A stretch of DNA of 64,000 bases from Thermoplasmata archaeon. GTDB taxonomy: Archaea > Thermoplasmatota > Thermoplasmata > RBG-16-68-12 > JAJISG01. The notes beneath the pieces are model-generated. The model was not told where the DNA came from and did no database searches. It was given only the letters and a program-made list of their open reading frames with translations. Position 1 is the stretch's first letter. Each line of letters starts with the position of its first letter. The translations under genes were made by a program, and so were the position numbers. The stretch covers positions 3,898 through 67,897 of the forward strand of contig JBHIBO010000007.1 in the NCBI GenBank assembly GCA_046759185.1, given 5' to 3'. Positions 1-64,000 of the stretch are shown here, in pieces.

Positions 1-253
1 CCTCGCTCATCCGACCCTCAGTTCCGATGGGTTCATCGACGACAGTGGAAAGGATACTCTTGGACGACGGAAAGGGGGCTTACTGCCTCACCTGGCCCCC
101 TCTTCCCCCAGAGGCTTCTCTATGCTAGAATCTTCGAACTCTCGCAACCAGTCAATGGATATGCCCCGAAGGCGGAACAGAATTGGAGGGCTAGGATCGT
201 CGAACCGTTCGCGTAAGGTCTTATGGAAGCGGTGGTCATGCAAGCGCCGTCAG

Positions 254-846
254 ATGGCCTTCGTTCGGTGTGAATTCTGCTCGGCTAAAGTAAAGGAGGA
301 GCGTCTCCGAAGACACCTCGAACTGGTACATCCGGCCGAGCGCAATGCGATCGTTGGAGCCCGCCAGAAGCTCCGCGATCTGCAGCGTGAAGGCGTCGTC
401 GTAAATCCGAGGACTCCTCTCCGCCTTCCCAGGCGATTCATCCTTGTCGCGACCATATCGCGGTTCTCGTCGTCCTTCTTGCCATCAGCCTGCCGAGCCT
501 ACTTCCCGGTTCGACGGCTCAGCACATCCATCCGACCTTGTCCGTTACGGTGAACGGTTAGTCCGTCAGGATCCCCGCGGGCATTGGCATCTCCAGTACC
601 ATCGTGGGATCCATCCACACGCACGGCGAGGGCGGAACCATGCACGTCGAATCGCGAGAGCCCAAGACGCTGGGAGACTTCTTCGCCATATGGGGCCAGC
701 CCTTCGGACCGGACCGGGTCCTTAGCTGCGTGGCCGGCGGGGGGAATGGCCTCACGATGACAGTGAACGGGCAACCGAGTACCTCCTTCGTTCGACTGGT
801 CTTCGAGGACGACCAGGCCACCGCCATCGTTTGTGGGCCGAGATGA
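254..846 (+). pseudogene. Disrupted gene: cytoplasmic C2H2-like Zn finger + TM anchor + extracytoplasmic conserved domain (IHTHGEGG..HVES..LGDFF..WG)
   Basis: ATG 254 gives MAFVRCEFCSAKVKEERLRRHLELVH. A sensible reading then needs a frame change near 390-400 (..RRRRKSEDSS..IAVLVVLLAISL = TM). It also passes an in-frame TAG at 559-561 (..HIHPTLSVTVNG*SVRIPAGIGI..) before ending at 846. The Zn-finger/TM layout mirrors the intact gene 14425..15117. Confidence 0.55.
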
Positions 847-1139
847 GAGTTCAAGCTCCGGCGAGGAGGGACGATTGGATGCCCGCTCGGCCAAATCGAG
901 CATCATTGTGGTTGGAAACGCGCCTTTCATGAATCGGGGCACGATCTGAGACGGGCCCCTGGGCGGGAGGACATCACCTTCCTAGCACCGGGTCCTCCAT
1001 CCCCGTTGGGCTTGGTTTGTGTCATTTCTCGAGGGGTACCTTATCGCCTAGTGGCGACATCGCCCCAGACTGTCGAGAGTGAAGGTACGCTCCCGCTGCC
1101 GAATACGGTACGACGTGGGGGCCCGCTGGACCACGTGAG

Positions 1140-1355
1140 TCATTGCTTCGGTGCCCTTCCGTCCATATGGGCAACCAGACAGGCAGGGGAGCAGAATTGT
1201 AGCTGTCGTGCTTCCGACTCGACCCTGAACACCATGGCGCCGGCGGTCATGCCCATGCCGCAGAGGTCGCAAGCGCGATGTACCGCCGCGTCGCTTCGAA
1301 CGGGTTGACCACAGAGGGGACAGTGCATCTCGATTACTACAGAATTGCCTACCAC
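1140..1355 (-). CDS. Small Cys-rich metal-binding protein (TRASH/YHS-like)
   Basis: 71-aa ORF with CPLCG and CDLCGMGM..(20)..FCSPAC, the C-x2-C..C-x3-C spacing typical of TRASH/YHS domains. Amino-acid composition is normal. Confidence 0.45.
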   Translation of the reverse strand: MVGNSVVIEMHCPLCGQPVRSDAAVHRACDLCGMGMTAGAMVFRVESEARQLQFCSPACLVAHMDGRAPKQ

Positions 1356-1390
1356 TGAGCGACCTCTCCACCTCGCTCTGTCCCCATCGG

Positions 1391-1723
1391 CTAGCAGCAG
1401 CCCCCTTTGCTAGAGCGCTTTGGTCGGCGGCGGGGAGCGCGGCGGGAGGCGCGGCGGGCGTGATTCTCGCTGCAGAACGGTCTTCCACCTTTCACGAAGT
1501 ATCCAGTCTTCGACAGTCTGGCACCACAATGGGCACACGCCTGTGTCCGGAGCCCCAATACACCGCCTCGCCTCGTCCATGCCTTCCTCGCCTCTTTGGA
1601 TTGTCGGCTTCCAACCAGAACGCGGGGCAGGCAGATGCCCTTACCATTTGGCAAGAGGGCCCCCCAGCCGCTTTCGCAGATGCAAGGCCGACTACGAAAC
1701 GGGGCCCGGAGTAGGCAGTACAT
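1391..1723 (-). CDS. Small basic protein with TRASH/YHS-like motif; start uncertain (TTG at 1558 possible)
   Basis: C-terminal CAHCGARLSKTGYFVKGGRPFCSENH followed by an Arg-rich tail ending GGCC. The upstream part of the ORF is Arg-rich and may not be translated. Confidence 0.3.
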   Translation of the reverse strand: MYCLLRAPFRSRPCICESGWGALLPNGKGICLPRVLVGSRQSKEARKAWTRRGGVLGLRTQACAHCGARLSKTGYFVKGGRPFCSENHARRASRRAPRRRPKRSSKGGCC

Positions 1724-1778
1724 CAGGTGGGTACGCCGTAAGGGGGCTTGCTGCCGTGACCTGGCCCCACTGGCCTCC

Positions 1779-2732
1779 TTAGCTTCCACTCGTGTGTTCC
1801 ACCGTGATGACTACGTTTCCCTTCTTGTGTCCTTTGTCGACATACCGGTGAGCCTCGACGATCTGGTCGAGTGGATAGCGTCGATCGATGACCATTCTGA
1901 GCTCTCCCGCTTCAATAAGGTCCTTGAGGAAGACCAGATCTTCCGTCCTCGTGTCTGCTAGCCCACCTATCGCTCTCTTGCCTGTCAATGCCGCCCATAT
2001 CCGTCGAGCAATCGGTGCCAGTGCGTAAGCGCTGAGATAGACCCCACCTTTCTTTAGCGACTTCATGCAACTGAAAAACGAACTCTTGCCCACGGTGTCA
2101 AAGATGAGATCATAGGTCGCGGGTCTGGTGAAATCCTCTTTGGTGTAGTCAATCACCTCGTCGGCTCCCAGCGACCTGACCAAGTCAAGATTCGCGGTGC
2201 TGCACACCCCCGTAACCTCCGCGCCGAAGTACTTGGCGAGCTGTACCGCAGCTGTCCCTACCGCTCCAGAAGCTCCGTAGATGAGAACTCTTTGTCCCCT
2301 CTGGATGTTTCCCTTTCTAAGAAAGTATAGGGAAGATGTTGCCCCGAAGGGAACGGCGGCTGCCTCCTCAACGGTCATGTTGGCGGGTTTTGCGGCGAGC
2401 ATGCCGTTCTCAGGCACGCATTTGTACTCGGTGTAGGCGCCCCTACTTTCCCCGAAAACCTGGTCCCCTTCCTTGAATCGATTTACATCCTTGCCTACTG
2501 CTTCCACTTCTCCCGCTAGCTCAGACCCAATGCGGGTGTTCTTGGGCCTTACGAGGCCCAGGAAAAGCCGTGCCACCCAAGGGTTAGCTCCTCGCATGCG
2601 CACATCTCCTGCAGTGACTGCGGTTGCTGATATTCTTATCAGCACCTCATTGTCCTGGGGAGTCGGTTTCTCGATCTCCTTGACCTGAAGAACGTCTGGT
2701 GGTCCGTATCGTGTATAGACGACCACTTTCAT
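1779..2732 (-). CDS. NAD(P)H quinone oxidoreductase / zinc-type alcohol dehydrogenase family (MDR superfamily)
   Basis: [25 protein letters not shown].., Rossmann motif [17 protein letters not shown], and a C-terminal ..[18 protein letters not shown] typical of MDR quinone reductases. The ORF track start at 2747 is GTG; ATG at 2732 is preferred. Confidence 0.85.
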
Positions 2733-2743
2733 GGAGGATGCCC

Positions 2744-3390
2744 TCACTGATGCCCGGGTGGATCACCACGGTCTACCGCTATGACTACTTTTCCTGGCCT
2801 GTCCGGCTCCAAGATACGTGATAGCTGTAGGAACGTCACCTAACGAGTAATGTCGATCGATGACTGGTACCACTCTGCCGGCTTCCAGTGAAGTCTGCTG
2901 AAAGAGCCAGATTCTTGTCTGGTTGGTGGCGCAGGACCACAACTCTTCCTCGTGGCCATTGAAAACCCATCGTTCCAGGGGCCCATAGCCCCGCCCAGGA
3001 TTCTCGAAGACGTGCACGCCGTGGCCAATGGACGTAGTTCATCAACGAAGGCGAGGAGACGGGGCCGACAATGGCATAAGGGGGGCTTCACGGTCGAGAG
3101 TGTCTCCTTGATCCTGTCGTAGTCGATGGCGACGAGAGGACCCGCTTCCAGGCGTTAGTCCGTTTCGGGAATCTGGGACCGGTGCGGGTCGAGACGGCAC
3201 ACAACCTCCTCTTCGCTGCCCTCTCTGAAGAGGGTGGGATCTGCTCGACACCAGGAATGACGGCTCTACCGCCCTGGAGAATGGAGAGGTCCATACCGTC
3301 CCTTTTGATAGCGTGGAGGCGAAGAGGTAGTCAGGTAGGTTGAGACCCATCACAGATCGGTCTCTTTGGTCCCCAAAGGTTGAGCCCAAT
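2744..3390 (-). pseudogene. Decayed tandem paralog of the MDR oxidoreductase
   Basis: ..WLFQQTSLEAGRVVPVIDRHYSLGDVPTAITYLGAGQAR aligns with ..[38 protein letters not shown] of the neighbouring gene. The canonical ending GKVVIAV is reached only after a 1-nt frame change near 2790. Upstream (to about 3390) only short protein-like fragments in three frames remain. Confidence 0.5.
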
Positions 3391-3590
3391 CCTGGCGGGT
3401 GGTCGAGCGAAGTTGGAGGAGGAGCTCTTGGCGTCTGAACAGGGTCTCGGCACGAGGTATTAGGAGTACGTCAGGCAGACAGCCCGTTTCCTATCCCGAA
3501 GCTCTCGGGGTTTCGAGCAGGGCAGCCGGCCCACCGCCCCTATCCGCAGAGTACATAGCCCCTTGTCCCCCTCCTCCGCGTGGGAGCGTG

Positions 3591-4205
3591 ATGGCGGAAA
3601 AGCAGGGGGGCGTTTTGGACACGTTTGTCTACGAGGATCCGAGGGCATCCCTCCCTGTCTGGTACGTCGAGGAGGGTCTAGTCGGGCGGGAGGCCCTCCT
3701 GAGTCACTTCCAACCAGGACGGGGTGCCGCTGTGGCGTGGCGAGTGGAGACGCAGAGTGGAAACCCGGTGGCGGGGACGGGGGTCCCGGCCCTGCTTCTC
3801 ATGATGGAGGAGAAGGCGCTACGGCTTCCGAGGGGGTACGTGAGGGAGGATTTCGTGATTCAGGGCCTCTACGCGGTCTTCAACTGCTGTCCCCATCTGT
3901 GTTGCCAACCGGGTTGGCGGTTCACCCCGCGGGAGGCGCAGCGTGCAAACCTCGGGTACGACGCGGTCTACTGCCCGTGCCACGCGTCCCAGTTCGATCC
4001 TGGACGCCTCGAGCCATACCAGCACCCGGGTCGGACCGGCGGCGAAGAGGGGGAGTACCTTGGGATCTACAAAGTGCCCAACGTAGGGCCCGCCGATCGT
4101 GGCATGCCACTCATCCCCATCAGGCTGGAGAAGGGCAAGGTGGTGGGGCAACTGAAGCATCCAGCGTGGTATCGCTATCAGAAGTTCCAGGGGAAGGACC
4201 TGTAG
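3591..4205 (+). CDS. Rieske [2Fe-2S] domain protein
   Basis: Two Rieske boxes are present, CCPHLCC (C-x-H) and CPCHASQFD (C-x-x-H), with appropriate spacing. ATG 3591 is preferred over the Arg/Ser-rich upstream extension. Confidence 0.7.
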   Translation: MAEKQGGVLDTFVYEDPRASLPVWYVEEGLVGREALLSHFQPGRGAAVAWRVETQSGNPVAGTGVPALLLMMEEKALRLPRGYVREDFVIQGLYAVFNCCPHLCCQPGWRFTPREAQRANLGYDAVYCPCHASQFDPGRLEPYQHPGRTGGEEGEYLGIYKVPNVGPADRGMPLIPIRLEKGKVVGQLKHPAWYRYQKFQGKDL

Positions 4206-4239
4206 CGTTCCTCAAGTCCCCGGGTGAGGGGGAACCTCG

Positions 4240-4524
4240 GTGGTGGATGGCACCTCCAATCCGCGACGGGGTCAGGCCGAGGAGATCATGACACCCCCGG
4301 TGATCACCATTGGCCTACATGCCACGGTCCAGGAGGCCCTGGAGCTCATGGCCCAACATGGCTTCCGACAATTGTTGGTCGTGGAGAAGGACAAGCCCGG
4401 GGGGGGCTTGATCGCCCAACGGTTCACCATCCAGGAGGAGGTGGACTTCCTCACCAGCAAGGCCTACCGTCCCGCCAAGGACGCCAGCGGTTCCACCCCT
4501 TCTACAAGGGTAAGGTGGAAGTGA
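4240..4524 (+). CDS. Single CBS-domain protein (possibly a truncated remnant)
   Basis: AEEIMTPPVITIGLHATVQEALELMAQHGFRQLLVVEKDKPGGGLI is a typical CBS motif. Only one CBS repeat is present, whereas they normally occur in pairs, and the 3' end overlaps the malic-enzyme fragment. Confidence 0.4.
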   Translation: MVDGTSNPRRGQAEEIMTPPVITIGLHATVQEALELMAQHGFRQLLVVEKDKPGGGLIAQRFTIQEEVDFLTSKAYRPAKDASGSTPSTRVRWK

Positions 4525-4733
4525 GCCTCAAGGTGCCGATCCGCGGGTTCGACGATTTCGCCATCTGGTACACGCCTGTTGTAGCCGAGCCCTGCAAGGA
4601 CATCTCATGAAACCCGGAGCGGGTCTTCGACCATACGAGCAAGGACAACGCCGTGGCCATCGTCACAGACGGGACCCGGGTCTTGGGGCTGGGAGACACC
4701 GCCGCGCTCGGGACATCGTCGATGCGCCCATGA
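4491..4733 (+). pseudogene. N-terminal fragment of a malic enzyme (paralog of 39523..41790), stop-interrupted and truncated
   Basis: FHPFYKGKVEVSLKVPIRGFDDFAIWYTPVVAEPCKDIS*NPERVFDHTSKDNAVAIVTDGTRVLGLGD matches the ..[12 protein letters not shown]....[24 protein letters not shown].. block of the intact gene. There is an in-frame TGA at 4608-4610. Similarity ends by 4733, long before a full-length enzyme. Confidence 0.6.
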
Positions 4734-4806
4734 AGGCGGGGTTCATCCGAGCGCCGCCATGGAGGAGACGGTCGTCCACGGGTCGTGAGCCGGCGGGGGT
4801 TCCTCT

Positions 4807-5076
4807 TCAGACCTTCTCCAGGAAGGCGATCTCGGGCTCGCTGGCCACGCCGGCGTCGTGCATCGCGCTCTTCAGTTCCTCCGACTTCGTGAACTCCTCG
4901 GCGGCGTCCCAACTCTCAAACTCCGACAGGACGGTCACGAGGTTCGGATTCTCTGTGCTCTGGAACACCATGTCGCCCTTCGACCGGGGATTGCTGGGCT
5001 CCAGCTGATAGGCCTCATACACCGGCTTCCACTTGGCAAAGTCCTCGACAGCGTGGGTGATCAATACGTAAACCAT
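4807..5076 (-). CDS. Small ferredoxin-fold protein (ABM/Dabb-like monooxygenase family)
   Basis: 89 aa with the typical pattern ..V.V...V.D...W...Y.........G.....Q..ENPN.V.V...F.SWDAA..F..S. Composition is clean. Confidence 0.5.
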   Translation of the reverse strand: MVYVLITHAVEDFAKWKPVYEAYQLEPSNPRSKGDMVFQSTENPNLVTVLSEFESWDAAEEFTKSEELKSAMHDAGVASEPEIAFLEKV

Positions 5077-5151
5077 GGTCTTACCCCTCGGGTGAGCCGC
5101 ACGAGCCCGTTGGCTTTAAACCCTCCCGGCTCCGCCCCGAAGCACGCGGTC

Positions 5152-6075
5152 TTAACGTGGCTTGGTGAGCTGCTGGACGAACGTAAACAGGAAGAGGCCG
5201 ATGAAGGCTGCGATCAAGCCCAGGGCCGCAAAGACGTCGAGACGGAGCCAGGGCACCCAATGATGCACCCACCAGTCGACGGAGGCCACGGCGAGCACGT
5301 AGACGGTTACGTAGACGTAGAGGAAGGCGATCAGGCCGAAGACGAACAGGGCCCTCCCCGTTGCACCAAGAACGGCCATGCGCAGGCTGACGGAGAGGGA
5401 ATCCTTGCCTCGAGTCAGCGCCGTCAAGAAAGGCGGAGTCCGGACCCGGGTATCGGCGATCTCTCCCTCCCGTAGCTCTCGGGAAAGGGACGCGGCCTCT
5501 CGCTCCCACGTTACGCCGAGAAGCGCCATCAAGCCCCCAAACAATCCGGCGGCAGCCAGGACTGAACCCAGGGCACCGGTCACGTCGAAGGTGGCGATAG
5601 GAAGCACCTTCACTTCCGGGGCAACCAGGGCGAGCCGAGCGGGTTCAAACGGATCCTGGGTTCCTGTTCCTGTGGCGCGGATGACGGCGGTGGCGGCGAC
5701 GCCCTGTGACTCCCCCGTCACAAAGATCCGTAGGGGTGTCTGCCCATTTTCCAAGCCACCCACAACAAGCAGGTCGACCGGGACGCCTCCGAAGTCCTGG
5801 ACCCGTTCGATGGACAGGACGGGTCCCTGCACAACCAGGATCTCGCCAAGGTAGAGGGCCGGGTTCTCCTGCAGCCCATCGATGACGCGCGATTCCAGCA
5901 CGCGATCAAATTGTATCCGATCGGAACCCCCCAGGACCGCTCCTAGGCCCACTGCCAAGCCGAGAAGGCCCAAGGCGATGACAAGGACAAAGAGAAAGGT
6001 CCAGGCCATGCTCGACAGGTGCCTTGGGATCGCCCCGCGCGGTTTCCCGCGGTCCTTCATGCTCGTTTCAGGCAA
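5152..6075 (-). CDS. Membrane protein, unknown function
   Basis: N-terminal TM (WTFLFVLVIALGLLGLAVGLGAVLG), a soluble middle domain and C-terminal TM helices. I recognise no named motif. Confidence 0.6.
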   Translation of the reverse strand: MPETSMKDRGKPRGAIPRHLSSMAWTFLFVLVIALGLLGLAVGLGAVLGGSDRIQFDRVLESRVIDGLQENPALYLGEILVVQGPVLSIERVQDFGGVPVDLLVVGGLENGQTPLRIFVTGESQGVAATAVIRATGTGTQDPFEPARLALVAPEVKVLPIATFDVTGALGSVLAAAGLFGGLMALLGVTWEREAASLSRELREGEIADTRVRTPPFLTALTRGKDSLSVSLRMAVLGATGRALFVFGLIAFLYVYVTVYVLAVASVDWWVHHWVPWLRLDVFAALGLIAAFIGLFLFTFVQQLTKPR

Positions 6076-6221
6076 CCAGACTCATCCCCTTCGCCGGCGT
6101 TCCCAGAGCGAACGTGCCGGTTGGACGCCGGTTGTGCGTCGGCCAGAGCTCTGATAAACCTTTGTAAGCGGTTCTCGTCCTCGAAAGCCAGCGTCATCCG
6201 CAGGCGTTAAGTGGCCGATGT

Positions 6222-7874
6222 CTACGGATGGACGGGAACGGAGCGCGCCCGCGGCTCCGCATCCTTCAGGCTCCTCCTTAGGGCGTGGAGCCTTGCCTCA
6301 AGTTTCTTCGTGGCGTAGCTGGCGGTTGCCCAGAGGAGCCCGTGTCGGGTGACGTAGCTGAGGAGAGACGAAGTCCCCCGGCAGGCCAGCCGCCTCCCCT
6401 CCCCGCCTTGGAGGGTGCGGTTCGTCAGCAAAAAGCCCTGGATCATCAACTCGGTCTGGAGCGGGTTGGCCAGGACCTCATCGTAGACCGTCTGTGGTCT
6501 CTTTCGAAGCGCCCCCATAGGAATGAAGGGAAGAGCGTGGACGGTCACCTTGTAGCCCTTGAGACGGTCCATCAGCTCCAGCGCCGCGATGACGTCCTCC
6601 TCCCGCTCCCCTGGGATGTTGATGATCATCGTGGCGCATACAAGCCACCGATGGTCGTTGAGGAGACCAACGGCCTGCTCCACGACGTCCCCGTACTCCT
6701 CAGGCTGATAGGGCAGGACCTTGCCCGGCATGATCTGTTTGATCAGGCGAGGACTGGGGGTCTCGATGCCCATCTCGATGTAGCTCCAACGGTCTTGCGT
6801 CATGTATTCCGCGGCCAAGGGGACGACCTCGGGCTTGGACATGATGGTGGCCGCCGCGCTGAAGTCCGTCTCCAGCGCCACCTCCTCCCCCGTGATCCGA
6901 GAAATCCTCTCCAGGAGGCGTCGCAGCTGGGCCGGATCGGGCGTCAAGCCTCGGACGCCGTAGCGGAAGAACTCCTCCGAGTGGAGGCAGACCGTGTCCG
7001 TGCCTGCCTCGACGTTGAGCCTCACCTCCTTCTCGATGGCCTCGAGGGGCATGGACCGGAACGCCAACAGCGTCGGGTGACAGAACTTGCACCCGCGGCC
7101 ACACCCACGGGTGATCTCCACCATGCCTCCGGTGGAGGGTGTGATGATGGGGGGGATGTCCTCCGCCGGCACGGGTCGGCCGTGCACCACACTAGGGATG
7201 GGATCCCCTCGGACCACTTGGCCGAAGACCTCCGGAATGGTCTTCTCCCCCTCCCCCTCCATCACGCAGTCGATGCCCCACTCCGACGGGTTTGTGAGGT
7301 CGAGGAACTGCCACACCGCTGGTCCGCCGATGATGACCTTCGGGCGGTGCGTCCCAAGGGACGGGTGTTGCAGGACCTCCAGGAAGGCTCGTCGCGTGAA
7401 CGGCCCGCCCTTCGGTGTGTACCCCAGGAGCCGCATGAGAACGTACATGATGCCGCTTCCAAAGCTGACCCCGAGGGGATCCATTGTTGTCAGCCCCAGA
7501 ACCCTCGTCCGCGGGCCTACTACTTCGTCCAACCTCCGGGGATCCGCGATGATGACCTGGTCGCGGGTGAAACCATGATGGAGGAGGATGGACTCCACCT
7601 TGCTGAGGGCGAGCGGCGCCACGGGAATCCTTCCTTCCTCGTTCGATCGAGTTGGGAAGAGCCAGTTTTCCATGAAGGACCGGAAGAACTCATCGGGCAG
7701 GGCTGAGGCAAACGCCCAGTAGGGCATCCCACCGTAGTCGCTCATCATCCCGGCGGATCCCGTCAAGACAATCTCGTAGCCTCCCCTAGGCCCCGAACGG
7801 GCGCCTGAACGGACGGCTGAATCGGATTCCGAGAGGAGAGCCGTCTCAGACAGGGGTCCAGTAAAGGACGTCAT
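6222..7874 (-). CDS. B12-binding-domain / radical SAM protein
   Basis: Radical-SAM cluster motif EITRGCGRGCKFCHPT (C-x3-C-x2-C), preceded by a Rossmann-like N-terminal domain as in archaeal B12-rSAM enzymes. 550 aa, uninterrupted. Confidence 0.85.
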   Translation of the reverse strand: MTSFTGPLSETALLSESDSAVRSGARSGPRGGYEIVLTGSAGMMSDYGGMPYWAFASALPDEFFRSFMENWLFPTRSNEEGRIPVAPLALSKVESILLHHGFTRDQVIIADPRRLDEVVGPRTRVLGLTTMDPLGVSFGSGIMYVLMRLLGYTPKGGPFTRRAFLEVLQHPSLGTHRPKVIIGGPAVWQFLDLTNPSEWGIDCVMEGEGEKTIPEVFGQVVRGDPIPSVVHGRPVPAEDIPPIITPSTGGMVEITRGCGRGCKFCHPTLLAFRSMPLEAIEKEVRLNVEAGTDTVCLHSEEFFRYGVRGLTPDPAQLRRLLERISRITGEEVALETDFSAAATIMSKPEVVPLAAEYMTQDRWSYIEMGIETPSPRLIKQIMPGKVLPYQPEEYGDVVEQAVGLLNDHRWLVCATMIINIPGEREEDVIAALELMDRLKGYKVTVHALPFIPMGALRKRPQTVYDEVLANPLQTELMIQGFLLTNRTLQGGEGRRLACRGTSSLLSYVTRHGLLWATASYATKKLEARLHALRRSLKDAEPRARSVPVHP

Positions 7875-8052
7875 TGCTCTCCCTCCGCGTCCAAGTTCTG
7901 GAAATCAATCTGATGCCCCCGGTGAAGCCGTCATCCTCGACGTAGTCGACATACGATGATTAGGAAATGGACTTTCCGTATGAACTGTAGGGCCAGGCCA
8001 CCTGCTCTCTACATCGAGGTCACCCAAGTGCCCGGAAGCGTGACGCGGTGAC

Positions 8053-8330
8053 CTAGGGGCCCCGCCCTTCCTCTTCCCTCAGAATCTTCTCGGTCTCCCT
8101 CGCGACCCAGCCTCCCCCCGGGCGACGAAAGGCTGCGACATAGTGGCCGCCCACGCCGATGCCCCAGAACACAATCGGGAAGAAGGGCCACGGGAAGGTG
8201 TACGTACCGGTGAAGGGCCCGAAGTAACCATTGCCCCACGCGGCCGGCGTTGACGGCGACGTACAGGGCCAGGTTCAGTGAAAGGCGTAGCGGGCCTCTG
8301 CAATCTCTCGCGCCTCGCGGCGGCGGTTGT
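8053..8330 (-). pseudogene. Frameshifted 2TM-domain-like small membrane protein
   Basis: The pieces ..RREAREIAEARYAF / SLNLALYVAVNAG / AAWGNGYFGPFTGTYTFPWPFFPIVFWGIGVGGHYVAAFRRPGG..EKILREEEGRGP* lie in alternating frames, with a TGA closing the first piece. Joined, they resemble 2TM-domain proteins (basic helix, L..YV.VN TM1, WGIG..H TM2). Confidence 0.4.
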
Positions 8331-8359
8331 CCGCATTCCCGTGCGGCCTCCCCGGGAGG

Positions 8360-8605
8360 CTACCACCCTCTTCCCCACTTCATCCACATGGTGACCCAAA
8401 CGGCCGCTCCGACTCCGAAGAAGACGAGGAGGGCCACGATGACAATGGCAATGTTCTGGTAGACATTGAATCCTCCCGCGAAGAAAAAGAGCCAGATGAT
8501 GATGAAGCTGATAAGACCAAAAAACAGAACGATGGAAAGGGCAATTCGCCAGCCCATCCCCCGCCCCATGGCCCAGGACGGGCGTTCCCATTCATCCTCG
8601 TCCAT
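8360..8605 (-). CDS. Small two-TM membrane protein (paralog of 8642..8893)
   Basis: 81 aa. It shares ..W......GF..(Y/F)QN....V.A.L...G.....A.WV.. with its neighbour. Confidence 0.6.
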   Translation of the reverse strand: MDEDEWERPSWAMGRGMGWRIALSIVLFFGLISFIIIWLFFFAGGFNVYQNIAIVIVALLVFFGVGAAVWVTMWMKWGRGW

Positions 8606-8641
8606 ACCCCGTCCCCCTGATCGCTCGGTCCCTTGGGCCTC

Positions 8642-8893
8642 CTATTTGGGATACATGCTGAGGCCTGTGGAGACCCACGCGGCCCCGATGATGCCGCCGG
8701 CCCCGATGAGAGATGCCACCACGACCATGAGGTTCTGGAACCAATCGAATCCGGACGACCAGAAGGCCCAATAGACCAGGATTCCTGCCAACCATAAAGT
8801 GCCCACTAGAATCGATACAATGACGGCCCACGTTGCCCTTCGGGCCACTCTCTCAGCTGTGGATCGACTCTCCTTCTTTGATGCCTCGGCCAC
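8642..8893 (-). CDS. Small two-TM membrane protein (paralog of 8360..8605)
   Basis: 83 aa with the same hydrophobic pattern and GFDWFQN / AAWV motifs as the downstream gene. Confidence 0.6.
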   Translation of the reverse strand: MAEASKKESRSTAERVARRATWAVIVSILVGTLWLAGILVYWAFWSSGFDWFQNLMVVVASLIGAGGIIGAAWVSTGLSMYPK

Positions 8894-8957
8894 GGACTCC
8901 CCCAGGGGCCGGGGAGCCGGTCAGGTGTAGATAAATGTTTCTTGATGAGGCAACCAC

Positions 8958-9398
8958 TCACCCCTGACTGTGCGGGTCCCTGGGCGAGGTGATTCTCGCA
9001 CGGCCACAACCAGCGCTGCGTTTCTCAGGCCCGTCCCTAAGCCGAGTCGACGAGTCGCCCTCAACGGGGTACCCCGCCGAGGTCCAGTCCTGGAGTCCCC
9101 CTTCATAGTGCCACACATGCTTGTATCCGGCCTTCTCTAGGAGGAAGGCGGCCATGCGGCTCGCACTGCATGCCCTGTCCGAACAATACGTCACGATGAG
9201 ATCTTCCGGGTCGAGGAGGTCCTCGGCTCGCTCCTTGTCCGCCACCCAAAGGGACCCGGGGATGTGTTCGGCCTTAAACTGCCACTCGTTCATGGTCATG
9301 ACAAGCTTGATCGGCTCCCCTCGGTCGAGCCTCTCTTTCAATTCCTCCCTGCTCATGTTCCGGACCAAGTCGTCCCTTCCACCGCTTAAGAGGACCAC
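8958..9398 (-). CDS. Rhodanese-domain sulfurtransferase
   Basis: ..AEHIPGSLWV..DLIVTYCSDRACSASRMAAFLLEKAGYKHVWHYEGGLQDWTSAGYPVEG contains the catalytic Cys loop plus the GG..W motif. The start could be ATG 9356. Confidence 0.8.
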   Translation of the reverse strand: MVLLSGGRDDLVRNMSREELKERLDRGEPIKLVMTMNEWQFKAEHIPGSLWVADKERAEDLLDPEDLIVTYCSDRACSASRMAAFLLEKAGYKHVWHYEGGLQDWTSAGYPVEGDSSTRLRDGPEKRSAGCGRARITSPRDPHSQG

Positions 9399-9462
9399 CC
9401 ACGCCTTACAGCTTTCGAGAGGCCGGATGGCATTCCGCCGCGGAGCGTGTCCGGCCGGAGGC

Positions 9463-10161
9463 CTAGCCGGGCTTCACAGCCCGCAATGTGATGGAGGATG
9501 CGTCGACGCCTTTGGGGCCGGTCAGCCACGGTTGGTCTGCTAGGGTCTCCAGAACCCGGAAGCCCGCCTCCCGAACGGTCCTGAGGTAGTCGCCCCGGAC
9601 CAATGCATTGCCCACACACCCGCAGTCGTGGTCGACGTCCGTCAGAGGTCGCTCCTGGACAATATCGGAGATCACCAAGCGACCTCCAGGGCGAAGGACC
9701 CGGAAGGCCTCACGGAAAACCGATGCCTTGTCCGGACTCAGGTTAATCACGCAGTTGCTGAGGACCACGTCGACCGACTCGTCCGCAAGAGGAAGCTCTT
9801 CGATGATCGACTCGCGAAACTCGACGTTCGAAATGGCCTTGCGACGCGCGATGTCACGCGACTTCCGTACCATCGCGGGTGTCATGTCAATTCCGATGGC
9901 ACGGCCTTCGGAGCCGACGAGGTGGGCCGCAAGGAAGACGTCGACCCCTGCTCCACTCCCGAGGTCGACCACCACCTCGCCCTCCTGAAGATCCGCCTCG
10001 CGAACAGGGCTACCACTCCCCAGACCCAGAACCGACTCCGCAGGCACGACCGCGAGCTCCTCCGGCGAATAGTTCGTGTCGCAGCACGAGGTCTCCCCGC
10101 TCGCCAAGGAACCATACCGCGCCTGGACACGCCGGTGTCTCTCTTCGTAGTCGGGCATCAT
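9463..10161 (-). CDS. SAM-dependent methyltransferase, arsenite-methyltransferase (ArsM)-like
   Basis: SAM motif VVDLGSGAGVDVFLAA, plus ..VDVVLSNCVINLSPDK..VLRPGGRLVISDIV and a downstream CGC, as in ArsM-type enzymes. Confidence 0.8.
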   Translation of the reverse strand: MMPDYEERHRRVQARYGSLASGETSCCDTNYSPEELAVVPAESVLGLGSGSPVREADLQEGEVVVDLGSGAGVDVFLAAHLVGSEGRAIGIDMTPAMVRKSRDIARRKAISNVEFRESIIEELPLADESVDVVLSNCVINLSPDKASVFREAFRVLRPGGRLVISDIVQERPLTDVDHDCGCVGNALVRGDYLRTVREAGFRVLETLADQPWLTGPKGVDASSITLRAVKPG

Positions 10162-10177
10162 ACCTCTCTACTTCCAG

Positions 10178-10185
10178 AATATAGT
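10178..10185. promoter_or_regulatory. Shared AT-rich TATA-like element in the divergent intergenic region
   Basis: GAATATAG lies about 17-24 nt from ATG 10161 (minus strand) and about 40 nt from ATG 10225 (plus strand). A second box, CCTAAATG, sits at 10193-10200. Confidence 0.35.
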
Positions 10186-10224
10186 AGTCAAACCTAAATG
10201 CTTTTCCTTCTTCCTCCTACGTAG

Positions 10225-11010
10225 ATGACAGAAGCGAACGCTCGCGCCAATCTCCTCCTCGAAGAGGCGGCGAAGGGGGCTCGCGGGGAGATCGTCTCCT
10301 CGCTCAGGGACTTGGGTCTGAGTGGCTACGCCTCCAGTGTCCTCTATGCCCTGGCCCGGGTGACGGAGGCCACGGCCGCGGACCTCGTGGCTCGGACGGC
10401 AATCCCCGATTCGAAGATCTACTATGCTCTTCGCGAATTGGCGGAGGCCGGACTGGTCGAGGTCCAAGAAGGGAAGCCCAAGATGTACCGCATGTTGAGC
10501 GGGGCAGAGGTAGGGGCCCGCTTGGAGCAGCTGCTGACGTCGCGATACGACAGCCAACGGGCCGCCATCTCCCGGACTGTCTCGCTGCTCGAGCCCCTGC
10601 GCTCCGGAGCGCGCTCGCCGATGATGGACCTGGCTTATGTGGTGAAAGGCGAGGCGAACGTCCTAGCCCGGGCGAACTCCCTGATTGAATCGGCCAAACG
10701 CGAGATCATACTTCTCTCCTCTGAAGAGGCCCTCCTGCAGAAGCTGGAGCCTGGACTTATCCGGGCGGCAGGGCGAGGCGTACAGGTTAGGTTGGCCATC
10801 CCCCACGCTCCTGCCGATCTCGAGCTCGCCAAGCGGGCGGAAGTGCGCTCCATTGTCTGTGCATGTCGCATCCTCGTCGTGGATGAAGAACAGGTGTTGA
10901 CCGTCAGTGACGCGTCCGCCGGCGGGATGTATGCCATTACATCCACGGACGAGACCCTCGTCCGCCTGGGACGGGACTACTGGCAAAGTCCACGCTGCTG
11001 CACGGCTTGA
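10225..11010 (+). CDS. TrmB-family transcriptional regulator
   Basis: N-terminal winged helix ..LGLSGYASSVLYALARVTEATAADLVARTAIPDSKIYYALRELAEAGLVEVQEGKPKMY, and a C-terminal TrmB-like sensor domain. Confidence 0.8.
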   Translation: MTEANARANLLLEEAAKGARGEIVSSLRDLGLSGYASSVLYALARVTEATAADLVARTAIPDSKIYYALRELAEAGLVEVQEGKPKMYRMLSGAEVGARLEQLLTSRYDSQRAAISRTVSLLEPLRSGARSPMMDLAYVVKGEANVLARANSLIESAKREIILLSSEEALLQKLEPGLIRAAGRGVQVRLAIPHAPADLELAKRAEVRSIVCACRILVVDEEQVLTVSDASAGGMYAITSTDETLVRLGRDYWQSPRCCTA

Positions 11011-11110
11011 CCTCGCACGTCGGCCGGGCCCACGGGCCTGGCGAAGCCTCCCCGGACACCCCTACTCCAGCGTGGGAACCTCCCCCTTCTCACCCGGATA
11101 TATACTCTAT

Positions 11111-12538
11111 ATGCAGTTCCCTTTGGTTGGACCACGGCCAAGACTTTTCGTCGTGTCCGTCAAGGCCGTGCCCCGGCGCCTCATCCCCGACCGCGTGCCC
11201 CTTCCGATTCTCGATCCCGCGGAGAGGGTCAACTCCTTCCGAGAAGCCCTGCTTCCTTACAGTCGGGAGGAGGCCATCGAGGAGGCACGCCGCTGCATCC
11301 AGTGTGCGAGAGCCTGGTGCGTGGAGGCCTGCCCCATTTCCCAGGACTGTCGTGAGTACCTGCGGCAGATCGCGGAGGGGGACTTCGAGGGGGCGGCGCA
11401 GACCATTCTTCGCGACAACCCTCTGGCGAGCTGCCTGGGGAGGGTCTGCTACAACTACTGTGAAGATGCGTGCGTGATCAAGAAGAAGGGCGACCCCGTG
11501 GCCATTCGTCACTTGAAACGGGCGGCGTTGGCCTACGGTGACGAGGGCCGCACCTACTCCCCCTCTTCTCCGCGGGGTGAGGCTGTGGCCATTGTGGGAG
11601 CAGGGCCCGCCGGGTTGGCGGCCGCATGGTACCTCGGTCAGCGCGGTTTCCGCGTGACGGTCTTCGAAGCCTCTGACCGTCTCGGGGGCCTCATGACCCA
11701 ATCGATCCCCCCCTATCGGCTCCCAAAAGACGTCTTCCTGCAGGACCTCGTACGCATGGAGCCGTTGGAGATCGAGTTCCGCCAAGGCGTTGTCGTCGGG
11801 CGCGATGTGGAGTTGAAGGGGCTCTTCGAGGAAGGATACCGGGCCGTGTTTCTGGGGCTAGGGACGCATCGGTCCAGGACGCTAGGAGTACCAGGGGAGG
11901 ATCTACCGGGGGTGTACCCCGGCCTGCACTTCCTGAAGAGCGTGTTTCGGGGGGAAGGACCGGAAATCACGGGCACAGTCGTCACGATTGGAGGGGGAGA
12001 CGTGGCCATGGACTGTGCGCGTTCGGTGCTGCGCCTCGGAGCCAAGCGTTCCATCGTGCTGTATCGTCGAACCGTAGAGGAGATGCCAGCCTCGGAGGAG
12101 GAGCGGGAGGATGCCGAGGCAGAGGGCGTTGAGTTCCGTTTCCTCGTATCCCCCCTGGCCTTCGGGGGAGACGAAGGCGTGGAAGAGGTCTCGCTGCAGG
12201 GGATGGAACTGGGTCCAGAGGACGAGTCCGGCCGGAGGCGACCCGTCCCTATCGAGAACGACGTAACCACCTTGCCCGTGGCGAACGTCCTCGTGGCCAT
12301 CGGCCAAGTGGCCGAGCTAGAGGGATTCCCCGACGTGGAGATCCACGTTGCCCGGGACGGGACTCCGATGGGAGGCGGCGAGGCCGGCGCCACTGACATG
12401 AAAGGGGTCTTCGCGGGTGGAGGGGCGTCCGTCGTCCATGCCGTGGCGGCCGGAACGAAGGCGGCCGAGGCGATCGTCCAGTACCTCAAGGGCGAGAGCT
12501 CGATCGTATGCCAGGCACCTCCAGGAAACCTCACCTAA
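11111..12538 (+). CDS. Glutamate synthase small-subunit-like (GltD/NfnB/SudA-type) FAD- and Fe-S-dependent NAD(P)H oxidoreductase
   Basis: Fe-S Cys clusters RCIQCARAWCVEACP and CLGRVCYNYCEDAC, then VAIVGAGPAGLAAAWYL..FEASDRLGGL. ATG 11111 sits just after GGATATATACTCTAT. The track start at 10907 overlaps the TrmB gene. Confidence 0.85.
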   Translation: MQFPLVGPRPRLFVVSVKAVPRRLIPDRVPLPILDPAERVNSFREALLPYSREEAIEEARRCIQCARAWCVEACPISQDCREYLRQIAEGDFEGAAQTILRDNPLASCLGRVCYNYCEDACVIKKKGDPVAIRHLKRAALAYGDEGRTYSPSSPRGEAVAIVGAGPAGLAAAWYLGQRGFRVTVFEASDRLGGLMTQSIPPYRLPKDVFLQDLVRMEPLEIEFRQGVVVGRDVELKGLFEEGYRAVFLGLGTHRSRTLGVPGEDLPGVYPGLHFLKSVFRGEGPEITGTVVTIGGGDVAMDCARSVLRLGAKRSIVLYRRTVEEMPASEEEREDAEAEGVEFRFLVSPLAFGGDEGVEEVSLQGMELGPEDESGRRRPVPIENDVTTLPVANVLVAIGQVAELEGFPDVEIHVARDGTPMGGGEAGATDMKGVFAGGGASVVHAVAAGTKAAEAIVQYLKGESSIVCQAPPGNLT

Positions 12539-12550
12539 GCTGAAGTTGGG

Positions 12551-13450
12551 GTGTGGGGCGCCGTGGAGCCAAAGCTCAAGGTCGCGCTGGTTTCCATCCT
12601 GGCGAATGTGGGACTCGTGTCGGTCGAGTTCGTAATCGCCTGGGTCACGGGAAGCCTCGCGGTTCTGGCCGACGCGTTTCACTCTGGCGTAGACCTGACG
12701 GGGTCGCTGCTCGTGCTGTCGGGCATCTGGATGGCCCTCCGCGTGGCCGATCAAACGCATGCGTACGGGTACCGTCGCTACGAGAACGCCGCCGCCCTGA
12801 TTCAATTCGTGCTCATCGCCATCATCGGGGTCGTCGTGTTGTACGAGGCCGTCCGGCGGTCCATCTTTGGATTCTCCGTGACCGTCTCCCCCCTCGTCCT
12901 CGGAGTCGTGGTTGCAACCATCGTTCTCGACCTACTCATCTTCCGATACATCTCCCGCAAGGGAAGACTCTTGGAGAGTTCCGCTCTCAAGGCAGACGCG
13001 TACCAGTTCGGAACCGATTCCATCGCCAAGGTCGGCGTCCTCGTGGGAATTGGAGGCGTCTTCGTGGGCGTCCCCCTCCTGGACGTCCTCGGCGCGGGCG
13101 CGATCGCCATCGCCTTTCTCACCGTCGCCTTCCTCATGGGAAGGAAGAACCTCCAGGTGCTCGTCGATGCCTCGCCGCCTCGGGAGCTCTTGCAGACGCT
13201 GGCCGATACCGCCCTCGACATCGAGGGGGTGACGGAGGTCCATAGCCTGCGAGGACGCGTGTCGGGCACACAGATCTTCGTCGACCTCGTGGTCCACGTG
13301 TCGCCCGACATCTCCCTGGAAGCAGCCCATGCGATCGCCCATGCAGTGGAGCGAGCGATGCAGGAGAGACTGCCAAGCGTGAAGGAGGTCGTGGTCCACA
13401 CGGAGCCCGTCCATCACGAACCTCGGTTGGACGAGAGCCATCCTCCCTGA
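12551..13450 (+). CDS. Cation diffusion facilitator (CDF) metal efflux transporter
   Basis: ..ADAFHSGVDL..THAYGYRRYE.. signature, six TM helices, and a C-terminal cytoplasmic domain (..VHSLRGRVSGTQIFVDLVVHV..). Confidence 0.85.
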   Translation: MWGAVEPKLKVALVSILANVGLVSVEFVIAWVTGSLAVLADAFHSGVDLTGSLLVLSGIWMALRVADQTHAYGYRRYENAAALIQFVLIAIIGVVVLYEAVRRSIFGFSVTVSPLVLGVVVATIVLDLLIFRYISRKGRLLESSALKADAYQFGTDSIAKVGVLVGIGGVFVGVPLLDVLGAGAIAIAFLTVAFLMGRKNLQVLVDASPPRELLQTLADTALDIEGVTEVHSLRGRVSGTQIFVDLVVHVSPDISLEAAHAIAHAVERAMQERLPSVKEVVVHTEPVHHEPRLDESHPP

Positions 13451-13499
13451 CGCGGGAAACGTTGGAGATGGCTGCCAGGGAGGGTGGCAGAGTGGCGCC

Positions 13500-14068
13500 G
13501 CCGCATGGGAACGTGTCGACGCCTGGTCGGACATTGACCTGTATGGGGTGGTCGAGGATACGAAGGTCAGTGACGCACTTGGGGTCGTTGAGGAGGCGCT
13601 CAGCGAGCTCTCGCCGGTTCAGCAGACGTACGTCGTCATGTGGCCACCGTCAGCCGGCATCACGCAACGGTTCTACGGACTCCGAGATGCGAGCCCCTTC
13701 CTCCTCGTCGACCTGGCCATCCTCGGCCTTTCCGCGCCAGCCAAGTTCCTCGAGCTCGAGCTCCAAGGACAGAACGTCGTCTACTTCGATAAGACGGAGG
13801 TAACGCGAGGTTCCTGGACCGGGAGGCCTTCGATCGGGGCTTGCATGACCGACTTGGGACCCTCAGGGAGAGGGGGGAGATGCTCCATATCTCCGTCGAG
13901 CGCGAGATTAAGCGCGAACACTGGATCGAGGGGTTCGACGCATATCATGCCTTCGTTCTAGGCCCCGCTTGCGTTGCCCCGTCACCCGGTCCGCCCCCGC
14001 TCCTCACCGACGACCCTCAGGAGGAGGAGGAAGATGGGCACCATCAGGGTGAAGGCTGCGAGACATAG
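13500..14068 (+). pseudogene. Frameshifted nucleotidyltransferase-domain gene (3' end uncertain)
   Basis: ..AWSDIDLYGVVEDT.. is the NTase-fold SD(I/L)DL motif. There is no usable start for it because the frame runs back into the CDF gene. The reading ..NVVYFDK switches frame near 13790 to DGGNARFLDREAFDRGLHDRLGTLRERGEMLHISVEREIKREHWIEGFDAYHAFVLG. Confidence 0.45.
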
Positions 14069-14425
14069 CAGACAGAGGGACTGGATGACGATCAGTTCGA
14101 GATAGGTCAGGTAGCCCCCGAAGGCCAGGCCCACGCCCGCCAGCCCGAGGCCCAGGGACGCGAGCCTCGTTCGGGCGTCCCCTTGGGCGATAAGGCCCCC
14201 GTAGGAGATCAGGAAGAGTCCCAGGAAGCCCAGGGTGCCAATGAGGGCAACGGGAATTCCGAGGATGCGTGAGTAGGAACTGCCGATGACCGTTCCGCAG
14301 GAGAGGAGGGGGTGGGGCTCGCAGTAGGAAAGGTCGACCGTTACGAAGGACACGACGGTCAGATAGCTACCCAGGCCCATGCCAGCCAAGGAGAGGAAAA
14401 GGACAGCCCGCCACGCGGTCTCCAT
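13982..14425 (-). CDS. Vitamin K epoxide reductase (VKOR) family membrane protein
   Basis: Loop cysteines ..SYCEPHPLLSCGTV.., active-site CLLC in the last TM, and four TM helices. Its ATG overlaps the upstream stop (TAATG). Confidence 0.8.
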   Translation of the reverse strand: METAWRAVLFLSLAGMGLGSYLTVVSFVTVDLSYCEPHPLLSCGTVIGSSYSRILGIPVALIGTLGFLGLFLISYGGLIAQGDARTRLASLGLGLAGVGLAFGGYLTYLELIVIQSLCLLCLAAFTLMVPIFLLLLRVVGEERGRTG

Positions 14426-15117
14426 TATCCGCCACCGAGGGCGGCGTCGAGGGCCGACGAGAGGACGGAGGCCGAGGTGGAGCCACGATAGTGGGAGTGG
14501 ACGGTGAGGTCCGGCATCAGGATGAACGTGGTTGGCGTGCTCGTGACCTCATACATGGGGGCAACGGACCCGTCATCCAGTAGGTAGGTCCACGTCGCCC
14601 CATAGACGGTCTTGAAATTGCGGATGTCGTCCATGGTGTCAGCTGGGCCGATGAATCCCACGTCGACGGAGAGGAAGACGACCTGAGCGCCGTATGTGCG
14701 GTGAAGCGGCGTGAGGACCCCCGCTGTCTCTTCTTGGCAAAAGTGGCAGTCGGTGTCCATGAAGTCCAGAAGAATCACGGATCCGCGGAGGTCCCCGAGA
14801 CGTATGTTCCCCCCATCGCTGCTGGGGAGGGTGAATCCAGGGGCGACGGAGGGGCCCTGGCTCGACGGGGGTGGGGCGAGGATAACGACCCCGAGGATGA
14901 TGCCGACAACGATGACCAAAGCCCCGACGGGATAGAGCCATCGTTCGCGCCGGCCCAACACGGGCGTACGACGGGGCGATCTCCGAGCGGCTTCCCGCTC
15001 TGCTTCCGTGAGATCCCAGTCTATCTTCTTGCCGGGATGCGCTCGAGACGCGTGTTGCGAGAGATTCTGTAGTTTGACGGAGGTTCCGCAAAGGGGGCAT
15101 CTGTGGAATGCCGCCAT
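14425..15117 (-). CDS. Membrane-anchored thioredoxin-like thiol:disulfide oxidoreductase with N-terminal C2H2-like zinc finger
   Basis: FHRCPLCGTSVKLQNLSQHASRAHPGKK (Zn finger), a TM helix, and a TlpA/ResA-like domain with ..LLDFMDTDCHFCQEE (CxxC). Confidence 0.8.
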   Translation of the reverse strand: MAAFHRCPLCGTSVKLQNLSQHASRAHPGKKIDWDLTEAEREAARRSPRRTPVLGRRERWLYPVGALVIVVGIILGVVILAPPPSSQGPSVAPGFTLPSSDGGNIRLGDLRGSVILLDFMDTDCHFCQEETAGVLTPLHRTYGAQVVFLSVDVGFIGPADTMDDIRNFKTVYGATWTYLLDDGSVAPMYEVTSTPTTFILMPDLTVHSHYRGSTSASVLSSALDAALGGG

Positions 15118-15726
15118 CCGCCCTCACATGCAGCCAGAAGCTCTTACAATTTGGGTAAGTACCCCCTCGGTAAGTACCGGAGTTCCCTTGGAGGTGGGTG
15201 TTGTCGGAAATGAGTAGGCCCATCGTCCGGCTCGTCAGAATCGATCCCTTACGCGTTGTGGTCAGTCATGTACACGGGGAACATTCGGAGGCGGAACCGG
15301 ACAGTTCTGAAGGCTTGGGCTAAGCCCAGAGGTCTTCCTGATGACCCATCCACGTAACTTCTGCTTGGCCGGAACAATCCGCCCCCGACTTCGGGCCAGC
15401 CCGAGTATGGGTATGACAGTAGGATTACGGTCGGGCCCGAGGTCGAACTCGAGGAGGAAGTGGAGGAGGGCGAGATGGCGGGGGGCTCTACGCCGTCGTC
15501 CGAACGAATCTCGCGAAGATCGGGAAGATGTGGGAATGATTGTACCGCTGGGCCCAGGACCGTGGCAACAAGACTGCGGTGCACGGCACCGAAGAGCCCC
15601 TGAGTGGCGACGAGAGGGCGCCGGATGCGTTCATCCTGGATCTATGGCACCCCATTACGCGATAACCGCCCCTGACCTCGACGTAGAGCCGGCCCCGCGA
15701 TCCTCGCAATCGAGGACCGTCAGCGG

Positions 15727-16437
15727 CTAGCGATATATGTCCAAGGCCGGTTCCATCGCGGGCTTGGCCTGCTGCTGCACCGCGGCGAGGTGTTCCTGGA
15801 TCTTCTCCGCCTGTTCCACGAGAGGCTCGGTCGGGATCGTCATATGGGGAAGGAGCTTGTCCACGGCCTCCACCAGCCTCGCGGCAGCCATGGCGTCGGG
15901 GATCACCGCCCGCGTTTCCGCGACCAGGCAGATGACGTCGAACTTCACCCAACGGCCTTCGTTGAGGAGAACGCCGGATACTCCGGGTATCATTCCGATC
16001 TCCAGCTGTTCGATGCCAGAGTCCTTCAACCGCTGACGAGCCCGTTTGGTGCTCCCAACCCCCCATAGGTCCGGCTCATCTGGGCCCTCGGCGATGGGGA
16101 GTCCCTCCAGGCAGACGATTTCCCTCGCGGCCTGATTCCTCGCCCAGTCGAGGAGGGTCCGAGCGAGGGGCCGGTGGATGCCGGCAGGCATCGGGACTTC
16201 GCTGATGAAGGCCGCGAGCTTGAGGTCCTCCCGGGCGTAGATGCGCGCGGGGAACTTTGGCTTTCTGGCGTAGATCATCGACACGGAGGGAAAGGCCTCG
16301 GACTCCAACGCAGCGATCTGATCTAGTTCGAGACTGCCGATGATGTAACTCGAAGCAATGGTGCTGAGGAGTCCTACCGTCGGAATGGCCTCGATTACGG
16401 ACCCATCCCGCAGGTCGAAGTCCTTGAACTTCCTCAC
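15727..16437 (-). CDS. PAC2-family proteasome assembly chaperone
   Basis: About 236 aa with ..AIPTVGLLSTIASSYII..FPSVSMIY.. and ..GMIPGVSGVLLNEG.., characteristic of archaeal PAC2/PbaA-type proteins. GTG start. Confidence 0.75.
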   Translation of the reverse strand: MRKFKDFDLRDGSVIEAIPTVGLLSTIASSYIIGSLELDQIAALESEAFPSVSMIYARKPKFPARIYAREDLKLAAFISEVPMPAGIHRPLARTLLDWARNQAAREIVCLEGLPIAEGPDEPDLWGVGSTKRARQRLKDSGIEQLEIGMIPGVSGVLLNEGRWVKFDVICLVAETRAVIPDAMAAARLVEAVDKLLPHMTIPTEPLVEQAEKIQEHLAAVQQQAKPAMEPALDIYR

Positions 16438-16630
16438 CTCGATTTCTGTGTTGATCTGATCACCTCCGGTATCGTACTACCCTCGGCAGGTTAACGTTTC
16501 CCACGATGGCGAGCCCTACAGAACGACGGCACATTCTCGGCGCGCTTCCTTGGGGTGGCGTCGTGAGACATCTGCATCCATGTCGCTTACCGAGGGATAA
16601 GGACTAGCTTAAGCTCGTCTCCAGGCCCGA

Positions 16631-17755
16631 CTAGAGCCCGATCATGCCTCCGACAGCGAGGCCCACGAGGTAGGTGGCGGCTGCTGCTCCCAATCCGATC
16701 AACACCATCTCCACCCCGCTCCGCAGGAAGGAATTGAGGGTGGAGAGCGAGCGCAGGACTCCAGTCAGAAACAGCGCCGCCGCAGCGAAAACAACGGCCG
16801 CGATAATCGCGGCGGACACAGAGAAGACCAGGAAGGGCAGAATTGGGATGAGGCCCGCCAGCACGAAGGCGAGTCCGGTGTACAGCGCCAGTCGCCCGGG
16901 ATTCTCGAAGCTCGCCGACCCGATTCCCCGTCCCTCGGCGAGCAGGGCCCGCAGGAACTCGTCCTCGTTCTCTGCCAGCCGATCGACGACGACCTCCGCC
17001 TCGGACCGGGACAGACCTTTGGTCTCATAGGCCTCCCGTAACTCCTCCTTCCGAGCCTCGGGGGCTACATCAACGGCCGCGCGCTGAAGGCTCACCTGCG
17101 AGGTGTACACGTCCTGCTCGGCCTTCACGGAAATGTATCCCGAGGCCGCCATGGAAGCCGCGCCTGCGATGAGGCCGGCGAGGCCCGCGATGACGACGAC
17201 CGGGGCTGAGCTGGTCGCGGCCGCGACGCCGGCGACCAGGGCGAGAATGCTTCCCAGCCCGTCGTTGGCGCCGAGAACCGTGGAGCGCAGGGTCCCTCCG
17301 GATCGCCCCGCCTCCCGCATCGACTCAAAGAGGTCAATCTCGTGGATGACCTCATCCGCCAGAACTTGATCGAAGGCCGCCTGTGCGTCGGGATCCTTCC
17401 AGCGGGACGCCTGGCCCCGATACCGCTTGATGCCGTTCACCTCAAACCGGTGGATTATCGGGAGCGCCCTTCCCAGGCCGAAGAGGTAGGCCAACCACAC
17501 GAGCAGCCGATGCTCCCACAGACGGACCTTGCGCGGCAACCTCCTCCGGAGTCCTCGGAGGAGGCCCTCCCAGATGTCTGCGTGTCTCTCCTCGTAGTCA
17601 GCGAGTTCTCTCAATTGGTCTCCGCGGGGGGATTTGCCTTCTCTCTCGGCGAGGGCGAGATACATCCATTGGGTAGACCTCTCATCGACCAGGTTCCGAT
17701 CCAGGTCTCTAAGATCCTCCCGCGTCCACTCGAACTCCTTTTTTCCTGTTGTCAT
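16631..17755 (-). CDS. Ferritin-like (erythrin) domain fused to VIT1/CCC1 iron transporter (MbfA-like)
   Basis: N-terminal di-iron-like helices (..ERSTQWMYLALAERE..YEERHADIWEGLL..HEIDLFE..), then ..LRSTVLGANDGLGSILALVAGVAAA.. and the VIT1 TM core. ATG 17755 is preferred over the Arg-rich start at 17800. Confidence 0.8.
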   Translation of the reverse strand: MTTGKKEFEWTREDLRDLDRNLVDERSTQWMYLALAEREGKSPRGDQLRELADYEERHADIWEGLLRGLRRRLPRKVRLWEHRLLVWLAYLFGLGRALPIIHRFEVNGIKRYRGQASRWKDPDAQAAFDQVLADEVIHEIDLFESMREAGRSGGTLRSTVLGANDGLGSILALVAGVAAATSSAPVVVIAGLAGLIAGAASMAASGYISVKAEQDVYTSQVSLQRAAVDVAPEARKEELREAYETKGLSRSEAEVVVDRLAENEDEFLRALLAEGRGIGSASFENPGRLALYTGLAFVLAGLIPILPFLVFSVSAAIIAAVVFAAAALFLTGVLRSLSTLNSFLRSGVEMVLIGLGAAAATYLVGLAVGGMIGL

Positions 17756-17844
17756 GCGACGGTGCGACCTACGGGGGCCATTGGCACGGCCAGATGGCAC
17801 GCACCTTTATGCGATTTCCCTCGGGAGGGACTCGAAGGGCCTGC

Positions 17845-18474
17845 TCAAAGGATGCCGCGCTCACTGAGCCACTGGTACACGTCATCGAAATCAGTGGCTT
17901 CGTAGTCCACCGCATCCCGGAGGCGACCCCCGGAGTTGATGGCGACGGAGACTCCCGCCTCCGTCAACAAGCCCAGGTCCATCACGCCATCGGCAAATGC
18001 GATGATGTCCTCACGAGCCACGCCTAGGGACTTGGCCATCAGGAGGGCCAAACCGCCCTTGGTGGAGGGGTTCACGCGAACGGCCACCCTTCCCGTAAAC
18101 GTGTTTTCGTCGTAGAGGAAGTGGTTGGACACAGTGAGGTCGGCCCCAAACTGCCGGCTCGCACTCGTCGCGATTTCGGAGGGACCACCCGTGATCAGAG
18201 CAACGGGGTGACCCCGACCTCGGATGGACTTGACGAAGCCGAGGGCCCCCGGGACGAGACGCAGGTCGTCAGCCAGGTTTTCGACGTCCTCTCGAGTGAC
18301 GCCAGCGAGAAAGGAAGCCCGTTCCCGAAAGCCCTCCTCCCAGTCGATCCTTCCCTCGACCCCTAGCTTCGTGATGCGTCCGACCTCCTCCTCCCGTCCC
18401 ACAAGCTTCGCCAGGTCGGGCAGGAGCTCGTTGTAGATGAGCGTGTTCTCTAGGTCGAAGGCGAAGAGCTTCAT
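17845..18474 (-). CDS. HAD-superfamily hydrolase, phosphoserine-phosphatase-like (divergent motifs)
   Basis: Colinear with archaeal SerB (..LITGG.., ..K.., ..DG..D..). However, motif I is FDLENT rather than DxDxT, and motif IV is ADGVMD. Confidence 0.7.
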   Translation of the reverse strand: MKLFAFDLENTLIYNELLPDLAKLVGREEEVGRITKLGVEGRIDWEEGFRERASFLAGVTREDVENLADDLRLVPGALGFVKSIRGRGHPVALITGGPSEIATSASRQFGADLTVSNHFLYDENTFTGRVAVRVNPSTKGGLALLMAKSLGVAREDIIAFADGVMDLGLLTEAGVSVAINSGGRLRDAVDYEATDFDDVYQWLSERGIL

Positions 18475-18567
18475 CGTGCCACCCGGGGCGACGAACCACG
18501 CGGATAAAACGTTGCGGGAGTCGACACATACACAAAGCTTGATACCCTACAAGCAATCGGGGGTCGC

Positions 18568-19164
18568 ATGGGTACGCTGCGTGATGCCAAGAACTATGGA
18601 GGCATTGGGGCGATTCTACTCCTGGTCGGCGTCTTCATCCCCCTCGTGGGCATTGCCATCTCCATCGTGGGCTTCATCCTCATGGTGATTGCAGTCAAGT
18701 ACATCTCGGAGGCCGTCGGCGATCGTTCGATCTACAACAACATGCTGTACTTCGTCATCATCGCCATCATCGGCTCCGTCGTCGCCTTCCTGTTTGTCTT
18801 TATTGCCTTGTTGCCCTTCTTGGCCCCCGGATTCGATCCCATAACGGGTCCCATCGATATCACGGACCCCGCCGCCATCTTCGCCATAGTGACCTTCCTT
18901 ATCGGACTCGCCGTCGCCTGGATCCTCTCCATCGTTGCCGCCGTGTTTCTCCGGAGTAGCTTTAACTCCATCTCGGCGCGTCTGGGCGTCGGCCTCTTCG
19001 GGACGTCCGCGCTCCTGTATCTCATCGGGGCGATTCTGATGATCGTGATTGTGGGATTCTTCCTCATCTTCGTCGCGGAGATTCTCATGATCGTGGCGTT
19101 CTTCTCCATCCCGGAGCAACAGCCCGCCCCTGCGATGGCCCAGCCCCCTCCGGCGGCACCGTAG
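18568..19164 (+). CDS. DUF996-family archaeal membrane protein
   Basis: ..LRDAKNYGGIGAILLLVGVFIPLVGIAISIVGFILMVIAVKYISEAVGDRSIYNN.. is the family-typical N-terminus. Multiple TM helices follow, with a Pro/Ala tail. Confidence 0.7.
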   Translation: MGTLRDAKNYGGIGAILLLVGVFIPLVGIAISIVGFILMVIAVKYISEAVGDRSIYNNMLYFVIIAIIGSVVAFLFVFIALLPFLAPGFDPITGPIDITDPAAIFAIVTFLIGLAVAWILSIVAAVFLRSSFNSISARLGVGLFGTSALLYLIGAILMIVIVGFFLIFVAEILMIVAFFSIPEQQPAPAMAQPPPAAP

Positions 19165-19276
19165 GGCTCCCGAGGTCAGTTCCGAGTCGCATCCCGACAC
19201 TATACATACAGTGACGGCCGTAGTTTGGATGCCCTGACCTCCTGTTCGGGAGGCCTGGCTGACGAGGAGCCCTCTT

Positions 19277-20125
19277 ATGGCGACAGACAAGACGCGAGAC
19301 GTAGTCGGTGTGATCCCTGGAAGGGAGGTCATGGAGGGCGCGGGTGTCCGCGTTCGCCGATACATCGGCAGCCCAGAGCTCGACCACATCGATCCCTTCC
19401 TCCTGCTGGACGAAATGCGGAGCGACGATCCCCGCGACTACGTGGCCGGCTTCCCACCACATCCCCATCGTGGCTTTCAGACCCTCACGTACATGATGCA
19501 CGGGCGCTTCCGGCACGAGGACAGCACGGGCAGCGCCGGGACCCTCTCGAGCGGGGGCTTGCAATGGATGAATGCCGGGAGCGGTGTCATCCACAGCGAG
19601 ATGCCCAAGATGAGGGCGGGCCGACTGTGGGGCTACCAGCTCTGGCTGAACGCCCCCTCTCGGGAGCGATGGAGCGACCCTTTCTACAGGAACTTCAAGG
19701 CGCGGGAAATCCGCGACGGCGACGTGCAGGAGAACATTCTCGCCGGGGAGGACCAGGACAACTTCGCCTTTTTCCCCATGCTGTACACGGACGTTCACCT
19801 GGAGGAGGGAGCGTCCTTCGAGCGGGTCGTTCCTAAGTCTATGAATGCCTTCGTCGTCGTCGCGGAGGGGGAAGTCGCGATTGGACCTCAGAGGCGTCGG
19901 GTCGGTCAGCACAATGTCGCCCTGTTGGGAGAGGGAGAAGCCGTCTCGTTGGAGGCGGGCAGCGACACTGTGGTCATCCTCGGGGCCGGGGAACCCGTAC
20001 GCGAGAGCATAGCCCGGTGGGGTCCTTTCGTCATGAACACCCGCGAGGAGATCCTCCAGGCGATTACGGATTACCAGCATGGCCGCCTGGTGAAGAAGAA
20101 GGCGGAGGATGACCTAGGAGGTTGA
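19277..20125 (+). CDS. Pirin-family protein
   Basis: ..DPFLLLDE..GFPPHPHRGFQTLTYMMHG.F.HEDS.G..G.L..GG.QWMNAGSGVIHSEMP is the pirin cupin signature. Confidence 0.9.
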   Translation: MATDKTRDVVGVIPGREVMEGAGVRVRRYIGSPELDHIDPFLLLDEMRSDDPRDYVAGFPPHPHRGFQTLTYMMHGRFRHEDSTGSAGTLSSGGLQWMNAGSGVIHSEMPKMRAGRLWGYQLWLNAPSRERWSDPFYRNFKAREIRDGDVQENILAGEDQDNFAFFPMLYTDVHLEEGASFERVVPKSMNAFVVVAEGEVAIGPQRRRVGQHNVALLGEGEAVSLEAGSDTVVILGAGEPVRESIARWGPFVMNTREEILQAITDYQHGRLVKKKAEDDLGG

Positions 20126-20228
20126 AGGCGCCCTTGGGCGTTAAGGGCGGGGCGACCGGGAGCCAGGCGTACTTCCCTCCGCTAAGCCTTGATAAGAAGG
20201 CAGGTCCTTGTGCGGCCAGAGGTCGGTC

Positions 20229-20897
20229 ATGGCCAGTGAAACGATTCAGAGCTCGAACCTGAGTCGCGGGCTGCCACCTGGGCAGAAGTTCGTGCGGAAC
20301 TTCCCCGTCTACGACATCACCGCCGCGCGACCCCCGTTCGATCCCCAGGCCTGGCGGCTCAGGACGTGGGGCGCCATTGAAGAGCCCCTCGAGTGGACGT
20401 GGGAGGAGCTGATGGAGTTCCCCACGGTTGAGGTCAAGGCGGACTTTCACTGCGTCACGAAGTGGTCCAAAAAGGCGCTTCGCTGGAGAGGAGTGCCGAC
20501 GGCCATGCTTGTCGAGCGCGTACGACCCAAGGCAGAGGCCGTCCAGGTCATGGCCCATTGTCTGGAGGGGTACACCACGAACCTCCCGGCAGACTATCTG
20601 GGACTCGAAGACAGCATCCTCGCCTTCGAGATGGAGGGGAAGCGCCTGACGCCCAATCACGGCGCTCCCCTCCGCCTCCTGGTCCCCCAGCTCTATGCCT
20701 GGAAGAGCGCGAAGTACGTCAACGGCCTAGAGTGGCAGACAGGGTGGCTGCCCGGGTTCTGGGAGCAACGGGGGTACCACATGATTGGCGATCCCTGGGA
20801 GGAACAACGTTACTGGGAACCCATCGAGAAGGTTCGCGAGTGGTGGCGCAAGGTCCGCATTGCCAAGGTCGAGCGCCAGGGAGACGTGGACCCGTAG
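20229..20897 (+). CDS. Molybdopterin-dependent oxidoreductase, sulfite-oxidase family (catalytic domain only)
   Basis: ..W.L...G.....L.W.W.EL..FP.V....DFHCVTKWS......RGV.....L.........V......GYTTNLP......D..LA.E..G..L...HG.PLRL.VP.LY.WKSAKY.. Confidence 0.8.
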   Translation: MASETIQSSNLSRGLPPGQKFVRNFPVYDITAARPPFDPQAWRLRTWGAIEEPLEWTWEELMEFPTVEVKADFHCVTKWSKKALRWRGVPTAMLVERVRPKAEAVQVMAHCLEGYTTNLPADYLGLEDSILAFEMEGKRLTPNHGAPLRLLVPQLYAWKSAKYVNGLEWQTGWLPGFWEQRGYHMIGDPWEEQRYWEPIEKVREWWRKVRIAKVERQGDVDP

Positions 20898-20900
20898 TCG

Positions 20901-21092
20901 TCACCGCGTCAAGAAGAACGCCAGCACGAGAATGGCCATCGCGCCGATCCACAGGTAGATGAGCTGTCGGCGTTTCCGGCGCAGCACGCCCGTGTGCTTG
21001 TCCCGACACTCGTCCGAGCAGAAGTCCTCCGACGTCCGGACAGCCTTACCGCAGGACAGGCAGTGCTTGTGCTGGAGGAGCTTCTCGGCCAT
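20901..21092 (-). CDS. DUF2116-type zinc-ribbon protein with C-terminal TM helix
   Basis: HKHCLSCGKAV..FCSDECRDKH..RRKRRQ, then the hydrophobic LIYLWIGAMAILVLAFFL. It is the last gene of the co-directional surface-protein cluster. Confidence 0.65.
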   Translation of the reverse strand: MAEKLLQHKHCLSCGKAVRTSEDFCSDECRDKHTGVLRRKRRQLIYLWIGAMAILVLAFFLTR

Positions 21093-21140
21093 CCTCAGCG
21101 TAGAAAACTGCTTGATTGTATTAAAGGGTGAGAGGGTGCC

Positions 21141-22022
21141 CTACTCTTCCTGTTGACTCGCCCGCTCTAGGCTGAGTTCCGCCATCTTCAGGTTCCCCAT
21201 GAGCTCGTAGATCTTTGCCTTGAAGATCCAGAGACCCGGGTAGTCGGGTTTCACAGCCCCCACCTGATCTAGGAGATCGATGGCCTTCTCGTATTCCTTG
21301 CGCATGGCCAAGTAGGTCGCCTTCGCGAACAGCGCGTCGACGTCCTCGGCGTCCGCCGCCAGACGATTGTCGATCGATTTCATCCGCTTGTCGAAGATGG
21401 CTTGCCTCCGACGGACCTCCGAGGCCTCGACGCCGGTCTCCGGTTCGTCGAAATCGGCGAGCAGTCCCTCCAGCATCGAGGCCGCGACGTCCGTCGCCTC
21501 CGCCGGAGTAGGCTCGACTCCACCTACCACCTCGTCCAAAGCATTCAGGGCCTCGTCCAACGTCCCCAGGCCCTCGTCGAACGCCTCGGGTTCCGGCCCC
21601 CACATGGCCACCTCCGGAGGCGCGTGCACCGCGGGCTGCTGGACACGACGGCGCAGGAGATCGAGATGGTCCATTGGGACGGTGACGAGAAGGGCTCCCA
21701 GGACGATGAGCCGCGGAATGTTGATGGCGTCGAAGTAGTACGGCGAGGTCCGCAGTGCGAGAATCAGGCTAACCACCATGATAGTGGTAATGGCCACGCT
21801 GATCAGACGATCAGACTGGGGCCGCGAGTAGTGGAGGAAGGCGTTCCCTGCCGCGAGACCGGTTCCCACGAAGAGGAGTTGCAGCTCCGGAAATTGAAGC
21901 AGAAAGAGCGGCGTTAGCTCGAACGCCCAGCGCTCGAGGAGGCTGGTGGCGTTCCAGAGGATGAAGACGGTCTTGAAGGCCATGTAGAAAGCGAGGAAGG
22001 CGTGGATGCCTAGGGACACGGA
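21141..22022 (-). CDS. Polytopic membrane protein with acidic linker and C-terminal TPR domain (start uncertain)
   Basis: TM helices (..GIHAFLAFYMAFKTVFILW.., ..LFLLQFPELQLLFVGTGLAAG.., ..VAITTIMVVSLILAL.., ..LIVLGALLVTV..). An acidic segment follows, then TPR-like ..ALFAKATYLAMRKEYEKAIDLLDQVGAVKPDYPGLWIFKAKIYELMGNLKMAE. The track ORF start at 22319 would overlap the upstream gene; GTG 22022 or ATG 21986 are plausible. Confidence 0.6.
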   Translation of the reverse strand, partial: SVSLGIHAFLAFYMAFKTVFILWNATSLLERWAFELTPLFLLQFPELQLLFVGTGLAAGNAFLHYSRPQSDRLISVAITTIMVVSLILALRTSPYYFDAINIPRLIVLGALLVTVPMDHLDLLRRRVQQPAVHAPPEVAMWGPEPEAFDEGLGTLDEALNALDEVVGGVEPTPAEATDVAASMLEGLLADFDEPETGVEASEVRRRQAIFDKRMKSIDNRLAADAEDVDALFAKATYLAMRKEYEKAIDLLDQVGAVKPDYPGLWIFKAKIYELMGNLKMAELSLERASQQEE

Positions 22023-22083
22023 ACGCGGCCGGATGTAGAGAGAGACCCACTCCCTGAGAGTGGGGTTGCGATAATAGGACCCA

Positions 22084-22686
22084 TCAGCCGCCGTGGATCT
22101 CCCCCCTGATCCGTCTGCCCACAAGGACGACCGAGGCGGCGACGGCGAGGAGAAGGAGGAGCCAGGGCGGAAGGACGGTTGGCCCGCCAAGGGTCCCCGT
22201 GAAGTAGTCGAGTTGGGCCGTCGCATTGAGGCCATCCAGGTCGGTCGCCGTAATGCGGAGCCAACGTCCGACGAGGGGCTGGATCGCGAACGTGACACGA
22301 AGCTCGCTCCGCTCCGCAACGGTCTGCGGATTTTGATTTGCCGTAGCGAGGGACTGATCTCGGACGAGGATCTGGCCGAGGCTGTCCGTAAAGGTGGGCT
22401 CCCAGATTGCGCTCACGTTGGTCAGGTAGGTCTGGAGAACTACGTGTCCCACGGGGGCCTGGAGTTCGTCAAGGATTTCGAGATCCACACGCAGAATGTC
22501 CCCCCACGAGTTGTCATCGGAGACGATCACATCGACATGATTGACGCCGCTCTGGACTCCCAGGTCGATGCGCTGGAGTTCAGGGGCGACGTTGATAACA
22601 GTCACACCTTGCGTCTGGGCCCGCGCCATGGGGGAAAGCACAAGGAGGAAGAGCGCTAGCAGACACACGATGACAGGGGGCCCCAT
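22084..22686 (-). CDS. Secreted, C-terminally membrane-anchored protein, unknown family (cluster gene C)
   Basis: Sec-type signal MGPPVIVCLLALFLLVLSPMARAQ, a beta-rich ectodomain, and a C-terminal TM PPWLLLLLAVAASVVLVGRRIR. It starts 10 nt after the upstream stop. Confidence 0.7.
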   Translation of the reverse strand: MGPPVIVCLLALFLLVLSPMARAQTQGVTVINVAPELQRIDLGVQSGVNHVDVIVSDDNSWGDILRVDLEILDELQAPVGHVVLQTYLTNVSAIWEPTFTDSLGQILVRDQSLATANQNPQTVAERSELRVTFAIQPLVGRWLRITATDLDGLNATAQLDYFTGTLGGPTVLPPWLLLLLAVAASVVLVGRRIRGEIHGG

Positions 22687-22696
22687 GCGAAGGGCC

Positions 22697-24184
22697 CTAA
22701 GAGCCGCCTTTCTTCGTGCGGGTCCTCTCGTCACGTTTCTTGCCGCCTCCTTTGGGTTTCTTCTCTCCCCCGGCCTTCGAAGATCGCGGCGTCTTCTTCC
22801 CATTCTCCTGACTGCCTCGACTGGTCCTTTTCTTGCCGCGGGGTCGGGAGCCCCTGTGGGACTTTCGGGCTTCTCGAGGTGGTCGCGCAGGCGGCCCCCC
22901 GCGCAGGCGATCATAGCTGACGAAGGCGAGGACGGAAGCCGTCACCAGGGAAGCGAAGAGCCAGAGGTAAGAGGGAGGGAGGGGCCCGGGGGCCGATTTC
23001 GGTCCCACGATGATGCTTGTGCGGTAGAGCTGTATTTCACCGGTGCGTGGCAGCTCGAGGGAGAAGACGACCTCCGCCCACGTGGAGGGCGTGGTTGCCA
23101 TGACCTGGACTGTCAATTCCAGCTCAGCATCCGCCGGGGGTCTCAAGGTGGCCGGCAGGGTCAGGGGATTCTCGCCCTCGAACACACTCACGAGGCGTGC
23201 TTCCGTCACCCCGACGTTCACGGTCACGTCCTCATCCCCCGTCAGGAAGACATTCCAGATGACGATCGAACTGTAGTCGGCCCGAATGGCGTCAAGCGTC
23301 TGGAACACGACATTCCCGAAGGTCTGAACCGTGTATCCGGAGCGGCCTATGACGACCTTCAGATCGAAGACGCTCTCCAGGGCAGGCACGATCTGGGACG
23401 CCCCCTGGGAGGGAATGACGCCACTAACTTCGACGCGCGCAATCCCCTTCACCTCCACGATCTGCGGAGGGCGGGGATCGAGGTTCGCGCTGAGGAAGAA
23501 CTTCGTGTCCGAGTCGACGTGAACCACATCTGAGGGATTCACCAACTGGAGTCGGCTCTGCAACCGGTCAAAGGAGACGGAGAGTCGGAGGGGGACATTC
23601 CCGCTGTTGATGATTCGGAGGTACTGATTTCGGTCCTCGGAGAAGACTTCCACGCCCTGAAAGGGCTCGCCGCGAAGGTTGAAGTCTGCCGAAGACACGC
23701 CGTAAGCCATCCTCGGTGTCCGAACCTCGATCGTCTGATCCCCGAGAGGGGTCCCGTCTTGGATCACGACGATCGACCAAGCCCCCGCGACGGCCCCCGC
23801 GTCGATCCCCACATGGAAGATCACTTGGTTACCCGTCGATTGGCTGAGGTCCGGCTGGATGAAGGCCCCATATAGGAGGTCCGTCCAGTTATCGCTCTGC
23901 TCGTTGCGCTCCCATCGGTAGTGGCTGTCTATGCCATTGTTTGGGATTCCGACTGCGGATGCCTCGATGGAGAGCACATCCTGGATCGGAGACTCCAGGG
24001 TCAGCGAAAGGTCATGCCACACCCCTGCAATCCAGACGGGCTGGCCTTGCTCATTCTGCAGGGGCGTCTCCCCTGGCATCTGTAGGCCGACTTCAACCCC
24101 CTCGGACGCCGAGGCGGGAACCAGACCGAAGAGACTGAAGCCTACCACTAACGTCACTAAGGCCGCCATGGCCTCCTTGCGCAT
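22697..24184 (-). CDS. Secreted large ectodomain protein with C-terminal TM anchor and about 70-aa Lys/Arg-rich cytoplasmic tail (cluster gene B)
   Basis: Signal MRKEAMAALVTLVVGFSLFGLVPASASEG, a beta-rich body (..LRIINSGNVPLRLSVSF..) and TM YLWLFASLVTASVLAFVSY. The tail reads RLRGGPPARPPREARKSHRGSRPRGKKRTSRGSQENGKKTPRSSKAGGEKKPKGGGKKRDERTRTKKGGS. GGAGGA lies about 7 nt before ATG 24184. Confidence 0.75.
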   Translation of the reverse strand: MRKEAMAALVTLVVGFSLFGLVPASASEGVEVGLQMPGETPLQNEQGQPVWIAGVWHDLSLTLESPIQDVLSIEASAVGIPNNGIDSHYRWERNEQSDNWTDLLYGAFIQPDLSQSTGNQVIFHVGIDAGAVAGAWSIVVIQDGTPLGDQTIEVRTPRMAYGVSSADFNLRGEPFQGVEVFSEDRNQYLRIINSGNVPLRLSVSFDRLQSRLQLVNPSDVVHVDSDTKFFLSANLDPRPPQIVEVKGIARVEVSGVIPSQGASQIVPALESVFDLKVVIGRSGYTVQTFGNVVFQTLDAIRADYSSIVIWNVFLTGDEDVTVNVGVTEARLVSVFEGENPLTLPATLRPPADAELELTVQVMATTPSTWAEVVFSLELPRTGEIQLYRTSIIVGPKSAPGPLPPSYLWLFASLVTASVLAFVSYDRLRGGPPARPPREARKSHRGSRPRGKKRTSRGSQENGKKTPRSSKAGGEKKPKGGGKKRDERTRTKKGGS

Positions 24185-24242
24185 GTCCCATCCTCCACGA
24201 TGATCCACTTCCACAAAGAGTAAGAGTGGGGGGAGGGGGAGA

Positions 24243-25322
24243 CTACGGGGTCTCCACCCTCATGGTCAGGGTCGCAACGTAGCTTCCAGATGGGGTACCG
24301 AAGGGAACCGATACCCCGAACTGGACGCCCGTGGTCTCCGAATCTCCGACCGTGTCGTGAGCCTGGCTGGCGCCAGTACCCCAGATGAATTCCCGGTTGC
24401 CGATTCCCAGTCCACCGAAGGTGAGGTCCGAGGTGATGTCATCGCTCGGATCTCCGGCAGCGGTGATGTTGACATTTGCCGCAATCGGGATCTCGTCCCC
24501 GCCAGACGTCAGGTTGGTGTTGAACCACACGCTCATCCGATAGTCCCGGTTTGCCTGATGGGTGACCGTGACGGTGTTTGTGACGGCGTCGGAACCTGGG
24601 GATATTGTCCCCGCATCCCAGTCCGCCCCGATGGAGATGTTTGTGAACAAGAAGACGCCGAATTCGTGGTAGATGTTCGCCGAGTCTGCCTGGTTGATCA
24701 CGTCGGGGTTCCCAAAGTCCTTGGCTCTTACCTCAGAGTTCCAGGAGCTCAGGTCGTTGTAGGCCCCAGCGGCCTGGTTGATGGGATCATTAGCCTGCCG
24801 AATCTGGTTGTTGAGCGAGAAGGCCAGCTTGAAAGTGTAGTTCTCGTTGACGACGTTGGTGAACATCGAGCTGCTTCCGGAGTCGTAGGCGATGTTGCCT
24901 TCGGCGACGGACCATTCGCTCAGGGCCGGAGCATTCACGGGAGCGACGTTCGTGTAGTTGAGGTCTACCCGGTAGTTAGCCCCCGCGGCTGACTGCTGGT
25001 CGAAGGTTAACTCCGCGGAGCCTCCGTCGAACCAGATACGGATATTCGCCCACTGGAAGTCACCCCATCCATCAGGATCCATCAACGTGACGTTGAAGTA
25101 GTACGTGGTGTTGACGTCGAGTTGGGCGTGCATGAGGGAGCTGTCCGCGGCATCCGTGATGTCGTAGGCGGTAATTTCTGGCGGGTTGCTGGCGACTGTC
25201 GCCCCCAGGGTGTTGTCGGTGTCGTCGTCCGAGGCGATGTCAGCCGCCATCGCCTGCCCCAGACCAAGAAGCAGGCTGAAGGCCAGAAGACCAATCGTGA
25301 GGGCCTTGATCGTTGCTCTCAT
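24243..25322 (-). CDS. Secreted, probably N-glycosylated protein without anchor, unknown family (cluster gene A)
   Basis: Signal MRATIKALTIGLLAFSLLLGLGQAMA|AD. At least 7 N-x-S/T sequons (NTT, NVT, NYT x2, NIS, NLT, NIT). Asn/Thr/Asp-rich, with no TM helix. It ends ..GTPSGSYVATLTMRVETP. Confidence 0.8.
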   Translation of the reverse strand: MRATIKALTIGLLAFSLLLGLGQAMAADIASDDDTDNTLGATVASNPPEITAYDITDAADSSLMHAQLDVNTTYYFNVTLMDPDGWGDFQWANIRIWFDGGSAELTFDQQSAAGANYRVDLNYTNVAPVNAPALSEWSVAEGNIAYDSGSSSMFTNVVNENYTFKLAFSLNNQIRQANDPINQAAGAYNDLSSWNSEVRAKDFGNPDVINQADSANIYHEFGVFLFTNISIGADWDAGTISPGSDAVTNTVTVTHQANRDYRMSVWFNTNLTSGGDEIPIAANVNITAAGDPSDDITSDLTFGGLGIGNREFIWGTGASQAHDTVGDSETTGVQFGVSVPFGTPSGSYVATLTMRVETP

Positions 25323-25367
25323 TCCGGGTTCCTCCGAAGAGTTCGAGGCGATGGTCGGAAGTGTCTG

Positions 25368-25374
25368 TATTTAA
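25368..25374 (-). promoter_or_regulatory. TATA box for the surface-protein operon
   Basis: The minus strand reads GCTTAAATAC about 50 nt upstream of ATG 25322. GGAGGA lies 8-9 nt before the ATG. Confidence 0.45.
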
Positions 25375-25507
25375 GCGTGCCGCGGTCATTCCCAGAATCA
25401 TAACTCACGAAACTACAAGAGAGTGACATTTCTGGATGAGCTGGGCCAACAGTCAGCCTCAGAATCCACGGAGGAGAGCGAGGTCCGACGGAGACGATAG
25501 ACGTGAC

Positions 25508-25870
25508 CTATCGTGCCTCTGCCGGATTCAGGAAGAGGGGTTCCCAGTACTTCCAGCGGTTCCTCTTGGCAATCACCGATTCACAGGAGGGGCACACGAG
25601 GACGGTCACTTCCCCCTTCCGCCCCTCCTGCGCGATTGCCCCTAGACCCTCCAAGGAAACCTCTTTCCCCTCCTTCCGACACCAGGCGGACGTCACCCCC
25701 CGGCCGGGGAGGGGAATCCACGTCGACCCCGTCCACGTCGCGAGGGGGTCGGCCAGGCGCTCGTCCTCCGGGCAATAGACCTCCTTGGTCCGGATCGCCT
25801 CCCGCTCCACCCATCGCTTGGGCATGTCCCACAGATGGTGCGAGCCGTGTCGGTCGCAGGCGATATCCAT
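25508..25870 (-). CDS. Hypothetical Cys/Trp-rich protein
   Basis: 120-aa ORF with balanced composition (K, E, W, C) and CPSC / CDRHGSHH motifs. Competing overlapping ORFs are Arg/Pro/Gly-rich. I recognise no family. Confidence 0.3.
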   Translation of the reverse strand: MDIACDRHGSHHLWDMPKRWVEREAIRTKEVYCPEDERLADPLATWTGSTWIPLPGRGVTSAWCRKEGKEVSLEGLGAIAQEGRKGEVTVLVCPSCESVIAKRNRWKYWEPLFLNPAEAR

Positions 25871-25968
25871 ATGGCTGCCAAATCGGCTCCCTTCGTAAAA
25901 CCCTAGCGCTCCGGGGCGCGGTGTCCCAGTTGGACAAGACTTTAAAGCAGGGAGACGTCCCAGGTCTG

Positions 25969-26106
25969 ATGGTCCCTGTCGGTCGAAGGACAGGCAAATC
26001 CGCCCCGAGCCAGGCCATCTCTTCAGAAGTGGCAGTCATCGGCCTCACCGCGATCACGGTAGCTCTGGCCGTCCTCGTCTATGTCTTCGCCATCACCTTT
26101 TTGTGA
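25969..26106 (+). CDS. Candidate 45-aa single-TM micro-protein, leaderless
   Basis: TTTAAAG at 25941-25947 sits 28 nt before ATG 25969. Product: MVPVGRRTGKSAPSQAISSEVAVIGLTAITVALAVLVYVFAITFL. Confidence 0.3.
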   Translation: MVPVGRRTGKSAPSQAISSEVAVIGLTAITVALAVLVYVFAITFL

Positions 26107-26186
26107 GGGGATTTCGGCCGAACCGGGAACCCGTAGAATCAGGCCGAAAGGTGTAAAAGATGGGTGTTCATCCTTCCTCCGACCGC

Positions 26187-27347
26187 ATGAAGACCCCCAG
26201 GCTCCTGATTCCGGGGCCGGTGCCACTCGAGGGGAGGGTGGCGGAGGAACTGGCCAAACCCGCATCGCCCCATTACGGAAAGGAATGGGTGGCGAACTAT
26301 CGGGAAACGCAGGACTTGCTGCGGACCCTCTTCCGTATGGCGGACGCCAAGGTCTTTCCCATTGCGGGTCCGGCCCACGTGGGCATGGAAGCGTTGGTCA
26401 CCACCTTGCTGGGGCCCGAGGATAAGGCCCTCGTCATCGACAACGGGTTCTTCGGTCGACGGCTTCGGGAAATGCTGGATGCCCACCAGGTCGAGGCTTT
26501 CTCCATCCACGGCCGGTGGGGTACGCCCCCGGATCTCCGCCGGGTCGAGGAAGTGCTCAGCGGGACGTACATTCGTGCCGTCTTTGCCGTGCACTCAGAG
26601 ACTTCGACGGGCATGGTGAACCCGATCCGGGAGCTGGGCAGCCTGACCCACGAGTACGGTTCCCTCTTCGTTGTTGACGCGGTCTCGTCCCTCGGAGGCC
26701 TCCCACTCCTCTGTGACGAGTGGAGGGTCGATGCCGCGTTCGCGGCTTCCCAGAAGTGTCTGGGGGCCCCGCCGGGCATCGCGCCCGTGGCCATTCGCCC
26801 CTCCATCCTGGAGGCGGTCGATTCCGACCGGGTTCGAGGTTGGTACACGAATCTCCTCACGTGGGATCGGTTCAGCGAGGAATGGGGGGCATGGCATCCT
26901 CAACCCACGACGATTTCCACGAACGTGTTCATGGCCTTCAAGGTCGCCCTCGAGCTCGTCTTCGAGGAGGGCCTCGAGCGTCGCTTGGAGCGCCACCGCA
27001 CGGTCGGCCGTGCCTATCGGGAGGCCCTTCGGGCCCTCGGGTTCACAACGATCCCCCACGAGGAGGATGCCAGTGACACAGTCACCGCCGCTCGACCCCC
27101 GGAGGGAGTTGAGGCCACCCAGCTTCTGGAGGCCCTTCGGGAGAAGTTCAACATCTACGTCAGCGGCGGCCTGACGGAATTAGCGGGGCAGATCCTCCGC
27201 ATCGGCCACATGGGTCCCACGGCTCGCCCCGAGGACCTCCTCGCCGTCATGGAGGCCCTTGGCAGCCTCATGGAGGGTTCGTCCGAGGGGGATGCCAGAA
27301 AGGCCATGGAGGTTGCCACCTCCCTCACCAAGAGCCTGATGGACTAG
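26187..27347 (+). CDS. Class V aminotransferase (serine-pyruvate / alanine-glyoxylate / phosphoserine aminotransferase family)
   Basis: MKTPRLLIPGPVPL.., ..VHSETSTGM.NPI.., ..FVVDAVSSLGG.., ..ASQKCLGAPPG.. (PLP-lysine region). Confidence 0.85.
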   Translation: MKTPRLLIPGPVPLEGRVAEELAKPASPHYGKEWVANYRETQDLLRTLFRMADAKVFPIAGPAHVGMEALVTTLLGPEDKALVIDNGFFGRRLREMLDAHQVEAFSIHGRWGTPPDLRRVEEVLSGTYIRAVFAVHSETSTGMVNPIRELGSLTHEYGSLFVVDAVSSLGGLPLLCDEWRVDAAFAASQKCLGAPPGIAPVAIRPSILEAVDSDRVRGWYTNLLTWDRFSEEWGAWHPQPTTISTNVFMAFKVALELVFEEGLERRLERHRTVGRAYREALRALGFTTIPHEEDASDTVTAARPPEGVEATQLLEALREKFNIYVSGGLTELAGQILRIGHMGPTARPEDLLAVMEALGSLMEGSSEGDARKAMEVATSLTKSLMD

Positions 27348-27430
27348 GTGGCAGCCCCCCCGGGCGTGTTCGCCTCCTTCTTGACAAGCCTTTTACGAAA
27401 CGGGTTCATACAAATCCCCCAGAAGAAGAC

Positions 27431-28675
27431 ATGGCGGATCTCACCGGCCTTGCTCGACGTCTGGGGAAACGAGGTTTCCTCGTCTCGCCTCCATCAAGGG
27501 AGGCGTTCCGTTCCGTCGACCCGGCCCTGTTCGTGCTGCCGCGCTACCGCCTCCTCGCCTACGAGGATACCCCCGTCCCCTATCACGAGGGGGACACCGT
27601 TGGCCTCGTCCCCTCCCGCCGTCTGGTGGCCACACTGCTGCAGCTCGCGAGCGGGACGCAGGAGGGCACGTTCATCCTCTACGGTTCCGACGGAGGATAC
27701 CTGGCAACCCTTCTCGCTCGGTCCGTGCCCGGTCGCTCCATCCTGGTCGTCGAAGAGGGAGAGGAGCTAGGACGCGCCACCGCCGACAACCTGGCGCGGG
27801 CAGGCCAGCCCGACATTCGAGTCGAGAGCGAGCTGCCCGAGGGGGGGGCCGCTTGGCTCTGCGTCCTGCAGCCCCACCCTCCCTCCGACCTCTCCTTCCA
27901 GGATCACCTGGCGGACATGGGGACCTTGCTCCTACCTCGAAGGGGGCCGGAGGGTCACGCACTCGTTCAGATCGTGCGAAACGGGGATGAGTTTGGGGAA
28001 CTCGTGATCCGTGAGGCGACCTTCGGGGCCTCGGCTTCCACCTCCCATGCCGTGAACGTGGCCAGCCTCCTTGCCTTCGAAGAACTCCTGAGCCACGTTT
28101 GGACCGGGGACACCTCAGACCGGGACGGACACCTCCGGGAACTGGCCGAGAGCACCTTTGAGGGAGGTCCCTGGGACACGGGGAAGCTGGCCTCGAAGGA
28201 GAGAGGCCGTTCCCGTGTGGCAAGAACGGCCTTTCGACTCGCTCACATCCACCAAATGCTAGGAGACCTCGAAAATGCCGAGCGGCTCTATCGGCGATCC
28301 CTGGAGGTCTTCCCCACCTCGGAGGCGCACACGTTCCTCGGATGGACCTACAGCACCCTGGACCGGCTGGAGGACGCCATGCGGGAGTGCCGGGAGGCCA
28401 TCGATGTGGACCCAACGCTGGGAAACCCCTACAACGACATCGGGGCCTACCTCATCGAACTCGGACGCCCCGACGAGGCCATTCCATGGCTCATGCGGGC
28501 GACCCAGGCCGAGCGATATTGTTGTGCCTTCTACGCGCACTGCAACCTGGGGCGCGTGTACATGCTGCGAGGGGACCTGGTCGCCGCGCGGGAACAGTTC
28601 GCCCGGGCCTTGGATGTGAACCCCGATTACGAACTCGCGCGCCGGCTCCTCGAGGAAGTCGAAAAACACCTCTAG
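27431..28675 (+). CDS. PCMT-like (protein-L-isoaspartate methyltransferase fold) domain fused to TPR repeats
   Basis: The N-terminus parallels PIMT (..AFRSVDPALFVLPRY..AYEDTPVPYHEGDTVGLVPS..VATLLQL..). The C-terminus has TPRs (..AERLYRRSLEVFPTSEAHTFLGWTYSTLDRLEDAMRECREAIDVDPTLGNPYNDIGAYLIELGRPDEAI..). Confidence 0.7.
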   Translation: MADLTGLARRLGKRGFLVSPPSREAFRSVDPALFVLPRYRLLAYEDTPVPYHEGDTVGLVPSRRLVATLLQLASGTQEGTFILYGSDGGYLATLLARSVPGRSILVVEEGEELGRATADNLARAGQPDIRVESELPEGGAAWLCVLQPHPPSDLSFQDHLADMGTLLLPRRGPEGHALVQIVRNGDEFGELVIREATFGASASTSHAVNVASLLAFEELLSHVWTGDTSDRDGHLRELAESTFEGGPWDTGKLASKERGRSRVARTAFRLAHIHQMLGDLENAERLYRRSLEVFPTSEAHTFLGWTYSTLDRLEDAMRECREAIDVDPTLGNPYNDIGAYLIELGRPDEAIPWLMRATQAERYCCAFYAHCNLGRVYMLRGDLVAAREQFARALDVNPDYELARRLLEEVEKHL

Positions 28676-28683
28676 CCGGCGTC

Positions 28684-28941
28684 CTACGGTCGGCCGGGGA
28701 TGGATCCCACGTAGGGCAAACCGAATCGGGAGCCGCAGTTGTGGCAGACGAGGGTCAGGACCGAACCCGCCTCGCCCGCCTGCACGGTGGCCAACCAGTG
28801 TGAACGGTCACAGCGACACACGACCGTCATCTCCTCACCCTCCTCTCCGACGAGCCGCAAGGCCCCTTCCTGGAAATGCTTCTGCAGGATCCGGGTCTCT
28901 CCCAGCTCGGTCGCCTTGATTTCCATCGGCAACGAAGGCAT
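28684..28941 (-). CDS. Hypothetical small protein
   Basis: 85-aa ORF of reasonable composition with CRCD..H and CHNCG motifs. No family recognised. Confidence 0.35.
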   Translation of the reverse strand: MPSLPMEIKATELGETRILQKHFQEGALRLVGEEGEEMTVVCRCDRSHWLATVQAGEAGSVLTLVCHNCGSRFGLPYVGSIPGRP

Positions 28942-29026
28942 GCGCCCCTCGAAGATGAACCTTCTCCCAACCCGACGGGCGGTCCTAGGGGGAGGCGGCC
29001 CATCTCAGGGCCCACCGATGGACAGA

Positions 29027-29584
29027 TTAGTAGCGGTAGATCCGCTCTCCCACGGGCTCCAGCTCGACCCCCAGGCCATGGACAATCCGGTTCACGAAGT
29101 TGAAGTAGCTGGCAATGAGATTGATATCCAAGATTTCCTCGTCGTCAAATCCGGTCTTGCAGAGGGCCTTGATGTCTTTCTGGGTCATGGCCCAGGGTTC
29201 GGTCGTCAGCTTTGCGGCATAGTCCAACATGGCACGATCTTCAGCTCGCAGGGGCGCCTCGCGGTAGTCCGTCTTCAACCCCTCAACGACCTCGCCGGAC
29301 TTCTCGTAATGCGCCAACGCCTCTGCGTGGTGGACCACACAGTACGGACACCGATTGAGACTCGACACGGTGACACCGATCATCTCGCGTTGGGCGCGAG
29401 ATAGGCCTCCCTTCCGATAAACGATGGACAGGTAGAGGTCCAAGTGTGCCTTCATCGCCGTGGGATTCAGGGACTGGACCTGATGAATGTCCGCAACCTC
29501 GCCCCTGCGCCGCCCCACCTCCTCGTAGACCTCGGCCAGCGTCCCCTCTGCCGATTCGGGATCCACCACCTCGATCCAGCTCAT
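29027..29584 (-). CDS. Carboxymuconolactone decarboxylase-family / AhpD-like peroxidase-related protein
   Basis: ..REMIGVTVSSLNRCPYCVVHHAEAL.. (CxxC..H motif) and ..EEILDINLIASYFNFVNR.., typical of the peroxidase-related CMD subgroup. Confidence 0.8.
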   Translation of the reverse strand: MSWIEVVDPESAEGTLAEVYEEVGRRRGEVADIHQVQSLNPTAMKAHLDLYLSIVYRKGGLSRAQREMIGVTVSSLNRCPYCVVHHAEALAHYEKSGEVVEGLKTDYREAPLRAEDRAMLDYAAKLTTEPWAMTQKDIKALCKTGFDDEEILDINLIASYFNFVNRIVHGLGVELEPVGERIYRY

Positions 29585-29606
29585 GCTTCCCCATTTCGGC
29601 CACGGC

Positions 29607-29645
29607 TAAAAGGTGTGTCGCAACGGGGACCTGCCGCAGGTCCCC
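29607..29645 (-). terminator. Hairpin plus T-run downstream of the ferredoxin gene
   Basis: Perfect 9-bp inverted repeat GGGGACCTG-ccg-CAGGTCCCC (29625-29645), 33 nt after the ferredoxin stop. On the minus strand it is followed by ..CCTTTTAG. Confidence 0.4.
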
Positions 29646-29678
29646 TGCTTTCGGGAGCATCCCGTACCTTGGCCCGTG

Positions 29679-30182
<504 letters not shown>

Positions 30183-30208
<26 letters not shown>

Positions 30209-30374
30209 CCGCTTCCTCCGCCGAGGATTCCTCCTCCTCATCCATGCCGAGGTCGCATCGGGGGCAGACATAGTCGAGGAGGGGATAGTTCCCGTGGGCG
30301 TGCTGGACGAAGTAGATCATCTCCGTCCCACACCGGGAACAGACCCGCTCCACGTCGGCTTTGAAGATGCGCAT
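30183..30374 (-). CDS. Small zinc-ribbon protein with acidic tail
   Basis: ..VCSRCGTEM..(20)..CPRCDLGMDEEEESSAEEADES has two CxxC pairs. Confidence 0.5.
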
Positions 30375-30420
30375 CCCACCTGGGCAGCCTTTTTCAACCC
30401 AACGGCGCGTATTTAGGCTT

Positions 30421-31431
30421 TTACTCCTGGGGCTCCTGGGGCTCTCGGCGTCCGAACCGACCCAGCTTCAGGATGCCGAGCTGAATGAGGAGGGTGATGG
30501 CGCTCAGGACGATGGCCACCAAGGCGATGGCAAAGATCGAGCCCGCCAGGCTCCCTGCGGCCGCCGCCGCCTCTGAGGCACTCGCCGCCTGTCCGTTCAG
30601 TTCGTCCAGCTGGCCGCTGACGTCCAGATCGAGTTCATCCACCCGGGTCTCCAGACCCGCGATCTGATCGGTCACATCGATGGAAAAGGTGTCTGCGAAG
30701 ACCGTGCGGTGGACGGACCGATCCACCACCCTCACCTGGAGAGTATGGCTCCCCGGCGAGAGCGTGAACGTCTGGGTCGTCTGCCAGGACTTGGCCACCT
30801 CGTCTTGGTCGAGGGCAACGAGGCGGATGGATGTGCCCTCGATGAAGGCGATCACGTCCCCGAATAGTCCGACGAGGCTGGTATCGCGGAGGGGGGCACC
30901 GTCCAGGATGTACTCCACGTCGACCCGGCTCTGCATTTCGGACATGTTACCCACGTCAATGGTGGTTGTGACCACAAAGGGGGTGCCAACCTCTCCCGTC
31001 AGGGCACTGATCTGTACTTGGACATCGAAGTTCGGCGCCGGATAGTTCGTGGAGGGAAGCAACGTGCCCTCCAGGACCGACGTTACGATGACGCTAAAGT
31101 CCCCGCCCACGAAGGTGAGCTGTTGGATTGCGAAGGTGGTTTCCGAACCCGGCAAGGCCGAGATTGGCACGGCGATATCGAGGGACTGGGCCGGGACGGT
31201 GGTATCGGGGGAGAACACGGTCACGGTGACCGTGTCGGGTCCTGATCGAGGTGCCAGGACCGTCAGCGTCCCCAGGACAATGATGTCTTGGCCCAACAAG
31301 AAACTCCGCTGCAGGACAAAGTCGACGTCGACCCGGTAGACCTGTGCCTGCGCCTCCTGGATCACGAAGCCCCCGAAGAAGCTCGCGACCAGGAGGGTCA
31401 CTATCAGAAACCATGTGCGATTTAACCTCAC
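30421..31431 (-). CDS. Surface protein: signal peptide, beta-rich ectodomain, coiled-coil stalk, C-terminal TM anchor
   Basis: Signal MRLNRTWFLIVTLLVASFFGGFVIQEAQAQ, beta-rich repeats, the stalk ..DQIAGLETRVDELDLDVSGQLDELNGQAASASEAAAAA.., TM SIFAIALVAIVLSAITLLIQLGIL, and a charged tail. Confidence 0.75.
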   Translation of the reverse strand: MRLNRTWFLIVTLLVASFFGGFVIQEAQAQVYRVDVDFVLQRSFLLGQDIIVLGTLTVLAPRSGPDTVTVTVFSPDTTVPAQSLDIAVPISALPGSETTFAIQQLTFVGGDFSVIVTSVLEGTLLPSTNYPAPNFDVQVQISALTGEVGTPFVVTTTIDVGNMSEMQSRVDVEYILDGAPLRDTSLVGLFGDVIAFIEGTSIRLVALDQDEVAKSWQTTQTFTLSPGSHTLQVRVVDRSVHRTVFADTFSIDVTDQIAGLETRVDELDLDVSGQLDELNGQAASASEAAAAAGSLAGSIFAIALVAIVLSAITLLIQLGILKLGRFGRREPQEPQE

Positions 31432-31532
31432 GGATTGCCACTCCCTTGGCCTTTCTCATTGCCTCCTGTTATTTCAGAACTTCTCGTGCTATCAGAGGCG
31501 GAAATCTCTGGGCCGGAATCCATACGCCAGCC

Positions 31533-31540
31533 TTTTTTAA
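31533..31540 (+). promoter_or_regulatory. TATA-like box (TTTTTTAA) for the FNR-like gene
   Basis: It lies 29-36 nt upstream of ATG 31569, implying a very short leader. Confidence 0.35.
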
Positions 31541-31568
31541 CAGGCACACATCTTGACTGGATGCAGCC

Positions 31569-32300
31569 ATGGCCGACACGCCGATGTTCCCCCCCATCGA
31601 AAAGTTCCAACTCGAGGTCACCGAGAACATCCATCACACCCCGTGGGTCTGGCTCCCCCGCTTTCGACGCACCGACGGGAAGCCGCTGGACTTCCTAGCT
31701 GGACAGTGGGTCCTCACCCGCGTGGAGAAGAACGGTGAAGACATCCGTCGCGCCTACTCCGTCGCCTCTCCGCCGCACATCCAGGAGTACTTCGAACTCT
31801 GCGTCAAGAAGGTGGAGGGGGGCGCCATGTCCCCCATCTTGTGCGGCCTGGAAACGGGCGACATCATCGACGGCGCAGGGCCCTATGGGAAGGTGATCCT
31901 CGTCAACCCCATTGAGACGGGTTTCTACTACATCGCCACCGGCACGGGCATAGCGCCTTTCCGGTCCATGATCGACACGATGTACGAGCACGGCCACGAC
32001 GTGCCCATTACCCTCTACTTCGGCGTGCGAAAGGAGGAGGACATCATCTACCACGACCACTGGCTCGGGCTGGCGAAAGAGCATGCTCGATTCCAGTACA
32101 TTCCCACCCTGAGCCGCCCTATCAATGGCTGGAAGGGGGAACGGGGATACGTCCAGCGCCTCGTAAAGGAGCGCGTCGAATCCTGGAACGACGAGGAGGT
32201 CTACATCTGCGGAATTCCGGAAATGGTCGACGAAGTCCGGGAGATGTTCATGGACATGGGCGCTCCCAAGGACCGGACCCACGTGGAGAAGTGGTACTGA
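31569..32300 (+). CDS. Ferredoxin-NADP+ reductase-family FAD/NAD(P)-binding oxidoreductase
   Basis: FAD motif RAYSVAS, NAD(P) motif IATGTGIAPFRSM, and C-terminal ..VYICGIPEMV... Confidence 0.85.
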   Translation: MADTPMFPPIEKFQLEVTENIHHTPWVWLPRFRRTDGKPLDFLAGQWVLTRVEKNGEDIRRAYSVASPPHIQEYFELCVKKVEGGAMSPILCGLETGDIIDGAGPYGKVILVNPIETGFYYIATGTGIAPFRSMIDTMYEHGHDVPITLYFGVRKEEDIIYHDHWLGLAKEHARFQYIPTLSRPINGWKGERGYVQRLVKERVESWNDEEVYICGIPEMVDEVREMFMDMGAPKDRTHVEKWY

Positions 32301-32301
32301 A

Positions 32302-33873
32302 TCATACGTAGTACGTCTGGCTCTGCTCGTGCAGGAACTGCTCCAGGTAGTAGGGGCCTCCCGCCCCCTTTCCCGAGATCCCGCTGTGTTTCCAGCCCCC
32401 GAAGGGCTGAGATCCGATAATCGCGCCTGTCGTCGCTCCCTGAACCCGGTTCGCGTAGACGACGCCTGCCTGGATCTGGCGGAAATATTCCGCCCGCTCC
32501 TCCTCATCCTCGCTGAAGATACCGGCCGTGAGCCCGTACTCCGTGTCGTTGGACCGTGCAATCCCTTCATCCAGGGAGTCCAGCCCGGACACGTGTAGGA
32601 TGGGCACAAAGAGCTCCTCCTGCATGAGACGATGGTCGTCGGCGAGCCCATCCACCACGGTGGGGGCGACGAAGTAGCCCTTGGAGAGTCTGCCCTCGCG
32701 CAGCACCTTCCCCCCGGTAAGAACCTCCCCGTCACGCCGGGCCAGATCGACATAAGTCTGATAGTTCGTGTACGCCTTCTCGTTAATCACCGGGCCCATG
32801 TAGACGTCGGGGGCGGTGGGGTCACCGACTTCGATTTCCCCGACCCAATCCAAGAGACCATCCAGAAAGTCCTCCTTAACCGCCTCATGCACGAAGACCC
32901 GGCTCGTGGCGCTGCACTTCTGGCCTCCATACCCATAGGCCCCTCGACCGACTCCAGGGATGGCCTTCTCCAAGTCGGCATTCTCCGTGACAACGACCGC
33001 GTTCTTGCCTCCGAGCTCCGTGATGACGGGCTTGGGGAACCCGCTCGTGAAGGCCTTGAAGGAGCGAACCCCCACGCCCCGTGATCCCGTGAAGATCAGG
33101 CCCGAGACGTCAGGATTCTCCACCATGGAGGCCCCCACGGCCCGACCGGGGCCTGTAACGAGGTTCAGCACGCCATCCGGGAGTCCGGCCTCCCTAAGGG
33201 CCTCATAGAACTTTATCGCCAGAAAGGGCGTGTCGGTGGCGGGTTTCAAAACAGCCGTGTTCCCCGTGAGAACGGCTCCGGTTGTCATGCCTGCCACGAT
33301 CGCCAACGGGTAGTTGAAGGGGGAGATCACCGCCCACACGCCGTAGGGTCTCAGAACGCTCCGGGTGCGTTCATTCTCCAGTGCGGGGGCCATTTCTTGC
33401 GCAAAGCCACCGTTCTCCTCCATGACATAGGAGTACCATCGTACCAGGTCGATGGCCTCGTCAACATCTGCAATGGCCTCAAGGCGGCTCTTTCCGTTCT
33501 CGTGGGACATCAGGGCTGAAAGGGCGAATTTATCCCTCGCCATCAGATCGGCTGACCTCCGGAAGATCGCGACACGATCGTGCCAGTCCGTGGCCGCCCA
33601 GCCCGGAAACGCCCGAAGGGCCGCCTTTACCGCGGCTCCGGCCTCCTCGCTTCCTGCGTTCTGGAAATGGCCGAGGATCAGATCGGTATTGGACGGACTC
33701 CGATCGGAAAAGGTGGAGGCCGCGGAGACCTCCTTCCCGTCGATGAAAATCGGGTGGGTCTGTCCGAGCTCCTCTTGAATCTCATCGAGAGCGTTGTCGT
33801 AGCTTGTATGGAATCCGGCTACGTTATCGGTCTGGATCGCACGAAGGAACGTCTGCTCGTTTTCGAAGCCCAT
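32302..33873 (-). CDS. Aldehyde dehydrogenase family, 1-pyrroline-5-carboxylate (glutamate semialdehyde) dehydrogenase-like
   Basis: ..ELGGKNAVVV.. and the catalytic ..GQKCSATSRVFV... The N-terminal region and length (523 aa) match RocA/PruA-type P5CDH. Confidence 0.8.
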   Translation of the reverse strand: MGFENEQTFLRAIQTDNVAGFHTSYDNALDEIQEELGQTHPIFIDGKEVSAASTFSDRSPSNTDLILGHFQNAGSEEAGAAVKAALRAFPGWAATDWHDRVAIFRRSADLMARDKFALSALMSHENGKSRLEAIADVDEAIDLVRWYSYVMEENGGFAQEMAPALENERTRSVLRPYGVWAVISPFNYPLAIVAGMTTGAVLTGNTAVLKPATDTPFLAIKFYEALREAGLPDGVLNLVTGPGRAVGASMVENPDVSGLIFTGSRGVGVRSFKAFTSGFPKPVITELGGKNAVVVTENADLEKAIPGVGRGAYGYGGQKCSATSRVFVHEAVKEDFLDGLLDWVGEIEVGDPTAPDVYMGPVINEKAYTNYQTYVDLARRDGEVLTGGKVLREGRLSKGYFVAPTVVDGLADDHRLMQEELFVPILHVSGLDSLDEGIARSNDTEYGLTAGIFSEDEEERAEYFRQIQAGVVYANRVQGATTGAIIGSQPFGGWKHSGISGKGAGGPYYLEQFLHEQSQTYYV

Positions 33874-33938
33874 GCAACTCCCTATTGAAAACCTGCGTAG
33901 CCGAATATAAGGCTAGCGCTGGGACCCCGTTGGACCCC

Positions 33939-34055
33939 TCACGGCACTCGCCGCGCAAGCAGACCCCGAAGGGTGATCGCCAGGACGTACCCAAAGACGG
34001 CCAGGAGGGAGGCCAGAAGGAACCAGAGGAACGCTGAAAAGAGGAGGGCGCTCAC
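33939..34055 (-). CDS. Candidate 38-aa single-TM peptide translationally coupled to the symporter
   Basis: The symporter stop and this GTG start are adjacent (..GAT TGA GTG AGC..). Product: VSALLFSAFLWFLLASLLAVFGYVLAITLRGLLARRVP. Confidence 0.35.
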   Translation of the reverse strand: MSALLFSAFLWFLLASLLAVFGYVLAITLRGLLARRVP

Positions 34056-35504
34056 TCAATCACCGATCTCGACAACTTCATCGGCCAACCGGCGCAGGTC
34101 GAAGCGCTCGCGCCGTGCGGAGAAGAGGAACGTCAGAGCGGCAGAGACGCCCAGGGCGGCGGCAAAGCTCAGGAGAAAGAAGGTCGCCACGTCGGCCCCC
34201 GAGGCGGACAAGCCCAGCACGAAGAGGGGGGCCCCGACCACGATACCCGCCACCCCGGCGACCGCGGCCCCCCGCCCCCCAAGACGCCCGGAATAGAAGC
34301 CATAGAGCGTGGGGAAGGCGGCAGCGGAGCACACCAAATCCGCGACAAGGAAGAGGAGGAGGACGCTGAAGCCAAGGGAGGCGATGGCGATGGCCGCCAG
34401 GGCGAGGGCGAGAGTCACAACGCGGGCAACCGTGAGAAGGTCACGGGAGCGGACCCGAGGCCCCAGGCGCGGGATATCGGCGGTGAAGACGCTGGCGATC
34501 CCGTTCAGCAAGGAGTCCATTGTCGACATGATCAGCGCGAGGAGGAGCACGAAGAGGACGAGAATGACCCACTCCGGGAAGGACGCGATGACGAGGGAGA
34601 AGAAGGCCACGGACGGCGTGTCCGCGAGACCGTAGCCGGCTGCGACGATGCCGAAGACGCCAGCGAGGATGACCATGGGGATGACCGCGAACCCCGCGAC
34701 GGCTAGTCCCCGGCGGAGGACACGCTCATCGCGACTCGTGTAGAACCGCTGCCAATAGGCTTGGTTGAAGATGTTGGCCCCCGTGATGGCGATGGCAACG
34801 AAGATGGCGAAGTAGATCCCCGGAAGGTGATCGAGGCGGAGGAGTTCGGGGGCATTCGCCACGATCGTGCTATAGATGGCTTCGGGTCCCCCGAGCGCCA
34901 GGACGGCGCCCAGGAAGGCCACGGCCATAACGGGGAGAATCACGAGGGTCTGGAGGCTATCGGTCAGGACGGAGGCCCGTATCCCCCCATAGACCGTGTA
35001 AGCGACGGTGGCGAGCCCCACGATGAGCGCCGGCACGAAGAACGGAATTCCGGTGAGCAAGTTGAAGGCCAGGGAAATGGCCGTCAGCTCCGCCGCCAGG
35101 AAGATGAACATGTAGAAGACGGTCACGAACAGAACCAACGCATACATGCTCTGCCCGTAACGGGCCAGGCTCAACTCCGTCACCGAGTGGCCTTTGGGCG
35201 CGAGACGCCGGACCCGGGGGCCGATGAAGTAGTAGACAACCAGCGGAATCGCACTGCCGATCCCGTAACCCAGAACCGCGGGGAAGCCCCAGAGGACCCC
35301 GGCCTCCGCGGGACTGAAGAGAATCCAGGAACCCATCACGGTGGCGATGAAGGTCGCCGTGGCGACGTGGAGCCCCATGGAGTTTCGGGCCGTGATGTAG
35401 TCCTCCGCCGTGCGCACGTCTCCTCGGGTCAGGAGGAAGCCAGCCGTCGCGAATCCCCCCACAGTCCCGAGGGCCAGGAGGACAAGGACCAAAGGATCGG
35501 CCAT
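34056..35504 (-). CDS. Sodium:solute symporter family (SSS) transporter
   Basis: ..DYITARNSMGL.. near the N-terminus, and about 13 TM helices typical of PutP/SglT-type SSS proteins. Confidence 0.8.
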   Translation of the reverse strand: MADPLVLVLLALGTVGGFATAGFLLTRGDVRTAEDYITARNSMGLHVATATFIATVMGSWILFSPAEAGVLWGFPAVLGYGIGSAIPLVVYYFIGPRVRRLAPKGHSVTELSLARYGQSMYALVLFVTVFYMFIFLAAELTAISLAFNLLTGIPFFVPALIVGLATVAYTVYGGIRASVLTDSLQTLVILPVMAVAFLGAVLALGGPEAIYSTIVANAPELLRLDHLPGIYFAIFVAIAITGANIFNQAYWQRFYTSRDERVLRRGLAVAGFAVIPMVILAGVFGIVAAGYGLADTPSVAFFSLVIASFPEWVILVLFVLLLALIMSTMDSLLNGIASVFTADIPRLGPRVRSRDLLTVARVVTLALALAAIAIASLGFSVLLLFLVADLVCSAAAFPTLYGFYSGRLGGRGAAVAGVAGIVVGAPLFVLGLSASGADVATFFLLSFAAALGVSAALTFLFSARRERFDLRRLADEVVEIGD

Positions 35505-35597
35505 GGCGAACGCTCCGTTAGGGTCGTTCCCGAATAAACCTTACAGCCAAAGTCGATAGGCTAAACTCAAATAGGAGCCGCCTGGTAGAACGAGCTG

Positions 35598-36272
35598 GTG
35601 TCCAAGGATCGAGCGTTAGTCCTTCTATCCGGAGGACTGGACTCCGCCGTGTCGTTTCATTGGGCCCTGAAACAGGGCTGGTCCGTTCGGCCCATCACGT
35701 ACAACTACCACGAGAGGCCGCAGCGAGAAAAGGACGCCACCGCAAGCCTCGTAAGGCGGGCTGATCTACGCGACGAGCTCATCGAGGTCGAACTCCCCTT
35801 CTTGATGGAGGTGGAGGACCTGCAAGAGAACGGCATAGAGAACCGGGCCCTGGGACGCGCCCCGGGCTCGTACATACCGGCGCGGAACCTGATCTTTTAC
35901 GCCACCGCGGCGCACTACGGGGAGATTCTCTCCGCCCGATGGCTCGTCGGCGGCCACAACGGGGCGGACGGGGAGATCTTCCCCGATGCCACCCCCGCGT
36001 TCTTTGAGGGCCTGAACCGACTCCTGACCATGGGTCTCCTCACCGCCACGACCTCCCGCCTCCAGGTGGTCAACCCCCTCAAGGGCCGGACCAAGGTCGA
36101 AGTGCTCCGCCTCGGCCGGGAATTGGACGTTCCTTTCGCGTTGACCTGGAGCTGCCACTATGATCGGGCTGTTCCCTGTGGCACTTGCAGCTCTTGTCGG
36201 GAGAGGGAGAAGGCGTTCCAGGAGCTGGGTGTCGAGGATCCCCTTCTTGCCGCGCCAGGAGCGCGCCCGTAG
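35598..36272 (+). CDS. queC: 7-cyano-7-deazaguanine synthase
   Basis: PP-loop LLSGGLDSAV, C-terminal Zn cluster ..CGTCSSCRER.., GTG start. Confidence 0.85.
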   Translation: MSKDRALVLLSGGLDSAVSFHWALKQGWSVRPITYNYHERPQREKDATASLVRRADLRDELIEVELPFLMEVEDLQENGIENRALGRAPGSYIPARNLIFYATAAHYGEILSARWLVGGHNGADGEIFPDATPAFFEGLNRLLTMGLLTATTSRLQVVNPLKGRTKVEVLRLGRELDVPFALTWSCHYDRAVPCGTCSSCREREKAFQELGVEDPLLAAPGARP

Positions 36273-36289
36273 AGCGGGACGGTGAGGGT

Positions 36290-36634
36290 ATGCGGCTCGG
36301 CGTCACGGAGTATATGGACAGCGCCCACTTCCTCCCGGGCCATGCCAAGTGCGGTACTCTTCACGGTCACACCTACAAGGTGGAGGTCATCGTCGAAGGC
36401 GAAGCGAAGTCGGGCATGGTCATCGACTTTGCCGATCTCAAGGACCACGTACGCAAGGTCATGGCGGCCTACGATCATCGAGCTTTGAACGACATCCTGG
36501 AGTATCCTTCGGTGGAGAACATCTGCGAGCGGCTGGCGGCCGACCTGAAGGACCACCTCTCGTTTCCGTTCCTCGTACGTGTTTGGGAGGGCCAGGGCAA
36601 GTGGGCCGAAACCCAGGCCTCACCCGTCGGTTGA
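36290..36634 (+). CDS. queD: 6-carboxy-5,6,7,8-tetrahydropterin synthase
   Basis: ..DSAHFLPGHAKCGTLHGHTYKVEV..G.V.DF..LK.. is the PTPS/QueD signature. GGTGAGGG lies before ATG 36290. Confidence 0.85.
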   Translation: MRLGVTEYMDSAHFLPGHAKCGTLHGHTYKVEVIVEGEAKSGMVIDFADLKDHVRKVMAAYDHRALNDILEYPSVENICERLAADLKDHLSFPFLVRVWEGQGKWAETQASPVG

Positions 36635-36657
36635 TGGGTGGATCCGGCCCGGGTACG

Positions 36658-36664
36658 TTATATA
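36658..36664 (+). promoter_or_regulatory. TATA box (TTATATA) upstream of the aspartase/fumarase gene
   Basis: It lies about 45-50 nt before ATG 36708, with GGAGA 8 nt before the ATG. Confidence 0.45.
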
Positions 36665-36707
36665 CGCGTGGATTAAGAACCGCGGACATCCTATCGGAGA
36701 ACCGACC

Positions 36708-38105
36708 ATGACCGAATTCAGGGTGGAGAAGGACTTCCTCGGCGAGGTTCAGGTGCCCGCGGGCGCCTATTGGGGTGTACAGACGCAGCGAGCGGTGGAG
36801 AACTTCCCGATAAGCGGCCTGCGGCTCCAGCCTCGCTTCATTCGGGCCCAGGCTCTCATCAAGCTAGCGGCGGCCAAGGCGAACGTGGAAGTGGGGTTCC
36901 TCGACAAGAAGCTGGGCCAGGCCATTGTCCAGGCGGCGGAGGAGGTTCTCGATGGCAAGTACGACGACCACTTCGTGGTGGACGTGTACCAGTCGGGGGC
37001 CGGGACATCCCAGAACATGAACGCGAACGAGGTGATCGCAAACCTGGCGACCGAGCTTCTGGGAGGCGAACGCGGCTCGTACGAGATGGTCCATCCCAAC
37101 GACCACGTGAACATGGCTCAGTCCACCAACGACACGATTCACGTTGCGATGCATATCGCCGCCCTCATGGCGATTCACGAAGACCTCCTGCCTTCCATGC
37201 GGACCCTGGCGGAGGCGCTGGACGCGAAGGCGGAGGAGTTCGACGACGTCCTCAAGATCGGGCGGACCCACCTGCAAGACGCAGTGCCCATCCGTCTCGG
37301 CCAAGAGTTCAGTGGGTTCGCCTCGATGATTCATCACGCCATCGGCCGCGTCGAACAGGCGTCCCACGCGTTGGAGGAGCTCGCTCTCGGAGGCACGGCC
37401 GTCGGAACGGGCCTGAACGCCCACCCCCGCTACCCCGAGCTTTCCATCGCGGAAATCAGCCGGCTGACGGGCCTCGCCTTCCGTCGCCCCGACAACATCT
37501 TCGAGGCCATGCAGAACACCGATGCCGCCGTGGAGGTGAGCGGGGCCCTGAAGACGCTGGCCGTCAGCCTCATCAAGATCGCCAACGACATCCGGCTGTT
37601 AAGCTCCGGCCCACGGACCGGGATTGCTGAGATTCGGCTCCCGGCGGTGCAACCGGGTTCCTCCATCATGCCCGGTAAGGTGAACCCCGTCATGGCCGAA
37701 ATGCTCAACATGGTCGCGTTCCAGGTTCTGGGGAACGACACGACCATCACCTACGCCACCCAGGCGGGGCAGCTCGAGCTCAACGTGATGATGCCCGTCA
37801 TCGCCTACAACCTCCTCCACGCCATCCAGGTGACTGCGGCAGGGATCCTGGCCTTCACCGAACGAGCCCTGCGAGGGATCGAGGTAGATCGGGAACGGTG
37901 CGAGTCTTACATCGAGTGGAGTACCGCCATGGCTACCGCCCTCTCCCCGCGCATCGGGTATCACCGGGCCGCCGAGATCGCGAAGAAGGCCTTCGCGGAA
38001 GGCAAGACCGTCCGAGACATCGCGGTGGGAGACGGTGTGCTGAGCGAAAGGGAGCTGGACGAGCTCCTGGATGCGAATCGGATGACCCGGGTGCTAGAGA
38101 AGTAG
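36708..38105 (+). CDS. Aspartate ammonia-lyase / class II fumarase family enzyme (AspA-like motif)
   Basis: ..VDVYQSGAGTSQNMNANEV.. (AspA-like rather than the FumC WQTGSGT), ..MAQSTNDT.., and the signature GSSIMPGKVNPV. Confidence 0.85.
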   Translation: MTEFRVEKDFLGEVQVPAGAYWGVQTQRAVENFPISGLRLQPRFIRAQALIKLAAAKANVEVGFLDKKLGQAIVQAAEEVLDGKYDDHFVVDVYQSGAGTSQNMNANEVIANLATELLGGERGSYEMVHPNDHVNMAQSTNDTIHVAMHIAALMAIHEDLLPSMRTLAEALDAKAEEFDDVLKIGRTHLQDAVPIRLGQEFSGFASMIHHAIGRVEQASHALEELALGGTAVGTGLNAHPRYPELSIAEISRLTGLAFRRPDNIFEAMQNTDAAVEVSGALKTLAVSLIKIANDIRLLSSGPRTGIAEIRLPAVQPGSSIMPGKVNPVMAEMLNMVAFQVLGNDTTITYATQAGQLELNVMMPVIAYNLLHAIQVTAAGILAFTERALRGIEVDRERCESYIEWSTAMATALSPRIGYHRAAEIAKKAFAEGKTVRDIAVGDGVLSERELDELLDANRMTRVLEK

Positions 38106-38122
38106 AGGCGGCCGAGGGAGGT

Positions 38123-39046
38123 TCAGCCCGCTCCTTCAAGAAGGGCCAGCGCCTCGTCCCGACTCTTCTCCAGGACGTCCCCCGATGCTTGGAGGTCCTC
38201 CAATTCGGTCGCCTCCAAATCCCATTCGAGGATCTCGGTGACGCCCCCCGCCCCCAGGACCACGGGCATCCCGATGCTGACATCCTTCAACCCGTACTCG
38301 CCCTTCGTGACGATGGAGGAGGGAATGAGGACCGCCATGTCCTGGAGCACGGCCTCAATCATGTCCGCGGTCCCGTTGGCAGGACCGTACTCGGTGGCAC
38401 CCTTCCCGGAGATGATGTTGATAGCGACCTCCTTGATGCTCCCCCGAATGGCCGTCCTCTCCTCCGGGGAGAAGGCCTGGGGCTCCCCATCCACCTCCAC
38501 GCGCGACCACACCGGGACCTGACTGTCTCCGTGCTCGCCTAGGACGTAGGCTTCCACGCTGGCGGCGGGCACGGAGAGGTGATCGCCCAGCGCCGTCCGA
38601 AAGCGGGATGTGTCCAGCATGCCACCCGAACCCACAACCTGGGTCCGGCGCAATCCGGAGGCCTGATGGGCCACGTAGTTCATCACGTCCATGGGATTGG
38701 TCAGGTTGATCATGACCGCCTGGGGGGCGAGGTCGCCCACTCGATGGGCAATGTCCTGCATGATGGGGGCGTTGGTCTCGAGCAAGTCGAGGCGCGACAT
38801 CCCTGGCTGGCGTGGGCGGCCCGCCGTGACCACGACCACAGCGGACTCGCGAATGTCCTCGTAGCCCCCAGCGCGGAGGGAGGTCTCGGCCTTGTACTCC
38901 ACGGCATGCCGCATGTCGGCGGCCTGGCCCCGAGCCAGGTCCTCCAGGATGTCCACCATCACGATTTCGTCCGCCAGGCCACGCAAGGCGGTCGTGTAGG
39001 CAATCGTGCTGCCGAGCCTGCCCGTTCCTATGAAGGATACCTTCAT
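38123..39046 (-). CDS. mdh: Malate dehydrogenase (LDH-like family)
   Basis: MKVSFIGTGRLGSTIAY.., and ..TAGRPRQPGMSRLDL.. with Arg at the substrate-discriminating position (MDH rather than LDH), plus ..GEHGDS... Confidence 0.85.
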   Translation of the reverse strand: MKVSFIGTGRLGSTIAYTTALRGLADEIVMVDILEDLARGQAADMRHAVEYKAETSLRAGGYEDIRESAVVVVTAGRPRQPGMSRLDLLETNAPIMQDIAHRVGDLAPQAVMINLTNPMDVMNYVAHQASGLRRTQVVGSGGMLDTSRFRTALGDHLSVPAASVEAYVLGEHGDSQVPVWSRVEVDGEPQAFSPEERTAIRGSIKEVAINIISGKGATEYGPANGTADMIEAVLQDMAVLIPSSIVTKGEYGLKDVSIGMPVVLGAGGVTEILEWDLEATELEDLQASGDVLEKSRDEALALLEGAG

Positions 39047-39102
39047 TGCGCCACCCCCCGTTTTCGCGGCGCCTAGCAACCGGTCTCTTAATGAGGTTTG
39101 CG

Positions 39103-39450
39103 TTAGGGTAGATACTCTTCGCGAGGGTGGGCGAAGACGTCGAGGATTTCCAAGTCCTCCTCGGCCACGGCGTCGTGTTCCACGCCTGCAGGCACCAGAT
39201 ACGATGAACCAGGCGTTAGCTCGGTGGCTCTGCCGCCGATGATCATGCGGATCTTCCCTTTCAGCACATAGCCCGCCTGCTCAAAGGGATGCGTATGGGC
39301 CCCGAAAACCGTCCCTTCTCGAATCGACCAGTGGACCAGCATGAGGCCTTCCCCATAGACCAAGGTCCGTCGGACGATGCCCTCCCGCATCTCGACAGCT
39401 TCCACATCACCGACGGACGCCGAAAGCTGCGCCATGAAATCTCGGACCAT
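39103..39450 (-). CDS. Cupin-domain protein
   Basis: ..HTHPFEQAGYVLKG.......G........G....P.G.EH.. contains the two cupin motifs. Confidence 0.7.
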   Translation of the reverse strand: MVRDFMAQLSASVGDVEAVEMREGIVRRTLVYGEGLMLVHWSIREGTVFGAHTHPFEQAGYVLKGKIRMIIGGRATELTPGSSYLVPAGVEHDAVAEEDLEILDVFAHPREEYLP

Positions 39451-39522
39451 CCGATTCTCCTGCCGCCATCAAACCCGAAAAGATTGATATAGCTTGGTTC
39501 GCGATGAATCGGCGGGCTTTTC

Positions 39523-41790
39523 ATGCTTGGCATGACACGCATCAGCGAGGAAGAGGCGTTGGAGTACCATCGGCGACGCCCCTCCGGCAAGCTGGCCATT
39601 AATTCGACCAAACCTACCGTCACGCAGCGAGACCTCTCACTCGCCTACACACCTGGTGTAGCGGCAATCTCCCGTGCAATCGAGGAGGACCCCTCTTCGG
39701 TCTTCACCTACACCGCACGGGGCAACCTGGTGGCCGTGATCACTAACGGTTCCGCCATCCTGGGCCTGGGAAACCTTGGCCCCCTCGCAGCGAAACCCGT
39801 CATGGAAGGGAAGGCAGTCCTCTTCAAGAAACTGGCCGACATCGACGTGTTCGACCTGGAGCTGGACTGTTCGGAGCCGGAACAGCTCGTGGAGGTTGTC
39901 AAGACCCTGCAACTCGGTTTCGGCGGCATCAACCTGGAGGACATCAGCGCCCCCGATGCCTTCTTGATCGAGGAACGGCTCCGGAAAGAACTGGACATCC
40001 CCGTCTTCCATGACGACCAACATGGCACCGCCATTATTTCGGGGGCGGCTCTCCTGAACGCTCTGGAGCTTCAGGGGAAGTCCCTGGAGAAGGTGCGCAT
40101 CGTCATCTCGGGCGCAGGGGCGGCAGGGTTGGCGTGCGCGGCCTTTTACGTGACCCTGGGTGCCAGACAGGAGAACCTCCTCGTCGTGGATTCGGTGGGC
40201 GTTCTCTACCGCGGACGAAAGAAAGGCATGAACGCCTACAAGGAGCGTTTCGCTCAGGAAACGGAGGCCCGAACGCTAGGTGACGCCATCAAGGGTGCCG
40301 ACGTCTTCATCGGCCTCTCCGTGGGGGGCATCGTCACACCGGAGATGGTGGCGTCCATGGCCGAATACCCCATCGTGTTTGCCATGGCAAACCCCGATCC
40401 GGAAATCGGCTACGAAGAGGTCAAGGCCGTGCGCCCGGACGCCGTTGTCGCCACGGGTCGGAGCGATTTTCCGAATCAGGTCAACAACGTCCTTGGCTTC
40501 CCGTTCATCTTCCGTGGGGCGCTGGATGTCCGCGCGCGCAGCATCAACGAGGAGATGACAGTGGCTGCGACCCGGGCCTTGGCGGCCCTGGCCAAGGAGG
40601 ATGTGCCGGATGCCGTGCGTCGAGCCTACGGAGGACAAGACCTCGCTTTCGGACCGAGCTATATCCTCCCCAAACCGTTCGACGAGCGGGTGCTCCTTCG
40701 CGTGGCCCCCGCGGTCGCCCAGGCCGCCATGGAGGCCGGCGTTGCAGCGAAGGAAGTGGACCTCCGGGCCTACCAAGAGGAGCTCCGGAGTCGCCTGGGC
40801 AAGGCGATGGAGATGATGACCGTCATCTTCAACAAGGCCCGGAGCGACCCCAGGCGCATCGTCTTCCCCGAGGGGACCCACGGCAAGATCCTCCGGGCTT
40901 GTCAGATTCTGGCCCGGGAAGGCCTCGCGAGGCCCATCTTACTGGGGAACCCAGAGGCTATCGCTCAGGAAATGACGCGGCTCAGGCTGGACTTCGAGGC
41001 CGAGATTATTGACCCACTGGCCTCGGACCGCCACGAGGCTTACAGCGAGCAGCTCTACGAACTGCGACGACGAAAGGGGGCGACGCATACGGAGGCCCAC
41101 GAGATGCTCCGGAACCCGAACTACTTCGGCGCCATGATGGTCCACTCCGGAGATGCGGACGGTTTCATCAGCGGTCTCACCACCCACTACCCGGATGCTC
41201 TCCGGCCGGCCTTGCAGGTTCTGGGGACGCGGGAGGGCGTCCGCAGGGTGGTGGGCCTCTACATGATCACGCTGAAGGATCGCGTCCTCTTCTTCGCGGA
41301 CGCCACAGTGAACATCGACCCGAACGCGGAGGACCTCGCCGAGATCGCCATCGCGGCCGCCGAGGCGGCCCGACGGTTCGATGTCTATCCCCGGGTGGCC
41401 ATGCTCAGCTTCTCCAACTTCGGCAGCGTGCAGCATCCGTTGAGCGACAAGGTTCGGCGGGCCGTGGGTTTGGTGCGCGAACGCGATCCCACTCTCGAGG
41501 TGGATGGTGAGATGCAGGCCGACACAGCCGTTGTCCGTGAGATCCTCGAAACCACGTACCCCTTCTCGCGGTTGAAGGGGCCAGCGAACGTTCTGATTTT
41601 CCCCGACTTGGAAGCCGCCAACGTATCCTACAAGCTGATGCAGCGGCTTGCGGACGCGGAGGCGACGGGACCCATCTTGGAGGGCATCAGGGGCTCGGTC
41701 CACATCCTGCAGCGGGGAGACGACGTGAAGGACGTGGTGAACATGGCGGCCATTGCCGTCGTGGGAGCGCAGGAGATCGAAAAGTCGTGA
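39523..41790 (+). CDS. NADP-dependent malic enzyme with C-terminal phosphotransacetylase-like domain (MaeB type)
   Basis: ..[12 protein letters not shown].., ..[33 protein letters not shown].., ..[10 protein letters not shown].., ..ISGAGAAG... A PTA-like half of about 330 aa follows. 755 aa, uninterrupted. Confidence 0.9.
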
Positions 41791-41900
41791 CCGGCCAGCC
41801 ACTCGTTATCACCTGAAATACTGCCGTCTCAACCCTTAAGTACGCTCCTCCAGAGAGTCGGAAGGCCGCAGATACGCTGCCTACAACTCGGACTGGTCGC

Positions 41901-44744
41901 ATGGCGAAGAAGACGGCCTCCCGTTCGAAGGGAAGCACGACCCGCAAGAAGTCTCCTCCTCGGAGCGGCAACAAGAGGCGCGGTAAGGGATCCATCAAGG
42001 TCAGCAAGAAGCAGGCCGAGCGCATGGCCCTCCTTCAGCTTCGGATCGGCCGGGCGGCGCACCTGTACAGCATGGCGGCGGCCTTTGCCCTGGCCGCCAG
42101 CGGGATCCTCCTCCTCCTCACCCAACCCGGTCGAGCCTTGGAAGGTCTGCCCATGGACACCCGGATGGTTCTCCCGTGGCTCATGCCCATCCTGGCGGGG
42201 GCCTTCACCGCGGCGTCGGCCCTTTACCTGAAGTGGAAGCCCTATGCCAGCGAGCGGTCCAGCCGCCACTTTGTCCTGACGGTCATCGCCCTGCTGGCCT
42301 CCGTGGCCACCCTCCTCCTCCTCGCCCTGCAGAACCTCCAGGGCTTCAACCCTCAGAGCCTGGTATGGGTGTACCCGAGCGCCTTGGCGGGCATCTCTCT
42401 CACCCTCATCTCTCTGGCCATGACGTGGCGTGGGTGGGGCCGTCGCAAGGTGCTGAGCATGCTGGCAGCGGCCTTCCCCATGGCCTTAATGGTCTACGGG
42501 TTCAACCCCATCTTCTCGACCGGCATCCCGCCGGACCTCCTCATCCTGACCTTCATGGGGAGCGCGGTGGCCGTGCAATTCAGCGGATCCATGCTCCACG
42601 TTACCTCCACATCAAACCGCGTCCAGACGCGTGAGATGATCCGGGTTAGCAACGACCGCCTGCAGATTCTTGGCGAGCAGCTGCAGTCCCAGAGGAAGGC
42701 GCTAGACTACAAGGAGAAGGCTCTGCGGACGAAGGAGGCAGACCTGGAGGTCAACGAGAAGGCCCTCAAGCAGCGTCTCCGCTCGGTCGACGACGCGCGA
42801 AAGGAACTGGAATCCCTTCAGACGAAGGTCGACCGAAGCACCGACGAGCTCCGCCAGTTGAAGAAGACCATCGGTGGGCGCGAGGCCGATGTGGCCACCC
42901 GAGAGCAGAAGCTCAGCCTGCAGCAGAAGGACCTGGGCAGCCGGGAAAGCGAGGTGAAGAAGACCCTGAAGCGACTCTCCAAGCAGGAGGGCCAGCTGGC
43001 CAACCAGGAACGGAGTCTGGAGAAGAGTCTCCGAGGACTCGAGGATCGAAAGGCGGACCTGGCAGACAGGGAGGTCGAACTCCGGGAGGCCGAACGTGCC
43101 CAGAAGGATCTCAGGAAGGAGTTGGACACCGGTCGCAAGCAGCTTATGGAGCGTGAGAGCGAGGTTCGCCTGAAGGAGAGTGCGCTGGAGATGAAGGGAG
43201 GCGGCGTGGGCCTCGCGGCGCGGGACGTAAGCATCCCGAAGCAGATCAAACGACTCGAAGCCCGTCTCCTGGACAAGGAGAAGGAACTGAGCCAACGGGA
43301 ACTCCAGCTGAAGCGGACCACCCAAGAGGTCGAGGCTTCCGCCCGGAAATCAGAGGACCGCGCCAAGAAGGCAGAGCAACGTCTCGCGAAGGTCGCCAGC
43401 CAGGGGAAGGACCTCACATCTCGGGAGAAGGAGATCGCCCAACGGGAGAGCGCCCTCCAGAGGCAGGAGCACGATCTCGAACGCCAGAGAGCCCTCATGG
43501 AGTCGTCCGTGGCGAGCATCCGGGAGAAGGAAGCGAAGTACGAGCAACTGTACAAGGAGGCCCACTCCCAGGCCTCCTCAGCGCGTCACACGGAGAAGGA
43601 GATCCAAGACGAGTTGGCGACGGTGCGGGAGCGGGAAGCGAAGTTGGAGAGAATGAAGGCCTCCCTCGAGGAGGAGCGAGATGAGATCAACGCGATGCTC
43701 CAGGATCTGCTCCGCAAGGAGAAAGAGGTCGAGGCGCGCGAATCCGAAACCAAGCTCCGCATCCTGGAGGCGAAGAAGAAGATTCGCACCATGCCGGTCT
43801 CCGGCGATGCCCGGGCCCTGATGGAGCGGGAAAAGGCCCTCGAGCTGAGGGAGAAGAGACTGACGGACAAGGAGCTAGAGGTGAAGTCCCGTCTGTACGA
43901 GAAAGCGAAGGCGTTGAAGGAGAAGGAAACGGCCATCAAGAAGGGGTTGACGATAGTGGAGGTCGATGAGGTGGACGAACCCATGGAGCAGGCAGCATCG
44001 ACGGGCACCCGGGGGAGTTCCGGAATTCGTCGACTCGACGACCTCCTGATGGGCGGCATTCCCATCGGCTCACAGATCCTCTACGTGGGGCCCGCCTTTG
44101 TCGGCAAGGAGGTCGCGATTCTCAATTTCATCGCAGAGGGGCTCCGGAGCGGGGTTCCCTGCGTCTTCATCACGACTTCCCGTCCCCCCGACGAGGTGGC
44201 GAAGGACATGGGCCCCATCCTACCCTCGTTCATGGAGTACGAACAGGTGGGCCTCATCCGGTGGATCGACGGCTCCACGCCCTTGGCAGACCCCAAGAAG
44301 AAGACGCCCATCGTCGAAGGGAACACCTACGTCGTTGCTGGCGCCGGCGACTACGAGGGCATCCTCGGGGCCATGAACCTAATCGTAGAGGAGCTGAGCA
44401 AGGAGGACTATCCCTACTTCAAACTGGCCTACATGACCCTCTCCACCTCCCTGACCCAAGGGAGCGAGAAGGAGGCCATGAGCTACGTCCAGCGCTTCGT
44501 GAATGGCATGCGCCAGATGGACTCCATTGGCATCTACGCGGTGGAGGGCGGGATGCACGAGAAGCAACAGATCGAGGCCCTAGAGCACCAGATGGAGGGG
44601 ACCATCCACTTCCGGAGCGAGCGTCAGAAGAGCCAGCTCAAGGTCGCCGGTATCGCCGACACTCAGACCCGGGATTGGGTGGAGTATAAGCATGATAGCC
44701 GGACCCTGCGCCTCGGGGCGTTTCAGCTCGAGCGAATCCGGTGA
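41901..44744 (+). CDS. Membrane protein: basic N-tail, about 6 TM helices, long repetitive coiled coil, C-terminal KaiC/RecA-like domain with degenerate Walker motifs
   Basis: N-terminus MAKKTASRSKGSTTRKKSPPRSGNKRRGKG... Six hydrophobic helices up to about residue 245, then an uninterrupted heptad-rich K/E/R/L segment of about 470 aa. The C-terminus reads ..GIRRLDDLLMGGIPIGSQILYVGPAFVGKEVAILNFIAEGLRSGVPCVFITT.. (KaiC/RadA-like). Confidence 0.85.
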   Translation: MAKKTASRSKGSTTRKKSPPRSGNKRRGKGSIKVSKKQAERMALLQLRIGRAAHLYSMAAAFALAASGILLLLTQPGRALEGLPMDTRMVLPWLMPILAGAFTAASALYLKWKPYASERSSRHFVLTVIALLASVATLLLLALQNLQGFNPQSLVWVYPSALAGISLTLISLAMTWRGWGRRKVLSMLAAAFPMALMVYGFNPIFSTGIPPDLLILTFMGSAVAVQFSGSMLHVTSTSNRVQTREMIRVSNDRLQILGEQLQSQRKALDYKEKALRTKEADLEVNEKALKQRLRSVDDARKELESLQTKVDRSTDELRQLKKTIGGREADVATREQKLSLQQKDLGSRESEVKKTLKRLSKQEGQLANQERSLEKSLRGLEDRKADLADREVELREAERAQKDLRKELDTGRKQLMERESEVRLKESALEMKGGGVGLAARDVSIPKQIKRLEARLLDKEKELSQRELQLKRTTQEVEASARKSEDRAKKAEQRLAKVASQGKDLTSREKEIAQRESALQRQEHDLERQRALMESSVASIREKEAKYEQLYKEAHSQASSARHTEKEIQDELATVREREAKLERMKASLEEERDEINAMLQDLLRKEKEVEARESETKLRILEAKKKIRTMPVSGDARALMEREKALELREKRLTDKELEVKSRLYEKAKALKEKETAIKKGLTIVEVDEVDEPMEQAASTGTRGSSGIRRLDDLLMGGIPIGSQILYVGPAFVGKEVAILNFIAEGLRSGVPCVFITTSRPPDEVAKDMGPILPSFMEYEQVGLIRWIDGSTPLADPKKKTPIVEGNTYVVAGAGDYEGILGAMNLIVEELSKEDYPYFKLAYMTLSTSLTQGSEKEAMSYVQRFVNGMRQMDSIGIYAVEGGMHEKQQIEALEHQMEGTIHFRSERQKSQLKVAGIADTQTRDWVEYKHDSRTLRLGAFQLERIR

Positions 44745-44802
44745 ACTGTTTTCGCCAGTGTGTCAGCGGACGTTCTGGATAGGCAGGAAGCTTCATTACT
44801 CG

Positions 44803-45912
44803 ATGGAGCATCCATTATCGGATAGGTTGGCAAAGGTAGAGTTACGGGACCTCGTGAAGCAATACGGCGACGTCACGGCCGTGGATCACATGAGTCTGAC
44901 AATCGAGGACGGAAGCTTCCTCGTCCTACTGGGTCCCTCCGGATGCGGCAAGACGACCACGCTACGGATGATTGCGGGGTTGGAGAAAGTAAACGAAGGC
45001 GAGATCCTCATCGGAGATACCCGGGTGAATGACCTCCAGCCCAAGGATCGTAATGTGGCCATGGTGTTTCAGAACTACGCCCTCTATCCGCACATGACGG
45101 TCTACAAGAACATGGCCTTCCCGTTGCAGAACTTCGGCCACGGCCCAGTCGAGATCCATCGGCGCATCGGTCGAGCCGCGAAGCTCCTAGAAATCCAGCC
45201 GTTGCTCCAACGGAAGCCCACGGAACTCAGTGGGGGGCAGATGCAGCGCGTGGCCCTGGGCCGAGCCATCGTGAGAGAGCCCCAGGTCTTCCTGATGGAT
45301 GAGCCCCTGAGCAACCTGGACGCGAAGCTTCGGGTTCACATGCGAGCCGAGCTGAAGAAGCTTCAGAGTGATCTGGGGGTAACGACGATCTATGTCACCC
45401 ACGACCAGGTCGAGGCAATGACCATGGGAGACAAGATCGCCATCATGAATGATGGAGTCCTTCAGCAGGTTGCCGACCCGAAGACCATCTATTCCCACCC
45501 CACAAACCAGTTCGTCGCCGCTTTCGTTGGAACCCCCCCAATCAATCTCATCGAAGGGACGTTTGCTGGCGGTGGCGTTTTCGACGCCGGGGAGTTCATC
45601 TACCCCCTGCCACCTGAGCTCGCGAAAGCTGCGCAGAGGGGCTCCACCGAGGCAGTCGTGTTGGCCATTCGCCCCCAGGATGTTCGAGTGGGTCCGGCGT
45701 CCCATGAAGGCGATGGGACCATCCAGGCCCAGGTGTACACCACTGAGCCCTTGGGAGACCTGATGATTCTGGATTTTGCCATTGGCGACGGCCTCGTCAA
45801 GGCGGTCGTCAGTCCAGACTTCGACGCCCAGGTCGATGATCGTCTGGCACTGGAATTTCCCCCCGACAAGGTCTTCCTGTTCGACGGGAAGACGGGACAG
45901 ACCTTGACTTGA
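44803..45912 (+). CDS. Sugar ABC transporter ATP-binding protein (MalK/UgpC-like)
   Basis: Walker A GPSGCGKTT, signature LSGGQMQRV, Walker B FLMDEPLSNLD, and a C-terminal TOBE-like regulatory domain. Confidence 0.9.
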   Translation: MEHPLSDRLAKVELRDLVKQYGDVTAVDHMSLTIEDGSFLVLLGPSGCGKTTTLRMIAGLEKVNEGEILIGDTRVNDLQPKDRNVAMVFQNYALYPHMTVYKNMAFPLQNFGHGPVEIHRRIGRAAKLLEIQPLLQRKPTELSGGQMQRVALGRAIVREPQVFLMDEPLSNLDAKLRVHMRAELKKLQSDLGVTTIYVTHDQVEAMTMGDKIAIMNDGVLQQVADPKTIYSHPTNQFVAAFVGTPPINLIEGTFAGGGVFDAGEFIYPLPPELAKAAQRGSTEAVVLAIRPQDVRVGPASHEGDGTIQAQVYTTEPLGDLMILDFAIGDGLVKAVVSPDFDAQVDDRLALEFPPDKVFLFDGKTGQTLT

Positions 45913-45952
45913 GTTGGCCCCTCAGGTCCGGTGGAGGTATCGCAAGGGCCGG

Positions 45953-46789
45953 CTACCGCTTTACCGTCCAGCCAATCATGCCCTTCACGTAGAACTTCTG
46001 CAGGAACGCGTAGACGAGGATTGGGACGATCATCACGAGAAGCGCAGCGGCGGTAAGAAGGCCCCAATCGGCTTGGAACTGCCCGAGGGCCAGCCTCGGG
46101 ACGAGCTGTGTCGCCATCATCAGACTTGGTTCCTGAATGAAAATCGTGGCAAAGAAGAAGTCGCTCCACACCCACATGAACTGGAGAACGAAGACCGAGG
46201 CGAGAGCGGGAAACGCCATGGGAAGGACCACCCGAAAGAACACCTTGGTATCCGATGCACCGTCCACCCGCGCCGCCTCCTCGATTTCCACGGGGAGCGT
46301 GCCGAAGAAGTTCCGCATGAACAGGATGATCCATGGCAACCCCCAGGTCATGTGAATCAGGATGAGAGCCCCGAAGGTGTTCACCAGATTCAAATCGACC
46401 ATGATCTGGAAGAGAGGAATCGCGACCATCATCTGGGGGACGGCCATAAGAAGGACAATCGTGAGGAAGACGTAGTCCCGGATGGGCCAACTGAACCGAG
46501 CGAACCCGTAACCCGCCAGGGCGCCGATGACCAACGGCAACAGGGTCGCGGGGAGAACCACGAGGAAGGAGTTTCGAAGCCCCACACTCATGGGGAAGAT
46601 GTCGTGGAAGAACGCGGTGACGAAGTTGGTCAGGGTAATATTGAGGGGACTCAGAATCCACCATCCGTCGAGAACCTCGTTGGAGGGTCTGAACGAGCTC
46701 ACCAGGACTCCCAGGAAGGGAATGAGCCACACCACGGCGGCTGTCCACGCCACAATGTGGATCACCAGGGTCCGCAGCGGGAACCTCAC
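45953..46789 (-). CDS. Carbohydrate ABC transporter permease (MalG-like)
   Basis: Six TM helices and the EAA loop ..EEAARVDGASDTKVFFRVVLP... It has a 4-nt overlap with the upstream permease. Confidence 0.85.
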   Translation of the reverse strand: MRFPLRTLVIHIVAWTAAVVWLIPFLGVLVSSFRPSNEVLDGWWILSPLNITLTNFVTAFFHDIFPMSVGLRNSFLVVLPATLLPLVIGALAGYGFARFSWPIRDYVFLTIVLLMAVPQMMVAIPLFQIMVDLNLVNTFGALILIHMTWGLPWIILFMRNFFGTLPVEIEEAARVDGASDTKVFFRVVLPMAFPALASVFVLQFMWVWSDFFFATIFIQEPSLMMATQLVPRLALGQFQADWGLLTAAALLVMIVPILVYAFLQKFYVKGMIGWTVKR

Positions 46790-47757
46790 CGACTCACCAG
46801 CCTTCGCACGAGAAAGACGAGGGCCACCAAGGTGAGCCCCGTCAAGATGGTCGCCACCACCGACGCAAGGTGGAGGTCGAAGTCGAGGAAGAAATAGCGA
46901 AACATCTGAAGCGCCAAGACATCCGCAGCCTGTCCTACCCCGCCGCTCGGGTTGGTAGCGGCAATGATGATGTCGAAGATCTTTAGCTCCCAGAGAATCG
47001 TCATCGTGACGATGACCAGCGTCATGGGCTTGAGCAGGGGGAAGGTGATTCGAGAAAAGGTCCGCCAGGAGGAGGCTCCGTCAATCTTCGCGGCCTCAAA
47101 GTATTCCCGAGGGATCGTGGTGAGCCCCGCGGAGTAGATGATCAGGCTGAATCCCATCCACATCCAGACGGAGCCGAAAATCAGGCCATAGAGCAGCGTC
47201 GTGGGCCGAGCGATCCAATTCGTCGCCAGTTCCTCGACGCCGATGGATTCGAAAAAGGACGGGACGAGGCCGACATCTTGTTCAAAGAGAAAGCGGAGGA
47301 TGAAGCCACCGACAATCATCGGCGTCACCATCCCAATGAACACAATGGATTTGACGAAGGAAGCTCCTCTCACCCCGCGCAGGATGATGGCCAATGCCAG
47401 CCCCGTGAACAGCGTCAGAGGAAGGTGGATGGCGATCCAGATCGCGTTGTTGATTAGAGTACCGTACGGCGGCTCGGGGAAGTTCGCCAGGTTCAGAGTG
47501 TCCTGATGCGTGAGGACCGTGGCGTAGTTGTCCAGGGTCGGGTCGCCTACCCCTCCCTCTGGGAAGAAGCTGAGAATCAGGGTCGTGTAGATCGGGAACG
47601 CGATGAAGATGCCGATGAGGACCAGGGCCGGGAGGAAGAAGGACATCCGACCCACGCCCTTCTTGAATCGTGGCCAGGTGAAGATACGCCGAAGGTGCTC
47701 ACGGCTGAGGCCTTCCCGAATCCGTTCCCAGCTAGAGATGGACGCCAATCTGCTCAC
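46786..47757 (-). CDS. Carbohydrate ABC transporter permease (MalF-like)
   Basis: The EAA loop ..FEAAKIDGASSWRTFSRITFP.., and a multi-TM topology. Confidence 0.85.
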   Translation of the reverse strand: MSRLASISSWERIREGLSREHLRRIFTWPRFKKGVGRMSFFLPALVLIGIFIAFPIYTTLILSFFPEGGVGDPTLDNYATVLTHQDTLNLANFPEPPYGTLINNAIWIAIHLPLTLFTGLALAIILRGVRGASFVKSIVFIGMVTPMIVGGFILRFLFEQDVGLVPSFFESIGVEELATNWIARPTTLLYGLIFGSVWMWMGFSLIIYSAGLTTIPREYFEAAKIDGASSWRTFSRITFPLLKPMTLVIVTMTILWELKIFDIIIAATNPSGGVGQAADVLALQMFRYFFLDFDLHLASVVATILTGLTLVALVFLVRRLVSR

Positions 47758-47825
47758 CGCTGGCCAACGCTGGCAACAAAGGGAAAAGGGGAGGGTAAGT
47801 CCCGTGTGCGGGACTCACCACTCCA

Positions 47826-49085
47826 CTACCGGGCGCCTTCGATGGCCGCCAGGACGGCGTCCAATTGCGACGGGTCGGCCCAGAGCAGCAGGAGCTGGGC
47901 CCAGAACGCCGTCTGGAAGGATCCGCCAATGGTGTCGTCCAGATCCGCGAGGATCTCCTTGCCGGCGATCAGGTCGCCACTGAAGGTCGGTGGCGCCTTG
48001 CTCGGGTCGGCGTTGACATTCGTCGCAAAGTGTCCGCCCTGCTCTATCTGTTTCTCCTGCCCCTCTACGCTCATGAGGTAGTCGAACAACGCCTGCGCAT
48101 CGGCCATCCTGGTCGTGTACGTCGGGACGAACACGTAGTCCACGGAGAACACGACGCCTTGGTCCGCAACGCCGCCGGGCAGGGCCATGGCGCGCATGTT
48201 GGCGGTGGTGCCCGTGTCCGTAATCTGGGACATGGTGGGCAGCCAGCTGCCCTGGAAGTAGAGCGCGTTGTCCCCGTCCTGGAGGTTCTTCACGCCCGCC
48301 GTCCACTCCACGGGGGAATCGAAGTATCCCGCCGTGATGAGCGGGACCAGGTAATCCGTGAAGACCGCCTTGACGTCTGCGTCCGTGAACGCAGCCGCAC
48401 CCGAGACCAGGTCCTTGTGCATCTGAGCACCGCCATACGTCGCGATGAAGTGCTCCGTCAGGTCCGAAAGGGGCCAGCCATCGGTGGTGCTCACGATGGG
48501 GGTCATGTCCGTGGCGATGTCCGCCAGCAGCGCCTGGAATTCGGCGAAGTTAGCCGGGGTCGTGTCCCAGCCCTTGCTGGTGAACAGGTCGTTCTTGTAC
48601 CAGAAGCCGGGCTTGACCTTGCCTGTGAAAGCACCGCCATAGATGGCGGACCCGCTGCTGATCGGATCCAGGGCCCCGGCGAGGAAATCTGCCTCGTTCA
48701 ATGTCCCGGACATATCCACGGCGTGCCCGTCAATGCCCCAGTCACGTATGAACCCGCTCGCCATGAAGATGACATCCGCGGGTGTTCGTTCGGCTTCGAA
48801 TTGGGCCGGTAGGATGAGCTGAAGGTCCTCTTGCCTGAACGTTACATCTGTGACCTTAATCCCCGTTCGGTCGGTGAAGTCCTCCAATACGGGCAGGAAC
48901 AGGTCCCGCTCGGAGCCCGACCAAGGGTGATAGACGACCAAGACTGACTCCGGCGCCGCTGCCGGGAACGCGAAGAACATGACCGACGCCGTGACCGCGT
49001 TGGTCACGACGAGGAGGATGACTAGCACGGCGACTTGAGTTCCAGTCCAGCCGGCTCTCTCCGGCATTGGTCCCGCATCTTCCAT
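47826..49085 (-). CDS. Extracellular solute-binding protein, family 1 (sugar ABC)
   Basis: An N-terminal TM anchor, then family-1 SBP features (..VVYHPWSG....F..V...F....GIKV..). First gene of the permease operon. Confidence 0.8.
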   Translation of the reverse strand: MEDAGPMPERAGWTGTQVAVLVILLVVTNAVTASVMFFAFPAAAPESVLVVYHPWSGSERDLFLPVLEDFTDRTGIKVTDVTFRQEDLQLILPAQFEAERTPADVIFMASGFIRDWGIDGHAVDMSGTLNEADFLAGALDPISSGSAIYGGAFTGKVKPGFWYKNDLFTSKGWDTTPANFAEFQALLADIATDMTPIVSTTDGWPLSDLTEHFIATYGGAQMHKDLVSGAAAFTDADVKAVFTDYLVPLITAGYFDSPVEWTAGVKNLQDGDNALYFQGSWLPTMSQITDTGTTANMRAMALPGGVADQGVVFSVDYVFVPTYTTRMADAQALFDYLMSVEGQEKQIEQGGHFATNVNADPSKAPPTFSGDLIAGKEILADLDDTIGGSFQTAFWAQLLLLWADPSQLDAVLAAIEGAR

Positions 49086-49184
49086 TTCTTATACACCTCT
49101 CCCGCAATCGTTTCCTCAGCGAGGCATGGGGCAACTCTCAGGAAGCCTGAGACCCCTTCCCCGCTGGCCTAAGGAAGATAGGCG

Positions 49185-49193
49185 TTTATAAAA
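49185..49193. promoter_or_regulatory. Palindromic TATA box TTTATAAAA flanked by GCGTTT direct repeats
   Basis: GGCGTTTATAAAAGCGTTTC lies in the divergent intergenic region, about 100 nt from ATG 49085 (minus strand). Confidence 0.35.
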
Positions 49194-49307
49194 GCGTTTC
49201 CCCGGGGCTAGCCAAGTCCCACATCCGCGCGTACTCCGAAGGCAAGCCACCCGAATTCGATCGAACTGCGAAGGCGCGTTCTCATTCCCGATACAGAGAA
49301 CGACAAT

Positions 49308-49315
49308 CCTATAAG
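49308..49315 (+). promoter_or_regulatory. TATA-like box (CCTATAAG) placing the GTPase ATG 49333 at or near the transcript 5' end
   Basis: The distance from TATA to ATG is about 20-25 nt, consistent with a leaderless mRNA. Confidence 0.35.
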
Positions 49316-49332
49316 CCGTGGCCGGAACGGGG

Positions 49333-50010
49333 ATGGGCTTGCGATTCGTCCCGACGACTCCCGAAGCCCCGCGTGCCCCCCGGGTGGGCATCAAGCTCTG
49401 CCTCGTGGGAGATCCCGCCGTCGGGAAGACGTGTCTCGCGATCCGTTATCTCTTCCGACGCCATGAGAAGCGATACCTCCGGACCTACCGGGCGCGCATC
49501 TTCCGGAAACGATTGCGGGCCGACTTCGGCGACGGCGGACCGGGCATGACCGTCGACCTGGAGCTCTGGGACGCCCCCGGACATCCTACGCTCTTTTCCG
49601 TGGTCCACGACGTGTACTTCCATCGGGCGGATGGAATCTTGGTAGCCTGCGACGCTACAAGGCCCCAGACAATGCAGAATCTCCCGTTCTGGGTCAGAGC
49701 CATCCGCAAGGCGATTGCGAAGCCCGACACACGGATTCTCGTGAACAAAACCGATCGGTTACGAGGGAAGAAGCCCCTGCAGGACATGCCTCGGATGGCC
49801 CGCCACTTCAACGCGCCGTGGGCCATGGTAAGCGCGGCCTCGGGCCAGAACGTGGAAGGAGCCTTCACGGGGCTCGTCGGAGAGATTCTGCTTCGTCGAT
49901 GGCCGGCCGCCTTTCGTGAGGAACCGTGGCCGCACACTCCCTTCGATGCGCGCGGTGGGACACCGGGTGCCTATTCCCGCCCGAGCCAGGCCCCTCTCAT
50001 TCCCCGGTGA
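49333..50010 (+). CDS. Ras-superfamily small GTPase (Rab/Ras-like fold) with DxPGH G3 motif
   Basis: G1 LVGDPAVGKT, G3 LWDAPGH, G4 NKTD, G5 SAASG. About 225 aa with a Pro-rich C-terminal extension. An alternative GTG start lies at 49318. Confidence 0.8.
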   Translation: MGLRFVPTTPEAPRAPRVGIKLCLVGDPAVGKTCLAIRYLFRRHEKRYLRTYRARIFRKRLRADFGDGGPGMTVDLELWDAPGHPTLFSVVHDVYFHRADGILVACDATRPQTMQNLPFWVRAIRKAIAKPDTRILVNKTDRLRGKKPLQDMPRMARHFNAPWAMVSAASGQNVEGAFTGLVGEILLRRWPAAFREEPWPHTPFDARGGTPGAYSRPSQAPLIPR

Positions 50011-50926
50011 GATACACTGGGGGGTTCACGGGTGCGAGCAACCCCTTCTCCGGCTCCTGCACCTCCCTTCCCCGGAGGAGGAGAGCGGCGAGCCGTTGAA
50101 GTCCCGCATGGAAGGCCTCCGTGTTGAGGTCATATTGGATCGCCATATGAGCATAGGGTCCCACCTCCCCGCGGCGACGAAGGAATTCTGTGAAGTTCTT
50201 GTGGCTCGCGGGATACGGCCGCATGACGTAGGTCAGTTCGCTGGTCAACATGCCCGACATGAGGAAGCCGTTCCAGCGATACTTTTCCTCGTCGTTGAAG
50301 TACGAATCCACGCGGGCGCCGAACTCCACCGTCTGGCTCGCGTTGAGAAAGGAGCGCAAGGAAACCAGGTTGGCGAGCACCTCCTCCCAATTGTACCCGT
50401 CGGGACCCGTCATATCCGTGAGGGAATCCCCATAGGGCCCTTCCTGGTAAGGCGCGTAGTATGCGTCACCGTCCTCCACCTCGTACCGAGCGGCGAAGGC
50501 GTCCAGGCTCGCATGAAGCGAGAGATGGTTCAAGGCGATGTCATAGGCCATGCTGAAGGCGACCTCTCGCGCCTTCTCCTCGGGGACTCGCTCTTTCAAG
50601 TCAGGGAAACCCAAGTCCAAGACCCGGACGACCTCTCGTGCGAGGCCCACGAGGGGGGGTCCCTGCATGTAGATTCCCCAGTTCTCCGGATCGAGGCGGA
50701 AGGATAGGTAGTACCCGAAGGCCTCCGCGCCGGACGCCTGCATCAGCTTGCGAACCGGCGGGGGATCCCCCCATGGATCGTCCCTTGTCACGCCCTTGTA
50801 CGCTTCTTCCCAATCCCCCACTTCCGCCTTCTCGGTGGTGCGCTGCGTTCCCAGGCCGGGAATTCGGAGCCGGTCTTCCGGACAGAGCTCAGGGTGTTCC
50901 TCTCGGAACGAACGGAAGTCAATCAT
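49997..50926 (-). CDS. Hypothetical protein, unknown family
   Basis: 309-aa ORF with balanced, Tyr/Trp/Asp-rich composition (..AFGYYLSFRLDPENWGIYMQGPPLVGLA..). Its 3' end overlaps the GTPase 3' end by 14 nt. Confidence 0.65.
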   Translation of the reverse strand: MIDFRSFREEHPELCPEDRLRIPGLGTQRTTEKAEVGDWEEAYKGVTRDDPWGDPPPVRKLMQASGAEAFGYYLSFRLDPENWGIYMQGPPLVGLAREVVRVLDLGFPDLKERVPEEKAREVAFSMAYDIALNHLSLHASLDAFAARYEVEDGDAYYAPYQEGPYGDSLTDMTGPDGYNWEEVLANLVSLRSFLNASQTVEFGARVDSYFNDEEKYRWNGFLMSGMLTSELTYVMRPYPASHKNFTEFLRRRGEVGPYAHMAIQYDLNTEAFHAGLQRLAALLLRGREVQEPEKGLLAPVNPPVYLTGE

Positions 50927-50986
50927 GCCGCCGCTTCCAGAGCCGAGGGTTGCCTTAAGTCTTCTCAGCCCCGGGAAGGACCCGAG

Positions 50987-52303
50987 CTAGCCTCGGCCCA
51001 CCTCGGCAATCCGGCTTCCGGCGGGCGTTCGAGAAACGAGGTCACTGACCCGAGGAGTCTCCACCACGTTGGGGTCGAAGAGGTGGCAGTTCACCATGCG
51101 ATTGGCGAAAACCAGATCCCAAGGCTCCAAGGAGTCACGGAAGACCGCGACGGCCTCGCCATCCTCGGCCGAGACTCCGAGCATCGCCTCAGCCAGGGGG
51201 CCCTCCTCCCCGACGAAGGTTTCCAGCAAAGCGGCTGCGCGGTCCCCCCCATCGCCCTTTGTGCGAATCCGAAGAGCCTGGCCGTCGAGCTGAACGTCAT
51301 CAATGCTTCGGATGACCTTGGCCACCTGCGGGTCGAGCAGGCGGGCCTCCAGGCGATCGCGCAGGTCCCTCGGCTCCCAGCCGCATGAGACGAAGGCCTC
51401 CGGACACCTGGGGTGAAAGCGGCACCCAGTCGGAGGGCTCACGGCATCGGGCACCTCGCCCTTAGGCGTCACCCTCCGCTCCTTCCTCCTCGGGTCGGGG
51501 ACCGGAATGGCACTCAGGAGGGCCTTCGTGTAAGGGTGCCAGGGGGCGGCGTAGATCTCATTGGCATTCCCCAGCTCTACGACCTGCCCGAGGTACATGA
51601 TGGCGACACGATCGCACACGAACTTCGCAGTGGCCAGATCATGGGTGATGAAGAGGTAGGTCAAGCCATACTTGTCCTTCAGGTCCAACAACAACTCCAG
51701 GATCTTCGCCCGGACCGACATGTCCAGCATGGCCACCGCTTCGTCCGCTACCACGAATGTCGGCCGCAGGATGATGGCCCGGGCGATAACCGCCCGCTGT
51801 TTCTGCCCTCCGCTGAGATCCGCCGGGTACCGCCTGTACATCTCCTCGGCCGGCTCAAGGCCGACCTCATGGAGGGCTTGCAGGACGCGCTCCTTCCGCT
51901 CGTCCTCGTCATCCACCAACCCGTGGATCGTCAGGGGATGCATGATGGCCTGGCCGATGGTCATCGCAGGGTTGAGGGAGGCGTGGGGGTCCTGGAAGAC
52001 GATCTGCATCCGGCGCCGATATGGGCGGAGCTCGGCCTCCGAGAGGTGGGATATGTCCTCCCCCTCGAAGAGGATCCGCCCCTCCGTGGGCTCGGCCAGC
52101 CGGAGGATGGTTCGCCCAAGGGTCGTCTTCCCACACCCACTCTCCCCCACCAAGCCGAAAATCTCGCCGCGATCGAGGGAGAGGGAGACGCCATCCACCG
52201 CCTTCACCGTGCCTCCCCTGCGGCCGAAAAGGCGGCTGAGGAAGGAGCCCTGGACGGGGAAGTGTTTGCGAAGCTCCTCCACCCGCAGGATGGCCTCAGT
52301 CAT
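50987..52303 (-). CDS. Peptide ABC transporter ATP-binding protein (OppF/DppF-like) with inserted C-terminal domain
   Basis: Walker A GESGCGKTT, ..IVFQDPHASLNP.., LSGGQKQR, VVADEAVAMLD. About 100 extra residues sit between ..CRFHPRCPEAFVSC.. and ..VNCHLFD. ATG 52303 overlaps the OppD stop (ATGACTGA). Confidence 0.85.
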   Translation of the reverse strand: MTEAILRVEELRKHFPVQGSFLSRLFGRRGGTVKAVDGVSLSLDRGEIFGLVGESGCGKTTLGRTILRLAEPTEGRILFEGEDISHLSEAELRPYRRRMQIVFQDPHASLNPAMTIGQAIMHPLTIHGLVDDEDERKERVLQALHEVGLEPAEEMYRRYPADLSGGQKQRAVIARAIILRPTFVVADEAVAMLDMSVRAKILELLLDLKDKYGLTYLFITHDLATAKFVCDRVAIMYLGQVVELGNANEIYAAPWHPYTKALLSAIPVPDPRRKERRVTPKGEVPDAVSPPTGCRFHPRCPEAFVSCGWEPRDLRDRLEARLLDPQVAKVIRSIDDVQLDGQALRIRTKGDGGDRAAALLETFVGEEGPLAEAMLGVSAEDGEAVAVFRDSLEPWDLVFANRMVNCHLFDPNVVETPRVSDLVSRTPAGSRIAEVGRG

Positions 52304-53450
52304 CCTGGCCCCCGTAGAGGAAACAAGCAACGCGACCTTCGTCCGCTGCCACGTGAGGGGGTTCCTTCGCGCGACACACGTCCATGACGTGGGGACAGCG
52401 AGGGTGAAAGCGGCATCCGCCCGGCGGACTCAGCAGGTCGGGTGGCGATCCTTCGATGGACCGAAGTTCCTTGGTCCCAAGGTGGATGATGGAGGAGAGG
52501 AGTCCCTGGGTGTAGGGGTGTTGGGGCTCGGCGAAGATCCGATCGGTCTCATTCTCCTCGACGACCTTCCCGGCGTACATGACCCCCACGCGGTCGCAGG
52601 TCTCCGCCACGATGCCCAGATTGTGGGTGATGAGAAACAAGGACATGTTCAGCGATCGCTTGAGCTCCTCGATCAACTCGAGAATCTGGCCCTCCACGAG
52701 GACGTCAAGGGAGGTCGTCGGCTCGTCCGCCACGAGGAGCTCGGGGGTCATGACCAGACCCATGGCGATCATGATCCGTTGGCGCATGCCGCCCGAGAAC
52801 TCGTGCGGGTAGTTCCGAAAGCGGGTTGGAGGAATCCCGACGGAGGCGAGGGCTTCCACGGCCCTTCGTTCGGCCTCCTCCCGCCGGAGAGAATGATGCG
52901 CCGCCAGCAGCTCCAGGAAGTGATCCCGGACGGTCATCAAGGGATCGAGCCGAGACATCGGGTCTTGGAAGATGAGGACGACCTTCTCCCCCCGCATCCG
53001 CCGCATCGCTTCCTGGCCGAAGGAGGTCAAGTCATGCCGCAGCTTGACCTCCAGCAGGTCCTTCAACTCCGCTGCCAACCCGTCCTCGGCCCGCCCGCGA
53101 GACCGGAGCTCCCGTAGCGTCCACTGAATCGTCCGGGCGTCGAAGACATCCAGGCGGTGCCCATCGAACAAGGGCTCGAGCTCGCCCCGCAACTTGCCCT
53201 CGACCCGCTCCATCTCCGCCCGCGTGGATCCGGGCATCTTGTAGAGGATCTCCCCCCGGACCGTCGTCATGGGGGGAAGGATGCCCAGGAGCGCCTTCCC
53301 CAGGGTGGACTTCCCACAGCCGCTCTCTCCGACGAGGCCTAAGGCCTTGCCCTCTTGGATCTCGAGGTTTACGCGATCGACGGCCCGAATGGGGCCCCGT
53401 TTCGTATGGTAGAATACCTCGAGGTCGCGGACCTCGATGAGGGGTCCCAC
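52296..53450 (-). CDS. Peptide ABC transporter ATP-binding protein (OppD/DppD-like) with insertion after Walker A
   Basis: GESGCGKST, ..LIFQDPMSRLDP.., FSGGMRQR, LVADEPTTSLD, ..CRFHPRCPHV... GTG 53450 overlaps the OppC stop (TAGTG). Confidence 0.85.
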   Translation of the reverse strand: MGPLIEVRDLEVFYHTKRGPIRAVDRVNLEIQEGKALGLVGESGCGKSTLGKALLGILPPMTTVRGEILYKMPGSTRAEMERVEGKLRGELEPLFDGHRLDVFDARTIQWTLRELRSRGRAEDGLAAELKDLLEVKLRHDLTSFGQEAMRRMRGEKVVLIFQDPMSRLDPLMTVRDHFLELLAAHHSLRREEAERRAVEALASVGIPPTRFRNYPHEFSGGMRQRIMIAMGLVMTPELLVADEPTTSLDVLVEGQILELIEELKRSLNMSLFLITHNLGIVAETCDRVGVMYAGKVVEENETDRIFAEPQHPYTQGLLSSIIHLGTKELRSIEGSPPDLLSPPGGCRFHPRCPHVMDVCRAKEPPHVAADEGRVACFLYGGQDD

Positions 53451-54382
53451 TAGCTCCGCTCCTTCTTGAGGAGGGGATTGATGAGGTCGTTGAGCCCCTC
53501 CCCCATCATGGCCAGCCCGGCAGCAAGGAGAATGATCATTAGACCCGGGAAAAAGGAACTCCACCACACACCCACGGTAAGGAAGGGCTGATTCCGACCC
53601 AGGTCGAGCCCCCAGTCTGGCGTCGGTTCCTCGAGGCCGAAACCTAGGAAGCTGAGACCGGCGGCCGTCAAGATGGCATCCGCGGCGTTGATGGAGAGGA
53701 TGACGGGGACGGTGATGATGACGTTGGCAAGGATGTAGGCCCGCAGCACCGTCCTCGGGTCCGCTCCGATGGCGCGTGCCGCCTCGACGTAGTTCTCTTG
53801 CTTGACGGCGATGACGTGGTTGCGGATGACGCGAAAGTAAAGCGGGATGAACACGACCGTGATAGCCAGCGAGATGTTCAGGATGCCCTTCCCCAGGAAG
53901 ATGGCGAGGGCGATGGCTAGGATGATGGCGGGGAAGGAGTAGATGGAATCCATCACGACCACGAGCCCACGGTCTAGCTTGCCCCCGATGTATCCCGAGA
54001 GCAGGCCTAGGGGGAGGCCCACGGCCAGGGCGAAGGCGACCGCCGTGATCATGATGGTGAGGGACGTTCGGGCCCCCCAGAGGACACGGCTTAGCAGGTC
54101 CCGGCCGAGCCGATCCGTCCCCATCCAGTGTTCCGCGCTGGGAGGCTCGTTTCGTTCGCCCACGAAGATCTCCGTGGGGTCGTAGGGGGCAATGAAGGGA
54201 GCAAACAGAGCGACAACGACGAAGCTTACGAGAAGGGCGACCCCAATCCAGGTCATAATCCCGGTCAACGTCAGAGACTCTTCGAAGAGGGGCAGGAAGA
54301 TGCGTCCGAAGAAGGAATGCTGCATCTTCGCAGGCAAACCCTCACGAAGGGAGGGGGTCTCCGCCACGTCTTCTGCCGCCAT
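53450..54382 (-). CDS. Peptide ABC transporter permease (OppC/DppC-like)
   Basis: ..HWMGTDRLGRDLLSRVLWGARTSL.. and the EAA-type loop ..YVEAARAIGADPRTVLRAYILAN... ATG 54382 lies 8 nt after the OppB stop; the upstream ORF extension is Arg/Gly/Pro-rich. Confidence 0.85.
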   Translation of the reverse strand: MAAEDVAETPSLREGLPAKMQHSFFGRIFLPLFEESLTLTGIMTWIGVALLVSFVVVALFAPFIAPYDPTEIFVGERNEPPSAEHWMGTDRLGRDLLSRVLWGARTSLTIMITAVAFALAVGLPLGLLSGYIGGKLDRGLVVVMDSIYSFPAIILAIALAIFLGKGILNISLAITVVFIPLYFRVIRNHVIAVKQENYVEAARAIGADPRTVLRAYILANVIITVPVILSINAADAILTAAGLSFLGFGLEEPTPDWGLDLGRNQPFLTVGVWWSSFFPGLMIILLAAGLAMMGEGLNDLINPLLKKERS

Positions 54383-54390
54383 GGCGCCAC

Positions 54391-55449
54391 CTAGTACTTG
54401 ATGCGCGGGTCCACCGCGGCGTTGACGAGGTCGACAAGTAGGCTGGCGATCACGATGAGAAGGGCGAAAACGATGATGGCCCCCTGGACCACGGGGAAGT
54501 CCCGCTCCGTGACGGCCACCAGGAGACGCGTCCCCATCCCTGGCCAGTTGAAGACGCGTTCGGTCAGGACGGCCCCGCCGAAGAGGAGGGCGATCTGAAG
54601 GCCCATGACCGTCACCACCGGGACCATGGCGTTCTTGAACGCGTGCCGGAAGACGACCCGTCGCTCCGTGACCCCCCGGGATCGGGCGGCTTCCACGTAG
54701 TCGGCCCGCATGGTCTGGAGCATGTTCACCCGCACGATGCGTGTGAAAAGGGCCCCAATCACCAGGCCGAGGGCAATGGATGGGAGGATGAGATGCGACA
54801 CCGCGTCCCAAAACTTGGCCAGATTGCCCTCGATCAGACTGTCAATCGTATAGAGCCCCGTGACATGGACCGGAAATTCGCCGGTCATACGGCCGTTGGG
54901 GGGAAGCCATCCTAACCATACTGCGAAGACCAGTTGGAGCATCAGGCCCAACCAGAAGATCGGGATGACCGCGACGATGATTCCGTACATACGGAGACTC
55001 ACGTCGGTAGGGGTATCTCGGCGGGACCCCGCGACTGCCCCCGTGACGACTCCTACGAGGACCGCGACGGCCATCGCGTACATCGTCAGTTCGATCGTGG
55101 CGGGCAGGACTGCAACGATGCGAGACCAAACGGTCTGGCCTGTGAACTTGAGGGACTCGCCTAAGTCGGGAGTGGGGGGCTGCAGCTGGAGGAGGTTGGC
55201 AAAAGGGACGATGACGATCCCGTACATGTAGTCGAAGTACTGGATGATGAGGGGGCGATCCAGCCCGAGCTGGGCCCGGGCCCGTTCCACGACCTCCTCC
55301 GGTGCCCGGCCACCATAGAGGGCCGAGACGGGGTCACCGGGCAGGGCGCGGAGAATGATGAAGACAACGGTGAGGAGAATAAGCAGCATAGGAATGGCCA
55401 GAAGAAGTCTCGTCACTATGTAGGCCGAGAGCGACGAGGTCCTGCCCAT
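54391..55449 (-). CDS. Peptide ABC transporter permease (OppB/DppB-like)
   Basis: ..YIVTRLLLAIPMLLILLTVVFIILRALPGDP.. and ..DYVEAARSRGVTERRVVFRHAFKNA... Confidence 0.9.
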   Translation of the reverse strand: MGRTSSLSAYIVTRLLLAIPMLLILLTVVFIILRALPGDPVSALYGGRAPEEVVERARAQLGLDRPLIIQYFDYMYGIVIVPFANLLQLQPPTPDLGESLKFTGQTVWSRIVAVLPATIELTMYAMAVAVLVGVVTGAVAGSRRDTPTDVSLRMYGIIVAVIPIFWLGLMLQLVFAVWLGWLPPNGRMTGEFPVHVTGLYTIDSLIEGNLAKFWDAVSHLILPSIALGLVIGALFTRIVRVNMLQTMRADYVEAARSRGVTERRVVFRHAFKNAMVPVVTVMGLQIALLFGGAVLTERVFNWPGMGTRLLVAVTERDFPVVQGAIIVFALLIVIASLLVDLVNAAVDPRIKY

Positions 55450-55532
55450 CTCCTAGACTCCGCTGGGCGGGAACTATCTGGACGGGAGTTAAAAAGCGTT
55501 GCGAGAAAAAGGAAAAGGGGGAAAGGGGGAAG

Positions 55533-57263
55533 CTAGGAAGCTTCCCGAGTGGGCAGGATGAGGTCTGAGAACAATCCGGGTTGCCCCAGGGCCTCCTCCA
55601 GGGAGTCGAAGTAGTTGTCGAGGTACCCGTTGGCTTGGGCGATGTCTGGTGTGGGTCCGTACTCCGCCAGGAACGCAGCCGTGGACTCATCGAAGATGTC
55701 AGCGATCATGCTGTAGAGGGGGAACGCCAGGTCTTCGAAGACCTGGGCGACGATCTCGCCCCGGTCGACCGCGGCGGCGATAGCCCGTCGCACCCACACG
55801 TTGTCGAAGGGTGGCGTCAGCACGTTGAAGACGATGTAGCGGATGAAGGGGCTGGTCCCGATCTCGACCGTCAAGCCGAGGGACGATGCCCGGGTCTGCA
55901 GGTCGAGGAGGTCGGCGGGGTTGAGGGTTCGGAAGGCGACGTGAATCTGGCCGGTCTCAATCTGCGTCTTCAAGGCCGTGGCGTCACTGATCAGGTTGAC
56001 TTGGACGGTGGCGTGCTTCGCCGGCGTGCCCCAATAGTTGGGGTTGCGGGTCAAGGTGGCACGCTGGTCGGCCTGGTAGTTCCCCGATTCGAGCATGTAG
56101 GGACCCGTCCCGATGGGCACGTTGGCATCCAGACCTGATCGGAAGTCGTCGGATGGGTAGGCCGTCGGGCTGACAATCGCTGCCACCGAGAAGGCCATCA
56201 GCGCGTTGAAGGCGGTGAAGGGGTTGTTCAGCGTGACCGTGACCTCCATGGGTCCGGTAGCCTGGACGTCGGAGATAATGTCGAGGAGGAATCCGGGATC
56301 CCCGCCCAAGGTCCGCGCCCGGTTCAACGAGAAGGCCACGGCCGCGGCGTCCAGGGCGGTGGCATCATGGAAGGTCACGCCGGGTCGGATGTTGAACGTG
56401 TAGGTCATTCCGTCCGCGGAGATCAGCCCGTTCGCGGTACTCGGGACCTCCATGGCAAGCGATGGGATGAGGTTGGCCGTCCCAGGCTCGTAATCCAGGA
56501 GCTTCTCGAAGATGTGATCGCTCAGCTCGACGGAGAAGTAGTCGTACGCGTCCGCCGTGTCCAAGGTGACCACGCGATCCGTCGTACCCACCCGCAGTGT
56601 GGCCTCTCCAGGCTTCTGAATCTGGTCGTAGCGGAAGGATCGCACCGGCTCCAGGACAACTCCCGTCACGTCGTCCTGGTAGACGACGTGCTGGTTCCCC
56701 TGGAACAGGGGGATGTAGATGGCGTCCTCCGCCAACTTCTGCTGGATCTCCGCGAAGACCGCATTTCTCTGGTCTCCAAACGAAGTCCGTGAGTTCAGGA
56801 TGGCCAAGTCCATAAGCGGATCGCTATAGTCCGACCCCAACGAGGCGGCTCCGCCGGTGCTCAAGAACGGTTGGATGTAGTTATCTGCGTCAAAGAAGTC
56901 TGGGTACCATCCCAGGAGGAACATGCCCATCTGGCTGTTCGAGAACTGGTCCACGTAAGTGGCCCACTCTGCAGATTGCAGTGTGACGTCGATTCTACCG
57001 GTTGCTTCTAGGCTGCTCTCAAGGATCGCCGCAATGTCGGGCTCCGTGTCCCCATAGTGGGCGATCGGCCACCACAAGTTGAGACTGAGGCGTTTCGGAA
57101 TTTTCTCGGGAACACCTCCTATCAAGCCTACAAGCGATGCCGCTAGCAGGCCCGCGAGGATGATGCTCACTGCAGCGAGAGCCGCGATTATGATCCACGC
57201 ATTTCGTTCCAAGGTCTCTCCCCCACAGTCGCCAGGATGCCTGACCTGTAGAGAAGGCGGCAT
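55533..57263 (-). CDS. Family-5 (OppA/DppA-type) substrate-binding protein, circularly permuted, N-terminal TM anchor
   Basis: After the TM anchor come the normally C-terminal blocks (..SLNLWW..TLQSAEWATYVDQ..MFLLGWYPDFFDADNY..IYIPLFQ..VTGVVLEP..). The normally N-terminal blocks follow (..ATLRVGTT..TLDTADAYD..IFEKLLDY..DGMTYTFNIRPGVTFHD..). The protein ends in the mid-protein block (..RRAIAAAVDRGEI..YGPTPDIAQANGYL..). Confidence 0.85.
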   Translation of the reverse strand: MPPSLQVRHPGDCGGETLERNAWIIIAALAAVSIILAGLLAASLVGLIGGVPEKIPKRLSLNLWWPIAHYGDTEPDIAAILESSLEATGRIDVTLQSAEWATYVDQFSNSQMGMFLLGWYPDFFDADNYIQPFLSTGGAASLGSDYSDPLMDLAILNSRTSFGDQRNAVFAEIQQKLAEDAIYIPLFQGNQHVVYQDDVTGVVLEPVRSFRYDQIQKPGEATLRVGTTDRVVTLDTADAYDYFSVELSDHIFEKLLDYEPGTANLIPSLAMEVPSTANGLISADGMTYTFNIRPGVTFHDATALDAAAVAFSLNRARTLGGDPGFLLDIISDVQATGPMEVTVTLNNPFTAFNALMAFSVAAIVSPTAYPSDDFRSGLDANVPIGTGPYMLESGNYQADQRATLTRNPNYWGTPAKHATVQVNLISDATALKTQIETGQIHVAFRTLNPADLLDLQTRASSLGLTVEIGTSPFIRYIVFNVLTPPFDNVWVRRAIAAAVDRGEIVAQVFEDLAFPLYSMIADIFDESTAAFLAEYGPTPDIAQANGYLDNYFDSLEEALGQPGLFSDLILPTREAS

Positions 57264-57301
57264 GGGGGCTTCGGCTTATAACCTTTCTCGTGGAGGCTGG
57301 C

Positions 57302-58321
57302 TCACGGCTCAAAGGACTCGAGGGAGGGTTGCCTGACCCGGCGCTCCAGTCGCTTCAGGACCTCGTCAACGCGCTCTCGAGAGAAGTCCTTCTCCTCGCA
57401 AAGGAAGGCCACGATACCGGCGGCGTCGGCCGTTCCCTGGCCGATTTCGTAATCCTCCTTCACGGGCGGCCGGAGGAAGAGGTCGCGAATCTCGTCGTAG
57501 TCCGAGGGCAGCTGCCGGCGAACCTCATTCGGCAGATCCTCGATGCGACGGTGGTCCTGAATGAGGGCCAGGGCCTTCTTCGGCCCAATGCCTGGGACGC
57601 CGGGATGGTAATCCGTCCCCACCAGAAGGGCCAAGTCCACGAGCTGATTGCGCGAGATCCCAAGGCGTCTCAGCTGGGTCTCGGCTTCGAGCAGTTCCGG
57701 ATCCAGGGGACGAGAGGTTCGTTGACTGGGGAGAAACTCGCGGCCGGCGATGGTGAGGTACCGGAGAAGGCGGGGGGTGCCGTAGAGGAGGGCGTCGTAG
57801 TCCCGCGTCGAGGTCGCCCAGACATCCCCCCGGGCACAGATCAAGGCCGCCTGGGCTTCCCCCTCCCCGGGGGCCTGGATCCAGGGAATCCCTAACAGCG
57901 TCAGAAGACGCTGGGCATCACGGACCATGTCCGGGGTGAGGAGGGTGGACGTGACGGCCTTGGACCAGGCCGTAGCGTAGTCCTCACGGGCCAGGGCCTC
58001 CGCATACTCCTCCTGGGCCCTCTCCCGGACCTGGCGTCGATCACGCAGCTCGGCCCGCTTTCGTTCCGAAGGTCGGCCGTCGAACACGAAAGCCAAGTCC
58101 ATAGCGTAGTCCGAGATGAGCCGGGTCGTCCGATAGAGGAGGCCTACCAGGTGCGAGGTCACGCCTCCCTCCCGGTCCGTCAGGTGGCTTCCGTCGGGTC
58201 GTCGAATCAGGGCGAGGAACTGGTACAGGACGTTGTTGCCATCGATCGCGAAACTGCGGCCTCGCAACGCCTCCAGGCGCAGGATGGTGGGTTCGAGGAT
58301 GGGGGTGAGGTTGACGCCCAT
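57302..58321 (-). CDS. fen: Flap endonuclease 1
   Basis: MGVNLTPIL.......L.GRSFAIDGNNVLYQFL..IR..DG..L.D..G..TSHL.G...R, and ..GIPWIQAPGEGEAQAA.. (XPG N and I domains). Confidence 0.9.
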   Translation of the reverse strand: MGVNLTPILEPTILRLEALRGRSFAIDGNNVLYQFLALIRRPDGSHLTDREGGVTSHLVGLLYRTTRLISDYAMDLAFVFDGRPSERKRAELRDRRQVRERAQEEYAEALAREDYATAWSKAVTSTLLTPDMVRDAQRLLTLLGIPWIQAPGEGEAQAALICARGDVWATSTRDYDALLYGTPRLLRYLTIAGREFLPSQRTSRPLDPELLEAETQLRRLGISRNQLVDLALLVGTDYHPGVPGIGPKKALALIQDHRRIEDLPNEVRRQLPSDYDEIRDLFLRPPVKEDYEIGQGTADAAGIVAFLCEEKDFSRERVDEVLKRLERRVRQPSLESFEP

Positions 58322-58367
58322 GCGGATGGGAGGAGCGTATCGGGACCTCTTAATCGTTGACGCGTTC

Positions 58368-59456
58368 CTACCCGTGGTAAGCGACGCGCTTGCCTGGGCC
58401 GCCTTCGCCCTCTTCTTCTAGGTGGTTCCGGTTCATGACCTGGGCCTTGGCCACCTCGCGCTTCGCCGCGGCCTCCAGGTCGTCCATGGTGACAATCCGG
58501 CGGATCCCGTCCCTGCGGGCTGCATAGCGCATCGCTTGCCGGATGACATTGAGGATGTGGCCGCCCGAGAGGCGATGCTTCCGGGCCAGCTCCCCGAAGT
58601 CCACATCGCCACTCATCGGGGCGAGGCGCGGCATGAGCTTGCGATAGATGGCTTCGCGCATCCCTGCGTCGGGCATCTCGAACTCCACGGGGATGTCGAT
58701 GCGGCGGTCCAAGGCACGGTCCAGAACCTTCGTCAGGTTGGTGGCCAGGATGATCATCCCTGGGAAGTCCTCCAACCGGCTCAAGAGGACATTGACGTCC
58801 CGGTTCGCCCAGGGCGCCGCGGTCTGGCCCCGGCGATGGAAGACGGCGTCCGCCTCGTCGAAGAAGAGCACCGCGTCCTCGTTCCAAGCGTTCTGGAAGA
58901 CCCGTTCGATGTTCTTCTCCGTCTCCCCCACCCACATGTTCTCGAGATGGGCGTAGTTCACGACCATCAAAGGTTTCCCCATGGCGTGCGCCAGGGCCTC
59001 CGCCGTCATGGTCTTGCCCGTCCCGGGGGGGCCGGCGAACAGGAGGGAAAGTCCCTTCCGCTTCCGGATTACCTCCGAGAGTCCCCAGGCCTCAAAGATC
59101 AGCCATTTGTGGCGGAGCTCCACGAGGGCATCCTCGATGGCTTCCCGTGTGCCCTCTGTGAGAACCACGTCCTCCAGCGTGAACCTCGGCTGCAGGACTT
59201 GGTAGAGTTCGGTGCCCTTGGCCTCCTCCTCGGACGGCTCGAAGAGCTCCTCCTCCTCCGCCTCCTCCTCGTTCTCGTAGACGCTCACCCCGGCCCGGAT
59301 GAGACGCCTTAGGGCGGCCAGGTCCTCGCCGCTGATGTGTTCGCACCCCTCCGCGACGCGTCCGCAAGTCGGACACTTCACGAAAAGTTCGCGGTCTTCT
59401 TCCTCCTCACCCACGGTCGACACGCCTGAGTCCCCTCTCGACGGTCCCGATTTCAA
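58368..59456 (-). CDS. AAA+ ATPase with N-terminal zinc-ribbon and acidic linker
   Basis: ..FVKCPTCGRVAEGCEH.., Walker A GPPGTGKTM, Walker B LFFDEAD, ..ILATN.. (sensor 1). It has a single AAA module. Confidence 0.85.
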   Translation of the reverse strand: MKSGPSRGDSGVSTVGEEEEDRELFVKCPTCGRVAEGCEHISGEDLAALRRLIRAGVSVYENEEEAEEEELFEPSEEEAKGTELYQVLQPRFTLEDVVLTEGTREAIEDALVELRHKWLIFEAWGLSEVIRKRKGLSLLFAGPPGTGKTMTAEALAHAMGKPLMVVNYAHLENMWVGETEKNIERVFQNAWNEDAVLFFDEADAVFHRRGQTAAPWANRDVNVLLSRLEDFPGMIILATNLTKVLDRALDRRIDIPVEFEMPDAGMREAIYRKLMPRLAPMSGDVDFGELARKHRLSGGHILNVIRQAMRYAARRDGIRRIVTMDDLEAAAKREVAKAQVMNRNHLEEEGEGGPGKRVAYHG

Positions 59457-59470
59457 TATCCTGGCGCCCG

Positions 59471-59479
59471 TATATAAAA
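59471..59479. promoter_or_regulatory. TATA box TATATAAAA in divergent intergenic region
   Basis: It lies 15-23 nt from ATG 59456 (minus strand). The plus-strand gene has its own GTTAAAC about 45 nt before GTG 59588. Confidence 0.4.
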
Positions 59480-59587
59480 CGATGAGTCGCGGCGGCCTCC
59501 CGCATCCTAGGACCCGACCGTAGGATACACCACGAAAGGTTAAACCGGGAAGTCCATGATGCGGAAATCACGAGCCGGGGGGGGAAC

Positions 59588-60217
59588 GTGGAACGATACT
59601 ACGCGACGGAAAAGGAAGTCGAGCGGGCTTGGGCGATCCTTCGTTCCACAGGGGCTCTCAAAGAAGGGCACTTTCGCCTCCCCCGAACGAAGCTGCACTA
59701 CCAGCGTTTCTTCCAGGTACCTCTTGCCCTGCAGCACTCGCGTGACGCCAAGATTCTCACCGTTTCCCTGGGTCGGGTGCTGCGACGCTCCGGCGTCCTG
59801 TACCGACTCGAGAAGGCCAAGCGATTCACCGTCATCGCGCCGATGGATGCGGGCATCCCCGTCGCCTTCTGGATGGGGGAGCACCTGGACGCGGACCGCA
59901 TCCTCTGGGCAAACCGAACCAACAGCGGATGGGGGTTCCGTCCTTTCATTGAGATCGATGAGGACGACCAGGTCATCCTCGTGGACGACGCCATTCTCAC
60001 CGGGGGGACCCTGTCCTCCGTCTCCGACTACATCAAATCCAAGGGCTCCAGCGTCGTTGCCGTAGCCACCATCGTGGACCGGCGCGAGAACCGCGAGGAC
60101 TTCGACGGAAGCCCGAGCTACTGTCTGATCCACGAGAAGGGCGGCAAGCACATTCCCAAGACGTGCCCGTTGTGCGAGGAAGGCGTCGAGCTGGTGGAGC
60201 TGACGCCCCAGGCGTAA
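59588..60217 (+). CDS. Phosphoribosyltransferase (orotate PRTase-like)
   Basis: PRPP-binding motif VILVDDAILTGGTL. The N-terminus ..L...GAL..G.F.L.. resembles PyrE-type enzymes. GTG start. Confidence 0.7.
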   Translation: MERYYATEKEVERAWAILRSTGALKEGHFRLPRTKLHYQRFFQVPLALQHSRDAKILTVSLGRVLRRSGVLYRLEKAKRFTVIAPMDAGIPVAFWMGEHLDADRILWANRTNSGWGFRPFIEIDEDDQVILVDDAILTGGTLSSVSDYIKSKGSSVVAVATIVDRRENREDFDGSPSYCLIHEKGGKHIPKTCPLCEEGVELVELTPQA

Positions 60218-60262
60218 CCCAAGCCTTAACCTCACCCGTTCGATGGGCCGTCGCAGTCGACC

Positions 60263-61000
60263 ATGACCCACGTGTGCCTCGTGACAGGGGCCTCTCGAGG
60301 AATTGGAAGGGCCACCGCCATCCGCTTGGCGGAGGCCGGCCACGATGTCGTGGTGAACTACGTAGAACGGGAGGTTGCGGCGCGCGCGGTCGTTGGCGAA
60401 ATCGTGGAGGCGGGCAGGCAGGGCCTCGCCATCCGGGCGGATGTGGCATCGCGGGATGCCGTTCGCCAGATGATCCGACAGGCCGAGGACGCCCTGGGTC
60501 CAATTGCCATCCTCGTGAACAACGCGGGCATCTATCGCCGGGTATCGGTGGATGAGCTGGCACCAGCGCGCTGGGAGCGAACCCTCAGCGTGAACCTCAC
60601 GGGGGCCTTCCACTGCATCCAGGCCGTCCTCCCGGGGATGCGAAAAGCGGGGTGGGGCCGCATCGTCAATATCTCGAGCCAGATCGCCGTCCGGGGCACC
60701 GACCACGGCGCCGACTATGCGACCTCGAAGGCTGGGTTGTTAGGCCTCACCAAGGCCGTCGCCTTGGAGGCGGCACGGGACGGCATCACCGTGAACGCCG
60801 TGGCCCCGGGGACCATCGAGACGGACATCATCGCGGACTACTCGGAGGCGGATCGCCAGGAGCGGAACCGTCGCATCCCCGTGGGTCGAATCGGGCTGCC
60901 GGAGGAGGTGGCCTCCATGGTCGCCTACCTCGCTTCCGAGGAGGCCCGCTACATCACGGGGGCGACCCTCCACGTGAACGGCGGATACCTCATTGTGTAG
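60263..61000 (+). CDS. Short-chain dehydrogenase/reductase (3-oxoacyl-ACP reductase FabG-like)
   Basis: TGASRGIG, NNAG, catalytic Y..SK (YATSKAG), ..PGTIETD... Confidence 0.85.
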   Translation: MTHVCLVTGASRGIGRATAIRLAEAGHDVVVNYVEREVAARAVVGEIVEAGRQGLAIRADVASRDAVRQMIRQAEDALGPIAILVNNAGIYRRVSVDELAPARWERTLSVNLTGAFHCIQAVLPGMRKAGWGRIVNISSQIAVRGTDHGADYATSKAGLLGLTKAVALEAARDGITVNAVAPGTIETDIIADYSEADRQERNRRIPVGRIGLPEEVASMVAYLASEEARYITGATLHVNGGYLIV

Positions 61001-62186
61001 AGAGCTCCTCCAGCCGCCACTTCTCCCAGAAGAGCTTCAGGTCGGCGAGAAGGGCCATTGCCCTCTCCCGAGGCAGGGCCAACAGCACGGCCGCAACGTG
61101 CTTGCAGAGCGGCCCGGAGGGGATGTTCTTCACCCAGTCCTGGCAGTCGTGCTGCAAGGTGCGCGCATCAGCATCCAGGGACACGGTGTACTCCTTCACC
61201 TTGGCCTCCACCTCGCCGTCTTGGGCGTCGAACTGAACGGCCCCCACGAGACCCCGAGCCCGTTCGAGTCGGGGTTTCGTGGTCAGGCCGTCTAAGAGAT
61301 CGAGGGCTGACGGCTCCTCGGATGCCCCGCCAAAGTCATCCAGCTTCGTCGCCTTCACCCGTCCGTGCTGAGCCTGGAGGATGCCCTTCCGGTAGTCGCG
61401 CATCCGCCGCAGGGTCCGTCGCTGCTCGGGGGTCATGACGTCGAGCATCTCCAGAACCTCCAAGCAGTTCTCCGGCGCGTAGCCGTGGAAGTGGTTGTTG
61501 AAGTATCCGTAGACCGTGCTGGCTCCCCGCGCCGTCTCCTCGAGCCTGGGCACCCAGGGCGCCAGTTCCTCGGTGCCGTAGCGGTAATCGTACCACGGGT
61601 TCCTTCCATGCCCGTGCCAGCGGAAGTAGGCAATCGGCGCAGTGACGTGGACCTCCGGAGGCAGGAGCGGCTCGTCGACCACAGTGTAGGCGACGTGAAA
61701 CTCCTCCAGCAGCTCGAAGGCCTCGGGGACCATCCAGCTCGCGTTGCGGAACTCGATGGCGAAGGGGAATTCCGGCGGGAGGGCTTCGAAGAAGGCACGC
61801 GTTCGCTCCTCGTGGAAGCGGAGGCGGGGCGGCAGCTGAAGGAGGAGGACACCCAGTTTCCCCGCTTCCAAGAGTGGCGTCATGAGCTCGGTGTAGGCCG
61901 CCAGTTCCCGGCCCGCCCCCTTCTCGACCTTGAGCAGGCGGTCATGGGTGACGGTCTGGGGCACCTTGGCCGCGAAGGACATCCCCTCAGGGCTCCGCGT
62001 GGTCCACCCCATGACCATCCCTGGGCTGGGCACCCGGTAGAACGTGGAGTTGATCTCCGCCGTGTCGAACACGGCCGCGTACGCCTGGAGCTTGCTGGCC
62101 GAGCGCCGGCGGTAGAACGGCCCAATCCACTCCTCGTAGTCCCACCCGGAGGTTCCCAGGCGGATATCGCCCATCGAATGGACCAT
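60990..62186 (-). CDS. DUF72 (UPF0759) domain fused to a C-terminal SWIM-type zinc finger
   Basis: ..IRLGTSGWDYEEWIGPFY..AAVFDTAEINSTFYRVP.. is the DUF72 TIM-barrel signature. The C-terminus ..LQHDCQDWVKNIPSGPLCKHVAAVLLAL.. is a SWIM-like H/C-x-C..C-x-H motif. Confidence 0.75.
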   Translation of the reverse strand: MVHSMGDIRLGTSGWDYEEWIGPFYRRRSASKLQAYAAVFDTAEINSTFYRVPSPGMVMGWTTRSPEGMSFAAKVPQTVTHDRLLKVEKGAGRELAAYTELMTPLLEAGKLGVLLLQLPPRLRFHEERTRAFFEALPPEFPFAIEFRNASWMVPEAFELLEEFHVAYTVVDEPLLPPEVHVTAPIAYFRWHGHGRNPWYDYRYGTEELAPWVPRLEETARGASTVYGYFNNHFHGYAPENCLEVLEMLDVMTPEQRRTLRRMRDYRKGILQAQHGRVKATKLDDFGGASEEPSALDLLDGLTTKPRLERARGLVGAVQFDAQDGEVEAKVKEYTVSLDADARTLQHDCQDWVKNIPSGPLCKHVAAVLLALPRERAMALLADLKLFWEKWRLEELSTQ

Positions 62187-62268
62187 GGGTGCCAGCTACT
62201 TGACCATTCACCCACCCCCCTCCCGCCTCTTTAAGACCCTCTGAAAAGATTCGCTTCTGGGCAGAACG

Positions 62269-63012
62269 TTGCTCGAAGAAATGCGAGTCGGGACCGGAGG
62301 CTGGGCGTACTTCCAGATCCCCGGCATGGATTCGCTGCAGGCCTACGCGCGGGCCTTCGACTACGTGGAGGTCAACAGCACCTTCTACCAGGTCCCACCC
62401 GACGACATGATCCGGTCGTGGCGGCGACGGGTGCCCGACACCTTCGCCTTCACCGTGCGGTGCCACCGGAGCATCACCCACGCCCACGCCTTCGACCCGA
62501 CGGACCGGGTCATCGACCGCATGGAGACCATGGTTCGCATAGGCGGGATCCTCCGCGCGGAAGCCCTGCATCTCCTCACGCCACCAAGCTTCCGCTTTGG
62601 GACGAAGGAAGTCGAGAACCTGGCCAGCCTACTGGATGCCGTGACCCTGGAGGGCCTCCCCCTCGCCCTGGAGGCCCGGGCCTACGGAGAGGAACCGCTT
62701 CCGACCGACCTCCGCCGGCTTATGGAGGACCGCCAGATCACCCACTCGGTGGATCTGTCGAAGGAGAACCCCCAGGTGGCCTCCCCCACCCTGTACACCC
62801 GCCTCTTCGGGAAGGGGTACCACACGGTCTACCAGTTCTCTGATGCGGAGCTGAAGCAGATCCACGACAAGGCCCAGGGCGGGGAGCATCGACGGGCGCT
62901 GTTCGCCTTCCACGGCGTGCGGATGTACTCCGATGCCGGGCGTTTCCTCAGTCAACTCGTGAAACGGGTCCGCCCCTCCGCGCGGGCACCGGGGCAGCGA
63001 AAGCTGCCTTGA
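62269..63012 (+). CDS. DUF72 (UPF0759) family protein
   Basis: ..MRVGTGGWAYFQIPG..YARAFDYVEVNSTFYQVP... TTG 62269 or ATG 62281 could be the start. CTTTAAG lies at 62229-62236. Confidence 0.75.
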   Translation: MLEEMRVGTGGWAYFQIPGMDSLQAYARAFDYVEVNSTFYQVPPDDMIRSWRRRVPDTFAFTVRCHRSITHAHAFDPTDRVIDRMETMVRIGGILRAEALHLLTPPSFRFGTKEVENLASLLDAVTLEGLPLALEARAYGEEPLPTDLRRLMEDRQITHSVDLSKENPQVASPTLYTRLFGKGYHTVYQFSDAELKQIHDKAQGGEHRRALFAFHGVRMYSDAGRFLSQLVKRVRPSARAPGQRKLP

Positions 63013-63033
63013 GTCTTTGCGCCGATGGGTCGG

Positions 63034-63062
63034 TCACGAGCGAAACTCTTTATTGCTCGTGA
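63034..63062 (+). promoter_or_regulatory. 8-bp perfect inverted repeat bracketing a TATA-like element
   Basis: TCACGAGC-gaaactCTTTATT-GCTCGTGA. The A/T core lies about 28-34 nt before ATG 63081. Confidence 0.35.
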
Positions 63063-63080
63063 GAATCGAAGAGGAACGGG

Positions 63081-63554
63081 ATGAAGACCGGCTCCGAGGA
63101 GGGCCTAGATGTCCTATACGACGACACCGCCGAGCTGATCCTCTCCGAGAGGGAGCGCGTATACGCCCGTCGCGGCCTGACTGTGGAGGCCCTACAAGGG
63201 AGAGGGTTGAGCAAGAAGCCCTTTCTGCCCCCTGGTCTCTGGATGATCTACCACACGAACCAGCGAGTGGTCGGGCTGCGGGATCCGAAGAGGGAGGTTG
63301 AGGGAGAAGAAGGCTACGCTGGGACCCTCCGGGCCGTGGACCGTTCACGGTACCTGGGTCCCAAGGTGGAAGCCAACATCCTGGAATACTTCGAATTCCC
63401 CCTGCGAGACGTCGCGAAGGCCAACAAGCGGAGTCGCAAGCACCTACGATTGGTCGTGCGATCGGAGGGGGAGCGCTACGAGTTCCGATTCAAACCGTGG
63501 GGAGCGGCCTGTCGTGCCTTCGGGGTCCTGCTGAGCCAGAAGCGGCGAGTGTAG
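63081..63554 (+). CDS. Hypothetical protein (possibly PH-like fold)
   Basis: 157-aa ORF of normal composition. The pattern ..LWMIYHTNQRVVGL.. and ..HLRLVVRSEGERYEFRF.. is reminiscent of bacterial PH/GRAM-like domains. This is weak evidence. Confidence 0.5.
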   Translation: MKTGSEEGLDVLYDDTAELILSERERVYARRGLTVEALQGRGLSKKPFLPPGLWMIYHTNQRVVGLRDPKREVEGEEGYAGTLRAVDRSRYLGPKVEANILEYFEFPLRDVAKANKRSRKHLRLVVRSEGERYEFRFKPWGAACRAFGVLLSQKRRV

Positions 63555-63580
63555 TGTTCTATTGTAGTCTCATTCGCTAC

Positions 63581-63596
63581 ATAATATTCATATAAC
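63581..63596 (+). promoter_or_regulatory. AT-rich TATA region upstream of the last gene
   Basis: ATAATATTCATATAAC lies about 50-60 nt before ATG 63644, and AGGAGG lies 8 nt before the ATG. Confidence 0.4.
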
Positions 63597-63643
63597 GGCG
63601 CTATCTTGAGGTGGCCCAAGGTTCCTCGATAGGAGGCGGTGCC

Positions 63644-64000
63644 ATGTCTTACGATATCCGGGAGATCAGTCTAGACAAAGAAGACCGAAAGGCCCGGAAG
63701 AAAGAGAAATGGATGTACGATTCCGACCCGCGAGGCACGGGCACGACCGTAGTGCAGCGGTACCAGGAGTCTCGGGATGTCAACGCGACGGTCACGATGC
63801 CCTCCAAGCTTAGGAAGGGTCTCCCTCGGCGCACAGGTTCTCTCTGTCCAGAGTGCGTGAAGATCATCCCGGCGGTCCTGTACGAAGAGGCCGGCGCCCT
63901 GGTGATGAAGAAGGAGTGTCAGGACCACGGGGAGTTCAAGGAGGTCTGCTGGTCCGACGTGGACATGTACCTCAAGGCGGAATCCTGGGCCTTCGACGGT
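63644..64000 (+). CDS. N-terminal part of a probable radical-SAM enzyme with Zn-ribbon lead-in (tetraether-lipid-synthase/MJ0619-like); continues beyond the window
   Basis: ..GSLCPECVKIIPAVLYEEAGALVMKKECQDHGEFKEVCWSDVDMYLKAE.. is the CPxC..C..HG lead-in seen in this group of archaeal rSAM proteins. The open frame runs to the window edge. The CxxxCxxC motif itself would lie outside the window. Confidence 0.55.
   Translation, partial: MSYDIREISLDKEDRKARKKEKWMYDSDPRGTGTTVVQRYQESRDVNATVTMPSKLRKGLPRRTGSLCPECVKIIPAVLYEEAGALVMKKECQDHGEFKEVCWSDVDMYLKAESWAFDG

What the first reader, a model, noticed from the sequence alone, without database searches (positions are those of the whole stretch)
20901..25374. 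Five-gene operon for secreted and anchored surface proteins of no recognisable family: candidate new envelope or filament assembly
One TATA/SD (25368-25374) precedes five tightly spaced minus-strand genes. A (359 aa) has a Sec signal and no anchor, carries at least 7 N-glycosylation sequons, and ends in a beta-strand-like ..GSYVATLTMRVETP, as seen at the C-termini of donor-strand or WxL-type beta-sandwich subunits. B (495 aa) has a signal, a beta-rich ectodomain, a C-terminal TM and a long polybasic tail. C (200 aa) has a signal, an ectodomain and a C-terminal TM. D is a polytopic membrane protein with an acidic linker and a TPR domain. The last gene is a DUF2116 Zn-ribbon/TM protein. There is no class III (type IV pilin) signal, no PGF-CTERM/archaeosortase tag, and no protease, ATPase or glycosyltransferase. 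A free glycosylated subunit combined with two tail-anchored partners and a TPR membrane organiser resembles two known arrangements: SlaA/SlaB S-layers, and non-type-IV archaeal filaments such as Sulfolobus threads or TasA-like bundling pili. I cannot see sequence similarity to either.
Basis: partly seen in the sequence, partly recalled or inferred. Interest (0 to 1): 0.75.

Follow-up and report, generated by a model that had tools for sequence, protein, structure and literature searches.

The report
Conserved archaeal surface-protein docking cassette
Four of the five genes form a cassette found only in Thermoplasmatota archaea: a secreted, probably sugar-coated two-domain protein, two membrane-anchored partners and a membrane adaptor; the secreted protein's fold also ends many giant surface proteins, which suggests an undescribed way of hanging proteins on the cell surface.

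Summary
All five genes and their described features are real. The unit is four genes, not five. A-B-C-D keep the same order in every related locus with enough sequence, down to about 27-34% identity for A. The DUF2116 gene never travels with them and has its own TATA-like box. A, B and C match no Pfam or NCBIfam family and no PDB sequence. AlphaFold models show beta-sandwich arrays with only generic fold matches. Three new facts point to a mechanism. First, A's two-domain module is also the extreme C-terminal module of many giant secreted Thermoplasmatota proteins (600-4,700 aa), several encoded directly upstream of the cassette. Second, nine of these giants also start with a domain homologous to B's membrane-distal domain 1, a fusion that links A to B. 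Third, C's ectodomain is a paralogue of A's N-domain. My best reading, at confidence about 0.4, is a modular docking and display complex. It would work like WxL clusters or cohesin-dockerin, with no homology to either. B and C would be the membrane receptors and D a four-TM adaptor with a swappable cytoplasmic domain (TPR or PAS). A two-component S-layer or a strand-exchange fibre is not excluded. This is a new variant of a known kind, and all evidence is computational.

The parts
25368..25374 (-). TATA-like box TTAAATA upstream of gene A; putative promoter of the A-B-C-D unit
   Evidence: Sequence. It is one of only two TTWAATA matches in the 64 kb. AT-only hexamers are rare, 36 in the window.
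25331..25335 (-). GGAGG Shine-Dalgarno-like motif, 8 nt before the ATG of A
   Evidence: Sequence.
24243..25322 (-). Gene A: a 359-aa secreted protein made of two beta-sandwich domains. Mature form about 35.6 kDa, pI 4.05, no Cys. aa 1-26 are the Sec/SPI-type signal and aa ~45-359 are the 'A module'.
   Evidence: ORF. Hydropathy and sequons. AF2 pLDDT 93.3. 57 close homologs. 277 representatives at E<=1e-3 in the exhaustive search.
22697..24184 (-). Gene B: a 495-aa type I membrane protein. Signal, then four beta-sandwich domains (D1 is about aa 28-157), a TM helix at aa 404-424 and a 71-aa polybasic cytoplasmic tail.
   Evidence: D1 is homologous to the N-terminal domain of nine giant A-module proteins.
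22084..22686 (-). Gene C: a 200-aa type I membrane protein. Its ectodomain begins with a paralogue of A's N-domain (invariant GVTVINV.P ... SD.NSW.DI). It has a C-terminal TM and a short basic tail.
   Evidence: hhalign C against A: 92% probability, E 5.7e-7.
21141..22121 (-). Gene D, about 326 aa with an uncertain start (TTG 22121 proposed; the public gene call gives 292 aa). It has four TM segments with conserved predicted outside loops (ERW.FELTP; SPYYFD..N..R), an acidic linker and a C-terminal TPR (about nt 21338-21150).
   Evidence: Topology is inferred from the positive-inside rule and the conserved NAT sequon in loop 1.
21119..21125 (-). Second TATA-like box, TTTAATA, 27 nt upstream of E's ATG. 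It indicates a separate promoter for E.
20901..21092 (-). Gene E: a 63-aa DUF2116 zinc-ribbon/TM protein. It is an adjacent neighbour and not part of the conserved cassette.
   Evidence: Pfam E 3.1e-13. No match in any related locus.

Best explanation
A-B-C-D is a self-contained Thermoplasmatota cassette for a modular cell-surface docking and display complex.

Shown:
- A is exported with a Sec-type signal. It is a two-domain beta-sandwich protein with four positionally conserved N-glycosylation sequons.
- B and C are type I membrane proteins built of beta-sandwich domains.
- D is a four-TM protein whose cytoplasmic part is an acidic linker plus TPR. In one distant lineage that part is replaced by a coiled coil plus PAS.
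- A's module also forms the extreme C-terminus of many giant secreted proteins.
- B's membrane-distal domain 1 also occurs at the N-terminus of some of those giants.
- C's ectodomain is a paralogue of A's N-domain.

Inferred:
- The A module is a docking unit that binds the tip (D1) of membrane-anchored B, with C as a second, A-like tether.
- This holds free A, and giant lectin-domain 'cargo' proteins that end in the same module, on the cell surface.
- D organises the receptors in the membrane and couples them to cytoplasmic partners. The coupling may run through B's polybasic tail pairing with D's acidic linker.

The working principle is that of WxL clusters or cohesin-dockerin, reached with unrelated proteins.
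For: 1. Conserved order. B follows stand-alone A in all 38 fetched loci with room. C and D follow in all 26 with enough sequence, down to 27-34% A identity and with unrelated flanks.
2. C-terminal position. Of 72 representative proteins longer than 450 aa that carry the A module, 56 have the module end within 15 aa of the C-terminus. They have N-terminal signals, and some carry Laminin_G_3, DUF2341 or DUF11 domains.
3. Position of the giants. They sit directly upstream of A-B in L012, L014, L022, L023 and L044.
4. Fusion evidence. Nine giants carry an N-terminal domain homologous to B D1 (hmmsearch 1e-13 to 1e-6; hhalign 97.8%, E 9.3e-13 over B aa 45-154) as well as the C-terminal A module.
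5. C is homologous to A's N-domain.
6. Exposure. A is sequon-rich, with a median of 8 per homolog and 4 conserved. B has a median of 1. This fits A being outermost and B shielded.
7. Charge pairing. B's polybasic tail (net +6 to +21) co-occurs with D's acidic linker (net -4 to -22) in 17 distinct loci. The one locus with a PAS-type D has a 2-residue B tail.
8. Published parallel. The small-module, large-module and Ig-tandem+TM architecture matches WxL clusters as described in PMC10599100.
Against:
- Fusion evidence shows a functional link, not direct binding.
- The tail-linker co-variation rests on essentially one independent contrast. L007 (a B-C fusion ORF with a short tail but an acidic D) does not fit it.
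- A is more conserved among close relatives than B, C or D (68% against 45-50%). This would also suit a self-assembling lattice or fibre subunit.
- Some giants with A modules lie away from any cassette (L011, L013, L031).
Confidence: 0.4

Rival explanations
1. Two-component S-layer. Glycosylated A forms the 2D canopy, B (and C) are the membrane-anchored stalks as in SlaA/SlaB, and giants ending in the A module are co-integrated into the lattice as decorations.
For: - A is acidic (pI 4.05) and Cys-free, has conserved sequons and a consensus TATA box.
- B, with several beta-sandwich domains and a C-terminal TM, resembles SlaB in gross architecture (own knowledge of SlaB). SbsB is among B's fold matches.
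- A is the most conserved of the four proteins among close relatives.
- Archaeal S-layers can be anchored by co-expressed accessory proteins (bioRxiv 10.1101/2024.05.28.596244).
Against: - A is only about 36 kDa, which by my own knowledge is small for an S-layer protein.
- There is no sequence or specific fold similarity to any S-layer protein.
- A lattice model does not explain the polytopic D with TPR or PAS.
- The cassette is confined to some Thermoplasmatota lineages: about 57 A clusters at 90% identity among 5.8 billion.
- Tandem A copies occur (L008, L015, L044).
Confidence: 0.2
2. Strand-exchange (donor-strand) fibre without a type IV machinery. A polymerises through a terminal strand, giants ending in the A module are tip adhesins, C is the membrane-anchored basal subunit and B is a PapD-like chaperone or platform.
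For: - Stand-alone A proteins have a conserved mature N-terminal peptide (A-x-A-x-D-[VI]..S..D..T[LI].V.V; D28 in at least 90% of 35 diverse members). It is unstructured in the monomer model, with pLDDT 63-75.
- This recalls the SPI-cleaved 'DV' N-terminus and donor strand of the Sulfolobus thread subunit (PMC9715654).
- B's best fold matches are ASH/PapD-like Ig arrays, and CfaB pilin is also matched.
- FimH and CsuE are among A's matches.
- The C-terminal placement of the module in giants parallels two-domain tip adhesins.
Against: - The AF2 monomer of A has two complete sandwiches at pLDDT above 90 with no obvious missing strand, judged from secondary structure only.
- The segment of C homologous to A's first strand is preceded by a variable spacer in orthologs, so it is not a free N-terminal donor.
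- Thread, TasA/ABP and cannula subunits are not among the 50 best PDB fold matches listed, and there are no sequence hits.
- No conserved Lys is available for isopeptide chemistry.
Confidence: 0.15
3. Surface sensing or adhesion-signalling device. The Ig-like ectodomains bind an external ligand or surface, and D relays this to the cytoplasm through its exchangeable TPR or PAS domain, for instance to control motility.
For: - D's four-TM core is conserved while its cytoplasmic domain switches from TPR to coiled coil plus PAS_9 in L044.
- In L044 the cassette lies inside an archaellum gene cluster next to a PAS sensor.
- D's conserved motifs map to predicted outside loops (topology inferred).
Against: - There is only one archaellum-linked example. 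No output domain such as a kinase or MCP is present.
- The window and other loci have unrelated metabolic neighbours.
- Sensing does not explain why the A module ends dozens of giant proteins.
Confidence: 0.1

Closest known systems
WxL / Csc cell-surface protein clusters of Lactobacillales and Bacillales (small WxL, large WxL, WxLIP = DUF916-DUF3324-TM, small anchored protein)
   Same: - A module-only secreted protein.
- Large proteins that carry the same module at their C-terminus after lectin-like or binding domains.
- A conserved tandem-Ig protein with a C-terminal TM helix encoded next to them, plus a small anchored protein (PMC10599100).
- In both cases the shared module is thought to hold the proteins on the cell.
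   Different: - No homology. Pfam WxL, DUF916 and DUF3324 do not match A or B even at E<=1, and there is no Trp-x-Leu motif.
- The host is an archaeon without peptidoglycan, so the binding target must differ.
- The A module is about 310 aa in two domains, against 160-190 aa for WxL.
- There is an extra four-TM TPR/PAS protein (D).
- C is anchored by a TM, not by LPXTG.
Cohesin-dockerin scaffolding (cellulosomes)
   Same: A C-terminal docking module is shared by many otherwise unrelated secreted proteins. A beta-sandwich receptor domain sits on an anchored scaffold. Some proteins carry both module types, which would allow chaining.
   Different: This is an analogy in logic only. Dockerin is a small Ca-binding helical module, not a two-domain beta-sandwich. 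No binding has been demonstrated here and no enzymes were identified among the cargo.
SlaA/SlaB two-component S-layer of Sulfolobales
   Same: A free glycosylated outer protein is encoded next to a membrane protein made of several beta-sandwich domains with a C-terminal TM.
   Different: No sequence or specific fold similarity. A is about a quarter the size of SlaA. B's model shows no coiled-coil stalk. Additional C and D genes are present.
Archaeal threads (Saci_0406) and bacterial chaperone-usher pili
   Same: Sec/SPI-exported glycosylated beta-sandwich subunit with a conserved acidic mature N-terminus. A minor paralogue lies in the same cluster. Membrane proteins of unknown role are encoded alongside (PMC9715654). 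B has PapD/ASH-like Ig domains.
   Different: No homology was detected. The monomer model shows complete folds. There is no usher. A is two-domain. The conserved Asp lies at +2 of the A-x-A site, whereas in threads it is the first mature residue.
Two-domain Ig-fold adhesins (AgI/II C-terminal domains, MSCRAMMs, Gram-positive pilins)
   Same: These are the best Foldseek matches of A (probability 0.97-1.0), and all are tandem beta-sandwich surface proteins.
   Different: TM-scores are only 0.2-0.3 and identity 8-12%. There is no LPXTG, no conserved Lys/Asn isopeptide triad and no sequence homology.

Membership tests
WxL cluster (WxL domain proteins + WxLIP) | WxL domain with two Trp-x-Leu motifs (Pfam PF13731) at the C-terminus | tested here: not met
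   No Pfam match for A at E<=1, nor for 35 diverse family members at E<=0.01. No W-x-L in A's sequence.
WxL cluster (WxL domain proteins + WxLIP) | DUF916 + DUF3324 Ig tandem followed by a TM helix | tested here: not met
   B and its 32 homologs match no Pfam family. Only the general Ig-tandem+TM architecture is shared.
WxL cluster (WxL domain proteins + WxLIP) | Cluster architecture: small module-only protein, large proteins with the C-terminal module, and a conserved anchored Ig protein | tested here: met
   This is an analogy of organisation, not homology.
Donor-strand / chaperone-usher type fibres, including archaeal threads | Subunit with an incomplete Ig fold completed by a neighbour's terminal strand | tested here: inconclusive
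   The AF2 monomer shows two full sandwiches and an unstructured, conserved N-terminal peptide. No multimer model was possible.
Donor-strand / chaperone-usher type fibres, including archaeal threads | Homology to Saci_0406, or to CU pilins with a PapD chaperone and an usher | tested here: not met
   No PDB sequence or profile hits. FimH and CsuE appear only as generic tandem-Ig matches with TM 0.28-0.30. No usher-like gene is present.
TasA-like / archaeal bundling pili | Peptidase_M73/TasA jelly-roll domain | tested here: not met
   No Pfam hit. Not among the 50 best PDB fold matches listed.
SlaA/SlaB S-layer | Homology to SlaA or SlaB; SlaB-type coiled-coil stalk | tested here: not met
   No sequence hits. 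B's model goes from the last sandwich straight into the TM helix.
S-layer in general | Self-assembly into a 2D lattice that covers the cell | not testable with these tools
   This needs symmetric multimer prediction, cryo-ET or in-vitro assembly.
Type IV pilins / archaellins | Class III signal peptide and a hydrophobic N-terminal helix retained in the mature protein | tested here: not met
   A, B and C have ordinary Sec-type signals ending in A-x-A-like sites. No Flagellin_arch-type or pilin Pfam hit.
Archaeosortase substrates | PGF-CTERM or related tripartite sorting signal | tested here: not met
   No NCBIfam or Pfam hit. The TM regions of B and C carry no PGF motif.
DUF2116 (gene E) | Match to PF09889 | tested here: met
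   E 3.1e-13, 49.9 bits against a cutoff of 26.8. However, E is not part of the conserved cassette.
TPR proteins (gene D, C-terminus) | Match to TPR models above the gathering score | tested here: met
   TPR_14 at 25.0 bits against 23.5. Other TPR models fall below their cutoffs. TPR is annotated in many D homologs.

The most novel reading that the evidence does not exclude
Thermoplasmatota, many of which lack a rigid wall, may use a home-grown system comparable to cohesin-dockerin and to integrin-type adhesion. The A module would plug into the tip domain of membrane-anchored B. Giants that carry both a B-D1-like head and an A-module tail would chain head-to-tail into an extended, glycosylated surface matrix. 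The whole assembly would be coupled through B's polybasic tail and D's acidic linker with TPR or PAS to cytoplasmic partners. This would be a new class of archaeal envelope and adhesion machinery that links outside to inside.
Probability: 0.15. Interest if true: 0.8.

Novelty: new variant of a known kind. Interest (0 to 1): 0.6.

Why it matters
How Thermoplasmatota build and decorate their cell surface is largely unknown. This cassette defines four protein families with no Pfam or NCBIfam model (A module, B, C and D's membrane core). One of them is a recurrent C-terminal module on giant secreted proteins. If it is a docking module, it gives a rule for predicting which proteins are displayed on these uncultured archaea. 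It also provides a testable receptor (B D1) and an independent archaeal solution to the problem solved in bacteria by WxL, SLH, CWB2 or cohesin-dockerin. If it is instead an S-layer or fibre subunit, it would identify the missing envelope component of a widespread soil and sediment lineage.

Tried and rejected
- Pfam and NCBIfam scans of A-E, and Pfam scans of 35 A-family and 33 B-family members, gave only TPR (D), DUF2116 (E) and sub-threshold NEW3-like hits at A's last strands.
- PDB sequence and profile searches found nothing for A and only low-complexity or designed-protein noise for B.
- Foldseek against PDB gave only generic tandem-Ig matches with TM-scores of 0.3 or less.
- hhalign of A against B and of C against B found no relation.
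- I searched the window for paralogues of A-D and for the 772-aa protein that precedes A in some relatives. None were found.
- A genome-contig scan with the diverse alignment failed because it had no conserved stretch. A narrower alignment returned only 5 loci.
- I considered C's invariant GVTVINV as a free donor strand. I rejected this because orthologs have a variable spacer before it, so it is the first strand of the domain.
- I considered D as a membrane enzyme of the CPBP or sortase type. No motif or family support was found.
- I considered E as a fifth component. I rejected this on synteny and on its own promoter.
- Sequon count as evidence of enrichment was rejected because it is not above the composition-based expectation. 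Positional conservation was kept as evidence.
- Literature searches for a prior description (Methanomassiliicoccales or Thermoplasmatota S-layer; DUF2341 plus archaea) found none.


Full report
**Observation**

- A (25322..24243, 359 aa) has a hydrophobic Sec-type N-terminus and no other hydrophobic segment. It has seven N-X-S/T sequons and ends GSYVATLTMRVETP.
- B (24184..22697, 495 aa) has a signal, a TM at aa 404-424 and a 71-aa tail of pI 12.
- C (22686..22084, 200 aa) has a signal and a C-terminal TM.
- D has hydrophobic segments, an acidic linker (pI about 4) and a TPR match just above Pfam's cutoff.
- E is DUF2116 (E 3.1e-13).

D's start is uncertain. Ortholog alignment shows conserved residues upstream of the first in-frame GTG. 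I therefore place the start at TTG 22121 (326 aa), which overlaps C as in relatives.

A, B and C match nothing in Pfam or NCBIfam, even at E<=1.

**The unit is four genes, not five**

TTWAATA occurs only twice in the 64-kb window. One copy is at 25368-25374 before A. The other is at 21119-21125, 27 nt before E's ATG. E therefore probably has its own promoter.

I fetched related loci through exact-protein look-ups and two collection scans.
- B follows a stand-alone A in all 38 loci that have room.
- C and D follow in all 26 loci that have enough sequence.
- This holds down to 27-34% A identity, and on contigs whose flanks are otherwise unrelated, for example L017 on a 529-kb contig.
- E never appears in these loci. 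Its place is taken by a TrkA-type channel gene or by other genes.

The carriers are MAGs labelled Thermoplasmata, Thermoplasmatota, 'Methanomassiliicoccales' or 'Methanobacteriota'. The window's neighbours are ordinary metabolic genes: pirin, a molybdopterin oxidoreductase, an aminotransferase, TCA-related enzymes and an ABC transporter.

**What the proteins are**

AlphaFold2 with 56 homologs gives A a confident model (pLDDT 93.3, pTM 0.81). It has two beta-sandwich domains preceded by a less confident N-terminal peptide of about 20 residues. B's ectodomain is modelled as a string of beta-sandwich domains (aa 30-393, mostly pLDDT above 83), followed directly by a TM helix and a disordered tail.

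Foldseek against the PDB returns only generic matches with TM-scores of 0.3 or less.
- For A: tandem-Ig adhesins and pilins, including AgI/II C-terminal domains, GBS80, SdrG/ClfB, CsuE and FimH.
- For B: ASH/PapD-like Ig arrays of hydin-type ciliary proteins, CfaB and SbsB.

PDB sequence and profile searches are empty for A and give only noise for B.

A's mature form is 35.6 kDa, pI 4.05 and Cys-free. Four sequons (N77, N122, N161, N285) are conserved in more than 84% of 56 homologs. The homologs have a median of 8 sequons, against a median of 1 for B. The raw count of 7 in A is not above the composition-based expectation.

**Three findings that bear on mechanism**

1. An exhaustive profile search with the A family found 277 representatives at E<=1e-3.
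   - About half of the best 150 are stand-alone proteins of 330-390 aa.
   - The rest are large proteins of 450-4,736 aa.
   - In 56 of 72 large proteins the complete module ends within 15 residues of the C-terminus.
   - These giants have N-terminal signals or anchors, and some carry Laminin_G_3, DUF2341 or DUF11 domains.
   - Several are encoded immediately upstream of A-B (L012, L014, L022, L023, L044).
2. Nine giants from AT-rich Thermoplasmatota also begin with a domain homologous to B's membrane-distal domain 1.
   - hmmsearch gives E 1e-13 to 1e-6. hhalign gives 97.8% probability and E 9.3e-13 over B aa 45-154.
   - That domain is followed by a hydrophobic segment, a charged stretch of about 110 aa, and a second hydrophobic segment.
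   - The arrangement looks like a small B-like anchor fused to an A-module cargo protein, that is, a Rosetta-stone type link between B D1 and the A module.
3. C's ectodomain starts with a paralogue of A's N-domain (hhalign 92%, E 5.7e-7). It has invariant GVTVINV.P and SD.NSW.DI motifs.

**The membrane adaptor D**

D's conserved residues cluster in two short loops (ERW.FELTP and SPYYFD..N..R). The positive-inside rule and a conserved NAT sequon place these loops outside the cell. The acidic linker and TPR are then cytoplasmic (topology inferred).

In L044 the four-TM core is retained (E 9.5e-16), but the cytoplasmic part is a coiled coil plus PAS_9. In that locus B's tail is only two residues long.

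In 17 other distinct loci a 55-80-aa polybasic B tail (net +6 to +21) accompanies an acidic D linker (net -4 to -22). This suggests tail-linker pairing. It rests on essentially one independent contrast, and one locus (L007, a B-C fusion ORF) does not fit.

**Interpretation**

The best-supported reading is a modular docking and display complex.
- The A module is a common attachment unit.
- B (through D1) and the A-like C are the membrane receptors.
- D is a membrane organiser and adaptor.
- Giant lectin-domain proteins are displayed through the same module.

The organisation closely parallels bacterial WxL clusters, which have a small module-only protein, large proteins with a C-terminal module, and an Ig-tandem+TM partner (PMC10599100). 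It also parallels cohesin-dockerin logic. Every membership test by sequence fails, so this is analogy, not homology.

I put this reading at about 0.4. The steps 'A binds B D1', 'A binds C' and 'B tail binds D' are all inferred. I could not run multimer predictions.

**Rival explanations**

- Two-component S-layer (about 0.2). In favour: A's acidity, glycosylation sites, consensus promoter and high conservation among close relatives (68% against 45-50% for B, C and D), plus B's SlaB-like gross architecture. Against: A's small size, the presence of D and the patchy distribution.
- Strand-exchange fibre (about 0.15). In favour: the conserved mature N-terminal peptide of stand-alone A proteins (near-invariant Asp), reminiscent of the SPI-cleaved 'DV' N-terminus of the Sulfolobus thread subunit (PMC9715654), and B's PapD-like domains. 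Against: the monomer model shows complete sandwiches, C's homologous strand is not a free N-terminus, and no similarity to thread, TasA or CU subunits was detected.
- Sensing or adhesion-signalling role (about 0.1). It is suggested by the PAS variant of D and by the archaellum-cluster context of L044, but that is a single case.

**Novelty**

I found no description of these families in Pfam, NCBIfam, the PDB or the searchable literature. The principle has bacterial precedents: surface proteins held by a shared C-terminal module and a membrane-anchored Ig partner. I therefore rate this a new variant of a known kind. It would be of real interest to archaeal cell-surface biologists, but it is entirely computational at this stage.

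Noticed in passing
window 25508-25870 (-): A 120-aa ORF with two CxxC-like pairs, possibly a zinc ribbon, and no Pfam match lies 186 nt upstream of A on the same strand. It is 59-64% identical to unannotated or differently called ORFs in L001, L004, L006 and L007, but at varying distances (4-7 kb) from the cassette.
   Followed up: partly
L044:1-25934 (JGI 3300027896, AT-rich Thermoplasmatota): The cassette (giant, A, A', B, C, D-variant) lies inside an archaellum gene cluster with three Flagellin_arch-type genes, FlaC_arch, Arch_fla_DE and a PAS sensor. D's cytoplasmic domain is a coiled coil plus PAS_9 instead of TPR, and B has almost no cytoplasmic tail.
   Followed up: partly
L001:5467-7791, L002:5506-7827, L004:5460-7778: A protein of about 772 aa with a signal, repeats that look beta-propeller-like by eye, a C-terminal TM and no Pfam match sits directly upstream of A in three relatives. 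It is absent from the window and from L003 and L017. The slot upstream of A seems to hold variable large surface proteins.
   Followed up: partly
L007:9055-10719: A single ORF matches B (profile 1-438) and then only the TM and tail part of C (profile 151-206). This is either a B-C fusion that has lost C's ectodomain or an assembly or frameshift artefact.
   Followed up: no
L008:3-848 and 958-2025; L015:147-1112 and 1286-2323; L044:16082-17203 and 17435-18559: Tandem duplicate stand-alone A genes precede B in some lineages.
   Followed up: no
proteins P0093, P0096, P0097, P0100, P0162, P0168, P0180 (N-termini): GC-rich giants share a conserved N-terminal motif just after the signal, roughly Q.Q.DP.AC.A.G.NW..C..AF..D..YA with two Cys. 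It has no Pfam match and may be another uncharacterised domain.
   Followed up: no
window 41901-44744 (+): A 947-aa protein has a KaiC-like ATPase domain only at aa 707-912. The long N-terminal part has no Pfam match. This region also has unusually high AT skew (0.24).
   Followed up: no
window 18568-19164 (+): A DUF996 polytopic membrane protein ends in a proline- and alanine-rich tail (..EQQPAPAMAQPPPAAP). It lies about 1.7 kb beyond gene E, with two genes between, and appears unrelated to the cassette.
   Followed up: no

What the first reader, a model, noticed from the sequence alone, without database searches (positions are those of the whole stretch)
41901..44744. 947-aa membrane-tethered giant coiled coil ending in a KaiC/RecA-like domain with degenerate Walker A and B
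The architecture was read directly from the translation. A polybasic N-tail is followed by about six TM helices and then about 470 residues of uninterrupted coiled coil. The coiled coil is built from recurring units: KEADLEVNEKALKQ, READVATREQKLSLQQKDLGSRESEVKK, RKADLADREVELREAE, RESEVRLKESALE, KEKELSQRELQLKR, REKEIAQRESALQRQEHDLERQ, KEKEVEARESETKL, REKALELREKRLTDKELEVKS. The C-terminal domain of about 230 aa matches KaiC/RadA-type ATPases (GIRRLDDLLMGGIPIGSQILYVGP..). Its Walker A reads GPAFVGKE, with Glu where Thr/Ser is required. The expected Walker B position (..KLAYMTLSTS..) lacks the acidic residue. An even TM count places both the coil and the pseudo-ATPase in the cytoplasm. This suggests a membrane-anchored scaffold or signalling hub rather than an enzyme. 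KaiC-like proteins are known as archaeal signalling hubs, but I cannot match this TM + long coil + degenerate P-loop combination to a described system.
Basis: partly seen in the sequence, partly recalled or inferred. Interest (0 to 1): 0.7.

Follow-up and report, generated by a model that had tools for sequence, protein, structure and literature searches.

The report
Membrane-tethered coiled-coil rod with dead KaiC head
This gene encodes a conserved, uncharacterised membrane protein of uncultured Thermoplasmata archaea: a six-helix membrane anchor, two long equal helical arms, and a KaiC/RecA-type domain whose catalytic residues have been replaced in the same way across the family, so it most likely acts as a non-enzymatic scaffold or signalling adaptor.

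Summary
ORF 41901-44744 (+) encodes 947 aa: a polybasic tail, six TM helices (N-in/C-in), about 445 aa of helical rod, and a C-terminal KaiC-like domain. That domain scores 46 bits against PF06745 (cut-off 26.6). Its AF2 model has pLDDT 89 and TM-scores of 0.75-0.85 to PH0284 and SSO2452.

- The rod is not uninterrupted. It has two arms, aa 239-429 and 447-628, joined by a Gly-rich hinge, plus a short third helix.
- The P-loop is remodelled and fixed rather than decaying. G-x-x-F-x-G-K-E is present in about 143 of 145 orthologs. The KaiC catalytic Glu pair is replaced by S/T/A plus R/K/H. The Walker B Asp is T/S/G and never acidic.

The family is restricted to Thermoplasmata MAGs, with single-ORF orthologs in the 80 species genomes retrieved. 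It is a stand-alone gene with no conserved neighbours. The membrane module matches no Pfam family or PDB sequence. Paralogs join the same module to the KaiC-like domain without a coil. One lineage fuses the same domain to a cNMP-binding domain between two cyclase genes.

Best reading: a non-catalytic, membrane-tethered KaiC-family adaptor or hub. I rate it a new variant of a known kind. Function is untested.

The parts
41901..44744 (+). Complete ORF of 947 aa plus stop codon; a stand-alone gene.
   Evidence: One search lists the ORF. Full-length orthologs of 875-969 aa share 91-29% identity. The MAKK start is conserved in orthologs.
41901..42005 (+). Polybasic, disordered N-terminal tail (aa 1-35), cytoplasmic.
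   Evidence: The first 54 residues hold 18 K/R and 1 D/E. AF2 pLDDT is below 50 for aa 1-33. Length varies among orthologs.
42006..42611 (+). Family-specific membrane domain (aa 36-237). It comprises a conserved pre-TM helix (LLQLRIGR) and six TM helices. Invariant polar and aromatic residues (R51, K111-W112, H123-F124, T175-W176, G229-S230, H233) all sit at the cytoplasmic face.
   Evidence: AF2 helices have pLDDT of about 80-90. Mean column entropy is 1.68 bits on the cytoplasmic side and 2.67 bits on the outer side. There is no Pfam or PDB sequence match. Only 85 representatives were found among 1.84 billion proteins.
42615..43187 (+). Rod arm 1 (aa 239-429). It is one continuous helix with a single unbroken heptad register (hydrophobic position at 254+7k) and the consensus h-x-x-[KR]-E-x-[ED].
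   Evidence: Helix boundaries are from AF2 DSSP. The arm is exactly 190 aa in 104 of 145 orthologs.
43188..43238 (+). Central hinge EMKGGGVGLAARDVSIP (aa 430-446).
   Evidence: One search gives the translation. AF2 shows non-helical structure with pLDDT below 50 for aa 424-447. The region is Gly/Pro-rich in two of three clades and variable in length.
43239..43784 (+). Rod arm 2 (aa 447-628). It is a continuous helix with the same heptad consensus and one unbroken register (449+7k).
   Evidence: Length is 181-184 aa in 94 of 145 orthologs. One clade (about 30% identity to the window protein) has two deletions of exactly 7 aa.
43809..43949 (+). Short third helix (aa 637-683), following a Pro/Gly break at aa 629-636.
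   Evidence: In the clade at about 30% identity this helix is absent and replaced by a low-complexity linker.
43950..44018 (+). Acidic, disordered linker (aa 684-706).
   Evidence: AF2 pLDDT is below 50 for aa 682-709. The region between arm 2 and the KaiC-like domain varies from 32 to 104 aa among orthologs.
44019..44741 (+). Single KaiC/RecA-fold domain (aa 707-947), predicted to be catalytically inactive.
   Evidence: PF06745 scores 46.3 bits against a cut-off of 26.6. The AF2 model has pLDDT 89 and pTM 0.87. Foldseek finds 2w0m, 2dr3, 2zts, KaiC and FlaH with TM-scores of 0.67-0.85.
44088..44111 (+). Remodelled P-loop GPAFVGKE (aa 730-737). The Lys is kept and the Mg-coordinating Ser/Thr is replaced by Glu.
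   Evidence: One search gives the translation. It aligns to GPESSGKT of RecA and GtpGtGKT of KaiC. Conservation in 145 orthologs: G 144, F 139, G 144, K 143, E 143.
44172..44189 (+). TTSRPP (aa 758-763). S760-R761 occupy the position of the KaiC catalytic Glu-Glu pair.
   Evidence: One search gives the translation. The profile alignment pairs 'vttsrpp' with KaiC 'vtfEEsp'. The two columns hold S/T/A and R/K/H and never Glu.
44421..44444 (+). Walker B-equivalent strand KLAYMTLS (aa 841-848). T846 replaces the Asp.
   Evidence: One search gives the translation. It aligns to KaiC 'rvviDSit'. Position 846 is T 52, S 48 and G 43 of 145, never D or E.
44721..44741 (+). Invariant C-terminal tail F-x-L-E-R-I-R (aa 941-947), a candidate docking motif.
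   Evidence: About 132 of 145 orthologs end in LERIR. The last four residues have pLDDT below 50 in the domain model.

Best explanation
The gene encodes a Thermoplasmata-specific, membrane-tethered pseudo-ATPase of the KaiC/RecA family. It most likely works by binding, not by catalysis.

Shown:
- A six-helix membrane module anchors the protein with both ends in the cytoplasm.
- The module's conserved surface is its cytoplasmic face, so it does not look like an extracellular sensor.
- A long helical rod follows, made of two arms that each keep their length across the family (about 190 and 182 aa) and are joined by a flexible hinge.
- A variable flexible linker then leads to a single KaiC-fold domain.
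- In that domain the Walker A Ser/Thr, the catalytic Glu pair and the Walker B Asp are all replaced. The replacement pattern (GKE, S-R, T/S/G) is itself nearly invariant.

Inferred:
- The domain cannot carry out Mg-dependent NTP hydrolysis or autophosphorylation.
- It may still bind a nucleotide or phosphate ligand through the retained Lys. Alternatively, E737 and R761 may plug the site.
- It acts as an oligomerisation and partner-docking head, possibly through the invariant C-terminal LERIR tail. It may engage active KaiC-like paralogs.
- The rod probably folds back as an antiparallel hairpin of about 28 nm. That would keep the head near the membrane module, as in the coil-less paralogs.
- The whole protein is a membrane-anchored adaptor or signalling hub. 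It works like FlaH/ArlH or the inactivated KaiC domains of archaeal signalling proteins, not like an enzyme.
For: Fold and family:
- PF06745 scores above its threshold.
- A confident AF2 model matches single-domain archaeal KaiC-like proteins and KaiC.

Loss of catalytic residues:
- Residue-by-residue alignment to KaiC and RecA shows the substitutions.
- The same substitutions are fixed in 143-144 of 145 orthologs.
- The Walker A Ser/Thr is described as strictly conserved and Mg-coordinating in P-loop NTPases (abstract of 10.1101/2022.06.23.497301).

Conservation and distribution:
- Full-length orthologs down to 29% identity occur only in Thermoplasmata MAGs, including complete chromosomes.
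- No neighbour is conserved in more than 22 of 85 loci.

Topology:
- The positive-inside pattern supports N-in/C-in.
- The cytoplasmic face of the TM module is the conserved one.

Modularity:
- The TM module and the KaiC-like domain occur together without the coil in paralogs.
- The same GKE/LERIR domain is fused to a cNMP-binding domain and flanked by two cyclase genes.

Rod:
- The two arms have 26 and 27 heptad positions, each with one unbroken register.
- Arm lengths are conserved while the linker is not.
- The conserved basic and acidic positions flanking the hydrophobic stripe (heptad positions 3 and 4) would face like charges in a parallel in-register pair and opposite charges in an antiparallel pair.

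Precedent:
- FlaH has a RecA/KaiC fold, binds ATP without hydrolysing it, and uses nucleotide-dependent binding to assemble a membrane-anchored machine (PMC5019145).
Against: - No partner, ligand, oligomeric state or phenotype is known. Every functional step is inferred from sequence.
- Strict conservation of G-x-x-F-x-G-K-E could equally mean that the site is still catalytic in an unconventional way.
- The hairpin is not demonstrated. Full-length AF2 gave pTM 0.35 and pLDDT of only 50-76 in the coil.
- Fold search of the full-length model returned only KaiC hits.
- The layer-permutation test for arm-to-arm charge complementarity was no better than random (0.149 against 0.148 +/- 0.024).
- The largest clade lacks a Gly/Pro-rich hinge.
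- In the coil-less paralogs the two modules are joined by a long disordered linker. This fits a simple tether as well as it fits docking.
- The signalling link rests on one rare lineage-specific fusion.
Confidence: 0.55

Rival explanations
1. It is still an active NTPase or kinase with an unconventional active site. E737 would coordinate Mg directly in place of Ser/Thr. Another conserved acidic residue (D790, D817 or E882) or a residue from a neighbouring subunit would activate water. The rod would then transmit nucleotide-driven conformational change to or from the membrane module.
For: The modified P-loop keeps the Lys and is nearly invariant, which argues for a functional phosphate-binding site. 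Several acidic residues in the domain are at least 90% conserved. The overall KaiC fold, including the QTR/W motif region, is intact.
Against: Three independent catalytic elements are replaced at once: the Walker A Ser/Thr, the catalytic Glu pair and the Walker B Asp. A basic residue (R/K/H) sits where the catalytic Glu should be. Divergent family members have lost the P-loop Lys itself (P0116, P0104, P0109, P0113), so the family's core function does not need it.
Confidence: 0.12
2. It is mainly a structural element of a sub-membrane skeleton, or a cell-shape or division scaffold, in Thermoplasmata. Rods would lie along or project from the membrane. The KaiC-like heads would oligomerise into nodes and build a lattice. 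Signalling would be secondary or absent.
For: Rod length is strongly conserved. The gene is lineage-wide, stand-alone and sits in housekeeping-type neighbourhoods, next to the SecY/ribosomal cluster in one clade. KaiC-like domains commonly form rings (hexameric PH0284 and KaiC hits). Weak coil-only matches to SMC-like and ASRP models exist.
Against: There is no evidence of filament or lattice formation. The coil has only one hydrophobic position per heptad, so self-association may be weak. Coil-less paralogs and the cNMP-binding fusion indicate that the head domain has a function independent of any rod lattice.
Confidence: 0.2
3. It is a membrane tether for nucleic acid, for example for chromosome or RNA anchoring. 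The RecA-fold head, the polybasic N-tail or both would bind DNA or RNA.
For: The N-tail is polybasic. The head has a RecA-superfamily fold, and several members hit PAXNEB/Elp4-type models. Weak coil matches to RNase Y N-terminal and SMC models exist.
Against: The polybasic tail varies in length and is nearly absent in some orthologs. The coil matches are compositional and far below family cut-offs. No DNA-metabolism neighbours are present. Nearest structural relatives are KaiC-like proteins, not RadA/RecA.
Confidence: 0.06
4. It is an artefact: a mis-assembled or mis-called fusion of a membrane-protein gene, a coiled-coil gene and a KaiC-like gene.
For: One ortholog (L087) is split into ORFs of 625 aa and 243 aa.
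Against: The 80 retrieved genome loci from independent MAGs, including four complete chromosomes, match the query end to end, and 145 non-identical full-length sequences align along their whole length. The L087 split looks like a frameshift, since the tail of its first ORF reads as out-of-frame sequence.
Confidence: 0.01

Closest known systems
Single-domain archaeal KaiC-like proteins (PH0284 / 2dr3, PH0186 / 2zts, SSO2452 / 2w0m; Pfam PF06745)
   Same: The C-terminal 240 aa have the same fold. TM-scores are 0.75-0.85 and the Pfam score is above threshold.
   Different: Those proteins are soluble and stand-alone and keep the canonical GxxGxGK[ST], catalytic Glu and Walker B Asp. Here all three are replaced. 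The domain is also attached to a TM module and a rod of about 445 aa.
FlaH/ArlH of the archaellum motor
   Same: It has a KaiC/RecA fold, binds ATP but does not hydrolyse it, and works by nucleotide-dependent binding within a membrane-anchored assembly (PMC5019145). It is a structural hit (4yds). This is the best 'works like' analogue.
   Different: FlaH keeps a canonical Walker A, is soluble, and is encoded in the arl/fla operon. The NCBIfam FlaH model scores 16.7 bits against a cut-off of 194, and no archaellum genes lie nearby.
Inactivated KaiC-like (iKaiC) domains of archaeal signalling proteins, within the proposed KaiC-like signal-transduction hubs (Makarova et al. 2017, as cited in PMC5847659)
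   Same: The KaiC-fold domain has disrupted catalytic motifs and is used as a module in signalling-type architectures. A paralog of this family fuses the domain to a cNMP-binding domain beside cyclase genes.
   Different: The described fusions are to REC, HalOD1 and similar soluble domains, mostly in haloarchaea and methanogens. I found no description of a six-TM plus two-arm coil architecture or of a fixed GKE P-loop. The primary paper could not be read here.
SMC / Rad50 / archaeal SMC-related proteins (ASRP)
   Same: A long two-arm helical rod with a central hinge and a P-loop-type head. There are weak coil matches to ASRP and SMC models.
   Different: SMC heads are ABC-type and assembled from the N- and C-termini. 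Here the head is a single RecA/KaiC domain at the C-terminus and the N-terminus is a membrane domain. Scores are far below cut-offs (28 against 300 bits). An antiparallel fold-back is not demonstrated.
RecA-fold pseudo-ATPase scaffolds (Elp4/5/6 PAXNEB, Rad51 paralogs/Rad55)
   Same: A RecA-like fold with a degenerate P-loop used for assembly and binding rather than catalysis (own knowledge). PAXNEB is hit by 13 of 24 family members, and source names include 'RAD55 family ATPase'.
   Different: Those are soluble eukaryotic or archaeal recombination and tRNA-modification factors. No membrane anchor or rod is present, and the matches are weak and partial.
KaiC of Rhodobacter sphaeroides with a C-terminal coiled coil (8dba, 8fwi)
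   Same: A KaiC domain combined with a coiled-coil extension that drives higher-order assembly. It is among the top structural hits.
   Different: It is a double-domain, catalytically active clock protein with a short C-terminal coil and a KaiB partner. It has no membrane anchor.

Membership tests
KaiC/RecA-like ATPase domain family (Pfam PF06745, COG0467) | Sequence match above the curated family threshold. | tested here: met
   46.3 bits against a gathering cut-off of 26.6, over aa 707-912. All 24 aligned orthologs match.
KaiC/RecA-like ATPase domain family (Pfam PF06745, COG0467) | RecA-type alpha/beta fold. | tested here: met
   AF2 model with pLDDT 89 and pTM 0.87. Foldseek to 2w0m, 2dr3, 2zts and KaiC gives E about 1e-13 and TM-scores of 0.75-0.85.
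KaiC/RecA-like ATPase domain family (Pfam PF06745, COG0467) | Walker A GxxxxGK[ST]. | tested here: not met
   The motif reads GPAFVGKE. Glu occupies the Ser/Thr position in 143 of 145 orthologs.
KaiC/RecA-like ATPase domain family (Pfam PF06745, COG0467) | Catalytic Glu(s) after strand beta-2. | tested here: not met
   S760-R761 align to the KaiC EE pair. The columns hold S/T/A and R/K/H, never Glu.
KaiC/RecA-like ATPase domain family (Pfam PF06745, COG0467) | Walker B hhhhD. | tested here: not met
   KLAYMTLS aligns to rvviDS. Position 846 is T, S or G in all 145 orthologs.
KaiC/RecA-like ATPase domain family (Pfam PF06745, COG0467) | ATP binding, hydrolysis or autophosphorylation, and ring (hexamer) formation. 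| not testable with these tools
   Needs biochemistry or multimer modelling with coordinate output.
Circadian KaiC (KaiABC clock) | Two tandem KaiC domains, with kaiB (and kaiA) partners. | tested here: not met
   There is a single KaiC-like domain. circ_KaiC models score 17-29 bits against cut-offs of 408-546. No kaiB-like neighbour appears in the window or in 85 loci.
FlaH/ArlH | Equivalog-level similarity and location in the archaellum operon with ArlI and ArlJ. | tested here: not met
   PRK06067 scores 16.7 bits against a cut-off of 194. The neighbours are metabolic and ABC-transporter genes.
SMC / ASRP / Rad50 | ABC-type ATPase head formed by the N- and C-termini, plus a hinge or zinc hook at the apex of an antiparallel coiled coil. 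| tested here: not met
   Only the coil region matches. ASRP scores 28.3 bits against a cut-off of 300, and SMC 25 bits against 567. The N-terminus is a six-TM domain and the head is RecA-type. Antiparallel pairing is unresolved.
Inactivated KaiC-like (iKaiC) signalling domains of archaea | KaiC-like fold with disrupted catalytic motifs. | tested here: met
Inactivated KaiC-like (iKaiC) signalling domains of archaea | Fusion or operonic linkage to sensor or signal-transduction components. | tested here: inconclusive
   This protein is fused to an uncharacterised TM module and has no conserved neighbours. A rare paralog is fused to a cNMP-binding domain and sits between two cyclase genes.

The most novel reading that the evidence does not exclude
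The family may be a previously unrecognised type of archaeal membrane-anchored receptor or skeleton element. In this reading it is an SMC-like fold-back rod of about 28 nm. Its base joins a new membrane module to a KaiC head whose P-loop (GKE plus R761) has been re-purposed as a non-hydrolysing ligand or partner sensor. It would organise or signal at the inner face of the membrane across much of the Thermoplasmata. The same five-helix membrane module, repeated up to five times inside OppC-type permeases, would then be a new portable membrane domain.
Probability: 0.15. Interest if true: 0.75.

Novelty: new variant of a known kind. Interest (0 to 1): 0.55.

Why it matters
KaiC-like proteins have been proposed as the main archaeon-specific signalling hubs, but very few have been studied, and inactive members least of all. 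This family is conserved across hundreds of uncultured Thermoplasmata species. It joins three elements: a membrane module with no known relatives, a rod whose length is held constant, and a KaiC domain whose catalytic residues were replaced in one fixed pattern.

That makes it a well-defined test case for how pseudo-ATPases of the RecA/KaiC fold are used as adaptors at membranes. It is also a candidate organiser of the cytoplasmic membrane face in a poorly understood archaeal class. The fixed GKE P-loop is a specific, testable variant: does it still bind nucleotide?

No function is established, so its importance is potential, not demonstrated.

Tried and rejected
- **Characterised-family assignment.** NCBIfam gave only sub-threshold KaiC, ASRP and SMC hits. 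PADLOC gave only weak coil matches to DruC and JetC. Neither supports membership.
- **Identity of the TM domain.** The best Pfam hit was Acyl_transf_3 at E 0.1 and the best PDB profile hit had E 0.4. I treat both as noise.
- **Conserved operon partners.** Three long-contig contexts and clustering of neighbours in 85 loci showed only clade-specific synteny.
- **DNA tandem repeats behind the recurring peptide units.** None were found.
- **Hairpin test by structure prediction.** Full-length AF2 gave pTM 0.35, and fold search of that model returned only KaiC hits. This was uninformative.
- **Hairpin test by arm-to-arm charge complementarity.** Observed and permuted values were equal at the symmetric register. 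A shift of +1 heptad gave 0.221, about 3 SD above the mean, which is not convincing after testing nine shifts.
- **Single-sequence heptad-register analysis.** It suggested stutters. The family-wide profile showed these were noise.
- **Word-indexed homolog search with the TM profile.** It returned only fragments.
- **The 'stand-alone' KaiC-like protein P0169.** It turned out to be the C-terminal piece of a frameshifted copy.
- **The primary paper on KaiC-like hubs (PMC5717392).** It is not held in the library.

Full report
**Observation**

The first 54 residues contain 18 Lys/Arg and one acidic residue. Six hydrophobic segments follow. Lys/Arg counts in the successive loops run 18 / 1 / 4 / 0 / 4 / 0, which is the positive-inside signature of an N-in/C-in protein. 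Everything after residue 237 is therefore cytoplasmic.

Pfam assigns aa 707-912 to PF06745 (KaiC) at 46.3 bits against a gathering cut-off of 26.6. NCBIfam gives only sub-threshold matches to archaeal KaiC-type models, FlaH, and coil-only matches to SMC-type models.

**The C-terminal domain is a KaiC fold without the catalytic residues**

AlphaFold2 on aa 696-947 with a 24-sequence alignment gave pLDDT 89 and pTM 0.87. Foldseek placed the model with SSO2452, PH0284, PH0186, KaiC CI/CII and FlaH, at E about 1e-13 and TM-scores of 0.67-0.85.

HMMER alignments to RecA and KaiC fix the motif equivalences:
- GPAFVGKE aligns to GPESSGKT (RecA) and GtpGtGKT (KaiC).
- 'vttSRpp' aligns to KaiC 'vtfEEsp'.
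- 'lrlafltLs' aligns to KaiC 'rvviDSit'.

The coordinates were verified by translation.

I assembled 145 non-identical full-length family members from 85 loci and the protein searches. Conservation in these is as follows:
- P-loop: G730 in 144, F733 in 139, G735 in 144, K736 in 143, E737 in 143.
- The catalytic Glu-Glu columns hold S/T/A and R/K/H.
- The Walker B Asp column holds T, S or G and never an acidic residue.

The Walker A Ser/Thr is described as strictly conserved and Mg-coordinating in P-loop NTPases (10.1101/2022.06.23.497301). But they are a fixed, selected replacement pattern and not decay.

The C-terminus F-x-L-E-R-I-R is also nearly invariant. It is flexible in the model.

**The rod**

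Full-length AF2 (33 sequences) gave helices at aa 239-429, 447-628 and 637-683. These are separated by low-confidence breaks at 430-446 (EMKGGGVGLAARDVSIP) and 629-636. A disordered stretch at 684-711 follows. The overall pTM was only 0.35, so the three-dimensional arrangement is not predicted.

The motif [RK]E.[EDA][LVIA]..[RKN]E..L occurs 7 times against 0.01 in shuffles. No DNA tandem repeat underlies it.

The family-wide hydrophobicity profile shows something more specific. There is only one conserved hydrophobic position per heptad. It stays in a single unbroken register through arm 1 (254+7k to 429) and again through arm 2 (449+7k to 631). The heptad consensus in both arms is h-x-x-[KR]-E-x-[ED].

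Arm lengths are conserved:
- Arm 1 is exactly 190 aa in 104 of 145 sequences.
- Arm 2 is 181-184 aa in 94 of 145.
- The segment between arm 2 and the KaiC-like domain ranges from 32 to 104 aa.

One clade (about 30% identity to the window protein) has two deletions of exactly seven residues in arm 2.

Features that favour an antiparallel fold-back hairpin of about 28 nm:
- The two arms are nearly equal in length.
- A hinge separates them.
- Heptad positions 3 ([KR]) and 4 (E), which flank the hydrophobic stripe, would face like charges in a parallel in-register pair and opposite charges in an antiparallel pair.

I could not demonstrate the hairpin:
- A layer-permutation test of charge complementarity was no better than random.
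- The largest clade has no Gly/Pro-rich hinge.
- Fold search of the full-length model returned only KaiC hits.

**The membrane module**

The TM domain has no Pfam or PDB sequence relative. An exhaustive profile search of 1.84 billion representative proteins found only 85 hits, most of them 850-970 aa.

All invariant polar and aromatic residues lie at the predicted cytoplasmic interface: R51, K111-W112, H123-F124, T175-W176, G229-S230 and H233. Mean column entropy is 1.68 bits on that side and 2.67 bits on the outer side. The external loops are short and variable. The module is therefore unlikely to be an extracellular sensor. Its conserved surface faces the rod and head.

Two further architectures came out of the same search:
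- Proteins of 549-566 aa join the module to a KaiC-like domain through a disordered linker with no coil. Their P-loop is fully degenerate. One of these occurs in the same MAG as a long form.
- OppC-type ABC permeases carry one to five copies of the TM2-TM6 unit between their first TM helix and the permease core.

**Distribution and context**

A scan of one genome per GTDB species found at least 336 loci encoding a relative. The best 80 are all uncultured Thermoplasmata, 'Methanomassiliicoccales' or Thermoplasmatota MAGs, including four complete chromosomes. The matches cover the query end to end.

Contexts of distant orthologs differ completely. In a clustering of neighbours across 85 loci, no gene family accompanies the gene in more than 22 loci.

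In the window the neighbours are fumarase, malate dehydrogenase, a cupin and a MaeB-type malic enzyme upstream, and a sugar-type ABC transporter downstream.

The gene is therefore a stand-alone, vertically conserved lineage marker and not part of an operon. It is not a fusion artefact. The single split copy found (L087) looks like a frameshift.

**Clue to function**

A profile search with the head domain found P0157 (403 aa). In it a cNMP-binding domain replaces the membrane module and rod, in front of the same GKE/LERIR domain. Its gene lies between two adenylate/guanylate-cyclase-TPR genes on an 824-kb contig. Its head is up to 68% identical to heads of the about-30%-identity clade, so it is a recent domain shuffle.

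This shows the head can serve as the output part of a second-messenger receptor. That fits the view of (inactivated) KaiC-like domains as archaeal signalling modules (PMC5847659). FlaH provides a biochemical precedent. It has a RecA/KaiC fold, binds ATP without hydrolysing it, and uses nucleotide-dependent binding within a membrane-anchored machine (PMC5019145).

**Explanation and rivals**

I consider a non-catalytic, membrane-tethered KaiC-family adaptor or hub most likely, at about 0.55.

Shown:
- The architecture.
- The topology.
- The fold.
- The fixed loss of catalytic residues.
- The lineage-wide conservation.

Inferred:
- Inability to hydrolyse.
- Possible ligand binding through K736, or plugging of the site by E737 and R761.
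- Partner docking, possibly through the LERIR tail.
- The hairpin geometry.

Rivals:
- A sub-membrane structural lattice (about 0.2). It is not exclusive of the main explanation.
- An unconventional active NTPase (about 0.12).
- A nucleic-acid tether (about 0.06).
- An artefact (refuted).

**Comparison and novelty**

The domain is a member of the KaiC/RecA-like family by sequence and fold. It fails three defining catalytic features. I therefore file it as an inactivated KaiC-like domain and not as a KaiC-type ATPase.

It is not circadian KaiC: it has a single domain and no kaiB. It is not FlaH or SMC/ASRP either, since scores are far below their cut-offs and the heads are of the wrong type.

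Literature searches found no description of this architecture. The primary paper on KaiC-like hubs was not available, so prior mention in its supplementary classification cannot be excluded.

I rate it a new variant of a known kind, with moderate interest (0.55). It is a well-defined, widely conserved and unusual family with a testable P-loop variant. No function is established.

Noticed in passing
P0055 (1107 aa), P0090 (1040 aa), P0117 (526 aa); loci L088 1308-2888 and L089 5001-6581: The TM2-TM6 unit of this family's membrane module also occurs in OppC-type ABC permeases. One to five copies are inserted between the OppC_N helix and the BPD_transp_1 core, within Opp-like operons. The core 'WxYPxxxxGISLxxxSLA' is kept, but the cytoplasmic-face invariants of the KaiC-coil family are not. 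It looks like a portable, undescribed membrane domain.
   Followed up: partly
L085 3974-5866, 6001-7212, 8785-10707 (P0157): A 403-aa protein fuses a cNMP-binding domain to the same GKE/LERIR KaiC-like domain. It lies between two Guanylate_cyc+TPR genes. In another MAG (L111) the cNMP-binding domain is a stand-alone 144-aa protein next to a cyclase gene.
   Followed up: partly
P0104, P0109, P0113; L090 951-2465 and L094 (same MAG, MFD06118_ilm_asm_bin36): Coil-less paralogs of 549-566 aa have the membrane module, a Pro/Arg/Ser-rich linker and a KaiC-like domain whose P-loop has lost even the Lys. They co-exist with the long form in at least one genome.
   Followed up: partly
L087 3960-5837 and 6001-6732: One ortholog is split into a 625-aa TM+coil ORF and a 243-aa KaiC-like ORF, the latter annotated 'RAD55 family ATPase'. 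The tail of the first ORF reads like out-of-frame sequence, so a frameshift or sequencing error is likely.
   Followed up: yes
P0116 (938 aa): The most distant full-length member has lost the P-loop Lys (AYIGCDT) but keeps a Walker B-like LVVVDSSS. It also has a long Pro/Gln-rich linker. Different branches therefore lost different catalytic elements.
   Followed up: no
window 36579-41790 compared with L001 362-7817: Upstream lies a C4-dicarboxylate cluster: fumarase, malate dehydrogenase, a cupin, and a 755-aa MaeB-type malic enzyme with a PTA domain. In the ortholog locus L001 the cupin directly precedes the gene, and the malic enzyme is not among the genes called upstream.
   Followed up: no
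window 44692-44803: The mechanical ORF for the downstream ABC ATPase starts at 44692 and overlaps the 3' end of the gene by 53 nt. The likely real start is the ATG at 44803 (MEHPLSD..., 369 aa), which is close to the 361-aa ortholog in L001.
   Followed up: partly
window 34001-36000, 42001-44000, 46001-48000: Positive AT-skew peaks (0.24-0.32) fall on minus-strand membrane-protein genes (an SSF symporter and ABC permeases) and on the purine-rich, Glu/Lys/Arg-coding coil region on the plus strand. I read this as a codon-composition effect and nothing more.
   Followed up: partly
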